Positions 1 to 64,000 of a stretch of 64,000 nucleotides of DNA are shown piece after piece. Position 1 is the first letter of the stretch; the number at the start of each line of letters is the position of its first letter. The position numbers and the translations under genes are program-made. The notes beneath the pieces are model-generated. The model was not told the DNA's origin. It did not search any database and saw nothing but the letters and a program-made list of their open reading frames with translations. Source of the DNA: Chrysomallon squamiferum (Eukaryota > Animalia > Mollusca); contig CM022670.1 of the NCBI GenBank assembly GCA_012295275.1, forward strand, positions 42,336,081-42,400,080. The letters are read 5' to 3'.

Positions 1-569
1 TGTAGGTTGCTGTGGATTTCAGGACTGAACAGAAGGGCAGTTTCCTCATTGTTTCACAGAAATTCTGCTTTAGAATACTTAAAAGATACAACTTAGTCTT
101 TTTTACTGGTGTCAACAATTTTGATGGTTTTTTTGGAAGCATTTGATATATAGTCTCTCTTTATGGAAATATCTCATTATAACATTTTTAATGCAGTAGC
201 CTACTTCAGATGGAGCACGCCCCATATATTTGTATTAGTTTTAATGTAAACCTAGGTTAACACAGTAACAGAACATTGAAACTACAGTGTACCTTTGGTA
301 ATATAATCGAAATACATGGTGTTGTTGCTGTTTTGTTTGTTTCATTGTTCTCTTGTTTTCTGACTAATTTTAGCTAACAACAATAGCACCATTTAGAAAA
401 ATATTTGTGTACTGCCTTATTTTCTAGATGCCACATTTTTTCAAGTGTTGTGAGAAAAATATTGTTTCTAATCATTAAAGTTTTGACAAATGTTTACATA
501 GACAATATGATTAATGTTTACATAGCTAGACAATATGATTAATGTTTACACAACTGTAATTGATAATAT

Positions 570-1381
570 TCATATGCAAGAAAGGACTAATGTCTACATG
601 ACTAATATGATAATATTCGTATTCATGCAAGAAAGGACTAATATCTACATGACTATAATATGATAATATTCGTATTCATGCAAGAAAGGATAATGTCTAC
701 ATGACTATAATATGATAATATTCCTATTACTGCAAGAAAGGACTAATATCTACATGACTATAATATGATAGTATTCCTATTACTGCAAGAAAGGATTAAT
801 GTCTACATGACTATAATATGATAGTATTCCTATTACTGCAAGAAAGGACTAATATCTACATCAGTACATGACTATAATATGATAGTATTCCTATTACTGC
901 AAGAAAGGACTAATGTCTACATGACTATAATATGATAGTATTCATATTACTGCAAGAAAGGACTAATATCTACATCAGTACATGACTATAATATGATAAT
1001 ATTCCTATGACTGCAAGAAAGGTCTAATGTCTACATGACTATAATATGATAGTATTCCTATTACTGCAAGAAAGGATAATGTCTACATGACTTTAATATG
1101 ATAATATTTTTATTTATGCAAGAAAGGACTAATGTCAACGTGACTATAATATGATAATATTTGTATTTATGCAAGAAAGGACTAATGTCTACATCAGTAC
1201 ATGACTATAATATGATACTATTTGTATTTATGCAAGAAAGCACTAATGTCTACATCAGTACATGACTATAATATGATAATATTTGTATTTATGCAAGAAA
1301 GCACTAATGTCTACATCAGTACATGACTATAATATGATAATATTTGTATTTATGCAAGAAAGGACTAATGTCTACATGACT
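570..1381. repeat. Intronic minisatellite, ~53-61-bp unit (CATGACTATAATATGATAATATTCGTATTCATGCAAGAAAGGACTAATGTCTA)
   Basis: About 15 tandem copies; the last copy runs into the acceptor TTCTTTCAG (AG at 1390-1391). Confidence 0.95.
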
Positions 1382-1391
1382 GTTCTTTCAG

Positions 1392-3234
1392 TAAAGGGTT
1401 TGATAGAAGAAGAGGAAAAACTTGGGATTCCATCAAACCGTGTGGTTATTGGAGGGTTCTCTCAGGGTGGGGCTGTGGCTCTCTACACAGCTTTCAACTA
1501 CCCCAAACAACTGGGGGGTGTGATTGCACTTAGTTCCTGGATGCCACTTCATAAACAGTTTCTAGCATCAGTAAGTTTTATTTATTTATTTATTTATCAG
1601 GCTGAGTGATTTGTTTTTTGTTGTTTTTTGAGATGGAGGTGAGATTGTTGACTTTTAAGTCATTATTTTGTATTACAAATTAGTATTGTTAGTATTTGTA
1701 TGTAATTTTGTTACACATCTATGTGGTTTAATTACACATAAATGTATGGTAATTTTGGTCGTGTGTTGTTTTGTTACACAAAATGTGTGCTAGTATTGTG
1801 ATGTGATATTTTTTGACAGAAAGAGAAATGTAACACAAACATCCCAGTGCTTCAGTGCCATGGGACAATGGACCCTCTAGTTTCATTCAAGTGGGGGGAG
1901 AAGACAAAAGAACTCATCACTTCAGTGAACCCAAATCTTAGATTTCATTCTTTTCCAATGGGACACACTACATGTGAACAAGTAAGCTTTTTCTCTGTGT
2001 GCATCCAAGTAGCAGTTACAAACTGAAAACAATGATTATAACCATTATTGCATTTACACAAAGTCTGATTTAGAAAGTAACATTATTTCCACTGATGTTT
2101 AATCTGTAGCCGAGAAGGCTTTCTTTGAAAATCTGCATAATTACATCCAGAAACCTAGATAATCATCAAAACAATTTCACATTGTTTTAACTTCTTTAAA
2201 TAAATTTTCAGCATACAGAATTTTTTGTTTTTTAAAATATATTTTTTAATTACGATAATGCTGAACAAAGATGTGAGAGTTTAAAAACACTTTTCAAATA
2301 TTTTAATAATTTTGAGTCAGTTCTGACGCATACTGTAAATATGCAGTCAAATAAAAGTTTAAATTACATTATCTTATAGCAAAGTCCTGTGTGTATTTTT
2401 CTTTGATTTCTTTCCCTAGACACATCAAGTATAAAAAAAAATAGTTGATGTCCAACATTAGTTGTTTCTAAACCTGTACTGTGAATTTTTCACTACATTC
2501 ATTGTGTCAGTAGTTACGTCAGACTAAATCATAGACTATGCTGATGCCTCGCTTAGGTCACAGAAACTTGTGACATGTTGTTTCAAGGAAGAGATTTTCT
2601 GATTCAGTTAATTTATGGTTGAAAATAATTCCACACTCTAAATCTGACTAGTTTCACATGGTCATGATCCAGTTTTAGGCAATAATAAAGAATAATAAAA
2701 CAACATATTATTTTACTTTTATTATAAACAACAATAAAACAACACAATATTTTAATGTTAGTTATAAATACACTAATAAAACATTGTTTTAGTATGATTT
2801 TAAATATTAATAAAACAACACATTATTCTAGTGTTATTATAAACAGTAATGAAATTACATTAATTTAGTGTGACTATAAAGACTAATAAAACAATTTATT
2901 ATTTTAGTATTAATATAAACAATAATAAAACAACAGTTTAGTAGTTAATACAAACAATAATAAAACAACAGTTTAGTATTAATATAACAGCAATAAAACA
3001 ACACATTTTAGTATTAATATAAACAATAATAAAACAACAGTTTAGTATTAATATAAACAATAATAAAACAATAGTTTAGTATTAATATAACAGTAATAAA
3101 ACAACACATTTTAGTGTTACTATAAACAATAATAAACATTATTTTAAAGTTATTATAAAAAAATAAAACAGCTTATCAATGTTTTTGTATTTCAGGAGAT
3201 GAAGTGTGTGAAGGAGTTTTTGTCGAAGTTTTGA
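1392..3234 (+). CDS. LYPLA1: Acyl-protein thioesterase / lysophospholipase (LYPLA1/2-like), last three coding exons; 5' part lies outside the window
   Basis: GT-AG exons 1392-1570, 1820-1981 and 3196-3234 splice in frame. Nucleophile motif GGFSQGGAVAL, QCHGTMDPLV (catalytic Asp), MGHTTCEQEM (catalytic His), stop TGA at 3232-3234. LYPLA1 versus LYPLA2 orthology cannot be resolved by eye. Confidence 0.92.
2690..3170. repeat. AT-rich degenerate minisatellite, ~34-37-bp unit (AATAATAAAACAACAGTTTAGTATTAATATAAAC)
   Basis: Tandem copies in the last LYPLA intron, ending ~25 bp before the acceptor. Confidence 0.85.
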
Positions 3235-3672
3235 CACTGTGATGTCTGTAGACTGACAATGCTAACAACTGAGCGGAGATTTGACATCGCACAACAACAG
3301 TGACAGTGTTTTTATACTTCATGATCACAACAACAGTGTTATCCTACTGCTGGTCTACGACAACAGTTTTCTTACTGCAGAATCACAATTGCTGAAATTA
3401 TTTCCTTTTACAAGACTGGGATGGGTAGAGGTGGACTAATATTTTAGTTGGTAACAAGGCAGTGCCTGATTAACGGTGTAAAAGCTGACAAAAGTAACCG
3501 ATGTCTGTTTTGTCACTTACCAGTCAGAGTTGATGTGTCCCATTACTCAGCCTAAACAGAAATTTCCAGTGAATGGTGATTTTAAAGAAAAATTGTTTAT
3601 TTAATTGTTATCTTTAAATAGTTAATAACCTTTATATATCAAATAACTGAAATTTCATGGTAATACATGCAT

Positions 3673-5065
3673 TTAGATAATTAAAACCTGATATTATTGT
3701 TAATTAGTAACAGTCTGTTAGATAATTAAAACCTGACATTATTATTAATTAGTAACACAGTCTATTAGATAATTAAAACCTGATATTATTGTTAATTAGA
3801 AACAGTCTATTAGATAATTAAAACCTGACATTATTATTAATTAGTAACACAGTCTGTTAGATAAAACCTGACATTATTATTAATTAGAGACAGTCTATTA
3901 GATAATTAAAACCTGACATTATTATTAATTAGTAACACAGTCTGTTAGATAATTAAAACCTAATATTATTATTAATTAGTAACACAGTCTGTTAGATAAT
4001 TAAAACAGACATTATTATTAATTAGTAACAGTCTGTTAGATAATTAAAACCTGACATTATTATTAATTAGAAACAGTCTGTTAGATAATTAAAACCTGAC
4101 ATTATTATTAATTAGAAACAGTCTGTTAGATAATTAAAACCTGACATTATTATTAATTAGAAACAGTCTGTTAGATAATTAAAACCTGACATTATTAATA
4201 ATTAGAAACAGTCTATTAGATAATTAAAACAGACATTATTATTAATTAGTAACACAGACTGTTAGATAAAACCTGACATTATTATTAATCAGTAACACAG
4301 TCTATTAGATAATTAATACCTGACATTATTATTAATTAGTAACACAGTCTATTAGATAATTAAAACCTGACATTATTATTAGTTAGTAACAAAGTCTATT
4401 AGATAATTAAAACAGACATTATTATTAATTAGTAACACAGTCTGTTAGATAATTAAAACAGACATTATTATTAATTAGTAACACAGTCTGTTAGATAATT
4501 AAAACCTGACATTATTATTAATTAGAAACAGTCTATTAGATAATTAAAACCTGACATTATTAATTAGAAACAGTCTATTAGATAATTAAAACAGACATTA
4601 TTATTAATTAGTAACACAGTCTATTAGATAATTAAAACCTGATATTATTATTAATTAGAAACAGTCTGTTAGATAATTAAAACCTGACATTATTATTAAT
4701 TAGTAACACAGTCTGTTAGATAATTAAAACCTGACATTATTATTAATTAGTAACAGTCTGTTAGATAATTAAAACCTGACATTATTATTAATTAGTAACA
4801 GTCTGTTAGATAATTAAAACCTGACATTATTATTAATTAGAAACAGTCTATTAGATGATTCAAACCTGACATTATTAATTAGAAACAGTCAATTAGATAA
4901 TTAAAACCTGACATTATTGTTAATCAGTAACACAGTCTATTAGATAATTAAAACCTGACATTATTATTAGTCAGTAACACAGTCTATTAGATAATTAAAA
5001 CCAGACATTATTATTAATTAGAAACAGTCTGTTAGATAAATAAAACTTGTGATTATTATTAATGG
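3673..5065. repeat. Minisatellite, ~44-47-bp unit (TTAGATAATTAAAACCTGACATTATTATTAATTAGTAACACAGTCTG)
   Basis: About 30 tandem copies downstream of the LYPLA stop codon. Confidence 0.97.
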
Positions 5066-6157
5066 TAACACATTCTGTAGATCCATATAAAAGAACAAAA
5101 AATACACTGCACAGTTAGATCATTTGTCATTTTCTGTTTGGTTTGTTAGAAGCTTCAACGTAACCTGTCAGCCAGGCTTATTTATACACTAGAATTGTTC
5201 TGTTCTTGTCAAAACCAATTATTTTATTATTCTTTTTTAATGAATATAGAATCATGTTTTATATTCACTGGCTGGAAAGTAAGGAAGAAAGTTGTTAATT
5301 GGGATGAATCATTGCATCTCTTTTTAAATATAAAAACCAAAACAGGTTGATGTGGCAAACTATTAATGTCAGAAGACCACTGAATCCTCCGAATGCAGAG
5401 ATTTTGTTGTTGTTATTGTACTCTTTATTTTGACATCCTGTTTAATTATTTCAGTCTATAATTATTTCAGTATGACAAAAATCTTCATATCTTCATTTGT
5501 TTCTTGGGGTAAATAAGGTGTGTGTGTGTGTGTGCGTGCGTGCGTGTGTGTGTGTGCGTGCGTGTGTGTGTGTGTGCGTGTGTGCGTGGAAATGTATGTT
5601 TACTGGTATCCTTATAAGATAAATATTAAATTACCATGAAAGAAAAGTTGGTGAAAGTATAATTTTATCTGAAATAATCATGTTTTGAAGTGAACTGATA
5701 TAAAATAGTTTGTTTGATATTCTTAATGTGTCTCCTGTGTGTAGTTTCATAAATGTGTTTATCATTTCATTAACTGTTTACTAATATAGCCACAGTCATC
5801 ATTAATTTTATTGAAAATAACTTTTTGATTTGAATCAGTCTTTAGTGCACGTGCACAAATTAAGGCCATTAAATATTTACACCAACAAAATCTTTATTTT
5901 TCTTGTCTTTTCAAGTTTGTGGTTCTGCTGCTGCTGTAGAGTTTTCATTACGTTTCCATTTTGAAAAATGAAGAAATGACTTTAGTTTTTATACTTGCAG
6001 CAATTATCTTTTTCTTAACCGCTTTATGATCAGTGCTTGCTAGCAGTAAAAGTGTGATAATATTGTTATTGTTGTTAATGTTGTTTATTGCATTTTTGTT
6101 CATTATGTATTTAAAAATTAATTTCCTATCTATTAATACAAGTAATGTAGAGTAAGA

Positions 6158-6998
6158 CAGGAGTTCCCCAACTTTTTAGAACATCGACCCCTTCGTAGAA
6201 TTTTTGATCCATCATCGAACCCCAGGCATGTACAAAAAAAATAAATTAATAATTAAGTAGATGTGCAGTTTCCAAGTGCACTAGTGTTCTTTCATCTCAA
6301 CAGGTTTTGTGGCATCATTACTGAAAGTCTCTGCATAACAGGCACATTGGCATTTTTTTAGTAGTAAATGAAGGTGTGAATTCATATTCAAAATACTTTT
6401 GTGAATACTGTCTGCACTTCGTGCTTGCTAGAAATGTGAAATTTTTTAATGGTAAACGCACAGCTCTCAGTTCACTGACACCACTCTGACAGCTAATGGT
6501 GCTGAGGATGCACTGGCTCTTTCTGGGCTGATTGGTGCCATCAGAAACAAAATAACAGGATACTCATTTTCACTATGTACTTGAAAATAAAGCTAAGACT
6601 AACCTAAAATGTTTTAAAATGTTACAAGACTGAAGTGCTAATGTTGAATAATATAGTTAATATGTTTACCAAATATTTAAAAAAAATAGAGCATATGAGT
6701 AAAGAACCTTCAAGTCAATTCATTTAGGTGAAAAGAAGTTACAACAATCCATTACCTTGTGAGTCCAGCTAATAATAAATTATTATAACTAATATGTTTC
6801 ACTAAAATTTAAATAGAATATATTAATAAATATACATATGAAAAAATATATATATAAATAAAAAATGTGTAACAGCAAGTACATTTTTATTTCTTGTACA
6901 AAATGACAACATTCAACCTCAAAAATTCAAATGACCTTTCGATCCTCGGCTTTTACTGACCCTTTGAATAGTCCCATCGACCACTCTGGAGTCCCCTG
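6158..6998. mobile_element. Degenerate hAT-like non-autonomous element (MITE)
   Basis: Imperfect terminal inverted repeats CAGGAGTTCCCCA ... TGGAGTCCCCTG; internal ATCGACC motifs near both ends; flanking 8-mers GAGTAAGA / CACTAACA match only 5/8. Confidence 0.45.
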
Positions 6999-7033
6999 CA
7001 CTAACACATGAAATCTACACTGGGCCCATTAAG

Positions 7034-7960
7034 GTACACAAGTAATACGACATCTGTATTAAACACATGTACACAAGTAATACGACATCTGTATTAAACA
7101 CATGTATACAAGTAATACGACATCTGTATTAAACACATGTATACAAGTAATACGACATCTGTATTAAACACGTGTACACAAGTAATACGACATCTGTATT
7201 AAACACATGTACACAAGTAATACGACATCTGTATTAAACACATGTATACAAGTAATACATCTGTATTAAACACATGTATACAAGTAATACGACATCTGTA
7301 TTAAACACATGTATACAAGTAATACATCTGTATTAAACACGTAAACAAGTAATACGACATCTGTATTAAACACATGTATACAAGTAATACATCTATATTA
7401 AACAAATGTATACAAGTAATACGACATCTGTATTAAACACGTGTACACAAGTAATACGACATCTGTATTGAACACGTGTACACAAGTAATACGACATCTG
7501 CATTAAACACATGTATACAAGTAATACGACATCTGTATTAAACACATGTATACAAGTAATATAACATCTGCATTAAACACATGTATACAAGTAATATGAC
7601 ATCTGTATTAAACACATGTATACAAGTAATATAACATCTGCATTAAACACATGTAAACAAGTAATATAACATCTGTATTAAACACATGTACACAAGTAAT
7701 ATGACGTCTGTATTAAACACGTGTACACAAGTAATACATCTGCATTAAACACATGTACACAAGTAATACATCTGCATTAAACACATGTACACAAGTAATA
7801 CGACATCTGTATTAAACACGTGTATACAAGTAATACATCTGTATTAAACACATGTACACAAGTAATACGACATCTGTATTAAACACGTGTACACAAGTAA
7901 TACATCTGCATTAAACACATGTACACAAGTAATACGACATCTGTATTAAACAAGTAATAT
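7034..7960. repeat. Minisatellite, 35-bp unit (ACACAAGTAATACGACATCTGTATTAAACACATGT)
   Basis: About 27 tandem copies, including 32-bp variants. Confidence 0.97.
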
Positions 7961-8838
7961 GTAACATCCACACCGGACACATAAAGGTATACAACCCTGT
8001 CACCACAAAAAATAACTGAAAAATAACAAAGACAAGAATTTAAAAATATTTCATCTTTAATTATAATGCATTATTTTCTGATATATTTATTTATTTATTT
8101 ATTTTTGTTTGTTTCACAAATGCATTTTTTGTACAAAATGTGTAAACATAAAGTAGGCCATTTTGTTGCCAGCGACATATTGACCTATGGAAAGAAAAAA
8201 AAAATGATAATAAACAATATAATAAATAAATAATTAACAGACAAACTATTTTTGGACGTGATCTGTTGTTTTTTGCTTTTTCGTTTGTGAAAATTAACTG
8301 AAAGTAAGAAGGCTGACAGGACTTTTATGTTAACTAGAATAACCTAAAATAAGTGCCAGACCATTTATACAGCTCCTAAAAAAAACAACTTTATAAGTAT
8401 ATTAGTATCTGTTAAATACAGATTCGATCTTTACTTTAGAATTTAAGTCTATATATTAAACCTCTGATCCCAAGCTTACTCGATAAATGATCTGGGACGT
8501 ACATCACATAATCATCGAGTTGCTTAGTCTGCCAAAATGAAATATGAGCAGGCAGCAACACTGACCAGCATATTTTAGATATAACTAAATTTGATATTGA
8601 AAGATGAGTTACTAGTGTTTCAAAGTTCCCCATTATATAACATAACCATCCAAATCTACAGAATCCATTCGTAATTACACATGTATTAACTCTAAGGTGC
8701 TCTCCTGTGTTACGAAAATATCAAATTTATACAGATTGTGTTTCACCTTGTATAACATTTTCCTTAGTATTTATAACATGTCTCCATCACTATATCATTA
8801 CTATTACCACTAGCAATCTCATCAGGCTCACCTCCTGA

Positions 8839-9443
8839 CAGAGGCGTGTCTAGGGGAAATAGCGCCAATGGCAAGTACTGAAAGTGCACCTCTATCCAAA
8901 CATATGACACCAATATTTTTTTAAATTATTATTATTTATTAAAAAAAAGAAAAAAAAAAGACCCAGACTGTGGAACTGAAAGCGAATTGAAGAATTCATT
9001 TATGAGGTAAATGTGTGAAAAGTTGTATTCAAATATGTATTTAGGCTTTATATAAGACCGTTGTTCAAGTATATATATCTAAGACTGTATTATATATAGT
9101 CATAAATGTTTAGGTGAGGTAGAAACGCTCAAGAGAGCGTAAATTAAAATATAATCTACTTAAGCCAGAGGTATCCAAACTACAAAAATTTACACCCCAA
9201 TTTTTCTTTATAAGAACATTAAATTTCATTGATTACTATATATATTTTTTTCTTATTACTCTATTACTACAAGCACTATATTGTTACATAATAATTTACA
9301 CAAGTTCTTCAACAATCTGGCCACCCTAATCCTTCTCATACACATAAACAGAGATAATAACAGATCATATGTTTGAAGAATTGTTTTTTTTTCTGTTTTC
9401 CCCATGGCATCTGTCATACCTGTCATATCCTAGACACACCCTG
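8839..9443. mobile_element. hAT-family MITE with perfect 8-bp target-site duplication
   Basis: TIRs CAGAGGCGTGTCTAGG / CCTAGACACACCCTG; TSD CCTCCTGA at 8831-8838 and 9444-9451. A copy lacking most of its right end lies at ~13054-13498 in duplicate 2. Confidence 0.85.
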
Positions 9444-9789
9444 CCTCCTGAGCTATCCTGCTCCAATTCGAAGCCACTCCCGTCTCTAACAGAGCTTGTA
9501 CAAACTGCAGCCTGAAGTTACTGAATTCGACAAACAGTCTGTATGATAGTATAACTTTCCATTTGCATTTTTTGACATTTTAAGTAATAAAACTTTGAGA
9601 AATAATGAATTAGCATTTATCTAACATTTATTCGTATCAGGAGTTTAAAGAGCGGCGAATTTTCCATTGTTTGCCCTATTTGAATTAAATTTTAATATCG
9701 TATCTTGTAGTTGCATAAAATAATTTAGTTCGATATATCTCTCAAATATCAAACAAAAGTTTGAAATAAGAATTAGTCCGTGAGATAAC

Positions 9790-9932
9790 ATTTTTCTCTG
9801 TTATGACCCGGAAGAGTATGCATAGTTATTACCGTCACCTTCCTTTCTAACAAACTTATATTACAACGCGAAAAATTAAACAAAAGGAAAAAAAAGGAGA
9901 TGACTAACAACAAACACAACAAACAATATCTG
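9790..9932 (+). promoter_or_regulatory. Putative promoter and non-coding first exon of TIR gene copy 1 (paralogous site ~15065-15204)
   Basis: ETS-like CCGGAAG at ~9808; strong donor CTG|GTGAGT at 9932/9933; next good acceptor TTTCAG at 11424, just before the ATG. Confidence 0.5.
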
Positions 9933-10507
9933 GTGAGTTGTCGTTTCAATTGTAAATCGTTAAGTACACCGGGTAATGAACGTATTGAAATTTAGGTAAA
10001 AAATATTGTATCAATCAATTGTCACACTTATTCTTTACTTTAAAGTAGGTTATTACCTTGAAAATATACCTTTTAAAAAATGATTGCCGTTTGACTAAGC
10101 TAAGCTTATTCGGGACTTTAAATCTTATACAAGTTATAAATTACGAATTTCTCTTGTAGACAGCCAAATTTTATACAAATATTTTGAGTAGCAGGTACAT
10201 AATTGTGGGTACCAAAATGTGGGGTGTTTTCTGCAAATATGGCGGCCATAGTGATTGCTGTTGCTGTCGATGTCTGAAAAGTTCGATGTTTCCTTTATTT
10301 TGTTTGACTTAGAAATTATGAGGCAAAATAATTCCATAATGAGGTGTTGATTACAAAGACGGTTCTTAGCAAGTTAATCTTTTACGATTTTTTTTTTTTT
10401 AATTAATTCATTCATAAGGCAAATTAACGCAAATTAATTAACTGATAAAATATTAATAATGATAATAACAACAACAACAACAATAGTAATAACAATACCA
10501 ATAATAA

Positions 10508-10543
<36 letters not shown>

Positions 10544-11457
10544 TAAATGAATGTTAGCAAAATGATTGAACAAGTAAAGGCGTCTACAATTATAACCAGT
10601 CTTATAAAATGATTTTTGTTTTATTTTTATTTTATTTATTTATTTTTATTTTTTCTGGTTTGATTTCTATTCAGCTTTTGCTATTTACATAATTAAGGTG
10701 TAAGGTACATTTAAGCTAATTAATGCAACTAATTAATTCATTAAAATTTAGGTATGTTATCAACATGCTTAAAAATACTTAAAGCTTCTTTTTGATATAC
10801 AATACATGTATTGGTTTGAATCTATATAAGATATTCAGTATTTATGTAACCAAACTGAGGAAAGCAATCACAGCTTCTCCATAAATTCTGATGGAAAAAT
10901 ACGGGCAAATTGTATTTAGATAAAAATTCGTAATTTTTGTCATAACAACGCTACCAAAGATATCGTTTTAATCTACTTTATTTATTTATTTTTTATTTTT
11001 TTTGCTGTTTCTAATAATATATAATTTTATAGAAAAATGTTATTTTTGAAAATTTGTCACGTATCTCAAATTTAGATTAATTAATTACTTTATTTATAGA
11101 ACATAAATATTATCGTCAAGAAAGAATATAACATAAAAAATAAAAACACCAACGACAAAACGATAACTGATAATTCTAGTGATAGTTAATTATATCTAAA
11201 ATGAAAAAAAGAAAGAAGTAAGGCTGGGTCTGTATGCGTGGGTACTTTCACAATAACAGTAACACTGATCACTGAACTTGTTACTGTTGTTCTTCTTCCT
11301 ATTACTGTTTTTATTACTGTTATTGCTGTTGATGTTGTTATTGTTCTTCTTGTCATTATTATTTTTAGTGTTGTAATGATTACTTTTCTGCTTGTTATTG
11401 TTATTGTTGTTACTTTTATTTCAGAAAGATGACTGATGCTGTATAAATAAGTGTATA

Positions 11458-12304
11458 ATGGGTGTTATTTTTTCCTGGTTCGGACGACATTCAGAAGAAA
11501 GAGCAGATCCTGAAGGTTCCTCGGAAAAACATCTTTATAAAAACACTCGTGAATCTAGCGTTGATCGCGAGGATATTCCAGTAACACAACCGTCCCGCAA
11601 TCAAAGAATCAGCCATGAAGATGAAGATTCTGACGAGGGTGATACCTCTATGCCTAGTTATGACAGTCAAGGAGTACCAGCAGACGACACTGCAGAACCT
11701 GAGTATAGAATGTACAATCAACAAAATGATGAAGGTATAAACTGTTTTTTGAATGTCATGTATTTGTATGTGTGTAATGTGTATATTTGATGTATATATG
11801 TGTGTACGCGAGTACATCTGTCTGTGTGTATATTATTATTTATTTTTTCCAGGACAGTACCATGTAGCAATCGTTTGTCATGATCGTTATATGAAGCAGG
11901 CTGGTACACTCAAAGATCGACTTCAGACATTATTTCACGGTCAACGAAATCTCAGAATCGGTTTGTCCAGCGAGATAGGTAGCGCTGGAAAAACCGAAAT
12001 AGCCAATCTAGATACTTTGGTTCAAAATGTTCATTGCATACTCTTGTTGATCGAAGATGATTTTTTATCTGATCGTCAGTGCATGTTTGTATCCAATACA
12101 GCCATATTTTCCTCACAATTAAGCAGTTTAGTAGATAAATATGATTATGTTATACCTGTATTTACGAAAGAAAAATCCAAAATTGCTACAATGAAGCCGA
12201 CGATAAAAAGCATTCAGGGAATAAACTACTACAATGAAGTCTGGACAGACGATGTGAAGGAAGTATTTCGAAGAGAGATAGAGCGATGTGTTTACCGAGA
12301 CTGA
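11458..12304 (+). CDS. TIR-domain-only adaptor, TICAM2/TRAM-like, copy 1 (242 aa)
   Basis: Exons 11458-11734 and 11853-12304 (phase-1 GT-AG intron). MGVIFS N-terminus, acidic linker, then TIR pattern YHVAIVCH...AGKTEIANLDTLV...CILLLIEDDFLSDRQCMF...YVIPVF. Confidence 0.8.
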
Positions 12305-13583
12305 AGAAATATCTGAGGAAAAAACCCGTTCTCCATACACTGGAAAAAAAATTAAAATAATAATAATAATAAAAATCATTAAAAAATAAAAATAAAAAAA
12401 GAAATATGAAAGAGATCTTGTACTTTTATGAAATATATTATTAATTTTCTGTGTAATTTCTTTGCAATTAAGCATCGTTCATGTTGGTATTTTCTAGTAT
12501 GCTGTAATATGCATGCCATAAATGACAAATAAATATATATCTCTTGAAAGAAACGATTTCTGTTTCTCTTTGTTTCTTAGGTAAATACATTTGTATATAT
12601 TAATATTCGTCGGAAAAACAAAAACAAAATAATAATAATTAAAAATTGATCATCGTTAACTTTGTAAAAATAATATTTGTTGCTTTAAATAAATTGTTTT
12701 GGGACGTACAACACAATCATCGAGTATGCCAAAATGAAGTTAGGATGCTAATAAAATTACGAGCAGGCAGCAACACTGACCAGCATATTTTAGATATATC
12801 TAAATTTGATATTGAAAGATGAGTTACTAGTGGTTCAAAGTTCCCCATTATATAACATAACCATCCAAATCTACAGAATCCATTCGTAATTTCACATGTA
12901 TTAACTCTAAGGTGCTCTCCTGTGTTACGAAAATATCAAATTTATACAGATTGTGTTTCACCTTGTATAACATTTTCCTTAGTATTTATAACATGTCTCC
13001 ATCACTATATCATTACTATTACCACTAGCAATCTCATCAGGTTCACCTCCTGACAGAGGCGTGTCAAGGGGAAAGAGCGCCAATGGCAAGTAGTGAAAGT
13101 GCACCAATATTATTTTTAATTATTATTTATTTTATTCAAATACACCTAGAGAGTATTGTAGTAGGATATAGAACGAGTTATTAATATAAAAAAATAATAA
13201 TAATACAAAATAAAAACGAGAAGAATTCAAAAGACTTTGTGAAATATAAAGCGAATTGAAAAATTAATCAGTGAGGTAAATGTTTGAAAAGGATGAACTT
13301 ATTAAGAGAAATAACTAAATCCAACCACCCTTCATTAAATAAAAGTTGTATTCAAATATGTATTTAGGCTGTATATAAGACCGTTGTTCTAAGATTGCGT
13401 GTATTATATATAGTCATAAATATTTAGGTGAGGTAGAAACACTCCAGAGAACGTAAATTAAAGTATTAAGCCAGAGGTATCCAAACTACAAAAATTTGTC
13501 TCCTTAGCTATCCTTCTCCGATTCATAACCACCCCCATCCCTAACAGAGCTTGTACAAACTGCAGCCTGCTTCTATTTTTAGA

Positions 13584-14740
13584 GGTGTCGGCCCGGGCAG
13601 TCGACAAATCTCTTTTGTTTAGTACCGGGACGTAGAATAATAAAAGTCCCGGGACGTAGACATATCTAACTGCTTTTTAAGTTCTGCGCTGCAGTTACGA
13701 GACGCCTTTTTTGTTAACAACGAGATGAGAACCCTGAAGTAGAATATTATGTGATTACTGTCCTGGGTAGAATTTGTAATTAGGCTTCCATTAACTGAGT
13801 AGGTACCTAAGTGTTTTTGTTTATTATTTATTTGTTCTTATTATGCTCAAAAATGTACCTGTTTCTTTCTCTTATACTGAGCAGGCGCTCATACATTGGT
13901 TCTTTTCCCGGTTTAATCTATATAAAGTTCTATATCAAAATGGAAAACTATTTCACGTTTAACATTATGGCAGCTGCACAAGTTAGAGTGACTTTTATCG
14001 ACACATTAATAGGCGGACGACATTTGTGTTACAATCAGCACAAATTTCGCATAAACAGAAAGTGTGGAGAGAAAATGTGGGTTTTTTTTTATGTTTGTGT
14101 GTGTGTGTGGGTGGGTGGTATGGGTGTGTGTATGTGGGTGTGTGTATGTGTGTGTGAGAGACAATGGAGGCATTCAAGATGAATTCCATTTTGCATCAAA
14201 ATGTTTATTTTATAATGATATCATATTTAAAGAAATATTTGTATACAAGACCATCTACTTTTAACATAATCAATCTTTTGTCTTCAAAAAATAAAAAATA
14301 AAACCTTTAAGGAATCTTGATAAATATGTAATTTAATTTGTAACTACATATATAAAACAACTATATGTTAATATTTTTATTATCTTAATTCTTACGTTTA
14401 ATTTTTTTTATTCCTGTGTTTGTATACAGTAACCTATTACACAACTGTTTCTGTTTTATAACTGTATTCTTGTCTGTCTTGTGTTTATAGTCATGTTGAC
14501 TTTGGCAAATAAATAAACTGAACAGAAACTGAACAGAAATAGTAGAAATAGTAGCAATAGCTGCGGTACAGTATCATCTCGTTCTTACTTTTTCACTGCG
14601 CAAACCGTCAACCAGGTAAAATGGCAATTAAAATTCCAGGGACATCGACAGATCCTCACTGGTACATTTCAGCTTGTCCCGATAAGTAGACACAATTTTA
14701 AGATCATCTACAGAAGTTGTCGACTTCGCGGGCCATAACC
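13584..14740 (+). mobile_element. Mutator-like (MULE) remnant with FLYWCH-like 5' fragment
   Basis: Imperfect TIRs GGTGTCGGCCCGGGCAGTCGACAA / TTGTCGACTTCGCGGGCCATAACC; TSD TTTTTAGA (13576-13583, 14741-14748); peptide from ATG 13967 TFIDTLIGGRHLCYNQHKFRINRKCGEKMW resembles the start of a FLYWCH zinc finger. Confidence 0.72.
14160..14540 (+). mobile_element. 3' fragment of a non-LTR retrotransposon nested in the MULE remnant
   Basis: Peptide IQDEFHFASKCLFYNDI resembles the C-terminal EDEFHF..C..Y motif of invertebrate LINE ORF2; ends in AATAAA plus a short repeated tail (AAACTGAACAG x2). Confidence 0.5.
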
Positions 14741-15732
14741 TTTTTAGATGGCACGATAAGCAGCTCCGCCCATAAACCTGAAGTTACAGAATTCGGATAA
14801 ACACAGCCTGTGTGTCGTAGTATAAGACGCCATTTGTAGCTTTTAGACATTTTAAGTAATAAAACTTTGAGATATAATGAATTAGCATTTATCTAACATT
14901 TATTCGTATCAGGAGTTTAAAGAGCGGCGAATTTTCCATTGTTTGCCCTATTTGAATTAAATTTTAATATCGTATCTTGTAGTTGCATAAAATAATTTAG
15001 TTCGATATATCTCTCAAATATCAAACAAAAGTTTGAAATAAGAATTAGTCCGTGAGATAACCTTTTTCTCTGTTATGACCCGGAAGAGTATGCATAGTTA
15101 TTACCGTCACCTTCCTTTCTAACAAACTTATATTACAACGCGAAAAATTAAACAAAAGGAAAAAAAAGGAGATGACTAACAACAAACACAACAAACAATA
15201 TCTGGTGAGTTGTCGTTTCAATTGTAAATCGTTAAGTACACCGGGTAATGAACGTATTGAAATTTAGGTAAAAAATATTGTATCATTCAATTGTCACACT
15301 TATTCTTTACTTTAAAGTAGGTTATTACCTTGAAAATATACCTTTTAAAAAATGATTGCCGTTTGACTAAGCTAAGCTTATTCGGGACTTTAAATCATAT
15401 ACAAGTTATAAATTACAAATTTCTCTTCTAGTCAGCCAAATTTTATACAAATATTTTGAGTAGCAGGTACATAATTGTGGGTACCAAAACGTGGGGTGTT
15501 TTCCGCCAATATGGCGGCCTTAGTGATTGCTGTTGCTGTCGATGTCTGAAAAGTTCGATGTTTCCTTTATTTTGTTTGACTTAGAAATTATGAGGCAAAA
15601 CAATTCCATCATGAGGTGTTGATTACAAAGACGGTTCTTAGCAAGTTAATCTTTTACGATTTTTTTTGTTCTAATTAATTCATTCATAAGAATTAACGCA
15701 AATTAATTAACTGATAAAATAATAATAATGAT

Positions 15733-15765
<33 letters not shown>

Positions 15766-15788
15766 AGTAATAACAATACCAATAATAA

Positions 15789-15824
<36 letters not shown>

Positions 15825-16740
15825 TAAAAATGAATATTAGCAAAATGATTGAACAAGTAAAGGCGTCTACAATTATAACCAGTCTTATAAAATGATTTTT
15901 GTTTTATTTTTATTTTATTTATTTATTTTTATTTTTTCTGGTTTGATTTCAATTCAGCTTTTGCTATTTACATAATTAAGGTGTAAGGTACATTTAAGCT
16001 AATTAATGCAACTAATTAATTCATTAAAATTTAGGTATGTTATCAACATGCTTAAAAATACTTAAAGCTTCTTTTTGATATATAATACATGTATTGGTTT
16101 GAATCTATAAAAGATATTCAGTATTTATGTAACCAAACTGAGGAAAGCAATCACAGCTTCTCCATAAATTCTGATGGAAAAATACGGGCAAATTGTATTT
16201 AGATAAAAATTCGTAATTTTTTTCATAACAACGCTACCAAAGATATCGTTTTAATCTACTTTATTTATTTATTTATTTATTTTTTTGCTGTTTCTAATAA
16301 TATATAATTTTATAGAAAAATGTTATTTTTGAAAATTTGTCACGTATCTCAAATTTAGATTAATTAATTACTTTATTTATAGAACATAAATGTTATCGTC
16401 AAGAAAGAATATAACATAAAAAAAAAAAACACCAACGACAAAACGATAACTGATAATTCTAGTGATAGTTAATTATATCTAAAATGAAAAAAAGAAAGAA
16501 GTAAGGCTGGGTCTGTATGCGTGGGTACTTTCACAATAACAGTAACACTGATCACTGAACTTGTTACTGTTGTTCTTCTTCCTATTACTGTTTTTATTAC
16601 TGTTATTGCTGTTGATGTTGTTATTGTTCTTCTTGTCATTATTATTTTTAGTGTTGTAATGATTACTTTTCTGCTTGTTATTGTTGTTGTTGTTACTTTT
16701 ATTTCAGAAAGATGACTGATGCTGTATAAATAAGTGTAAA

Positions 16741-17670
16741 ATGGGTGTTATTTTTTCCTGGTTCGGACAACATTCAGAAGAAAGAGCAGATCCTGACGGT
16801 TCCTCGGAAAAACATCTTTATAAAAACACTCGTGAATCTAGCGTTGATCGCGAGGATATTCCAGTAACACAACCGTCCCGCAATCAAAGAATCAGCCATG
16901 AAGATGAAGATTCTGACGAGGGTGATACCTCTATGCCTAGTTATGACAGTCAAGGAGTACCAGCAGACGACACTGCAGAACCTGAGTATAGAATGTACAA
17001 TCAACAAAATGATGAAGGTATAAACTGTTTTTTGAATGTCATTTATTTGTATGTGTGTGTCTGTGTGTGTGTTGTATGTATGCATGTATGTATCTATGTT
17101 TTATATGTTTTATATATATATGTATGTGTGTGTGTATGTATGTATGTATGTAATGTATGTACGACTGTACATCTGTCTGCGTGTGTATTATTAATTAATT
17201 ATGTTATTGTTTTTTTTAAATTGTTTTCAGGACGGTACGATGTTGCAATTGTTTGTCATTATGATTATGAGGAGAAGGCTCGTGAATTCAAAGGTCGACT
17301 TCAAACATTATTTCAGGGAAATCTCAGAATCGGGTTGTTCAGCGAGATAGCCATCGCTGGAAAAACCGAAATAGCCAATCTAGATGTATTGGTTAGTAAT
17401 GTTCCTTGCATACTTTTAATGATCGAAGATAAATTTGTTTCTGATCCTCAATCGATGTTTTCATCCGATACAGCCATATCTGCCTCAGCATTCTTGGATT
17501 TAATACCGAGGAAAGATTATGTTATACCTGTATTTACGAAAGAAAAATCAAAGATTGCTGGAATTACGCCAGCGATAGCCAACTTGAAGGGAATCAACTA
17601 CTACGATGAAGACTGGAGTGAAGTGGTGAAGAATACATTTCAAAGAGAGATAAACCGGTGTGTTAACTAA
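16741..17670 (+). CDS. TIR-domain-only adaptor, TICAM2/TRAM-like, copy 2 (238 aa spliced)
   Basis: Exons 16741-17017 and 17231-17670; same intron position as copy 1. TIR pattern YDVAIVCH...AGKTEIANLDVLV...CILLMIEDKFVSDPQSMF...YVIPVF. Confidence 0.8.
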   Translation: MGVIFSWFGQHSEERADPDGSSEKHLYKNTRESSVDREDIPVTQPSRNQRISHEDEDSDEGDTSMPSYDSQGVPADDTAEPEYRMYNQQNDEGINCFLNVIYLYVCVCVCVVCMHVCIYVLYVLYIYVCVCVCMYVCNVCTTVHLSACVLLINYVIVFFKLFSGRYDVAIVCHYDYEEKAREFKGRLQTLFQGNLRIGLFSEIAIAGKTEIANLDVLVSNVPCILLMIEDKFVSDPQSMFSSDTAISASAFLDLIPRKDYVIPVFTKEKSKIAGITPAIANLKGINYYDEDWSEVVKNTFQREINRCVN

Positions 17671-20169
17671 ACTTAAAAAATTATCGCAGGAATTATGCGA
17701 TGAAAAACTCCATACAGAGGGGAAAATGGGGAAAAAAGAGAAAAGAATAAATAAATAAAAAAGTTAAAAGAAAGAAAAAGAGATTTAATAAATAAAAAAT
17801 AGATCTTTTTATGGAATATATTATTAATTATCTGTATAATTTCTTTGTAATTAAGCATCGTTCATGTTGATATTTTCTAGTATGCTGTAATATGCATGTC
17901 ATAAATAACAAATAAATATATATCTCTTGAAAGAAATGATTTCTGTTTCTCTTTGTTTCTTCGTTCAGAGAGTGAAGTTACAACTTTAAGCCTTAATCAA
18001 TAAATTATTGAAGATTTGTTTAAACTTTAATAAATATCATTTAAGTTTAATCCATTTATCTGCAATTATTGGGAGAGTATACGAAAAAAAGTTGCCGAGC
18101 ATTGGTAAATACATTTGTATATATTAATATTCGTCTGAAGAATAAACGAAATAATAATAATAAAAAAAATAATTATCGTTAACTAATAATAGTTGTTACT
18201 TTAAGTACACATGTTTTTCCTTTTCTTATTGAAAATATTACCGGCTGCCTCACTTATCTGCAGCTCAAGGGCCTATGGAATTTTATTCCGTTTACATTTT
18301 TGTTTTGTTTCTGTTTTGTCAAGCAAACGAACGAACGAACGAACGAACAAATAAACAAACAAAATAATAATTGAAAAATTGTAATCCTGACACTGGTTAA
18401 TGAAAAAATATATATATGTTTTCTGATACTTACTTTTTTTATACAGTTTTCTTTCATCAGGTGTTTAAAAATTTATAATTCTGTACAAAAAGAAAAAAAG
18501 AAGGAAAAATGAACAAAATTAGCAGAGCAACAGCTAAAAAAAAACCAAAAAAAAAAAAAAACAAGCAAGAAACAAAAAATGCAAGCATGTATATAACACT
18601 ACATAATTATGTGCGGGTGTGCGTGCGTGCGCATGAGAAAAACGTTTAATATAAATTTTGAATTTCAGGCAAATCCAGTCAGTCGTTATGAAGAAAACAA
18701 ACTGTTACATAGAGAAAGGTTTGTTTAAAGAGACAGATAAAATAGTTATATCGCAGCTGTGTTGTATCAACTTTACGCAGCGCAGTATTGTAACATGGTT
18801 TTAGCTGTATTGCTGCAGCCATAGAAAATAAATAAATATGTAAGGATAGTTACAGAATATCAGATTTGAAGATGAAGGTGAGAATATCAAGCCAACTAAT
18901 GTGTCTTTCTTTACACGAGTCTAATAAATTATAGAAAGCCCCAACCTATACTGTTTATTTTAGATCAACGTGTCTTTAGGAAATGTAGCAAGATATATGG
19001 TATTGAGCATGCTCGCACCTCCATCTCATTAACTCGAGTTATTATTACCGTTGTTGTTGATGCTGGTCTCTTCGTTCGTTTTTTGTAGCGCTGCAGCTTT
19101 GTGAGGCTAGTTATAATAACGTTAATGGTTTATAAATTTCTATAATGTGGGAAACAATATTTGTTAAATAAAGTGCTTGCGACATTTATGTCTTAGAAAC
19201 GTAATTATTTTTGGAAAATATAAAATAAAGTTGTATTTGGTTTCTTATGTTTCGGACGCTACTATTTGAAAACTTTGAAAGTTTGCGCCTCATATTCGAA
19301 GCTTCACTCCATTACAGTGGCCTGTTTAAAAACAACGTCAGACATCCTTACAGTCATTATATTGTAACATTTTATAAATTTTTGTCACACGTGATTAACT
19401 AGAAAACCATTTGGAATTATATTTCCATCCTGAGTTGTCTGTATAACATCAATAGTTCTGGATATTTCTACATTTTTGCTATATATTTAATGGGATTATC
19501 TCCCTTACAAAATCTTTACGAACGGAGTAAGGAAAAAATAACTTTTATTATTATTATTTTTTCAATTTAATGGCGAATTTGGTTGGGGTTTGCTTAGTGA
19601 TCTTGAATACTCCATGACTTTTTGAATGGCTAAGTAGATTTATTCTGGTGTATATCTGATTATGTTGTCTTATTGATATCTGATATCGACCTGATGCAAT
19701 GTCACGATGCTGAAAATACCACAGAGGACTGTTTAGAGTTGACGTCACGTGTAATTACTTCTCTAATTTGACAAAACTGAAAAATTAGAACTAAGTTTTT
19801 GCCACTTTTCATTGAAGTAATTAATAAACATCAGTCCGCTAAGAGAAAGTATTTTATTAATGCTATTATAATTTAATTTCACAACTGTAAATAAAATATA
19901 ATAGTAGTTAAAGCAGTTTGAATAAATACTAATCGACTTGGATTTTATTTTGATTGTAACGTAAGTAAATTACTAAATAAGATTATAAAATTATTTTATT
20001 TTTGTTTGCATCATTAACATGATTACGTTTCATCACGTAACTTTGTAACCAAAGCCAAAATAGAATTTGTTATAACATTTATAGAATTTGTTCTCAAAAG
20101 GTTCTTGTAGTACATTAATAAATTGCAGCTATTGATAATTCAGTAAAAGTCTTGCTTTTTTCAGATACC

Positions 20170-23100
20170 ATGGCAACAGGAGCTTTGTGTTCAGTGGTAG
20201 ATCAAGGTGTGCATGAGACAATTCTTAGCAGCAAAGAAAATGTAATTTCATGTGAGCAAGCTGAATCAACTGCAGATGATCCTGTCATTGACATTGTCAT
20301 TAATAATGTCGTCTCTACATTTAGTACTCGCTGTCACCTGAACTTGAAACAGATTGCCATGACTGGTGCCCATGTTGAATATCGGAGAGAACAGGGTGTA
20401 AGTATGATGTACATGTTGTATATCAAAGAGAATAAGGTGTAAGTATGATGCACATGTTGAATATCAGAGAACAGGTTGTAAGTATGATGTACATGTTGAA
20501 TGTCAGCGAGAATAGGGTGTAAGTATGATGTACATGTTGAATATCAGAGAGAATAGGGTGTAAGTATGATGTACATGTTGAATATCAGAGAAAAGGGTGT
20601 AAGTATGATGTACATGTTGAATGTTGGAGAGAACAGGGTGTAAGTATGATGTACATGTTGAATATCAGAGAATAGGGTGTAAGTATGATGTACATGTTGA
20701 ATGTTGGAGAGAACAGGGTGTAAATATGATGTACATGTTGAATATCAGAGAACAGGGTGTAAGTATGATGTACATGTTGAATATCAGAGAACAGGTTGTA
20801 AGTATGATGTACATGTTGAATGTCAGCGAGAATAGGGTGTAAGTATGATGTACATGTTGAATATCAGAGAGAATAGGGTGTAAGTATGATGTACATGTTG
20901 AATATCAGAGAGAATAGGGTGTAAGTATGATGTACATGTTGAATGTTGGAGAGAACAGGTTGTAAGTATGATGTACATGTTGAATATCAGAGAACAGGGT
21001 GTAAGTATGATATACATGTTGAATATCAGAGAGAACATGTATCATGTACATTTTAAATGTAGGAGAGAACAGGTGTAAGTATGATGCACATGTTGAATAT
21101 CAGAGAGAACAGGGTGTAAGTATGATGTACATGTTGAATGTTGGAGAGAACAGGGTGTAAGTATGATGTACCTGTTGAATATCAGGGGAAGAGTGTGTAA
21201 GTATATAGTTATCACATGACACTGGAAAGATAACTTTTCATACTACAGTAGAATTGTAGAGAAAAGTTTAAATGTGAATTATTTTACATGTTCTAATTAA
21301 ATAACAAAGTGCAAGTGAAATTGTTACAATACATTATAAAATACATTAACAGTGAAATGTCTGTTTTGAGTAAATGTTGAATTGTTTTAATTTCAGAAGT
21401 AGTAGTAGTTTATGGTATGTATTTTGATGTGTAAAACCTATTGTTAATCTTTGTCAGATGGTCAACATGAAACTTCGTCGACCTCAAGCAACTGCCAGTA
21501 TTTGGTCATCAGGCAAAATCACTTGTACAGGTTCGACCAGGTAATAAAATCTACAGTTTCATGTTCAACCATATCCTATGTATGCAAAGTAGACTGGACT
21601 AAAACATACATACAATGTTCAGTCTTGTAATAAAAATGTACATGCTCTGCAGAAATATGTATTAAAAAGATACAAATAGTATTCAACAGTCTAATGGAAA
21701 TGTACTATTCAACCATGTAATAAAAATACTCTTACAATATTCAACCATCTAATAACATTGTCTGTTTTATAAAAACATTCAGATTTGTCCCTGAAAAAGA
21801 AAGATTTTAAGTTTTTATGTAGTGAGTTTTTGTTTTCATTCACACAGTTGTTGATGTTTGTGTTGCAGTGAGGATGATGCTCATCGTGCAGCGCGGCGGT
21901 TTGCACGTCGGCTACAGAGAATGGGCTACAACGTGAGGTTCAGTAACTTCCGAGTTGTCAACGTTCTTGGTACATGCTCCATGCCATTTGGAATCAAAAT
22001 CACTCTCTTCTCCAGAGAACATAGACAGAATGCTAGGTATCAGCTTTCACACTTGTTTCAGACTTGCTTTATTATGTGAGATGTTCCATTTTGTATATTG
22101 CTTTTTTATTGTTTATTTACTGTTGTGCTGGATGTTTCAGTTATGAGCCTGAATTACATCCTGGTGTTACCTACAAAATAAAAGATCCAAAAGCAACACT
22201 GAAGATCTTTTCTACAGGAAGTATTACTGTTACAGGTGGGTAAATTTTATTTACTGATGTGCACAACCAATTTAACTTACTTACACTAATGTATAACTAG
22301 TTTATTTTTACTTACTTACACTGATATAACTTGTTTACTTTAACTTACACTGATATATAACTAATTTACTTTAACTTACTTACACTAAAGGAATAACTAG
22401 TTTATTTTTACTTACACTAAAGGAATAACTAGTTTATTTTTACTTACACTGATATATGACTAGTTTGCTTTTACTTATTTACATGGATATATGACTAATA
22501 TACTTTTACTTACTGACACTTGTATAGAAGTAGTTTACTTTTCTTAATTACATTGATATATAATCCCTTTACTTTAACTACTGACCCTGATATATAACTA
22601 GTTTTAATTACTGTCACTGTAACATAACTAGTTTTGCTTTCTGTCATTGATACATAACTAGATTTACTTTCTGTTACTAATACGTAACTAATTTTGCTTT
22701 CTGTCACTATACTGTAACTAGTTTTACTTCCTGTCACTATATTGTAACTAGTTTTACTTTCTGTTAACTAATATATAATTAGTTTTGTTTTCTGTCACTA
22801 ATACATAACTAGTTTTGTTTTCTATCATTGATACATAACTAGTTTTACTTTCTATCATTGATAGATAACTAGTTTTGCTTTCTATCATTGATACATAACT
22901 AGTTTTGCTTTCTATCATTGATACATAACTAGTTTTACTTTGTCACTGTAACATAACTAGTTTTACTTTCTATCATTGATACATAACTAATTTTACTTTG
23001 TCACTGTAACATAACTAGTTTTGCTTTCTATCATTGATACATAACTAATTTTACTTTGTCACTGTAACATAACTAGTTTTACTTTCTATCATTGATACAT

Positions 23101-24803
23101 AACTAATTTTACTTTGTCACTGTAACATAACTAGTTTTGCTTTCTATCATTGATACATAACTAGTTTTACTTTCTATCATTGATACATAACTAATTTTAC
23201 TTTGTCACTGTAACATAACTAGTTTTGTTTTCTATCATTGATACATAACTAGTTTTGTTTTCTATCATTGATACATAACTAGTTTTGTTTTCTATCATTG
23301 ATACATAACTAGATTTACTTTCTGTTACTAATACATAACTAATTTTACTTCCTTTCATTGATACATAACTAGTTTTAATTTCTGTCACTAATATGTTACT
23401 AGTTTGCTTTCTATCATTGATACATAACTAGTTTTACTTTGTATCATTGATACATAACTAGTTTTGCTTTCTGTCATTGATTCATAACTAGTTTTAATTT
23501 CTATCATTGATTCATAACTAGTTTTAATTTCTGTCACTGTAACATAACTAGTTTTACTTTCTATCATTGATACATAACTAGTTTTACTTTCTGTCATTAA
23601 TACGTAACTAGTTTTGCTTTATGTCACTAAAACAAAACTAGTTTTGCTTACTGATGTTTAACTAGGTTGTTTCTGCTTATTTACATATAATATATAACAA
23701 CTTTCCACACAAGTTTACATTCATTGGTCAAATGGTTGCAGAATACAGGTCATCAAAGAATCCCTGCATATAGAATTTTTCTGAGGTAGAACACTGTAAA
23801 TACCACAGTGAATCTCCTGAGTATAACCGAGGTAGATCTCTTAAAAACTGATGGATCCTAAGACATTTTTGTTTTTAGGAACAAGTTATTCAAACAGAGG
23901 TGCTCTGATTAACAAATTACGTCACTGTGATGTCATGTCTCTTGCAAAGTCTTTACCAGTAATTACACTTATTAGGCTAAAAGCTTGTTTGTGTTTTTTT
24001 AATTTTAATCACTAATTAACATCATCTTTATTGAGCACATGCACAAAAAAAATGTGTCTTAACACTCGTAATGCTGTCACTGTATTACAAAGTTTTACAT
24101 GCTATTCTGAATGTTGAATTGTTTTGTTGACGATAGCTATTGTAAAAATGTTAATGCATTCTGCTGGTTAATGCTAAGCAAATATGCCAGATTGTAGGAA
24201 GAATAAATATTTTCAAAATGTATAAGAATAATAAATATATAGTAATAATTAGACGTAATTGTTTATAATCTGATTTTAGTATATCAAGAATATTATGACT
24301 TGAAAACAAGATAAAAACTTACATTATATGATCAAAAGGTTATGTGCATTGTTTTTCAGCAAGTAAACACATCAGGAATATTTTTATTTACTGGACAGAT
24401 CAGACTTCTTTTTCATACCATCAAGAGTAATTTAATTTTTTATGTGAGAGCAGATAATGTTGGTCTATAAATATTATTTTATAATTCTAGAACATTAATC
24501 TCTTTTACTTATAAATATTTTTATTGTACTGTAATCATTAATTTTTATTTTAAGTTTCTTTGTTTTTGTTTTCTCACTCAAGCACCATCTGTAATGAATG
24601 TGCAGTCAGCCATTGAACACATTTATCCTTTAGTGTCACAATTCAAAGCAGAAAGCACTGTAGTTGCTGCCAGCACGTTGCTGACAGAGAAGAAGTATCT
24701 TCACAAAGACCTGTCACAGCCTGTCCACTTTGAGTCAGATGATGAAGAGTTTGGAACGGACTGTAGTGACGAAAGTTTCGACAGCGAGGAAAGTCATGAT
24801 TGA
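20170..24803 (+). CDS. TBPL1: TATA-box-binding protein-like 1 (TLF/TRF2)
   Basis: In-frame exons 20170-20397, 21458-21540, 21869-22036, 22141-22235, 24583-24803. Motifs IVINNVVSTFSTRCHLNLKQIA, ATASIWSSGKITCTG, FRVVNVLGTCSMPF, SYEPELHPGVTYKIKDPKATLKIFSTGSITVT; acidic C-terminal tail. Confidence 0.96.
20371..21205 (+). repeat. Minisatellite, 39-41-bp unit that contains the TBPL1 exon end and splice donor
   Basis: Unit CATGTTGAATATCAGAGAGAACAGGGT|GTAAGTATGATGTA, about 20 copies; the first copy overlaps coding sequence HVEYRREQG. Confidence 0.95.
22250..23660. repeat. Intronic minisatellite, ~28-30-bp unit (TATCATTGATACATAACTAGTTTTACTTTC)
   Basis: Over 40 copies starting just after the TBPL1 donor at 22236; degenerate edges and homogeneous core. 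Confidence 0.95.
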
Positions 24804-26257
24804 AATTGTTAGCAGTATGTTCAGTGAAATCATGTAAATAAATAAATAACATTTCAGTTGAGATAAAACACTTCATTATGCCAGTGAGGAATATACGTTT
24901 AAATCTGTCCACTAGTCTATCACTACACAGATCATGGAGATTGAAATTGTGTATAATTTTTTTTATTGTTATTAAGAACAAATGGAGACTTCTAAAAGAA
25001 AGGTGTATGATTTTTGGTTCTAGCTGAGGAAAGCACTTGTAGTATTATGTGTTAATTTGTAAATATCACTTTGATAATAAAAACATTAACAGTCTTTGTG
25101 TTTTTTACATGATTTTTAACCGTTGACAAACTCTTGTTCATTGTGTAAAATGGGCTTGAACAGATATTGTGCCTTTTACAAATTATTTATTAGAAATACT
25201 GGTAAATGATAGTTCTTATACAATGTTACAAATTTATCTGTTTGAAATTTGGAGTCATATGATTTAATGATCTATTTATTGTAAATAATTTCATGTAACC
25301 CATTTTTCAGGTTACAAACCCCAAAAAAAGAAATATTTAAGTATCTGACAGGTTTACAAATGATGTGGTTCCAGTGACAGATTTCACAACATAGATCGGT
25401 TGTAAATAAACAGGTAACTGCATATTGAAATAAATGTTATGTCACAAAATACAGCATTGACTGCAAAACTAATGCTCCCTCTAATTTTTCCAAACCTCTG
25501 AATGGAACTGATGATGATTTGAGAACAAATATATGTACAGTGATCAAAATAATCTTATTTTATAAATTAAAATGAGATGTAACATTTTGATGTGTGCTGC
25601 TTAGAGGGAACACTGCTGTAAAGCAAAATGACAAAAATTAACGCTGGAGAAATGTAAATTTACATGAAAGGAAATGTTTTATTTTAGCGTTAAGAACACT
25701 TAGATGATAAGAGGGATCAAGGTATATTTTGTATGTGCACAATCCCAGACACATAGGACTATGTGTACAACCTGCACAGAACTGGCTGTAATGGGGTGAA
25801 CTCAGTATATCAACCAAATTATTCAATCCAGTGGCCTTGAGTGTATATTCTACCTGTCAGGTATGTCCAACTTAAAAATTGGTGTACATGTTTACTGTTT
25901 ATTATGTTATGAATATAATGCATCAAAAACTTACTAAATACTGGTAGGAAAACACATGGAAATGCAACAAACATTCATTACTCTATTCAACAATGAAGAT
26001 TGACAAAAAAAGATGACTGAATATTTATTGATACACTCATCTGAACATATGAAAACTTTCTTAGATCATTAATCACAGATTGTGAATTGCATTATTTATT
26101 TTTTTATGGGCAAAAATTTGTAAATGATAAAAATAACAACGGTATCCATTCCACATGTACACAGTATGAAGTAACTGACAGTGAACAACTGTTTACTGAC
26201 ATTTTGGTGTTGATTTATCCAATTATTACAAAGTTTTCACATCACTGATGACTTATT

Positions 26258-26515
26258 TTAATCTTCAGGCCGTTTGGGTGGAGGGCCACATGGCTGCAAC
26301 ATGCGTTCCATTATATTGAATTTCACTCTTGCTCTTGCCTCATTTTCTGCTAGAGCAAAATAATTGAGTGTATCAAAATGTCCAAGGTATGAGGCATAAC
26401 TGTCTCGGTGTTGGTTTGTCAGCCACTCCCACTTATTGGTGTCTGCATGACCAGTTCCTATGTACTTTGACTGAAGATGTTCTAACTGACTATGAATATT
26501 GTACCTGTCACCCAT
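26258..26515 (-). CDS. SF3B5: Splicing factor 3B subunit 5 (SF3b10), 85 aa
   Basis: MGDRYNIHSQLEHLQSKYIGTGHADT...QHRDSYASY...MLQPCGPPP is the hallmark sequence. True ATG at 26515; 5'UTR intron ~26532-26948. Confidence 0.98.
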   Translation of the reverse strand: MGDRYNIHSQLEHLQSKYIGTGHADTNKWEWLTNQHRDSYASYLGHFDTLNYFALAENEARARVKFNIMERMLQPCGPPPKRPED

Positions 26516-26948
26516 CACGAAGTGTATTCACCTGTAAATACAAAGTTAGTAACCTGTAGTGTACAATTATATATGTCACACATTAGTAAACTGTAATATA
26601 CAAATATACGTTACCTTTGAGAACTGGAATACACAAATACATATGTCACACACCTGAAAACTGAACTACACAAATATACGTCACATTTGTGAACTGGAAT
26701 ACACAAATATACATGCCACAATTTAGTAAACTAATACATAACTTTTTCTAATTTCTGTATTCTAAATGTGTATTTTATGAGATTACCACCAGCAAGTATA
26801 TAAGTGGAATTCAATTAAATAAACGTTTTTCTTTCAAATCTTTACATTAATGTCTATAAGATTACGTGATCACATTACCAAAATTTTCAAAAATACTTAT
26901 TTGACTTTACTAACCACGTCTTGAAGATTACTGTAAAAATACAATTAC

Positions 26949-27319
26949 CTCCCGCTCAAACAGCATCAGAATGCAACCTTCGTTCAGAGTTTAATACAAA
27001 GATTAAGCTTTCGAAAAACTGGAGACGGCGTGATTCCTGTTGCAACCAGTTTTTCTACTGCTGATGCGCTGTTAGTTATCTAACAAAACAAGCCACTTGC
27101 AAACAGTGTAAATATCATAGCGGCGGGATTCGTAAAAACGCTTACTTTTAAACTCAAGTAAATTGACAAATTATATTTTTTTGGGTTGTTGTTTTAATAG
27201 ACGAAAACATTTGAACGACTTTTTATATTTATATAATTCAGCTTGAGGCCGAAACATTGCTGCTTGATACGGGTACACTGCTATTATATTACTTTAGCAG
27301 AAGTAGTACGTTAATTTGG
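26949..27319. promoter_or_regulatory. Bidirectional promoter shared by SF3B5 (-) and RCC1 (+)
   Basis: CpG-richer stretch bracketed by outward-facing donors (minus-strand GTAA at 26948; plus-strand GTAAGT at 27320); E2F-like GCGGCGGGAT at ~27120. Confidence 0.55.
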
Positions 27320-27808
27320 GTAAGTAAATTTAAATTAATAATTAATTTACTCAGTAATTCAAATATTCGTAATGATTATTATGTTTTCATGATAACTGTA
27401 ATGTATTAATTATTACAGATAGTATCACTATCAGTATTAAAAGTATTTATTACAATAATTATATTAATAATTAACGCTGAAACTTCCTTTTTACAACTTG
27501 CAGCTTATATTTATAAAGAAATAATGTAAAATTATAACTTACAATCACTGCGTTGATATTATAAAGTATATAATGAACTATATATATTAAAAAACAAAAT
27601 AAATTTAAAGAAAATCCAATAATGTCCTGCCACTTTTTAATACTTAGTGTTATATCACTATCAATGTATGATTGTATCACAATTACTAGAATTTCAATTT
27701 CCACCCACGAGTTTTTAATGTTATCTGAACCAGGAAATGGCTTCTATGCATGCAAACTAAAAATAAAAATATCCATATTAACTGCATACAGCAGAAATAA
27801 CTTCAACT

Positions 27809-27811
<3 letters not shown>

Positions 27812-27880
<69 letters not shown>
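27812..27880. repeat. (TA)n microsatellite
   Basis: Direct observation. Confidence 0.95.
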
Positions 27881-27881
<1 letters not shown>

Positions 27882-28353
27882 GTCTAGTTATTATATATTT
27901 TATAATAAAAATGTAGTGATCATTATTTATAATTTTATATAAGTTATTTCTGCTGTATACAATTAATTGTGTGTTTTGTAGAATGTTCAAATTATAATAA
28001 AATATTTTAACAAGTTCAGAGAGACTGTAAAAAGTAAGATAAATTAAAGAAATTGTTTAAAGTACAATACTGCAATAGTACCAATACAGTCTGAGTTATA
28101 GAAGTGATCAAAACATTCAGTTCTAAAATAAAAATGTTCTTTAAAAAATGATCAGCTGAAAACATTTTCATTTTTTCTAATTGATTTTTTTGATATTTAG
28201 AAGATAATGTCTACAGGGATATTCGTTTACTTTTTGTAACATTCTTTATCTGTGTTGGACACTAATAGGGAACAAAAAACATACATTTAATGACTTTTAT
28301 ACAGAAAACTCATTCATTTTGTATAAATTAATGAAATAATATGTAAGTATTTA

Positions 28354-29157
28354 GGGTAAGGTGGGGGTAATTCTGGCTCTCTTTTCCATTCAAACTCACC
28401 CACAGTTTCACAGATAAATGGAAACAACAAAATGGAGTGAATAATGTGTAGTGTATCTATTTCTGCTTCAGAATACACAAAAACAATATGCTAGTGCTTA
28501 TACTTTTGAAAATTGTTGTCAGGGACCAGATTTGCCCCAGTGATTTGGGGTAGATCTGACCCCCACATTCATGATGTATTCAGGTCCTCAAATTTGTTGT
28601 ACTGATTATTGCTATGTAATCATTGTTTACTACTAACAATAATTAGTCCTAATCATAATACAAGTCAGATTCAAAACTTCAATAAACTAAACTCCTTGAC
28701 AAATATGACACAAGAATACAATATCTTTCAAATCTGCCCCAGCTCGGATTTCACAAGGATCAAGACAATACCAATTTGGGCACCTGCCACATCCTTTGAA
28801 ATTGTCAGAATTCATGCCATCATCAATTTTGCAACTGCGTTCATATTTGTCTTGTGTATCTACTACATCTCTCTCTTCTAGTTCAGGCTTGTCACCATCA
28901 ACATAACTTATCACTAACCTTATGTCTATAGGACTAAAAAAAATAACACTCACTTTTGAAACTTCAGAATGCACTTTTTTTTACAAACTTGTTGTTTTCA
29001 TTACTTTCATGGCCACTATACTTCACATGTAAATGGCTGATTACCTACATCCTTTGTTCTAATGAGAAATAGGAAAGTTCTGTTTATATCAACAAAGTTC
29101 CAGAAATCTAGACAGCAGTATAGTACCTCAGGGGGCCAGAATTACCCCACCTTACCC
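28354..29157 (-). mobile_element. Internally deleted Tc1/mariner-pogo-like element with PHD-finger remnant
   Basis: TIRs GGGTAAGGTGGGGGTAATTCTGGC / GCCAGAATTACCCCACCTTACCC flanked by TA on both sides; internal minus ORF 28687-28974 has GCGRCPNWYCLDPC...FLCHIC. Confidence 0.8.
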
Positions 29158-29998
29158 TATTTATATATATTTATAATCCATTTTTTAATTGTATTTATAA
29201 ATATGTGAAGTAACTGGGACATTAGTACATTGTTTAAAGCTCAAAAAAATAAATAATTTATTATTTATAATAGCAAGTGATCTAAGTACAAATTTTGTGT
29301 GAGTACATTTTTTTTTCTGCAGATTGAGTATAAGTGGTTTGTGTGTAAGAGTATAAGAAGTAGAGTAGATTTAATAAATTATCTCTTTAGAAAGAATCTC
29401 TCTTACATCATGATTTGTGCATGGTCAGTGAAATGATAGATCTCTTTCTGTTTATAGAGATGACTGACAGTGTCATACTTAACAAACGATAAAAACTATT
29501 TTCATGAATTCAAATTCATACAGAATTAATGTAAATTTTTATTTTATTTTATTATGCCTGAATTCAGATGGACAGTCAGTCATTATTCTAAATATATTGA
29601 TATTCATCTATCATTCTTTGTTTAAATAATAAGTTTTATTTCTTTATAAATTCAGAAAATCAGATTATAGTTGCTTTAACAATAGCCTTAATTTTTATAA
29701 TTTATTTCAGTTTTCTTTTCATACAACAGCAGAAATACAAGAACATGTACAACAGACTGAACAATTATCCTGCAAATCATTTATAAAAATATTAATTTTG
29801 TTACTACATTATTACTGTTATTACCTTTGTATAAATTATTATTGTTATAAACCAAAAACTTGCTTATTGTTATTGTTACTATTGTGTTGTTGTTTGTTTG
29901 TGCTAAGTATATATAAAATATCAAAATCATGTCATGTGTATGTACACAAGAAGTAGTTAATACTGATGTATACTGATATATACTGTTGTTTTTAGAGG

Positions 29999-32900
29999 AT
30001 GCCTAATCGAGGGAAAAAACGGAACAGTAACATTAGAGATAACATTTTAAACAAGACAAGTCCAAGCAAAAAACCAAAACTAGAAGGTTTGTTTATAATT
30101 GTTGCCTATTCTTAAAATTTCAATTAATCAATTAACAGCTGTTAATGAACATAGGTGATTTTTTTTCTTCTGTTTTTCATAGGTCAGTTTTTCATTGTTA
30201 TAGCAGAGGCTACACTTTTTCTCTCTCAGTTACCTTGTGTTTAAAAACTAAATATCTGAGTGAGTGTTACAGAGAGGTTGCAGGTATCTTTGTTGCAGTG
30301 TTGAAAATGTCTGTCACATAAACAATAAACATTCTCTCCTGTAATCCTTTCCTCATCACTTTGTAACATTAAGATATCACCAACCTGAAAAATGTAATTG
30401 TAGCATGTGTCATGGTGACTAGTCTGACTGGTATTAATACCTTAAAGTTGGCTCAACCCATAAAGGGGTAGCAGATTATAATAGCATCACACGACCAGGT
30501 GTTAATGCCTGAGACCAAATTACCAAATGATTATTCTGTATCCACTAGAGAATAATAACCCAAACGAAAATTGAATATGGGTTATTGTTTTATGTATCAC
30601 ATAAAGTAACCATCAGTGGTAACAAATATAATTTAATTGCAAGATTCTCATGGTATTATTCAAATGCAAATGACATTGCTATATACTGTTCTGATTAAGC
30701 CTAGTTGGTTACATTAACTTTCTAACTTAGCATTTAGTTATTAAAGTAAGTTATCTTAGTTTATTACTTAGTTTTCAAGCTTAAGTAAGTACCATAGAAT
30801 AACACTAAAAAATATTCAACAGAAATATACTTGCCTGTCTTCTGTCAGTCAACATGTCTGTTACATAAAAACATTTTTAAACCAAAATTACCCTTTAATG
30901 AGTGATCCTTTGTTCTGAGTACATCTGAATCCCTCGGAAAATGTGACACAAGACTTCGCACTGATCAAAAGATCCTCATTAAAATGCTCCCGAAATATAA
31001 AAGGCTCGCACATTTAGCCTTTTAGAATTTTCTTAGCAATTTAAATAGCTTATTCTGAATTAGATAATCCGAGTATTTCTTTGTTTATAATACAGCTTCT
31101 AAAGCTGTATCCTAACTGGATGCGATATATGCAAGCAACACAACATTTCTTATCTCCTATCATTTTTGAAACTTTGATCCACCCTGAAGACAAGTTAAAC
31201 CTATTAGGGTATTTATTACAATGTTATATCATATTAAAGCAAAGCTACCTTCCCCCCACCCCAGGTAGGACTGGACCTTCCAAGAAGCTTATACAAGCAT
31301 GTTATTAATAAAACACACACATTACTTACTAGGTAAACCTAAAGGTTTTCCAGTATTCTTACAGTCATTTTGTTTTCTGTTGTTCTTTGTACGTTGACAA
31401 AGAACAATCATAAAGTACTGGTAACTTCTGAACAAGATGGATATTATTCATCTTTCATTTTTATATACTCTTGTTTGTGATGGGTTAATATATTTCAGAC
31501 GCTCGTGTAGTGTGACAAAAAATAGAAACAGTTCCTATTGGTATTGTGTTGCGTGCTCGACTAACTCAAACTTTTGCATCATATGTGTGTAGTCGGGATG
31601 CTGCAACTGACATCAGTGGTGTCTAAAAAAAAAATCACTTGCGTCATATGCCCAGTTATGACACACCTTAAACAGCCCATGTATATCTGCATACTTTCTG
31701 TTATTTAGTTATTATGTAGTTATCCTAATGTGTAGTTACATTAATTAGCTAAACATTGAAGAACCGTAAACATATGAATTTATAAACAAGATTATACACT
31801 ATAGCTTAACAAATACTACTGTAATATAATAATATTCTTAATATAAAATGTAGCAATCGTTCTGCTTTAAATGGGCATATAAAAATAAATGTTTTACAAA
31901 TTATGTAACTGACTAGCAAGAGTACAAAATTATGATTAAAAACAAGTCTGGCCAACTCTTGTACTAATGAGGTTCCATCACAGTGAGCATAAATTTTCGG
32001 TTGGAATAAACTTTCTTTTTTGATTAGTAATTCATCCATTGAAGGTATCTGTTTTATTCTGATATGCATCATATCACAACTATATGTTTTGGTATGCTGT
32101 GTTTAGTTAATGACAGTGTACAAATATGATACAATTTGTATTAATCAGAATGTGATACTGCATACTTGATAATTGTTTTTAGATTTTCTGTTTTGAAAAT
32201 AACTTTAAGAAATGTAGATTGTTGGACTTGCTTCCTGTTTCAAGATGACTGAAGTATATAACTATTATAATCCTAATAAATGTTCCATTTTTGAAACTGC
32301 ATATTTTCTGATATTTGTTTTTATCTTTAATTTTGTTTAAACCAGTACATCATCACTCTCATGGCAAGAAAGCTGGGGTTGTGCTCACCGTGGGGCAGGG
32401 TGAGATGGGTCAGCTGGGACTGGGTGAAGATATCATGGAGAGAGGTCGACCTGCCTTTGTGAAGATTCCAGAGCCTGTGATCCAGGTGTGTGCTGGAGGA
32501 ATGCACACTGTTGCTGTTACCACTGGTGGTCACGTACGTCTACTTATTTACAACTGTTTTAACTACTTCAGCCAATTATCACATTTATAGCATAGTACTA
32601 CCAAAATTTTCAGAAGTAAGTTACATATTAAAAGGAATAGGTGAAAGTATCTTGTATATGTGATTTTATTTTCCTTGGCTTTATAGAAAACCAAGAAAAA
32701 TACTATTGTATACCCCTTAAATCTGGAAAAGTCCATTCGTATGAGTCGCCATAACAGTGTTAATTGTGTTTAATTGTTTCTACAGTATGACTGTATATAT
32801 GAATGAGTGTGTTTGTCATTTTCTTTATATTCTACAAATAAAGGTTGTTTTACTGTGAGCTAACAGTACTGTTTATGGATATTTGCAAAGCTTGTGTTTT

Positions 32901-35900
32901 GGGGATTAGCTTTGCATTCACAACAAGACAGTAATTCCTTATTTTAGCTCCTTGGCAAGTCTACAGCTATTATTTAGATCAAAGCAGAACTGCCACTGGC
33001 AGGGGGGTTGAAATAAGTGAAACAAGAAATAGCTATACATGTATCAGTGTATCAGTGAAAAATGTTAACATCAAGAATTGGATTTTCTTAAAGAAACATG
33101 TTATCATTGGAAAGGGAAGTTACCATAATTAAATGAATTAAATATTGAGTAACTTGAGTCAGAAATGAATTTGGTCCAAAAATTCCATAGGCATAAAGAA
33201 ATGAGTTAATTTAAAAAAAAAAATATATATATAAAATATATATATATATAAAATACAAAAGTCTTTTTTTTTTAATTAAGTTTTTGATTGCAGTGTGGTA
33301 TCAGATTTTAGAATTTTTTTTTTTTTAGGTTGATATAGGTTTTCCATATTTTATAGGTTTATACATTTGGCTGTAATGATGAAGGTGCACTGGGACGTGA
33401 TACAAGTGAAGAAGGTTCAGAAACACTTCCAGGCAGAGTCGACTTGCCAGTGAAAATAATCCAAGTGAGTGCAGGGGACAGCCACACTGCAGCCTTGACA
33501 GACGATGGAAAAGTCTACGCCTGGGGTACTTTTAGGGTTAGTAAATTGTTTTAGTTACAAATTAACAGAATAACTATCATTTTTAACAAACAGTATATAT
33601 GTGTGTTAATGAATACATTTTAATTGCAGGATGCCAGTGGATCTATGGGATTAAATAAAAATGGAATAAAGAAGTTGCCAGTTTTGTTGCTCTCTGATGT
33701 GATTGTTGTTAAGATTATGTCTGGCAGTGATCACATGTTATGTCTGACGAACACTGGTGAACTCTACAGTCTTGGTTTGTATTCACTTGAATTACAAAAT
33801 TCATAATCAATAAACTATGAGCAGAAAAACAACATCAGTGTCCAGTTCTTTATAATGAATGAACACCAACCACTAATATTTTGTATTACAATATTTACTT
33901 TGGGATTACAAAGCTGCAGTGAACCTTTGAATAGTTAGGCTCTGACTGAAAAAAAGTGGCTGCAGTACTAATTCCTGAGATCTGCAAATTTTACTATGAT
34001 TCAAATACACAATGAATACAAGTTGATCAAAATGTAGTAAAGTCCACACTGTCAGTCAGAATTTCTCACAGTTTATTGAACTTTTAAAATAAATTCAAAA
34101 TCCAATTTGATATTCTGTTAATATATTTATTTGAAATAATTTTAATTACAGATTAGAAATATTTTGATCAACTGTAGACCAACTCATTTGTATGATTGTA
34201 AACTTTGTAACTATTATCAACTTAACAGATGAATACAGATGTAAATGTATTCAGCATTAATAAAGTAGCCACAGTGATGGTTGTAACTTTCTTTTGTGAT
34301 CCGTAATCAAGACATATTTGATGTTTTCAGCAATTTGACTGCATCACATATAGCTAACTGTTAGTTTGACTGTTTTTACTTGCAGGCTGTGCTGAACAGG
34401 GTCAGTTAGGAAGAATAGCAAAGTGTTTCTCAACCAGAGGAGGTAGAAAGGGACTTGGTGAGTATCTCACGTCAGTCTTGATATATGTATCTCATATCTA
34501 CATCAGTGTTAACACATTTATCTCACATCTACATCAGCATTGACACCTTTATCTCACATCTACATCAGCATTGACACCTTTAGCTCACATCTACTTCAGC
34601 ATTGACACATTTATCTCACATCTACATCAGTGTTAACACATTTATCTTACATCTGCATCAGCATTGACACATTTGTCTCACATCTACATCAGTGTTAACA
34701 CATTTATCTCACATCTACATCAGTGTTAAAGCATTTATCTCACATCTACATCAGTATTAACGCATTTATCTCACATCTACATCAGTGTTAACACATTTAT
34801 CTCGCATCTACATCAGCAGTGACACATTTTTCTCTCAGGCAGACACACACACACACCAACAAAAATTAAGAAAAGACATTCTTTTGATACGAAATTCTTA
34901 TGGTATTACATCTATATTTAAAGAATTTTAATTAAATTGTTGTCATATTGCATGCAGTAAAAAGAAATAATGAAGAACCCTAACAGTATATTTTACAAGT
35001 ACAAATGTGAAGTTGAAAGATGCAGTATTGAGAAGTGAGATGCTTGTATTTCCTGGTTTTTCTTTTTCGCAAATATTAATCAGTCTAAGTTGGCTATCAG
35101 CAATGTTAGCTGTATTTGTAAAAAAATTACATTAGCATTTAAAATCATTTCAGATTTTATTCTCAGTCCGGGTCTGGTCAGATGTAGAAAACATAAGTCA
35201 AGGAAGATGGTTTGTTTTTCTGATGTCTGGACAGGACAGTATGCTTCATTTGCTCAGGAAAAAGAAACTGGAGAAATCTATGCATGGGGACTAAATAACT
35301 ATTTCCAGTTAGGTGAGTACCTCACTTGATTATTATCAGTTAGGTGAGTAATTCATTTGATTATTATTAGTTACATGAGGATCTCAATTGATTATTATAA
35401 GTTATATGAGTACCTTGTTTGATTATATCAGTTATGTGAATGCTTTGCTTGATATTTCCAGCTAGGTGAGTACCTCAGTTGATTATTAGCATTTAGCAGT
35501 GTACTTTGTTACCAGCCAGGTAAGAACTTGGTTGACTATTGCCAGCTAGAAGAGTACATCAGCTGAATGTTATCAGTTAGATGAGTACATCAATTGAATA
35601 TTACCAGTTAGATGAGTACACCATCTGAATGTGACCAGTTAGATGAGTACTTCAGCTGAATATTACCAGTTAGATGAGTACATCAGCTGAATATTGCCTG
35701 CTAGAAGAGTAATCAGCTGAATATTACCAGCTAGATGAGTACTTCAGCTGAATATTACCAGCTAGATGAGTACATTAGTTGATGATTAATGTTGCAGGAC
35801 TTGCTTAAATAATTAATTTCTAATGATTAAAAACAATCAGTATTTTCAAAATGTTCGTTTGGCAGGTTTTGGTGACATAGAAAACCGATTTCACCCAGAG

Positions 35901-38216
35901 AGAGTGGATGTTTTTAATTTGGGTCAAAGCTGGACACAGATTTCTGGAGGACAGCATCACACAGTGTTACTTAATAACAAAGGTATTTATAAATAACAGA
36001 TTGTTTAAATTACCTTTGTTTTTGCACTTATTTTTATTGATACAGCTTTGTTTTATAAATACAGTATATTATAATGCAGGTTTAGAACAAACATGTTTTG
36101 TAACAGGATTGTTCATTGTCAAATTGTGTTAACTCCTGTGCTTCATATTTTCATGAAACTTTGTATTTTGGACTTTTATAGTTTGGAAATTTTAACAGTG
36201 AAATATTTCTTGCACTGATCAGCAGTTTATTAAATGTTACAGAACCAGGTGTTTATAGTCTGTGACGGAAATGTCAGTTTATGAAATTATTTTGTATTCT
36301 ATCCAGACCTCAGCCAACACTTTCTGTAACAAAGTCATTCCTTTGTTAAACCTTATTACCACAGTGTTTGAAAATTAATATAAAGTTAGGGATAGATATA
36401 TATGACTAAGAACAGTTTAAATAGGGTTTTCAGAGAGTATTGTTCATCCAAATTGTTGATACCGTAATACATAGATGAAGAAGTTCATTGATTGACTTTA
36501 TTGAATGGTGTAGAGGTCAGTGAGGAAGAAAAAAAGAAATAAAATGTCTGAAAATGTGTGATATTCAAAATAATATTGGTATTATTGGATTCATAAAAAA
36601 AAGAAAAAATACTTTCAGTTTTCTTTTTTTAATACTAAGATTATTGTCAATTTATGCAGATCAGATAAACAATAATGTATCATATAGATTAGTAGATTTA
36701 AAACTGGTGCTTATTTGATGCTATAAAACTACAGTCTCATAGTATATTAGATAAACTGGCTTAAGTCAAATGCATATGCAGATATTTTTTGATTATATCT
36801 TGATTTTAATATTATTGTGTTCTGATGAAAAAAGCCAAACTCCCCCATACCTAAATACCTATATAGCCACATTTGATTTTAGATTAATTCAAGTCAAACT
36901 AAACTGCTTTGAAATATCTTTCCAAATATATTTGTCTATGTATGGAGGCAAATTTTAAATAAAAAATTAGGTGAAATGCAGATACATACATATTTAAAAA
37001 TTATAAATTATGGACTTAACAGTTTATGCTCAGATTGCTGCAGCACGGAGTATTAGTGTAAAACAAACAATAGAGGAGACTCCACACTCTTCAATAGGAT
37101 GTTTACCTTTCTCATACAAGACTGGGAACATTTGGTGGCCAGTAGAATCATTACTTCAGAAATGGTTGACATCTGTGTAACTTGTTCAGTATTTAGAATC
37201 TTGCTTGGTCTTGTTACTATTTTGCGTTTTCATTTCAAGGTGAAGTGTTTTGCCTCGGCCGAGCAGACTATGGCCGACTTGGCATTGGGAAGGAGGCAAA
37301 GGAGACTGACGTACCCACGTTAGTTAATGGCCTCCATCAACACGAGTGTGTCCAGATTGGAGCTGGGGGCTGTGTGTCTTATGCGATTGATTCGGAGGGT
37401 AAGTTTTGGTGTTGTGAGAAACATGTTGCACAGGGAAAAGGATTTACTTCTAAATTCAACACTGAAACAAACATCCACAGCAAATTTGTCTAAACTCTTT
37501 ACTGGAAATAAACAAAACGTATTTAGTTGTTCAAATCCACAAAGATGCATTTCAGATTTAATATATGTATATATACTTCTGTATTATCATATTTACTAAC
37601 ATACGGAAAATCTATTGTATCATAAATTTCAGGTCGTGTTTATTCCTGGGGGATGGGAACAAACAGGCAGCTTGGTACAGGAGAAGATGAGGACGATGTA
37701 TATGAACCAAAACTTATTGAAGGCAAACAGATATCAGACAGGTACACATTAAACACAGATATCTGACAGGTACACATTATTAAACAGATATCTGTCAGGT
37801 ACATATTATTAAACACAGATATCAGACAGGTACACAATATTAAACAGATATCTGTCAGGTACACATTATTAAACACATATCAGACAGGTACACATTATTA
37901 AACACAGATATCAGACAGATACATGCTATTAAAGAGACATCACATTAGTACTCACTAGTACACATAAAACATGTATATATTATTAAATACAGATATCACA
38001 GTTGAACAATAGTACATATTAAAGGTTGATATAAAATACATACACATTTAATACAGATATAATTTTTTTATTTATTAAACAAACATGTGTGAGTGTGTAT
38101 GTATGTGTGTATATATCTATATATATATATATATATATATATATAATCACACCTATATATACAAAACAGATATCACATTGGTACACATTAAATAAAATAA
38201 AATATCCACATATTAA

Positions 38217-38262
<46 letters not shown>

Positions 38263-38563
38263 CTCATACTTGTACATTGAATATAGATAACCTACGTATA
38301 GTGTTTTAATGATGTTTACAGGTAGTATAGATTTAGTGAGTGTTTAAAGATTATGTAGATTTGAGTTTATTTATTTACAAGTAGTGTAGATTTAATGAGC
38401 ATTTATAAGAGATATGGTAGATGAAATGAGTGTTTTTGTTTATGTAGAATTACACTTGTAACTGTGTTAGTGACAGTATTTTGTTTGTTTCAGGTGTGCT
38501 GTGATGGTTGATGCAGGCGGTCAACACATGGTCTTACTGGCACACAACAAGAATGGACACTGA
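29999..38563 (+). CDS. RCC1: Regulator of chromosome condensation 1 (RanGEF)
   Basis: In-frame exons 29999-30086, 32346-32533, 33357-33536, 33630-33774, 34386-34457, 35154-35312, 35866-35982, 37240-37398, 37633-37741, 38494-38563. Basic NLS tail and motifs [60 protein letters not shown]. Confidence 0.96.
30408..31982. mobile_element. Unclassified dispersed repeat, copy A (in RCC1 intron)
   Basis: Collinear with 52215-54167 (e.g. AAAGGGGTAGCAGATTATAATAGCATCAC vs AAAGGGTAGCAGACTATAATAGCGTCAC; GATCAAAAGATC; AAAAACAAG...CTAATGA). Termini resemble TGTCATGG...CCATCACA. Confidence 0.7.
32868..33027 (+). ncRNA. Candidate intronic structured RNA (H/ACA-like two-hairpin layout)
   Basis: Hairpin TGCAAAGCT/AGCTTTGCA, ANANNA hinge, second hairpin CTTATTTTAGCTCCTT/AGGGGGGTTGAAATAAG with G-U pairs, ACA at 33022-33024. 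Confidence 0.3.
34465..34835. repeat. Intronic minisatellite, ~31-bp unit (ACATTTATCTCACATCTACATCAGTGTTAAC)
   Basis: About 11 copies starting directly behind the RCC1 donor at 34458. Confidence 0.92.
35298..35785 (+). repeat. Minisatellite, ~31-bp unit derived from an RCC1 exon end and donor (CAGTTAG|GTGAGTAC)
   Basis: First copy overlaps the exon end at 35312; later copies read CAGTTAGATGAGTAC. Confidence 0.9.
37725..38000 (+). repeat. Minisatellite, ~29-31-bp unit derived from an RCC1 exon end and donor (AAACAGATATCAGACAG|GTACAC)
   Basis: First copy encodes KQISDR; several further copies retain CAG|GTAC. Confidence 0.9.
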
Positions 38564-39014
38564 CATTAGTATATGATATCACAGACAGTTGTGCTATAAA
38601 TAATGTAACAGTTGGTATCACTTACAGTGTGTTATGATAGTGCTGTTTTTAAACAGATGAATATAACATGCATTGTTGTTTGTCATAAACAATGATATCA
38701 GTTTTAGGCACATTATGTTATTCATTCTTATGGCTGTCGTGACATTCAGACAATGGTAGCATCTAAAAGAAAGTTACAGCAAATTAGTGAAATTAATAGG
38801 CATGGCTACATATAACAAAGTGACTTTCAAATGCTACTGTTACATGAAATATTTTTAGTATAATTATTTTTAAATTACTATATTTGTACTTGTAATATTT
38901 GTACTTTAGATCTAATCTGAATTATATAAACCAAAAACTTGCTTATTATCAGTAAGAACTTGCTTGACTATTACAAATATGAAATAAATAATTAATAAAA
39001 ACTATTAAATAAGA

Positions 39015-39185
39015 ATGATTAATGTTGGCAGCACATAATTAAATAATTAAATTTTGATGATTAAAAATGATCAGTACTTTATAAATGTTTGTTTGGCAGG
39101 TTTTCTCAACATTGAGAATGGATGTTTTTAACTTGGGGGTCAAAGCTGGATGCAGATTTCTGGAGGGCAGCATCACACAGTGTTT
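39015..39185 (+). pseudogene. Degenerate duplicate of RCC1 exon 35866-35982 with its upstream intron
   Basis: GTTTGGCAG|GTTTT...GGATGTTTTTAA...GGTCAAAGCTGGA...CAGATTTCTGGAGG...CAGCATCACACAGTGTT matches 35782-35968 with indels. Confidence 0.85.
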
Positions 39186-39279
39186 TTGTTTTATGTATTA
39201 TCTAATTATTAAAGAAACATTGTGTGTTCATTAATGACTTTTTAAATTATTTCTCAATTGTTGTATACAAACTGGAATA

Positions 39280-39580
39280 GATGCTGTTTGAACTTGATAT
39301 TGCTGTCTAGAACCTGGTAAAGAGTTGATGTCAACTGATATCCTAGTCTGACCAGGTCTAAATAAAGTCAGTGTAACAGCCAAGTATATCATAATGGCTA
39401 TACTTTTCTCTCAATCCATAATTAGTAGTTATTAATCATCATAGAGTTTCATTGGCAGCAAGTGGATTTTCCATAAAAGGAATATAGTCCAAAACAGATC
39501 CGTCCCTGGCACTGGATGAGATAGGGAAATGCCCAATAGACCTGCCAAAAAGGTTTGATCCTATACAGTGGAGTGTAACA
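39280..39580 (-). mobile_element. Possible degenerate tRNA-derived SINE
   Basis: Minus strand reads GGATCAAACC (B-box-like)...CTATTGGGCATTTCCC...CCAGTGCC...AAATCCACTTGCTGCCAATGAAA, which resembles mollusc SINE cores recalled from memory; not verified. Confidence 0.35.
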
Positions 39581-39719
39581 GCAATTAAACAAATTGTTCA
39601 GTGCTTTGAATAGAAGATTTCTTTTTTATTGACGAATATTTTGAAAATAACTTACATTTGGTTTAAACACTGCACCTCTTATCACAAATCTGTTGATGCT
39701 AACTGGAAAAAATAGCTCA

Positions 39720-40205
39720 CACATACTATCTATAACTGTCACATATAACAGTTACATGTAAACACTGCTATCTATAAGTTACATGTAGCACTGCTATCCA
39801 TAAGTTACATGTAAACAGTACTATCAGTAATACATGTAAATACTGCTATACATAACAGTTACATGTAAACTACTATCAGTAATACATGCTAAACACTACT
39901 ATCAGTAATACATGTAAACAGTGCTATCTATAACAGTTACATGTAAGCACTACTATCAGTAATACATGTAAACACTATCTGTAAGTTACATGTAAATAGT
40001 GCTATCTAACAGTTACATGTAAACACTACTATCTGTAACAGTTACATGTAAACACTACTATCTGTAAGTTACATGTAAACACTGCTATCTATAACAGTTA
40101 CATGTAAACACTGCTATCTATAACAGTTACATGTAACACTACTATCTATAACACATGTAAACACTACTATCAGTAATACATGTAAACACTGCTATCGGCA
40201 ACTGT
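39720..40205. repeat. Minisatellite, ~25-29-bp unit (CTATCTATAACAGTTACATGTAAACACTG)
   Basis: About 18 tandem copies. Confidence 0.92.
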
Positions 40206-40963
40206 CATATTTATGCTGCTGTATATCACATTGACAAAGCTACTGGTAATTGAGAAAACTTTGCAATAAATGATTAAGTGTACATTTCTGAAACTCCACT
40301 GTCTGATGAAGGCAATGTTGTGGTTGATGAGTATTTGTTTACAGGAACAAGACAGGGATATGTTACAGTTCAGTCCCTTACTTACTGATGGGGTGAAATA
40401 AAATTTAAAAAAAAGTAAAACTGATTCATTTCCTTGCTGTGTAAGTTAATATATATGTATGTATATTATTCATTTATAGCATAATTTGTTAGTCAAGCTT
40501 ATTGTACTTGATTACATTTAATGTAAAAACAAGAATCAAATAATATTTAAAATCAGTGCTAAAAAAGTAAGACTAGAGTGTTTCATTGTATAGTAGTGTA
40601 CTAAGTTAGATACTAGGCTGATGGTGTCAATAAAGTATTTTGCTGTTCCATGAATAAACAGCTGACACAGCTTATATTACATACTGCATCTTAGTCATTA
40701 TAATTAAATACTGTAGCTTAATCACTGTAATTACATGCTGCAAATTTTGTCATTGTCATTAGAAACTACAGCTAAGTTACTGTCATTACATACTGTAGCT
40801 TAGTCATGTTTATTACATATCAGCACTTGTAATCACAATGCCGATCAGTCTGTAACTGCAATATGACAGCCCTGCATAATTAATTTACAAATTGAAATTT
40901 TTACTGAATGTGTAGAAATAAAAAAACAAACAAAAAACACATTGTAGAATAACAATTCTGTAA

Positions 40964-41971
40964 TCACTGACACTTGGAATACTGCATTACATCATTAATG
41001 TTTTTTTGCACCTGACCCAATAAGGACACTAAAATAGATGCATGTATAAAGACAAGTACAGCATAGGCTGTGAGCATATTGTACAGATCTGGTGATGTAT
41101 GACGGGCAGCACCATTTTGTATGTCTATACGCATACCTTCTAATTCCATAAGTGTTGTAACCATGGTGAACACATGGAAGATTTGGTGTCCATGTCCAAA
41201 TATGTCAAACTGTCCATGCCATAACTTCTCTGGCACATGTGCTGAGAACATAACAGCACACAGAGCAAGAAGGATGAACACAACGCTCACGTGATTGAGT
41301 GAATGAAAACTGCAGCTGTCATCATAGAAACAGTCTACATATCTTCCTAACACAGGTACTGATCCTAAAAATGCATGAAAACCTAAAGCCCCTACCATCA
41401 GCAGTTGTCGTCCCTGCTGGTGGGGACTGGTGAGGTGGAGTTTGGCAAGACAGCACACAAGGAATGCAAATGAACTTAAGGCGACGTTGATAGGTAGTAT
41501 GTATGGTTCGATGAGTCTGTAGACAGCTGGGTGTGATGATACATACACACAGCCTAGCACAGTGGCAAAGCTGTTGTAGGTGACACCAGCATAGTCAATG
41601 AGAAACCAGACATAGTGCCACCATGGTGATTTGCTGTGCAGCAGATGAGCAGAGGCACTGAGCAAATTGTTGAGCAGACAACCAAGACAGAATCCTACCA
41701 GAGTTTGAGTGTCTTTGTCAGTTCTCCAGTCAAACACAGCCAACAGTCGACAGAGCTGCAGGAGAATGATGAGGAATGCGAACACGTGTGTCCACACGTT
41801 GAGTGTCTCATTGTGCAGGTGACACGCACTCAGCAGGTAGTAGCTCCAAGGCTTGTTGATTGGTCGGTAGCCACGGATGATGTATGGTTCTCTGAACATG
41901 GCTGGCACATGATTCACATGCAGAGTTGGCTGACTGGAAACATTCAGCAGTCTTTTCCAACACTGTCCCAT
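40964..41971 (-). CDS. PAQR-family membrane progestin receptor (mPR-like), intronless CDS, 335 aa
   Basis: Motifs FREPYIIRGYR, NETLNVWTH, SASAH, DYAG, PEKLWHGQFDIFGHGHQIFH; multiple hydrophobic segments; probable 5'UTR intron 41982-42665. Confidence 0.93.
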   Translation of the reverse strand: MGQCWKRLLNVSSQPTLHVNHVPAMFREPYIIRGYRPINKPWSYYLLSACHLHNETLNVWTHVFAFLIILLQLCRLLAVFDWRTDKDTQTLVGFCLGCLLNNLLSASAHLLHSKSPWWHYVWFLIDYAGVTYNSFATVLGCVYVSSHPAVYRLIEPYILPINVALSSFAFLVCCLAKLHLTSPHQQGRQLLMVGALGFHAFLGSVPVLGRYVDCFYDDSCSFHSLNHVSVVFILLALCAVMFSAHVPEKLWHGQFDIFGHGHQIFHVFTMVTTLMELEGMRIDIQNGAARHTSPDLYNMLTAYAVLVFIHASILVSLLGQVQKNINDVMQYSKCQ

Positions 41972-42999
41972 TGTTCAGCTTCTGTAAAACAAAAAGAAAT
42001 AAGCTGTCATCTAAAATCTATCATTTGTTATCAAGGTGAAAAAAAAAAAATATATATATATATTTTATTATCATTATTATTATATATATAATAATCATAA
42101 TAAAGTAGATAATTATTTTAACAACATTACTTATATTTTTCTATTAAAAAACCCATACTGAGAGAAATAGCTTTAGCTGTATTATTACACAGTGAAATAA
42201 ATATACTATGTTGTATTGTTAACTAGAATGCTTACAGAGAAAGGTTATATAATTAGTACAAATTTGTGTTTGCAGTGAATCATTGTATAATTAGTACAAA
42301 ATGGTAGTTACAATTAATGGTTTATACTAGTGGTATAAAATGCTGATTGCTGTGTAAACTGGAAAAAAAATGACATGTTAGCCTCGCTAATTTATATTAG
42401 TCTTCTTGTTTTCGTAATTGTGGCAGTGGATATATTTACGACATATATTAATAAAAATATTTTAAAATGTAAAAAAAGATCACAAATACATATTTCTCTG
42501 TGCAGTTATTTGGTGTGAAGCTAAACACAAATAAATGTAACATTGAAAGCTGCATGTGGACGGTTTATTGCGGTCCGTAAACTGTCATAACAACTGAAAT
42601 AAATAACCAAGACAACAGATTGTAGACATAAAACCCGCCCTTGAAGAATGCAATGATTTACTCACGTTTATTGAACGTTAAAACTGAAAAATTCAGCGCA
42701 GTGGTCTTTTTAAATGGAATGTGTCGACAGTTTACGCCTGCTCCGTGTTGATGTTATGCAGTCCGTCTGTTTCTTTCATGATAAACCCTGCGACACAGCG
42801 CGTTAATACAGCGCTTTACCACTAGCTGCAAACAGCGTGACCCGCTTTCCGTGTAAAACAGCAGTAACTCGTATTCGTTAACAATATTGCATGCATCGTA
42901 GTGTATTGTACGATACCATCTTTTAAGTAGACATTTACACTAACACTCAAATTTAACGAAGACGGAAACAGAATTTTCATTAAGTAGAAAACTACTTTT

Positions 43000-44690
43000 A
43001 TCAAGTAGAATAATGTAAACTAATAAGTAAGATACTGCACGTTCAATAAATGAAATAATAGAGCTTTTTTAGCAGACTTCCATAAAATATAATACTGTAC
43101 TTTTATCAAGTAAATACTATCATGTCGTTAAGTGAAATGCTAAGTAGAATATAGCACTTTTGTTGAGTAAAATAGTGAACTTCGATCAAGTAGAATACTG
43201 AACTTTTCTGTCAAGTAGAATATCGCACTTCTGTTAAGTAGCAGAATGAAATGACAAGCAGAACATCGAACTGTCATGTAGAATACTGAATTTGTGTCAA
43301 ATAGAATACTGAACTTCTGTCAAGTAGAACACAGAACTTCTGTCAAGTAGAACACAGAACTGTCAAGTAGAACACTGAACTTCTGTCAAGTAGAACACTG
43401 AACTTCTGTCAAGTAGAATACTGAACTTCTGTCAAGTAGAACACAGAACTTCTGTCAAATAGAATACTGAACTTGTGTCAAGTAGAACACTGAACTTGTG
43501 TCAAGTAGAACACTGAACTTGTGTCAAGTAGAATACTGAACTTCCGTCAAGTAGAACACAGAACTTCTGTCAAATAGAATACTGAACTTGTGTCAAATAG
43601 AATACTGAACTTGTGTCAAATAGAATACTGAACTTGTGTCAAATAGAATACTGAACTTGTGTCAAGTAGAACACTGAACTTGTGTCAGGTAGAACATAAC
43701 TTGTGTCAAGTAGAACACTGAACGTCTGTCAAGTAGAACACTGAACTTGTGTCAAGTAGAACACTGAACTTGTGTCAAGCAGAACACTGAATTTGTGTCA
43801 GGTAGAACATAACTTGTGTCAAGTAGAACACTGAACTTGTGTCAAATCGAACACTGAACTTGTGTCAAGCAGAATACTGAACTTCTGTCAAGTAGAATAC
43901 TGAACTTGTGTCAAGTAGAACACAACTTCTGTCAAGTAGAACACAACTTCTGTCAAGTAGAACACTGAACTTGTGTCAAGTAGAACACAAATTCTGTCAA
44001 GTAGAACATTGAACTTATGTCAAGTAGAATACTGAACTTGTGTCAAGTAGAACACTGAACGTCTGTCAAGTAGAACACTGAACTTGTGTCAAGTAGAACA
44101 CTGAACTTCTGTCAAGTAGAACACTGAACTTGTGTCAAGTAGAACACAAATTCTGTCAAGTAGAACACTGAACTTGTGTCAAGTAGAACACTGAACTTCT
44201 GTCAAGTAGAACACTGAACTTGTGTCAAGTAGAACACTGAACGTCTGTCAAGTAGAACACTGAACGTCTGTCAAGCAGAACACTGAACTTGTGTCAAGTA
44301 GAACACTGAACTTGTGTCAAGTAGAACACTGAACTTGTGTCAAGTAGAACACTGAACTTCTGTCAAGTAGAACACTGAACGTCTGTCAAGTAGGACACTG
44401 AACGTCTGTCAAGTAAAACTGAGAACGTCTGTCAAGTAGAATACTGAACTTGTGTCAAGTAGAACACTGAACTTGTGTCAAGTAGAATACTGAACTTCTG
44501 TCAAGTAGAACACTGAACTTGTGTCAAGTAGAATACTGAACTTCTGTCAAGTAGAACACTGAACTTGTGTCATTTAGAATATTGCACTTTTGTTAAGAAG
44601 AACTGAATTTCAAGTAGAATACTCACCTTCTATCTAGTAGAATACTTAATTTCTATTAAGTAGAACACTGAACTTATATTAAGTTGAACA
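43000..44690. repeat. Minisatellite, 23-bp unit (TCAAGTAGAACACTGAACTTGTG)
   Basis: About 60-70 copies with degenerate edges between the two divergent PAQR genes. Confidence 0.97.
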
Positions 44691-45441
44691 CTTTGACTGT
44701 ACTAGATTACTAGTGAATATGCAGTGCTTTTGGGGGGATTTACGATAATCTTGTATTATATGAGATTAACTTAAGCTGTAGTCAATCAATGACAGGTCAC
44801 TGACAGCATGTAGGTCAGTCTCGCCAAGTAACGGATACACACGAGTGCATGCGAAGAGGTCGGGTAATTCCCAACCCAACTAAACAGAAATTGTGTGGTT
44901 GAACGTAAGAAAATAAACAGGTAAATTTCAGGCATAATATTTCTATTTAAAAGCGAACTAACAGATTTTTCACCGCATTACTTGTTTATTAACCGGTTTT
45001 CATCACCTACATCATTTTATCTCAGCAAATTAAATAGGATGATCGGATTATCCTGATCTCAATGACAACGTGTGCTAAGTGACCGTGTGAAACGTGACTC
45101 AACAGTAAGATATAAACCGAATCACTAGACTTGCTGCATGTCATTGTATATATTGAAATTACTCTTTAGAATTTTACTGAAATTAAATCATTTCCCACAC
45201 TTACCAAAGGATAATTATTCTTACTTAGTAAAACGAAATTGATTTTAAAAAGAAAAAAAAAAAAAAAGAAAAGAAAAAGGAACAAAAATGAGAAAAAAAG
45301 ATAATTATTTCAATCTAAAACTGAAGCTGGTTGAGTTGATTTGTGAGATCAGAGAGTATGTATGCGAAACACTAGCTAATATTATCGAGCGCAATATTAA
45401 TAATAAAAAAAAAAAACTTATTTTCTTTATTATTATTATTA

Positions 45442-45488
<47 letters not shown>

Positions 45489-45663
45489 TTTATTTATAAT
45501 TGTTTTATTATTATTATTATGTTGTTGTTGTTTATCACAGATTTAGGTAAACGCCTGCCAAGCTTATACATTATTTTCTTTGCTACAATAAACTCTCGCC
45601 CTAAGTTTTAATAATGATATTTGTTTTATAATAAGTGTCACAATTTTCTCTTTCAGAGTGAAA

Positions 45664-46695
45664 ATGATGCAATCTCAGTTATTTTCTTTTGTTGGACGTG
45701 TTCCGCGAATATTTCAAATGCAGAAAACATGCAGTGCCGAGCAGGTTCCGATCGCGTTCAGAGAGCCTGGTATTACCAGAGGCTACAGATTGCCCAGTCG
45801 CTGTGTGTGGTACTACATAGCCAGCGTGCTTCAGATGAACAACGAGACAGTTAACGTGTGGACTCATATTGTCGGTTTCTTCCTCGTCCTGGCCAGACTT
45901 TTGAATTACTTAGACGAATTTTCTATTTCTGATCAACGAATATGGCCTCTTTTAGGTTTCGGCTTGTGCTGTCTGTTATATACAAGTTTCAGCGTCTGCG
46001 CACACGTTTTACATTCGAAATCTCCAGTTTTCCATTACACGTGTTATCAGTTTGATTATGCCGGGATAGGACTCTACCTTTTTGGTGGAGCGTTACCAGT
46101 TTTTTGTCACGGAGCTGACCCCAGCACGAGGCAGTATTTTCAGAGAGTGTTTCTTCCTGCCAATATGCTATTGAGCTGGTTTTGTTTTGTCTGCTGCTGT
46201 TTCTCCAGACTGCTGTTCAGACGCCCATATCCACTTCGCAGTAAACTACTGCAAGTGATCCCGTTTGGAATTCACGGCAGCCTTACGGTTTCCCTGTTAG
46301 CGCCCCGCATGCTTCGTTGTTACCAAGACAACTGTGATGACCGAGCGCTGGAAATTTACAAGAATATTTTTATGCTGGTCATATTGTCAGGGATCACCTT
46401 CTCTTCTCATTTTCCTGAAAAGGTGTGGCCAGGTGTTTTTGACATCGTAGGTCAAGGACATCATATCTTTCACATCATCAGCACCATCCTAACTCTCAGG
46501 CAGTTTGATGCCGCGTACGAAGACGCTGTTCAGCAAAGCCAGAACGACAATGTTGCAGTCGTCATTGGAGATTTGTCGAGTATTCTCGGCATGGTTTTCT
46601 CACTGTGCGTCTGCTGTGTAATTACTATTTTACTCCTGAGACGATTTGTGAAGAGCAGAACAGAGGCTGACAAATCTGTAGATAAACAAACGTAA
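45664..46695 (+). CDS. PAQR-family membrane progestin receptor (mPR-like), intronless CDS, ~343 aa
   Basis: Motifs FREPGITRGYR, NETVNVWTH, SVCAH, DYAG, PEKVWPGVFDIVGQGHHIFH; acceptor TTTCAG at 45656 precedes ATG 45664. Confidence 0.93.
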   Translation: MMQSQLFSFVGRVPRIFQMQKTCSAEQVPIAFREPGITRGYRLPSRCVWYYIASVLQMNNETVNVWTHIVGFFLVLARLLNYLDEFSISDQRIWPLLGFGLCCLLYTSFSVCAHVLHSKSPVFHYTCYQFDYAGIGLYLFGGALPVFCHGADPSTRQYFQRVFLPANMLLSWFCFVCCCFSRLLFRRPYPLRSKLLQVIPFGIHGSLTVSLLAPRMLRCYQDNCDDRALEIYKNIFMLVILSGITFSSHFPEKVWPGVFDIVGQGHHIFHIISTILTLRQFDAAYEDAVQQSQNDNVAVVIGDLSSILGMVFSLCVCCVITILLLRRFVKSRTEADKSVDKQT

Positions 46696-46954
46696 TATTT
46701 ACTTACACGTGTGTCTTATAAATCACAGTTAGGAATTTAATATATTTTATTTTTTTATGAATGTAATAATTACTTAATATATCATATTTTTTTATTAATG
46801 TAATAATTATTTAATATATGAATTTATAAATCAATAATAGCTATTTAATACATGTATATATTTTGTACATCTGTTTTACAAATATGTGAATGTCAGACAT
46901 TTAATATATATAAAGGTATCTCAAATAGTTATTCTGTGTTACTGTACATTATAA

Positions 46955-47062
46955 CACCACTACTAGCATTACTACGTCTGTTTGTACTACAACTATTACT
47001 ACTTTATCTACTACTACTATTACTAGTTCTTCTTCTATTAGTACAAGCTGAAATCATCATCT

Positions 47063-47115
<53 letters not shown>

Positions 47116-47565
47116 GTTATTATTTTAACAGTCATTTTTATGGTTATGTTATTCTTTTCAGAGCATTTACAAATGTCACTGTACAAAATAAAAGTTACTT
47201 CCATTGAAAAGTTTTATAAAATTTGAAATATTATTTTTTCTTTTCCTAATATTTACACAGATAAGAGTAATGAGACACTGACAGCTAATCTGCACAATAC
47301 TTAAAATTAACATGGCAACAGTTTATACACAGCACGGCAGTGACATTGTTAATATTATCATTACTGTTATTATTGTTATTATCATTATCGTTATGGTTAT
47401 TATTATCATTACTATTATTATTGTTATTATCATTATCGTTATGGTTATTATTATCATTACTATTACTATTGTTATCATTTTCATTGTCGTTATTGTTATT
47501 ATAATTATTATCCTTATCATAATTATCATCATCATTATTATTCTTATTCTTATTCTTATTATTAT
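46955..47565. repeat. (ATT/ACT/ATC)n low-complexity trinucleotide tracts
   Basis: Direct observation. Confidence 0.9.
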
Positions 47566-47807
47566 TACAAATAATAAAGTGTGTTATTTCAGAGGTAATC
47601 GATTGCTTTTCAAAAGATCGATTTTGTTCTTGTGTCACACGAGCAGGTCTTAGACATAAGCGGATATTCCAGTCTACGTGTTAGCAAAGTGTGTTAGTAT
47701 CAAACACAAAATTTGTGTTACTCACGTAAAATTAGAATACGGTAATTGACCTAAAGTATGTGGAAAATCTAATAGAAATATTCTAAATGTTTTATTCAGA
47801 AATATAC

Positions 47808-47851
<44 letters not shown>

Positions 47852-48052
47852 CAACATAATAAATATAAAATTGTCATTTTTCTTATTGTTATACAAACAC
47901 ACACAAACAAAATTTACTCTTTTCTCATTACAGTACTGAAACACATAAATTCTGAATGTTTCACATTAACAAACACATATAAACCTGATTCTGTACTCAT
48001 CAACGTGCTAACACATAAACGGATTCCTTTCTCACTAACATACTGACAGGAA

Positions 48053-48192
<140 letters not shown>

Positions 48193-48802
48193 CTATAACA
48201 TTAACCTGATTCATAGATTATTTCTGTCATCCGTCAGCCCTGTCCCACAAAAGTTTTCTTAATGACAGCGATATTTGCTCAATAATCTTTGTGTGTCGAC
48301 TGAAAAAAGCTCTCAGTTCTGAAATCATTTCACTGTGACAAATTACCAAACGAGTCTGCGCAAGTCGGGAAGACGTCACTAAGTTGACAACAGCCATTTG
48401 GTTTAGCCGCAACTGAAGTGAAAGGCGATCAAGGAACAAACGATCGATACGACTGTTTCTTGCTTTGTCACTTGGCTCTCACAGTTGTCAACACAAACAA
48501 AACTAACCGAAGTTTTCAACTCGACGTGAGTTCGTTCTGTTTGTTATCTCAACCACGTATTTAGTTCGAACATTCCTCACTGGGTCAACCCGCTTGTGTG
48601 AGCGATTTCACTTTTACTGGCTTTACATTTTCTTTAATTATAAAGACAGTGTGGCTGGATGTCTACGTGAAGCCAAGTTTATCAGTTATAAAACCGGAGA
48701 TTTAAGCTGAAAATAACAACCTCTGTTTAGAAAAGTGTTCTTGAAAGACGTTTCAAAGTTCTGGAAAGAAAAGTTCTTTTGAGAAGAGACACAAACAACT
48801 GA

Positions 48803-49040
48803 TTAGAAAAGTGTTGTCGTGAATAGCCATATCTAGATTTCTACTTAGAAAAGTGTTTTTGTGGAAAGATACATGTAGACTTCCAATTGGAAAAGTGTTT
48901 TTGTGGAAAGCTATATGTAGACTTCCAAGTGGAAAAGTGTTTTTGTGGAAAGATACATCTAGACTTCCAATTGGAAAAGTTTTTGTGGATAGCAGTATCT
49001 AGACTTCTGTTTAAAAAATGTGTTTTTGTGGATAGCAGTT
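48803..49040. repeat. Short tandem repeat, ~42-bp unit (GGAAAAGTGTTTTTGTGGAAAGATACATCTAGACTTCCAATT)
   Basis: 5-6 degenerate copies upstream of the ankyrin gene. Confidence 0.8.
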
Positions 49041-49206
49041 TTGAGAATTGTAAATGGAAATTTAAAAAAATAAAATTTGTGAATCAACGTGTAAAAATGC
49101 TTTATAAAAAAGTGTTCTGTATACTTAACTGTTACTTAAGAAAGCACTTTTGTTTTTAGAGGTGTAGAACCGCATTTGGGACAGACGTATAAACATTATA
49201 TTTAGA

Positions 49207-49262
<56 letters not shown>

Positions 49263-49439
49263 CAGCAGTTTGTTTCTGTTGTATGACTTACACAAAAGTA
49301 CTATTTAGAAAAAAACAGATATTTTAGACAGAAATGTACACAACGTTTATTTCGTGAAGTGCTGTAAATATACGTAATTTGTGTTCTGTGTTAACCTAAC
49401 ACAACTGTACTCTGAAACTGAAAACACTGTATTGTCAAT

Positions 49440-50822
49440 ATGAGGCCAGGATCAGTTCGTTCTATACTTAGAGGCCCTCCTATGACTCTTTGTGACGTCA
49501 TAAGGGGTGGTTACTTCACTCACGTGACAACACTCATTCAGATGGGTTTAAATGTCAATGGACGAGACCCAGAAGGGAAAACTCCCATCATGCTCTGCGC
49601 TTTGATCGAAGATGAGGACTGGGGAGTTGGAATTGCAAGAAGTTTGATAGAAAATGGAGCAAGACTAAATATGGTGGATAAATTTGGTTTAAGCGCCCTT
49701 CACCTAGCTGTGATATATGAACGTGTAAATCTGATAAAGGTTTTTCTCAAAGCAATTGATTTTGATCCCAACCTGGTGGATCGACTGGGAAATACCGCAC
49801 TACACTATGCTGCAGTTTCGGGTAACAAAGAAGTTACAGAATTATTGGTCCAGTATTGGAATAAATACGGTCTGAATGGATGTTTACGTAATAAAAGACG
49901 GAAAACAGCGCTGGAAGAGGCATACAGAGCACACAGTTACGACTGTGTTTCGGTTCTCATTAACCTAAATTCTACACATTACTGCGTCTGTTCCCCGGAA
50001 TGGGAAAAAATACCCCCGGTAACCACAACAGGAAGACGCCCCAGTACAGTGAGTTCTGTGAGCACAATGTTATCAACTCACATTTCTGATATATCAGTAT
50101 TCTCATCCCGCTCGCTAAAACAACATTCCAGTTGTAAAACGTTAGAGAGACCTCGCTCTTCCCCTCAGCCTAACGAGAGAGACTCACAAAGAGTTATTCA
50201 CTCCGCAGATCGCACTGATTTCCGTAACAAAAGGGAGTACATATTTAAACTGACCGCCATTCCCTACGATAAACAAGATCTGTGTGACAGTCCAGCCCAA
50301 AGCGCCAAGTCGCAGAGCTGCCGCTGTCTGCTAAGTGCGTCCTGTCCCCAGACTCTAACTTGGAGAACGGAACTAAAACGACTGCTGCACGAATACGAAT
50401 TCCAGTGCAGCCCTTCTTATCGCGATCCTGCGAGAACAGCAACAGACGAAACGGTCACGACAGAAGACGACGATGACGAAGAAAACAAGGACAAAAAGAA
50501 GTTGTGCAGACGAACAAGTCTGATGTCACGAACCAGTATTGTGAGTGAAACAAGAGAAAAACGCAAACTGAACGTAAACCAGAAACAGCGAAAGGTTTCC
50601 GTTCTTCCTGTTCATGCACGGAGTCCAGATTCGCTTGACATGTCGTGGAAAAAGAAAGAAATGGGTCTTCATAAAGACTTTTCTAAAGCTCAGATTCACT
50701 CGCAAGATCCAAATGACACAGTCTTCTCCCATGCCACCGAGGAGAAGCGCCATGAAGGCATTGCTGTTGGTAACGGAACTGAATCTAGCAGCAAGCGACA
50801 GATCAACCACTCGGACAACTGA
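49440..50822 (+). CDS. Single-exon ankyrin-repeat protein (N-terminal ANK repeats, disordered Ser/basic tail; ANKRD34/63-like architecture), 460 aa
   Basis: ANK motifs GKTPIMLCA, GLSALHLAV, GNTALHYAA, RKTALEEA in an uninterrupted 1.38-kb ORF. Confidence 0.9.
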   Translation: MRPGSVRSILRGPPMTLCDVIRGGYFTHVTTLIQMGLNVNGRDPEGKTPIMLCALIEDEDWGVGIARSLIENGARLNMVDKFGLSALHLAVIYERVNLIKVFLKAIDFDPNLVDRLGNTALHYAAVSGNKEVTELLVQYWNKYGLNGCLRNKRRKTALEEAYRAHSYDCVSVLINLNSTHYCVCSPEWEKIPPVTTTGRRPSTVSSVSTMLSTHISDISVFSSRSLKQHSSCKTLERPRSSPQPNERDSQRVIHSADRTDFRNKREYIFKLTAIPYDKQDLCDSPAQSAKSQSCRCLLSASCPQTLTWRTELKRLLHEYEFQCSPSYRDPARTATDETVTTEDDDDEENKDKKKLCRRTSLMSRTSIVSETREKRKLNVNQKQRKVSVLPVHARSPDSLDMSWKKKEMGLHKDFSKAQIHSQDPNDTVFSHATEEKRHEGIAVGNGTESSSKRQINHSDN

Positions 50823-51861
50823 CGCAGTGAAAATGAAACTGTTTACTACAACAACAACAACAACAACAACAGTAGTAATGAAAGTAATAATAAATGATAT
50901 TGTGCGTAATTTAAATAATAACTTTTAACTGTTTATATTTAACATAAAATAATTTTAATTATGTCTGTAATGAAGAAAAAAGAGTAATAAATTGTAATTA
51001 ATGTGTAGTTTGTTGTATTATTATAATGAGTTGACATTATAACTGACATCTAACTGGTGCTACAGCAACAATAACAATAAATAAATAAATCAAATTAAAA
51101 AGTTACAAAATAAAAATAATAAAAAATCAACTGGTGTTAGAATGTTACAGATAAACGTTCATCGTGATTAGGAAGAAAGGGTAAAATATTTTACAGAATG
51201 TCACATTAAGGCCTGCTGAGCTCTCTTCAGTTTAACTTATGTAACAATTTACTGCTTCAGCCTCTAAGTACAGGATGCGTGTCTGTGTGTGAGTGTCCAT
51301 GTTTTTTTCAGTACTGAGTTTCAGTGTATGTGTGTGTATGTATCTGTGTGTCTGTGTGTATGAGTATGTATGTATGTGTGTGTAAATAATTGAAAGATAG
51401 TGTACATGTGAAATAATTAAAACACGTTTTACAGTTTGCAAAATCCGTTCCATTCCTTTGACTCAAACGTCGCATCTTTCGAACGTGCCGACCAAGACGA
51501 CGGGTTCGAGTCGATTCCTACTCTCCACTACGCTGGAATCTTTTTCTACCGATTGTAATCTTACACGATGTTATATATATAGCTACTGGAAAAACCCGCC
51601 TGGGCATTTTATAACCTGGGATATGGGTGACCACCACTGTGTCTTCCGTCCCCAGTATTCGTTCAGAACTGCAATATCCAGGTGTGTGGTAGAGAAATGG
51701 TAATAATGTTGGTAACACATTATAGTAGTGTTGTCGTTCCTTTAACTGCTGTGGTAGTGGCAGTTGTCATCTTAGTAGTAGTAATGTACAGTGTTCACAG
51801 GTCGCCTAAAACTGACGTTATTTATTTATTTATTTACAGTTATATTAGCTTTTTTTGAAAC

Positions 51862-51913
<52 letters not shown>

Positions 51914-52164
51914 TCTTTATAATTTCACTGAATTTAAACTACAATATTTTTATATCTTTTTTATTTATTTACTTTTGAATGGTTTCATTTTTAGGTCAGT
52001 TTAGTCAGTTCTCTTGTGTACAGTTAAGATTATCTATTTCTGTTTTACAGCAATAATTTTATAAAAATAAACTGTGATATATTTAGAAATTTGATTATTT
52101 CGGATGAATGACAGAATAATTTTAGCTAATTTACAGCAGCAAGATTAAAAGAAGCCATTTGTCA

Positions 52165-52203
<39 letters not shown>

Positions 52204-52214
52204 CATATACAAGT

Positions 52215-54167
52215 TATCACGGTGTCTAGTCTGAGTGGTATTGATACCTAAAATGTGGCTCCTTCCGTCAAAAGGGTAGCAGACTATAATAGCGTCACGT
52301 GACAAGGTGTTAATTATCTGAGACATCTTAAACTACTAAGAAAAACTATTCTCTATTCACTAGAGAACAATAACACAAACAAGAATTCAGTATGGATAAT
52401 TGTATATAAATTAACCATCAAGAGTAACATATAGTTTAATCGTACGATTCGAACGATAAAATATAAAGGCAAATAGCGTTGATAGATAACTCTAAGCTAA
52501 TTAAGTCCAATTGGTTACTGTAACGTTTTAACTAATCTTTTAGTTATTAACAGACGTTATCTTAGTTTTTAAGAGTAAGTACGTTCCACAGAATAACACA
52601 ATAACATATCCAGCAGTAACAGATTTATCTATCTCAATCAAACAACATATATGTTACATACAAAAAACATTAAAGCATATCTACCATTGCCTGAGTGGTC
52701 CTTTGTCTTGCGCAGACGGCCCTCTGACAAGTTTCTCAAGAGGTTGTAGGAAAGAAAGAAACAGGAAAGAAAGAAACTGAAAAAAGTAGCAGGAAAAAAA
52801 GAAACGGAAAGAAAGAAACAGTACATTTTCACTAAAATTCCTATTTTAAACATGTTAAAGGTATTAAAACTTATTTTTTGTGCCAAACTAATATTTTTAA
52901 TGCTTCATAAATATTCCATCATAAATATGCACGTCTTTCACCCATTAATTATCCTTCCCCAACTGATAATCCATATGTTTCACCATAAACACTAACCATA
53001 ACCCTTTCCAACTTAAGGGACTACCATTCCTCAGAATCATTAGTGCCATCATTAGAATAAATATCACAAATATATGAATACAATTGCTATGGAGGTCATC
53101 AAGAGACAGAAAGGTGGATAAAAAATGTGTTATCATGGCCACATTTATACCAAGTTAGTTACTAGAAAGAAGAAGATTTGGTGGAAGTGCTCCAAGAAAG
53201 TCAGTCTTGGTATGTATAAGGTTGCATATATTGTATATGATTTTATTTATAGTTTATATTTCTGAAATGCTCGGACCAGATGTGCAGGCACGCCTACCAC
53301 TCGAGGACAACACCAAGCGCAGTTTACGCAACCAAACGCAAGACTCCTCCAGTACCACAGCACCTGTCTGAGATGATACTACCAGATGAGTGGCAGAAGA
53401 CCATTGACCCTTATTCAGAGCCATTCCAACTCTACGACACAGGACCAGAGGCTATTAGCAGAATCATCGTCTTTAGTACACAACTGGGACTCAGACGCCT
53501 AGCCACTGCGACTAACATCTTCAAGGATGGCAACTTCTCCATGGCTCCAGCTCAGTTCTCCCAGGTTTATGTGCTTCGTGTTCCTTTCCGTGACGTTGGA
53601 ATGACATGTATTTCTTTTTTTCCTAGCCAAAATTGTTTCTTTCTTTCCGTTTACCGTCTCAAGAAGGCACACCGATCAAAAGATCTCGGTTAAAAAGCTC
53701 GTCGAATATTTATAGACAACGCGCGGGTATTCAGTAAACACCTCTGCAGACAGCCTTTCTGAATATTCTTTGCAACTTAAATGCCAATTTTGAGTTTGTT
53801 AATCCCAGTGTTTCTTAAGTTATAAAATAATGGAACTTCCCCTAATTATATAATACAACTTCTAAACAACCCATGGACGTCTGCATACGCTCTGGTATTT
53901 ACTTTTTGTGTACTTACCCTCATTTTCTGACATTAATTTGGTAAACATTTAAGAACTGTAAAAAAATGAATTATAGACATGATTATACAAGATAGCTAAA
54001 TACATATAACAGTAATATAATAACATAAAATGTAGCAGACATTGTGGTTTAAAGTGGCATATAAAAATAAGTTTTTTTTAAAAAATATTATATAATTCAC
54101 TACATAGAATACAGAATTATGAATAAAAACAAGCCTAGCAAAGAGGCACTAATGATGTTCTATCACA
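52215..54167. mobile_element. Unclassified dispersed repeat, copy B (interrupted by a MULE)
   Basis: Collinear with 30408-31982 on both sides of the insertion. Confidence 0.7.
52742..53655 (+). mobile_element. Internally deleted Mutator-like element with a transposase fragment
   Basis: TIRs GGTTGTAGGAAAGAAAGAAACA / TGTTTCTTTCTTTCCGTTTACC; 9-bp TSD TTCTCAAGA / GTCTCAAGA; ORF 53280-53693 has RIIVFST...DGNFSMAPAQFSQVY (MULE DGTF..P..F.Q.Y motif). Confidence 0.88.
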
Positions 54168-54770
54168 CATGTGTCGGTTTTTCCAGTCATTTTCTATTTT
54201 CATTTAAAATAAATATTTTTGACATCATATAAAAAATTGTTTCAATTAAAACATTAAAAGATGTGGCTTAAAAGTGAATGGAAAGCAGTAAGAAATCAAT
54301 GGACAAGCAAATCATTTTCATTTACGTCATGTAGTTTTTCTTTTTAAATTTTGATGTTATTGTTATGTTTATTAATACTGGTCACTATTTCTGGTATTAT
54401 TCAGGATAAACAAAGATAGATAGATAGATAGAAAGAAAAATATATAGGTAAGTAGTTAGATAAATAGATAAATAGACAGAGACAATGCTAAGTATGAAGT
54501 TTGTATTCAGATAGGTTAGTAAGTGGAGATATAGCTCTGTTAGAGGGATGGGTAGATAAGTAGTTTGGCAGACAGTGAGACAGAGAGACAGAGGGAGACA
54601 TAGGTAAACATATACAAACATAGATAATGAGGTAGATAGCAAATTAAACTCTGTATCACTGAGTGCCAGTCTATCCATAGGTTATGAACTCACTTTATGT
54701 TTCCATCACTCTCTCTGTCAGATATCAAAATATTTCAAAACACATATACAAGCACGATCTCAGTCACATC

Positions 54771-54801
<31 letters not shown>

Positions 54802-55246
54802 CCCCCCACACACATATATATATACTCACACAACACACACACAGTCTTGTATATATTGAGGGGTTAGAGCCAGAAGGTCTTAAGTATGTATGTATGTATG
54901 TATGTAATTATCTATCCCTCTCTCAAAAATGCATACCTATGGACACTCTCCCATACATATCATATGCCCATTCTCTCTCTTGAACAACCAAACATAAAAA
55001 CTCATCCTTACTTACACATACACATGTATATATCCAGTTCCCATCACATTCCCACAGATAACTGTCTGTATAATATACTCTTACTGATAAATTCATGTAT
55101 TCTTTCCCATCTCTGTCTATCTATCTGTCCATCATCTGTGTGTCCATCTATCTCTCTTTACCTCATTTGCACTATCCTACACTGTCTGTCTAACCATCCA
55201 TCCATCCATCCATGTATCATTCTGTCTCTTCCTTTCATTCTTATTT

Positions 55247-55321
<75 letters not shown>

Positions 55322-56074
55322 TAGAAAAATATAAACACAGATACAGATATGTGCCTATGCACTTATCTATCTTTTATCTATATATAACTATTAGTTTCTT
55401 TATAATGACAACCACAGTAATAATAATTAACTAATAAATAAATAAATAAATAAATAAATTTATTAATCAATTAATGAAAAATAAATAAAATAACTTTGGT
55501 CAGTTTAATATATACAGTGAACAATTTACATTCAAGAAATTTCAGATGTCAGTAATTTTCCTTCGTCTCTTCTGAGTCTTTATTTATTTATTTGAAACCA
55601 TCTTTTCTTTGTGTATTGTTTTTTAATTATAATTATTTTTGAGGATTAGGTTACTAAACACTCAGTTTATTTTGTGTCTTTACAGAGCAATTAAATAGAG
55701 TTACTTCCCTTACACCATACATTTACGAAGTAGATTAATCTCGCGTGTGCTATGTCTAGGTAATTAACTACTTTTACTAAAAGTTTCAGATGAAAACAGC
55801 TAATTCTATTAAATGTTTTATAGCAAAATATTCCAGCCGTTTCAGTTTGTTAACATTTACTAGTCTTAAATAAACTGTTTCCGTTATTTGTTGGTTATTT
55901 AATTTATTATTATTACTTTATGAGATACCGTAAAATGCCTCTTTCATTTATTTTATTATTTATTAAATCATTATTATTACTATTATTATTTATTTTCTGA
56001 TTATTTATTTCAATTTTTATTTGTCCTTAAGCACATAGAATGAAGATACAACATTGCTTATTAATTTTCCCTTC

Positions 56075-56133
56075 TTAGGGTTAAGGTTAGGGTTAGGGTT
56101 AGGGTTAGGGTTAGAATTAGGGTTTTGGTTAGG

Positions 56134-56187
<54 letters not shown>

Positions 56188-56230
56188 GGTTTTGGTAAGG
56201 GTTAGGGCTAGGGTTAGGGTTAGGTTAGGG

Positions 56231-56265
<35 letters not shown>

Positions 56266-56285
56266 AGTTAGGGTTAGGGTTAGGG
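56075..56285 (+). repeat. Telomere-type (TTAGGG)n tract, ~33 units with variants
   Basis: Direct observation; variants include TTTAGGG, TTAGG, CTAGGG and TTAGAG. Confidence 0.97.
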
Positions 56286-59200
56286 AAAAATATTTCAAAG
56301 TGTTCAAAAGGTGCGTTCAAAACAAAACTTGAAAACATTCCATTTTGAAAAATTGGAAATCCGTGTGGCATTATTCCGTGTGGTCGGTAAAAATATTTCA
56401 ACGTGTGCAAAAGGTGCGCGCCGTCGGGGCGAGTGTGGCAAAAACGTTTCCAACATTTACCAAAGGTGCTGCACCTTTTGAAAATGCGTTTGAAAAAAAA
56501 ACGAGCAAATTTTCAAAAACATGTGCGTTTTTTGTGCACGTGTCGGAAACGAGTTGTTCCCTTCGGGTGGGGCGTGCGGCACTTTTAACCGGTGTCGGGC
56601 AACCCTTGCCCCACATTTGGGTATGTGCGCCCGATTTTTCCCACGTGATCGGAAAATGTTATTGCACTTTGAAAAAGGTACCCCTAGCATTTTCAACGAA
56701 ACTTGAAAAATTCGATTTTCAAAAGTTGAAAATCCGTGTGGCACTGTTCCGTTTGGTCGGGAAAAATATTTCGACGTGTGCAAAACGTGCGCGCCGTCGG
56801 GGCGAGTGTGGCAAAAACGTTTCCAACATTTACCAAAGGTGCTGCACCTTTTGAAAATGCGTTTGAAAAAAAATCGAGCAAATTTTCAAAAACGTGCGTT
56901 TTTTGTGCACGTGTCGGAAACGAGTTGTTCCCCTTGGGTGGGGCGTGCGGCACTTTTGACCCGTGTCGGGCAACCCTTGCCCCACTTTTGGGTATGTGCG
57001 CCCGATTTTTCCCACGTGCTCGGAAAAAGTTATTGCACTTTGAAAAAGGTACCCCTAGCATTTTCAACGAAACTTGAAAAATTTCGATTTTCAAAAGTTG
57101 AAAATCCGTGTGGCACTGTTCCGTTTGGTCGGGAAAAATATTTCGACGTGTGCAAAACGTGCGCGCCGTCGGGGCGAGTGTGGGAAAAACGTTTCCAACA
57201 TTTACCAAAGGTGCTGCACCTTTTGAAAATGCGTTTGAAAAAAAAATCGAGCAAATTTTCAAAAACATGTGCGTTTTTTGTGCACGTGTCGGAAACGAGT
57301 TGTTCCCCTTGGGTGGGGCGTGCGGCACTTTTGACCCGTGTCGGGCAACCCTTGCCCCACTTTTGGGTATGTGCGCCCGATTTTTCCCACCTGCTCGGAA
57401 AAAGTTATTGCACTTTGAAAAAGGTACCCCTAGCATTTTCAACGAAACTTGAAAAATTCGATTTTCAAAAGTTGAAAATCCGTGTGGCACTGTTCCGTTT
57501 GGTCGTGAAAAATATTTCGACGTGTGCAAAACGTGCGCGCCGTCGGGGCGAGTGTGGTAAAAACGTTTCCAACATTTACCAAAGGTGCTGCACCTTTTGA
57601 AAATGCGTTTGAAAAAAAATCGAGCAAATTTTCAAAAACATGTGCGTTTTTTGTGCACGTGTCGGAAACGAGTTGTTCCCCTTGGGTGGGGCGTGCGGCA
57701 CTTTTGACCCGTGTCGGGCAACCCTTGCCCCACTTTTGGGTATGTGCGCCCGATTTTTCCCACGTGCTCGGAAAAAGTTATTGCACTTTGAAAAAGGTAC
57801 CCCTAGCATTTTCAACGAAACTTGAAAAATTTCGATTTTCAAAAGTTGAAAATCCGTGTGGCACTGTTCCGTTTGGTCGGGAAAAATATTTCGACGTGTG
57901 CAAAACGTGCGCGCCGTCGGGGCGAGTGTGGCAAAAACGTTTCCAACATTTACCAAAGGTGCTGCACCTTTTGAAAATGCGTTTGAAAAAAAATCGAGCA
58001 AATTTTCAAAAACATGTGCGTTTTTTGTGCACGTGTCGGAAACGAGTTGTTCCCCTTGGGTGGGGCGTGCGGCACTTTTGACCCGTGTCGGGCAACCCTT
58101 GCCCCACTTTTGGGTATGTGCGCCCGATTTTTCCCACGTGCTCGGAAAAAGTTATTGCACTTTGAAAAAGGTACCCCTAGCATTTTCAACGAAACTTGAA
58201 AAATTTCGATTTTCAAAAGTTGAAAATCCGTGTGGCACTGTTCCGTTTGGTCGGGAAAAATATTTCGACGTGTGCAAAACGTGCGCGCCGTCGGGGCGAG
58301 TGTGGCAAAAACGTTTCCAACATTTACCAAAGGTGCTGCACCTTTTGAAAATGCGTTTGAAAAAAATCGAGCAAATTTTCAAAAACATGTGCGTTTTTTG
58401 TGCACGTGTCGGAAACGAGTTGTTCCCCTTGGGTGGGGCGTGCGGCACTTTTGACCCGTGTCGGGCAACCCTTGCCCCACTTTTGGGTATGTGCGCCCGA
58501 TTTTTCCCACGTGCTCGGAAAAAGTTATTGCACTTTGAAAAAGGTACCCCTAGCATTTTCAACGAAACTTGAAAAATTTCGATTTTCAAAAGTTGAAAAT
58601 CCGTGTGGCACTGTTCCGTTTGGTCGGGAAAAATATTTCGACGTGTGCAAAACGTGCGCGCCGTCGGGGCGAGTGTGGCAAAAACGTTTCCAACATTTAC
58701 CAAAGGTGCTGCACCTTTTGAAAATGCGTTTGAAAAAAAATCGAGCAAATTTTCAAAAACATGTGCGTTTTTTGTGCACGTGTCGGAAACGAGTTGTTCC
58801 CCCCTTGGGTGGGGCGTGCGGCACTTTTGACCCGTGTCGGGCAACCCTTGCCCCACTTTTTGGGTATGTGCGCCCGATTTTTCCCACGTGCTCGGAAAAA
58901 GTTATTGCACTTTGAAAAAGGTACCCCTAGCATTTTCAACGAAACTTGAAAAATTTCGATTTTCAAAAGTTGAAAATCCGTGTGGCACTGTTCCGTTTGG
59001 TCGGGAAAAATATTTCGACGTGTGCAAAACGTGCGCGCCGTCGGGGCGAGTGTGGCAAAAACGTTTCCAACATTTACCAAAGGTGCTGCACCTTTTGAAA
59101 ATGCGTTTGAAAAAATCGAGCAAATTTTCAAAAACATGTGCGTTTTTTGTGCACGTGTCGGAAACGAGTTGTTCCCCTTGGGTGGGGCGTGCGGCACTTT

Positions 59201-62200
59201 TGACCCGTGTCGGGCAACCCTTGCCCCACTTTTGGGTATGTGCGCCCGATTTTTCCCACGTGCTCGGAAAAAGTTATTGCACTTTGAAAAAGGTACCCCT
59301 AGCATTTTCAACGAAACTTGAAAAATTCGATTTTCAAAAGTTGAAAATCCGTGTGGCACTGTTCCGTTTGGTCGGGAAAAATATTTCGACGTGTGCAAAA
59401 CGTGCGCGCCGTCGGGGCGAGTGTGGCAAAAAAAACGTTTCCAACATTTACCAAAGGTGCTGCACCTTTTGAAAATGCGTTTGAAAAAAATCGAGCAAAT
59501 TTTCAAAAACATGTGCGTTTTTTTGTGCACGTGTCGGAAACGAGTTGTTCCCCTTGGGTGGGGCGTGCGGCACTTTTGACCCGTGTCGGGCAACCCTTGC
59601 CCCACTTTTGGGTATGTGCGCCCGATTTTTCCCACGTGCTCGGAAAAAGTTATTGCACTTTGAAAAAGGTACCCCTAGCATTTTCAACGAAACTTGAAAA
59701 ATTTCGATTTTCAAAAGTTGAAAATCCGTGTGGCACTGTTCCGTTTGGTCGGGAAAAATATTTCGACGTGTGCAAAACGTGCGCGCCGTCGGGGCGAGTG
59801 TGGCAAAAACGTTTCCAACATTTACCAAAGGTGCTGCACCTTTTGAAAATGCGTTTGAAAAAAATCGAGCAAATTTTCAAAACATGTGCGTTTTTTGTGC
59901 ACGTGTCGGAAACGAGTTGTTCCCCTTGGGTGGGGCGTGCGGCACTTTTGACCCGTGTCGGGCAACCCTTGCCCCACTTTTGGGTATGTGCGCCCGATTT
60001 TTCCCACGTGCTCGGAAAAAGTTATTGCACTTTGAAAAAGGTACCCCTAGCATTTTCAACGAAACTTGAAAAATTTCGATTTTCAAAAGTTGAAAATCCG
60101 TGTGGCACTGTTCCGTTTGGTCGGGAAAAATATTTCGACGTGTGCAAAACGTGCGCGCCGTCGGGGCGAGTGTGGCAAAAACGTTTCCAACATTTACCAA
60201 AGGTGCTGCACCTTTTGAAAATGCGTTTGAAAAAAAATCGAGCAAATTTTCAAAAACATGTGCGTTTTTTGCACGTGTCGGAAACGAGTTGTTCCCCTTG
60301 GGTGGGGCGTGCGGCACTTTTGACCCGTGTCGGGCAACCCTTGCCCCACTTTTGGGTATGTGCGCCCGATTTTTCCCACGTGCTCGGAAAAAGTTATTGC
60401 ACTTTGAAAAAGGTACCCCTAGCATTTTCAACGAAACTTGAAAAATTTCGATTTTCAAAAGTTGAAAATCCGTGTGGCACTGTTCCGTTTGGTCGGGAAA
60501 AATATTTCGACGTGTGCAAAACGTGCGCGCCGTCGGGGCGAGTGTGGCAAAAACGTTTCCAACATTTACCAAAGGTGCTGCACCTTTTGAAAATGCGTTT
60601 GAAAAAAAATCGAGCAAATTTTCAAAAACATGTGCGTTTTTTGTGCACGTGTCGGAAACGAGTTGTTCCCCTTGGGTGGGGCGTGCGGCACTTTTGACCC
60701 GTGTCGGGCAACCCTTGCCCCACTTTTGGGTATGTGCGCCCGATTTTTCCCACGTGCTCGGAAAAAGTTATTGCACTTTGAAAAAGGTACCCCTAGCATT
60801 TTCAACGAAACTTGAAAAATTTCGATTTTCAAAGTTGAAAATCCGTGTGGCACTGTTCCGTTTGGTCGGGAAAAATATTTCGACGTGTGCAAAACGTGCG
60901 CGCCGTCGGGGCGAGTGTGGCAAAAACGTTTCCAACATTTACCAAAGGTGCTGCACCTTTTGAAAATGCGTTTGAAAAAAAAATCGAGCAAATTTTCAAA
61001 AACATGTGCGTTTTTTGTGCACGTGTCGGAAACGAGTTGTTCCCCTTGGGTGGGGCGTGCGGCACTTTTGACCCGTGTCGGGCAACCCTTGCCCCACTTT
61101 TGGGTATGTGCGCCCGATTTTTCCCACGTGCTCGGAAAAAGTTATTGCACTTTGAAAAAGGTACCCCTAGCATTTTCAACGAAACTTGAAAAATTTCGAT
61201 TTTCAAAAGTTGAAAATCCGTGTGGCACTGTTCCGTTTGGTCGGGAAAAATATTTCGACGTGTGCAAAACGTGCGCGCCGTCGGGGCGAGTGTGGCAAAA
61301 ACGTTTCCAACATTTACCAAAGGTGCTGCACCTTTTGAAAATGCGTTTGAAAAAAAAATCGAGCAAATTTTCAAAACATGTGCGTTTTTGTGCACGTGTC
61401 GGAAACGAGTTGTTCCCCTTGGGTGGGGCGTGCGGCACTTTTGACCCGTGTCGGGCAACCCTTGCCCCACTTTTGGGTATGTGCGCCCGATTTTCCCACG
61501 TGCTCGGAAAAAGTTATTGCACTTTGAAAAAGTACCCCTAGCATTTTCAACGAAACTTGAAAAATTTCGATTTTCAAAAGTTGAAAATCCGTGTGGCACT
61601 GTTCCGTTTGGTCGGGAAAAATATTTCGACGTGTGCAAAACGTGCGCGCCGTCGGGGCGAGTGTGGCAAAAACGTTTCCAACATTTACCAAAGGTGCTGC
61701 ACCTTTTGAAAATGCGTTTGAAAAAAATCGAGCAAATTTTCAAAAACATGTGCGTTTTTTCTGCACGTGTCGGAAACGAGTTGTTCCCCTTGGGTGGGGC
61801 GTGCGGCACTTTTGACCCGTGTCGGGCAACCCTTGCCCACTTTTTTGGGTATGTGCGCCCGATTTTTCCCGTGCTCGGAAAAAAGTTATTGCACTTTGAA
61901 AAAGGTACCCCTAGCATTTTCAACGAAACTTGAAAAATTTCGATTTTCAAAGTTGAAAATCCGTGTGGCACTGTTCCGTTTGGTCGGGAAAAATATTTCG
62001 ACGTGTGCAAAACGTGCGCGCCGTCGGGGCGAGTGTGGCAAAAACGTTTCCAACATTTACCAAAGGTGCTGCACCTTTTGAAAATGCGTTTGAAAAAAAT
62101 CGAGCAAATTTTCAAAACATGTGCGTTTTTTGTGCACGTGTCGGAAACGAGTTGTTCCCCTTGGGTGGGGCGTGCGGCACTTTTGACCCGTGTCGGGCAA

Positions 62201-64000
62201 CCCTTGCCCCACTTTTGGGTATGTGCGCCCGATTTTTCCCACGTGCTCGGAAAAAGTTATTGCACTTTGAAAAAGGTACCCCTAGCATTTTCAACGAAAC
62301 TTGAAAAATTCGATTTTCAAAAGTTGAAAATCCGTGTGGCACTGTTCCGTTTGGTCGGGAAAAATATTTCGACGTGTGCAAAACGTGCGCGCCGTCGGGG
62401 CGAGTGTGGCAAAAACGTTTCCAACATTTACCAAAGGTGCTGCACCTTTTGAAAATGCGTTTGAAAAAAAAATCGAGCAAATTTTCAAAAACATGTGCGT
62501 TTTTTGTGCACGTGTCGGAAACGAGTTGTTCCCCTTGGGTGGGGGCGTGCGGCACTTTTGACCCGTGTCGGGCAACCCTTGCCCCACTTTTGGGTATGTG
62601 CGCCCGATTTTTCCCACGTGCTCGGAAAAAGTTATTGCACTTTGAAAAAGGTACCCCTAGCATTTTCAACGAAACTTGAAAAATTTCGATTTTCAAAAGT
62701 TGAAAATCCGTGTGGCACTGTTCCGTTTGGTCGGGAAAAATATTTCGACGTGTGCAAAACGTGCGCGCCGTCGGGGCGAGTGTGGCAAAAACGTTTCCAA
62801 CATTTACCAAAGGTGCTGCACCTTTTGAAAATGCGTTTGAAAAAAATCGAGCAAATTTTCAAAAACATGTGCGTTTTTTGTGCACGTGTCGGAAACGAGT
62901 TGTTCCCCTTGGGTGGGGCGTGCGGCACTTTTGACCCGTGTCGGGCAACCCTTGCCCCACTTTTGGGTATGTGCGCCCGATTTTTCCCACGTGCTCGGAA
63001 AAAGTTATTGCACTTTGAAAAAGGTACCCCTAGCATTTTCAACGAAACTTGAAAAATTTCGATTTTCAAAAGTTGAAAATCCGTGTGGCACTGTTCCGTT
63101 TGGTCGGGAAAAATATTTCGACGTGTGCAAAACGTGCGCGCCGTCGGGGCGAGTGTGGCAAAAACGTTTCCAACATTTACCAAAGGTGCTGCACCTTTTG
63201 AAAATGCGTTTGAAAAAAAAATCGAGCAAATTTTCAAAAACATGTGCGTTTTTTGTGCACGTGTCGGAAACGAGTTGTTCCCCTTGGGTGGGGCGTGCGG
63301 CACTTTTGACCCGTGTCGGGCAACCCTTGCCCCACTTTTGGGTATGTGCGCCCGATTTTTCCCACGTGCTCGGAAAAGTTATTGCACTTTGAAAAAGGTA
63401 CCCCTAGCATTTTCAACGAAACTTGAAAAATTTCGATTTTCAAAAGTTGAAAATCCGTGTGGCACTGTTCCGTTTGGTCGGGAAAAATATTTCGACGTGT
63501 GCAAAACGTGCGCGCCGTCGGGGCGAGTGTGGCAAAAACGTTTCCAACATTTACCAAAGGTGCTGCACCTTTTGAAAATGCGTTTGAAAAAAAATCGAGC
63601 AAATTTTCAAAAACATGTGCGTTTTTTGTGCACGTGTCGGAAACGAGTTGTTCCCCTTGGGTGGGGCGTGCGGCACTTTTGACCCGTGTCGGGCAACCCT
63701 TGCCCCACTTTTGGGTATGTGCGCCCGATTTTTCCCACGTGCTCGGAAAAAGTTATTGCACTTTGAAAAAGGTACCCCTAGCATTTTCAACGAAACTTGA
63801 AAAATTTCGATTTTCAAAAGTTGAAAATCCGTGTGGCACTGTTCCGTTTGGTCGGGAAAAATATTTCGACGTGTGCAAAACGTGCGCGCCGTCGGGGCGA
63901 GTGTGGCAAAAACGTTTCCAACATTTACCAAAGGTGCTGCACCTTTTGAAAATGCGTTTGAAAAAAAATCGAGCAAATTTTCAAAACATGTGCGTTTTTG
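56286..64000. repeat. GC-rich satellite DNA, ~374-bp monomer, over 20 copies, continuing past the window end
   Basis: One GGTACC per monomer (~56677, 57048, 57423, 57796, 58170, 58544...). Monomers are nearly identical except for homopolymer lengths; the first monomer is more diverged. Confidence 0.98.

Follow-up and report, generated by a model that had tools for sequence, protein, structure and literature searches.

We identified a tandem pair of short TIR-only proteins in a 64-kb window (the whole stretch of DNA analyzed) whose closest sequence relatives among solved structures are human TRAM and TRIF, making both proteins likely membrane-anchored adaptors of a family that is usually regarded as restricted to chordates. 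We regard it as an even call that the two are membrane-tethered, nonenzymatic TIR bridging adaptors, predicted to be myristoylated, that belong to a TICAM-related gastropod family and are not TRAM orthologs.

The window sequence and RNA contigs define two tandem spliced genes on the + strand, encoding proteins of 242 (gene 1) and 238 (gene 2) amino acids that both begin with MGVIFSWFG. The features of the locus are as follows.

8483..18217, + strand: head-to-tail tandem duplication, units at about 8483-12700 and 12689-18217 (blastn self-matches)
9822..9932 (about), + strand: gene 1 noncoding 5' exon, its 5' end set where the RNA contig begins, with one upstream ATG inside
11425..11734, + strand: gene 1 exon with leader and codons 1-93 (N-terminal anchor, acidic linker), from RNA contigs and sequence
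11458..11484, + strand: gene 1 start MGVIFSWFG, with a Gly2/Ser6 myristoylation consensus (modification predicted) and hydrophobic I-F-x-W-F, from sequence
11735..11852, + strand: gene 1 phase-1 intron, 118 nt, GT..AG, removed in 3/3 RNA runs
11853..12304, + strand: gene 1 TIR exon (P0001, residues 94-242), TICAM-like TIR by sequence search and fold match
15094..15204, + strand: gene 2 noncoding 5' exon, assigned by homology (111/111 nt identical to the gene 1 exon, same donor)
16708..17017, + strand: gene 2 exon with leader, ATG at 16741, MGVIFS anchor, and acidic linker (307/310 nt identical to gene 1)
17018..17230, + strand: gene 2 phase-1 intron, 213 nt, GT..AG, with a gene-2-type junction in 3/3 RNA runs
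17231..17670, + strand: gene 2 TIR exon (P0002), 63% amino acid identity to that of gene 1 by sequence comparison

The coding exons of gene 1 (11458-11734 and 11853-12304) open with the ATG at 11458, and those of gene 2 span 16741-17017 and 17231-17670. In two of three RNA runs, the gene 1 5' exon was joined through the donor CTG/GTGAGT to the exon at 11425 (joint 9931/11424, GT..AG). The 33 nt of leader in the latter exon contain two further upstream ATGs and an in-frame TGA (11434-11436). Because this stop precedes the ATG in frame in the spliced leader, the ATG of MGVIFS is the start; its -3 and +4 positions are A and G. To the extent that RNA can tell, the Gly2 start proposed in a sequence-only reading of this DNA is in use. 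All three runs also contained a second form of the junction, in which 86 letters intervene and gene 2 bases are present. This form fits the spliced gene 2 junction, and one RNA contig from run X1 contained gene 2 variants. Since the gene 2 intron is in frame and free of stops, the raw ORF runs through it. The RNA runs came from one study, with four of the six listed runs examined, and gene 2 splicing was read from contigs with gene 2 bases. The earlier description of two MGVIFS genes of about 240 amino acids, each with an acidic linker and a single C-terminal TIR, holds.

Residues 2 to 7 (G-V-I-F-S-W) fit the N-myristoylation consensus, a pattern quoted in the available text of PMC9440496, and predict myristoylation of both proteins. 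The linker (residues 13-93) is 28% D/E and 10% ILVFWM. Peak 19-residue hydropathy was 1.25 and 1.64 in the two proteins; these peaks fall within the TIR and argue against a clear transmembrane helix. When both TIR exons and the gene 1 N-terminal exon were scanned with Pfam, neither a TIR nor an LRR or death domain was detected, and the TIR and TIR_2 models did not match P0001 or P0002 at E<=1.

An AlphaFold model (pLDDT 81) matched TIR folds, and all of the top Foldseek and VIA rows listed were TIR proteins with the flavodoxin-like five-strand, five-helix fold, so that the TIR called by eye held on structure prediction. The best VIA match, the TRIF filament, had a Z of 15.1 at an rmsd of 2.8 across 137 residues. 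MAL (14.3) was less than 1 behind, in effect a tie, and Hydra TRR-2 (14.1), MyD88 (14.0), and TRAM (13.8; ~21% identity in the VIA alignment) followed. Foldseek placed MAL first and TRAM second. Fold searches with this predicted model do not separate TICAM from MAL or MyD88.

By sequence, TRAM and then TRIF were on top in every informative PDB search. A family profile scored TRAM at 39 bits (E 4.7e-9), TRIF at 28 (1e-5), MAL at 19.5 (5e-3), TLR5 at 16.7, and MyD88 at 13.6 (0.3), with TICAM proteins filling the top 6 of 24 rows, and another profile search gave the same order. This TICAM-first order was repeated by four nonoverlapping queries: P0001 alone (first 3 of 16 rows all TRAM, E 0.002), the relative P0010 alone (top 6 of 8 rows TICAM, E 0.005), six other relatives (4 of 4 rows TICAM, E 7e-5), and four others, three of them from Haliotis (6 of 6 rows TICAM, best E 0.03). 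Neither P0002 nor P0011 alone matched a TIR in the PDB (0 of 2 rows each). Among named ESM Atlas clusters, P0010 matched TICAM2 first (0.94, 207/256 features) and TIRAP next (0.92); the two best matches of P0001 were unnamed clusters without recorded taxa. Judged by these searches, the TIR sequence is closer to TRAM and TRIF than to MAL, MyD88, TLR, or SARM1 among solved structures only, and since the PDB holds few invertebrate TIRs, the closest solved structure need not be the closest overall.

Vertebrate TRAM/TICAM2 shares with the pair its length (~235-240 amino acids), an N-terminal myristoylation consensus, a linker, a single C-terminal TIR, and the αB/αC pattern NLD..V and FL.D..C.F. The acidic AA-loop patch of TRAM is partly kept in the pair and better kept in Haliotis-side relatives. 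Unlike TRAM, the pair has no PxExxP TRAF6 site on reading of the sequences, and a scan for PxExx[DWEFY] found none in either protein. A motif scan likewise detected no TRAF6, pLxIS, or RHIM effector motif in either protein, which, together with the lack of a TRIF-NTD and a BB-loop Pro, distinguishes the pair from TRIF/TICAM1. MAL/TIRAP, likewise a short bridging adaptor, is anchored to the membrane at its N terminus, and its Box 1 YDVCVCH resembles the βA strand of the pair, which ends in C-H. However, MAL lies ~20 bits under TRAM in the family profile, its anchor is a PIP2-binding motif and not myristate (PMC11745336), and the pair lacks an RDxxPG Box 2. As for MyD88 features, we found no RDVLPG Box 2 in the pair and no death domain by Pfam in the exons scanned.

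The BB loop has AG and not PG, as described earlier. Across the 15 family rows, the first RDxxPG position is acidic in 11 and never Arg (Ser in the pair), the second is acidic in all 15, Gly is kept in 12, and no row has Pro at the apex. From the alignment, the family loop appears to be of the TRIF type (EDFxxPG) rather than the Box 2 type (RDxxPG; both motifs from PMC7075850), but without Pro in all rows and with Ser first in the pair. Pro116-Cys117 of TRAM, where P116A and C117H abolish filaments (PMC11745336), is replaced by Ser-Ala in gene 1, giving Ser-Ala-Gly for Pro116-Cys117-Gly118, and by Ile-Ala in gene 2. TRAM R119, L122, L125, F151, and L157, which are needed for signaling or filaments (PMC11745336), align to K, I, L, F, and I in gene 1, and TRAM W148, not kept in the pair, aligns to Gln.

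We placed the catalytic slot of NADase TIRs in helix αC by C-x-x-E spacing, which we take to hold here. In the alignment this slot has Val in gene 1 and Ser in gene 2, the residues reported earlier, and TRAM and TRIF likewise lack the catalytic Glu. This substitution supports the proposal of a scaffold rather than an enzyme, and a membrane-anchored, NAD+-cleaving TIR enzyme appears very improbable. Many animal TIR-only proteins, molluscan ones included, make cADPR according to the available text of bioRxiv 10.64898/2026.04.20.719644, and two of the 15 family rows, the close relatives P0004 and P0006, have Glu in the slot. The same text reports that Glu as essential, however, and among family members the position is free to vary (V, S, E, Y, K, H, A, R).

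A single-sequence search of 1.84 billion representatives returned 11 true relatives, with named ones in only two gastropod genera: Gigantopelta aegis (LOC121382052, LOC121378462, LOC121378480, LOC121380707) and Haliotis (XP_067667172, XP_067664919, XP_046580198). These uncharacterized proteins share the TIR family with the pair at 26-48% identity. The Pfam TIR_2 cutoff was reached in 1 of 14 relatives scanned, with three more below threshold. Extra parts of the relatives include a CARD in one member, TRAF-type PIQET/PIQES motifs, and loose RHIM-like motifs (IAIGQANKV/VAIGQANNV) in two Haliotis relatives only, which do not match the strict RHIM pattern. An MG start, in contrast to the pair, occurred in 0 of 10 related proteins scanned (automated gene models), and so the TRAM-like layout probably arose by convergence within a TICAM-related family rather than by TRAM orthology. 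TRAM, moreover, has been described as split from TRIF within chordates. The resemblance to TICAM-type TIRs noted in the sequence-only reading stood in the sequence searches; these observations and the different neighbors speak against a deep TRAM-like architecture.

The narrow range of relatives could instead reflect a gastropod orphan TIR family without TICAM descent, its likeness to TICAM arising from long-branch similarity or from a divergent TIR_2-type state common to both; we think this quite possible, if somewhat short of even, and an adaptor role would still be possible for such a family. It might already be catalogued among ecTIR-DC/orphan TIR-only proteins (Gerdol et al. 2017), cytosolic TIRs that the available text of citing papers (PMC6836662, PMC6321704) describes as proposed adaptors or regulators, although those catalogues presumably rest largely on recognized TIR domains and Pfam misses the pair. 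The ties in fold searches favor an orphan family, as does the lack of TRIF/TRAM orthologs in reported surveys of Aplysia, Saccostrea, and Mytilus. The duplication has a lysophospholipase-like gene on one side and a TBP-family gene on the other, and the Pfam labels of the neighbors in the 64 kb (phospholipase/carboxylesterase, TBP-family, SF3b10, RCC1, two HlyIII/PAQR, and an ORF known by its ankyrin repeats; 12 ORF pieces scanned, 4 without label) do not point to the TICAM2 neighbors FEM1C/CDO1. This absence of shared synteny also fits an orphan family; synteny over such evolutionary distance is often lost. Against an orphan origin stand the four disjoint TICAM-first queries, the full-profile gaps of 11 bits from TRAM to TRIF and 20 from TRAM to MAL, and the independent language-model match to TICAM2. 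The narrow range is also a lower bound because a single-sequence search is too weak to reach the TICAMs themselves. The family tree that we built comprised the 15 family rows only.

On function, the main rival to the adaptor reading is a membrane-tethered decoy or brake, in which the TIR would join receptor or adaptor assemblies (or bind microbial TIR effectors), cap them, and damp signaling. We consider this role unlikely. The absence of the BB-loop Pro and of effector motifs is consistent with it, as are the inhibitory amphioxus TIR proteins bbtTIRA/TIRC in the available text of a review (PMC6043800). So is the pattern of divergence: the 5' halves of the two copies are 98-100% identical while the TIR exons have diverged at a dN/dS of about 1.05 (dN 0.26, dS 0.25, 145 codons), with changes at 9 of 17 positions in helix αA and 12 of 25 in αC, sparing strands βA and βD. 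However, Pro is absent family-wide, including from the CARD-bearing member, and so its absence is no mark of a crippled copy; the TRAM apex residue is itself Cys, and several TRAM interface hydrophobics are retained.

For the adaptor reading, we propose that Met1 would be cleaved off and Gly2 then myristoylated, while the I-F-x-W-F residues would make a second membrane contact. The acidic linker of ~80 residues would give the TIR the reach to meet the TIR of an activated receptor, most plausibly a TLR, and the TIR would then co-assemble head to tail. Since neither protein has an effector motif, each would recruit a partner equipped with one, and plausible partners are family members with a CARD, PxQxT TRAF site, or RHIM-like motif; the output would be MyD88-independent. 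The two copies would present different TIR surfaces on the same anchor and leader and, we suggest, serve different partners.

The available text of PMC6043800, PMC9440496, and PMC11788365 places the origin of TICAM adaptors, and hence of MyD88-independent TLR signaling, in amphioxus. Mollusc studies, in the parts available (PMC4892480, PMC9334734), report TBK1, TRAF, IRF, and RIP1 as present and the adaptor as missing, and suggest an unknown one, for which this family is a concrete candidate. We tentatively suggest, at less than even confidence, that the TICAM lineage predates the chordates and persists in protostomes, where vetigastropod and neomphaline snails expanded a Pfam-invisible family and independently rebuilt a TRAM/TRIF-like division of labor between myristoylated TIR-only bridges and effector members with a CARD, TRAF site, or RHIM-like motif. 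If so, the family would supply the adaptor tier that has been missing from a molluscan MyD88-independent TLR pathway. Earlier searches probably missed it because Pfam is blind to it and because a 2022 TICAM survey of NR of 2019 set cutoffs of 30% identity and E 1e-10 and also demanded a match to Pfam TIR_2. Grouping with TICAMs would date the family to the bilaterian ancestor, and grouping elsewhere would make it a convergent TRAM-like design; either way, a shared anchor with diverging TIR surfaces offers a compact system in which to test the evolution of TIR partner specificity.

All of the gastropod relatives are annotated merely as uncharacterized. Three of them have the linker word SSVD in common with the pair, and LOC121378480 carries an N-terminal I-F-x-W-L/F stretch, as the pair does.

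Exon structure and RNA contigs verified the tandem pair of genes starting with MGVIFS (gene 1 and gene 2) that the sequence-only reading had proposed from the AT-rich animal DNA of the window, and indicate that the pair is spliced and expressed.

Features by position in the window (phospholipase/carboxylesterase, TBP-family, SF3b10, RCC1-like, and ankyrin-repeat genes are housekeeping-type neighbors)
1280-1606: phospholipase/carboxylesterase (Pfam)
~8483-12700: first tandem unit, head-to-tail with the second (blastn self-matches)
11458-11734 and 11853-12304: coding exons of gene 1 (ATG at 11458; 242 aa)
~12689-18217: second tandem unit (blastn self-matches)
16741-17017 and 17231-17670: coding exons of gene 2 (ATG at 16741; 238 aa)
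20122-24800: TBP family (Pfam)
26261-26527: SF3b10 (Pfam)
30410-31982 and 52217-54167: dispersed repeat, two copies, 71-74% identity
32312-37490: RCC1-like (Pfam)
40967-41974 (-) and 45592-46692 (+): divergent, single-exon HlyIII/PAQR-family genes (Pfam)
49422-50819: ankyrin-repeat protein (Pfam)

Both introns are GT..AG and phase 1. Six public sequencing runs contain the stretch, four recorded as RNA; contigs of four runs (three RNA runs of one study and one run of unrecorded kind) were mapped to positions 8000-12340, and the RNA contigs carry neither strand nor expression level. The gene-1 intron was absent from contigs in all three RNA runs and retained in the run of unrecorded kind, and a non-coding exon at ~9822-9932 was spliced to 11425 in two of the three RNA runs. 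In 3/3 RNA runs, another form of the junction, with 86 letters intervening and C, C, and T at 11979, 11980, and 11982, matched the spliced gene-2 junction; its contigs were mapped on the gene-1 stretch. Because the gene-1 intron is skipped and a gene-2-type junction is present in RNA contigs, both copies appear as spliced RNA. The gene-2 junction was observed only in spliced form; the gene-2 intron (17018-17230) is in frame and stop-free, and its retention would lengthen the protein by a hydrophobic insert rich in Cys, Val, and Tyr.

The spliced leader (9822-9932 joined to 11425-11457) also supported the proposed ATG and Gly2. Since an in-frame stop lies 5' of the main ATG and the three upstream ATGs open short ORFs that each close before it, the long frame has no start available ahead of MGVIFS. 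These upstream ORFs might dampen translation from the main ATG.

The tandem units are flanked by the lysophospholipase-like gene and the TBP-family gene, and no third copy of the gene was found within the window. DNA identity between gene 1 and gene 2 was 100% in the leader exon, 98.5% in intron 1, and 99% in the N-terminal exon (two amino-acid changes and no silent change in 92 codons), fell off within intron 2, and was 80.5% in the TIR exon (63% in protein). TIR exon dN was 0.26 and dS 0.25, a pairwise ratio of ~1 that fits positive selection or relaxation alike; divergence sits on helices aA and aC, with strands bA and bD kept. These patterns are most simply read as an older duplication in which the TIR diverged, whereas the 5' half would have been made uniform again recently, through conversion or unequal crossing-over.

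Although Pfam detected a TIR in neither protein, the TIR-like domain seen by eye was substantiated by its fold. AlphaFold with a 13-row alignment gave a confident alpha/beta model (pLDDT 81), and every top match listed by Foldseek and VIA was a TIR domain. Foldseek ordered these as MAL, TRAM, and MyD88 and VIA as TRIF (15.1), MAL (14.3), Hydra TRR-2 (14.1), MyD88 (14.0), and TRAM (13.8), so that comparison of the modeled structure singles out no TIR subfamily.

A single-sequence phmmer search of 1.84 billion representatives returned 12 matches, 11 of them genuine; P0014, an 852 aa repeat protein, was rejected as spurious, its alignment being confined to residues 24-84. Four of the 11 relatives are unnamed; the named ones, all labelled "uncharacterized," come from Gigantopelta aegis (four loci), Haliotis asinina (two proteins), and H. 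rubra (one protein), which makes a gastropod the likely source of the pair. A tree built from the 15 family rows with no outgroup placed the pair in a clade (support 98/99) nested in a group with Gigantopelta genes (100/99), with the Haliotis proteins outside. Word-based protein searches were weak negatives: they confirmed 0/13 candidates with the gene 1 TIR exon product (P0001, residues 94-242), 0/7992 with the family alignment against proteins of 659-2000 aa, and 3 of 5827, all already-known members, with a TIR-focused alignment. Metagenome contigs yielded 0/145 confirmed pattern matches. NCBIfam and PADLOC matches were scattered (RmrT in 3/15 rows, best E 5e-5) and backed neither by the fold nor by most members, so a bacterial origin was set aside.

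Sequence profiles pointed more specifically to TICAM. Against PDB sequences, the family profile ranked TRAM first (39 bits, E 4.7e-9), followed by TRIF (28 bits, 1.1e-5), MAL (19.5), TLR5 (16.7), and MyD88 (13.6), and SARM1, oyster TIR-STING, and Hydra TRR-2 were missing from its 24 rows at E<=10; a second family-profile search gave a similar result. Non-overlapping queries repeated the TICAM-first order: P0001 alone (TRAM E 0.002, then MAL 0.75), the relative P0010 alone, six other relatives (4/4 rows TICAM, E 7e-5), and four further relatives (6/6 rows TICAM, best E 0.03). The gene 2 TIR exon product (P0002) and the relative P0011, each alone, matched no TIR in the PDB. In the ESM Atlas, TICAM2 was the top named cluster for P0010 (0.94, 207/256 features; TIRAP, 0.92), and for P0001 a TIR cluster followed two unnamed clusters.

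Residue-level comparison was mixed. In a P0001-TRAM alignment anchored on C117, gene 1 has K, I, L, F, and I at the positions of TRAM R119, L122, L125, F151, and L157, and S, A, and Q at those of P116, C117, and W148. TLR3, which recruits TRIF, likewise has Ala at the BB-loop apex. Across the family, the BB loop has Arg in 0/15 rows, an acidic residue at the first position in 11/15, and Pro in 0/15. The BB loop is described as EDFxxPG in TRIF versus RDxxPG in TLR, IL-1R, MAL, and MyD88 (PMC7075850), and the listed TRAM residues are reported to matter for signalling or filaments (PMC11745336).

Whether the pair is a TICAM relative or a convergent form had been left open. TRAM orthology is unlikely because TRAM is described as a duplication product within chordates (PMC7075850, PMC9440496), the pair's neighbor genes differ from those of TICAM2, and the MG start is limited to the pair. 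The TICAM-first PDB and Atlas rankings speak for the broader relationship; descent of the gastropod TIR family from TICAM is likely but, because the PDB contains few invertebrate TIRs, unproven, and we consider it about evenly balanced. An orphan TIR family without such descent, an ancestry claim that overlaps the functional readings, would sit with the indifferent structural comparison and against those rankings, and is an alternative with somewhat less than even odds. Among protostomes, this analysis found no clearer TICAM-like candidate than the pair.

The proposed loss of the catalytic Glu held for both genes: the slot, placed by the C-x-x-E spacing, carries Val in gene 1 and Ser in gene 2. 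Two close Gigantopelta relatives have Glu there (2/15 rows). A 2026 preprint describes many active animal TIRs, all dependent on this Glu, its main text making no mention of TRAM, TRIF, or TICAM (10.64898/2026.04.20.719644). The pair's TIRs are predicted to be enzymatically inactive, and an NADase, a reading that the Glu-bearing relatives would favor, is very improbable. MGVIFS matches the myristoylation consensus of PMC9440496 and PMC5492501, a short motif from which modification is predicted. For this real, expressed pair the exon layout, the splicing, the TIR fold, and the motifs present are shown, and the pair is a putative new form of TIR bridging adaptor. By the mechanism that we give an even chance, an N-terminal myristate would tether the proteins to the membrane, the non-catalytic TIR would co-assemble with a receptor TIR, and the signal would be handed to an effector-bearing partner in a pathway like that from TRAM to TRIF. 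A decoy or brake, which would join such assemblies but damp signalling, seems unlikely.

An MG start occurred in 0/10 relatives scanned (8 genes; automated gene models), and I-F-x-W-L near the N-terminus in one relative as well. The scan was run without P0005, P0007, P0009, P0017, and P0020, unnamed single-exon ENA proteins with no usable N-terminus, and P0018, an isoform lacking the TIR. An Arf-like amphipathic helix is not proposed for the pair's N-terminus, as residues 2-12 have a helical hydrophobic moment (0.35) that fails to set the pair apart among 10 N-termini. Among the relatives P0004, P0006, P0008, P0010, and P0011, the linker word SSVD recurs, found in the pair at 11554-11565, as do YxGSxNxA and [DNE]-L-E-x-D-[AP], both absent from the pair; the last resembles a caspase site.

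Family architectures differ. P0004/P0016 (Gigantopelta aegis LOC121382052) is CARD-linker-TIR; it carries PIQET, has Glu at the catalytic position, and is a candidate either for an effector adaptor or for an active TIR enzyme. PIQET/PIQES occurs in two family genes and is by consensus a TRAF2/3-type site. Two Haliotis TIR proteins (P0013 and P0015) have N-terminal RHIM-like stretches, IAIGQANKV and VAIGQANNV, outside the strict RHIM pattern given in PMC9440496. P0015 also seems to have part of the start of another TIR ahead of the complete one, perhaps because the gene model fuses tandem copies.

TICAM/TRIF is assigned to chordates in PMC6043800, PMC9440496, PMC11788365, and PMC7075850, and the Aplysia, Saccostrea, and Mytilus studies report no clear TICAM ortholog (PMC9334734, PMC4892480, PMC3308963). 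Loose prior sightings are one weak TRAM match in Mytilus edulis (HE609076), a scallop pathway figure naming TRAM/TICAM2 (PMC12521104), and an abalone qPCR target "tram," given in the main text without accession (PMC8465606). Cnidarian "TRAM" table entries (PMC1896004) are probably an unrelated translocon protein that shares the abbreviation, because their E values of 1e-58 to 5e-72 exceed TIR-level similarity. We found no description of the gastropod TIR family in the literature covered, with most subscription papers, such as the ecTIR-DC study of Gerdol et al. 2017, outside its scope; the family may have been catalogued earlier, for example as ecTIR-DC.

Elsewhere in the window, the two dispersed repeat copies are probably transposon remnants, and an ORF at 53253-53690 had no Pfam match. 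At 56075-56285, 35 TTAGGG copies precede a 374-bp satellite (56321-64000; 20.6 copies to the window end, 98% matches, GC ~46%), with no Rfam or tRNA match in either. This arrangement represents either a junction of telomere-like or subtelomeric type or a telomere array at an interstitial site.
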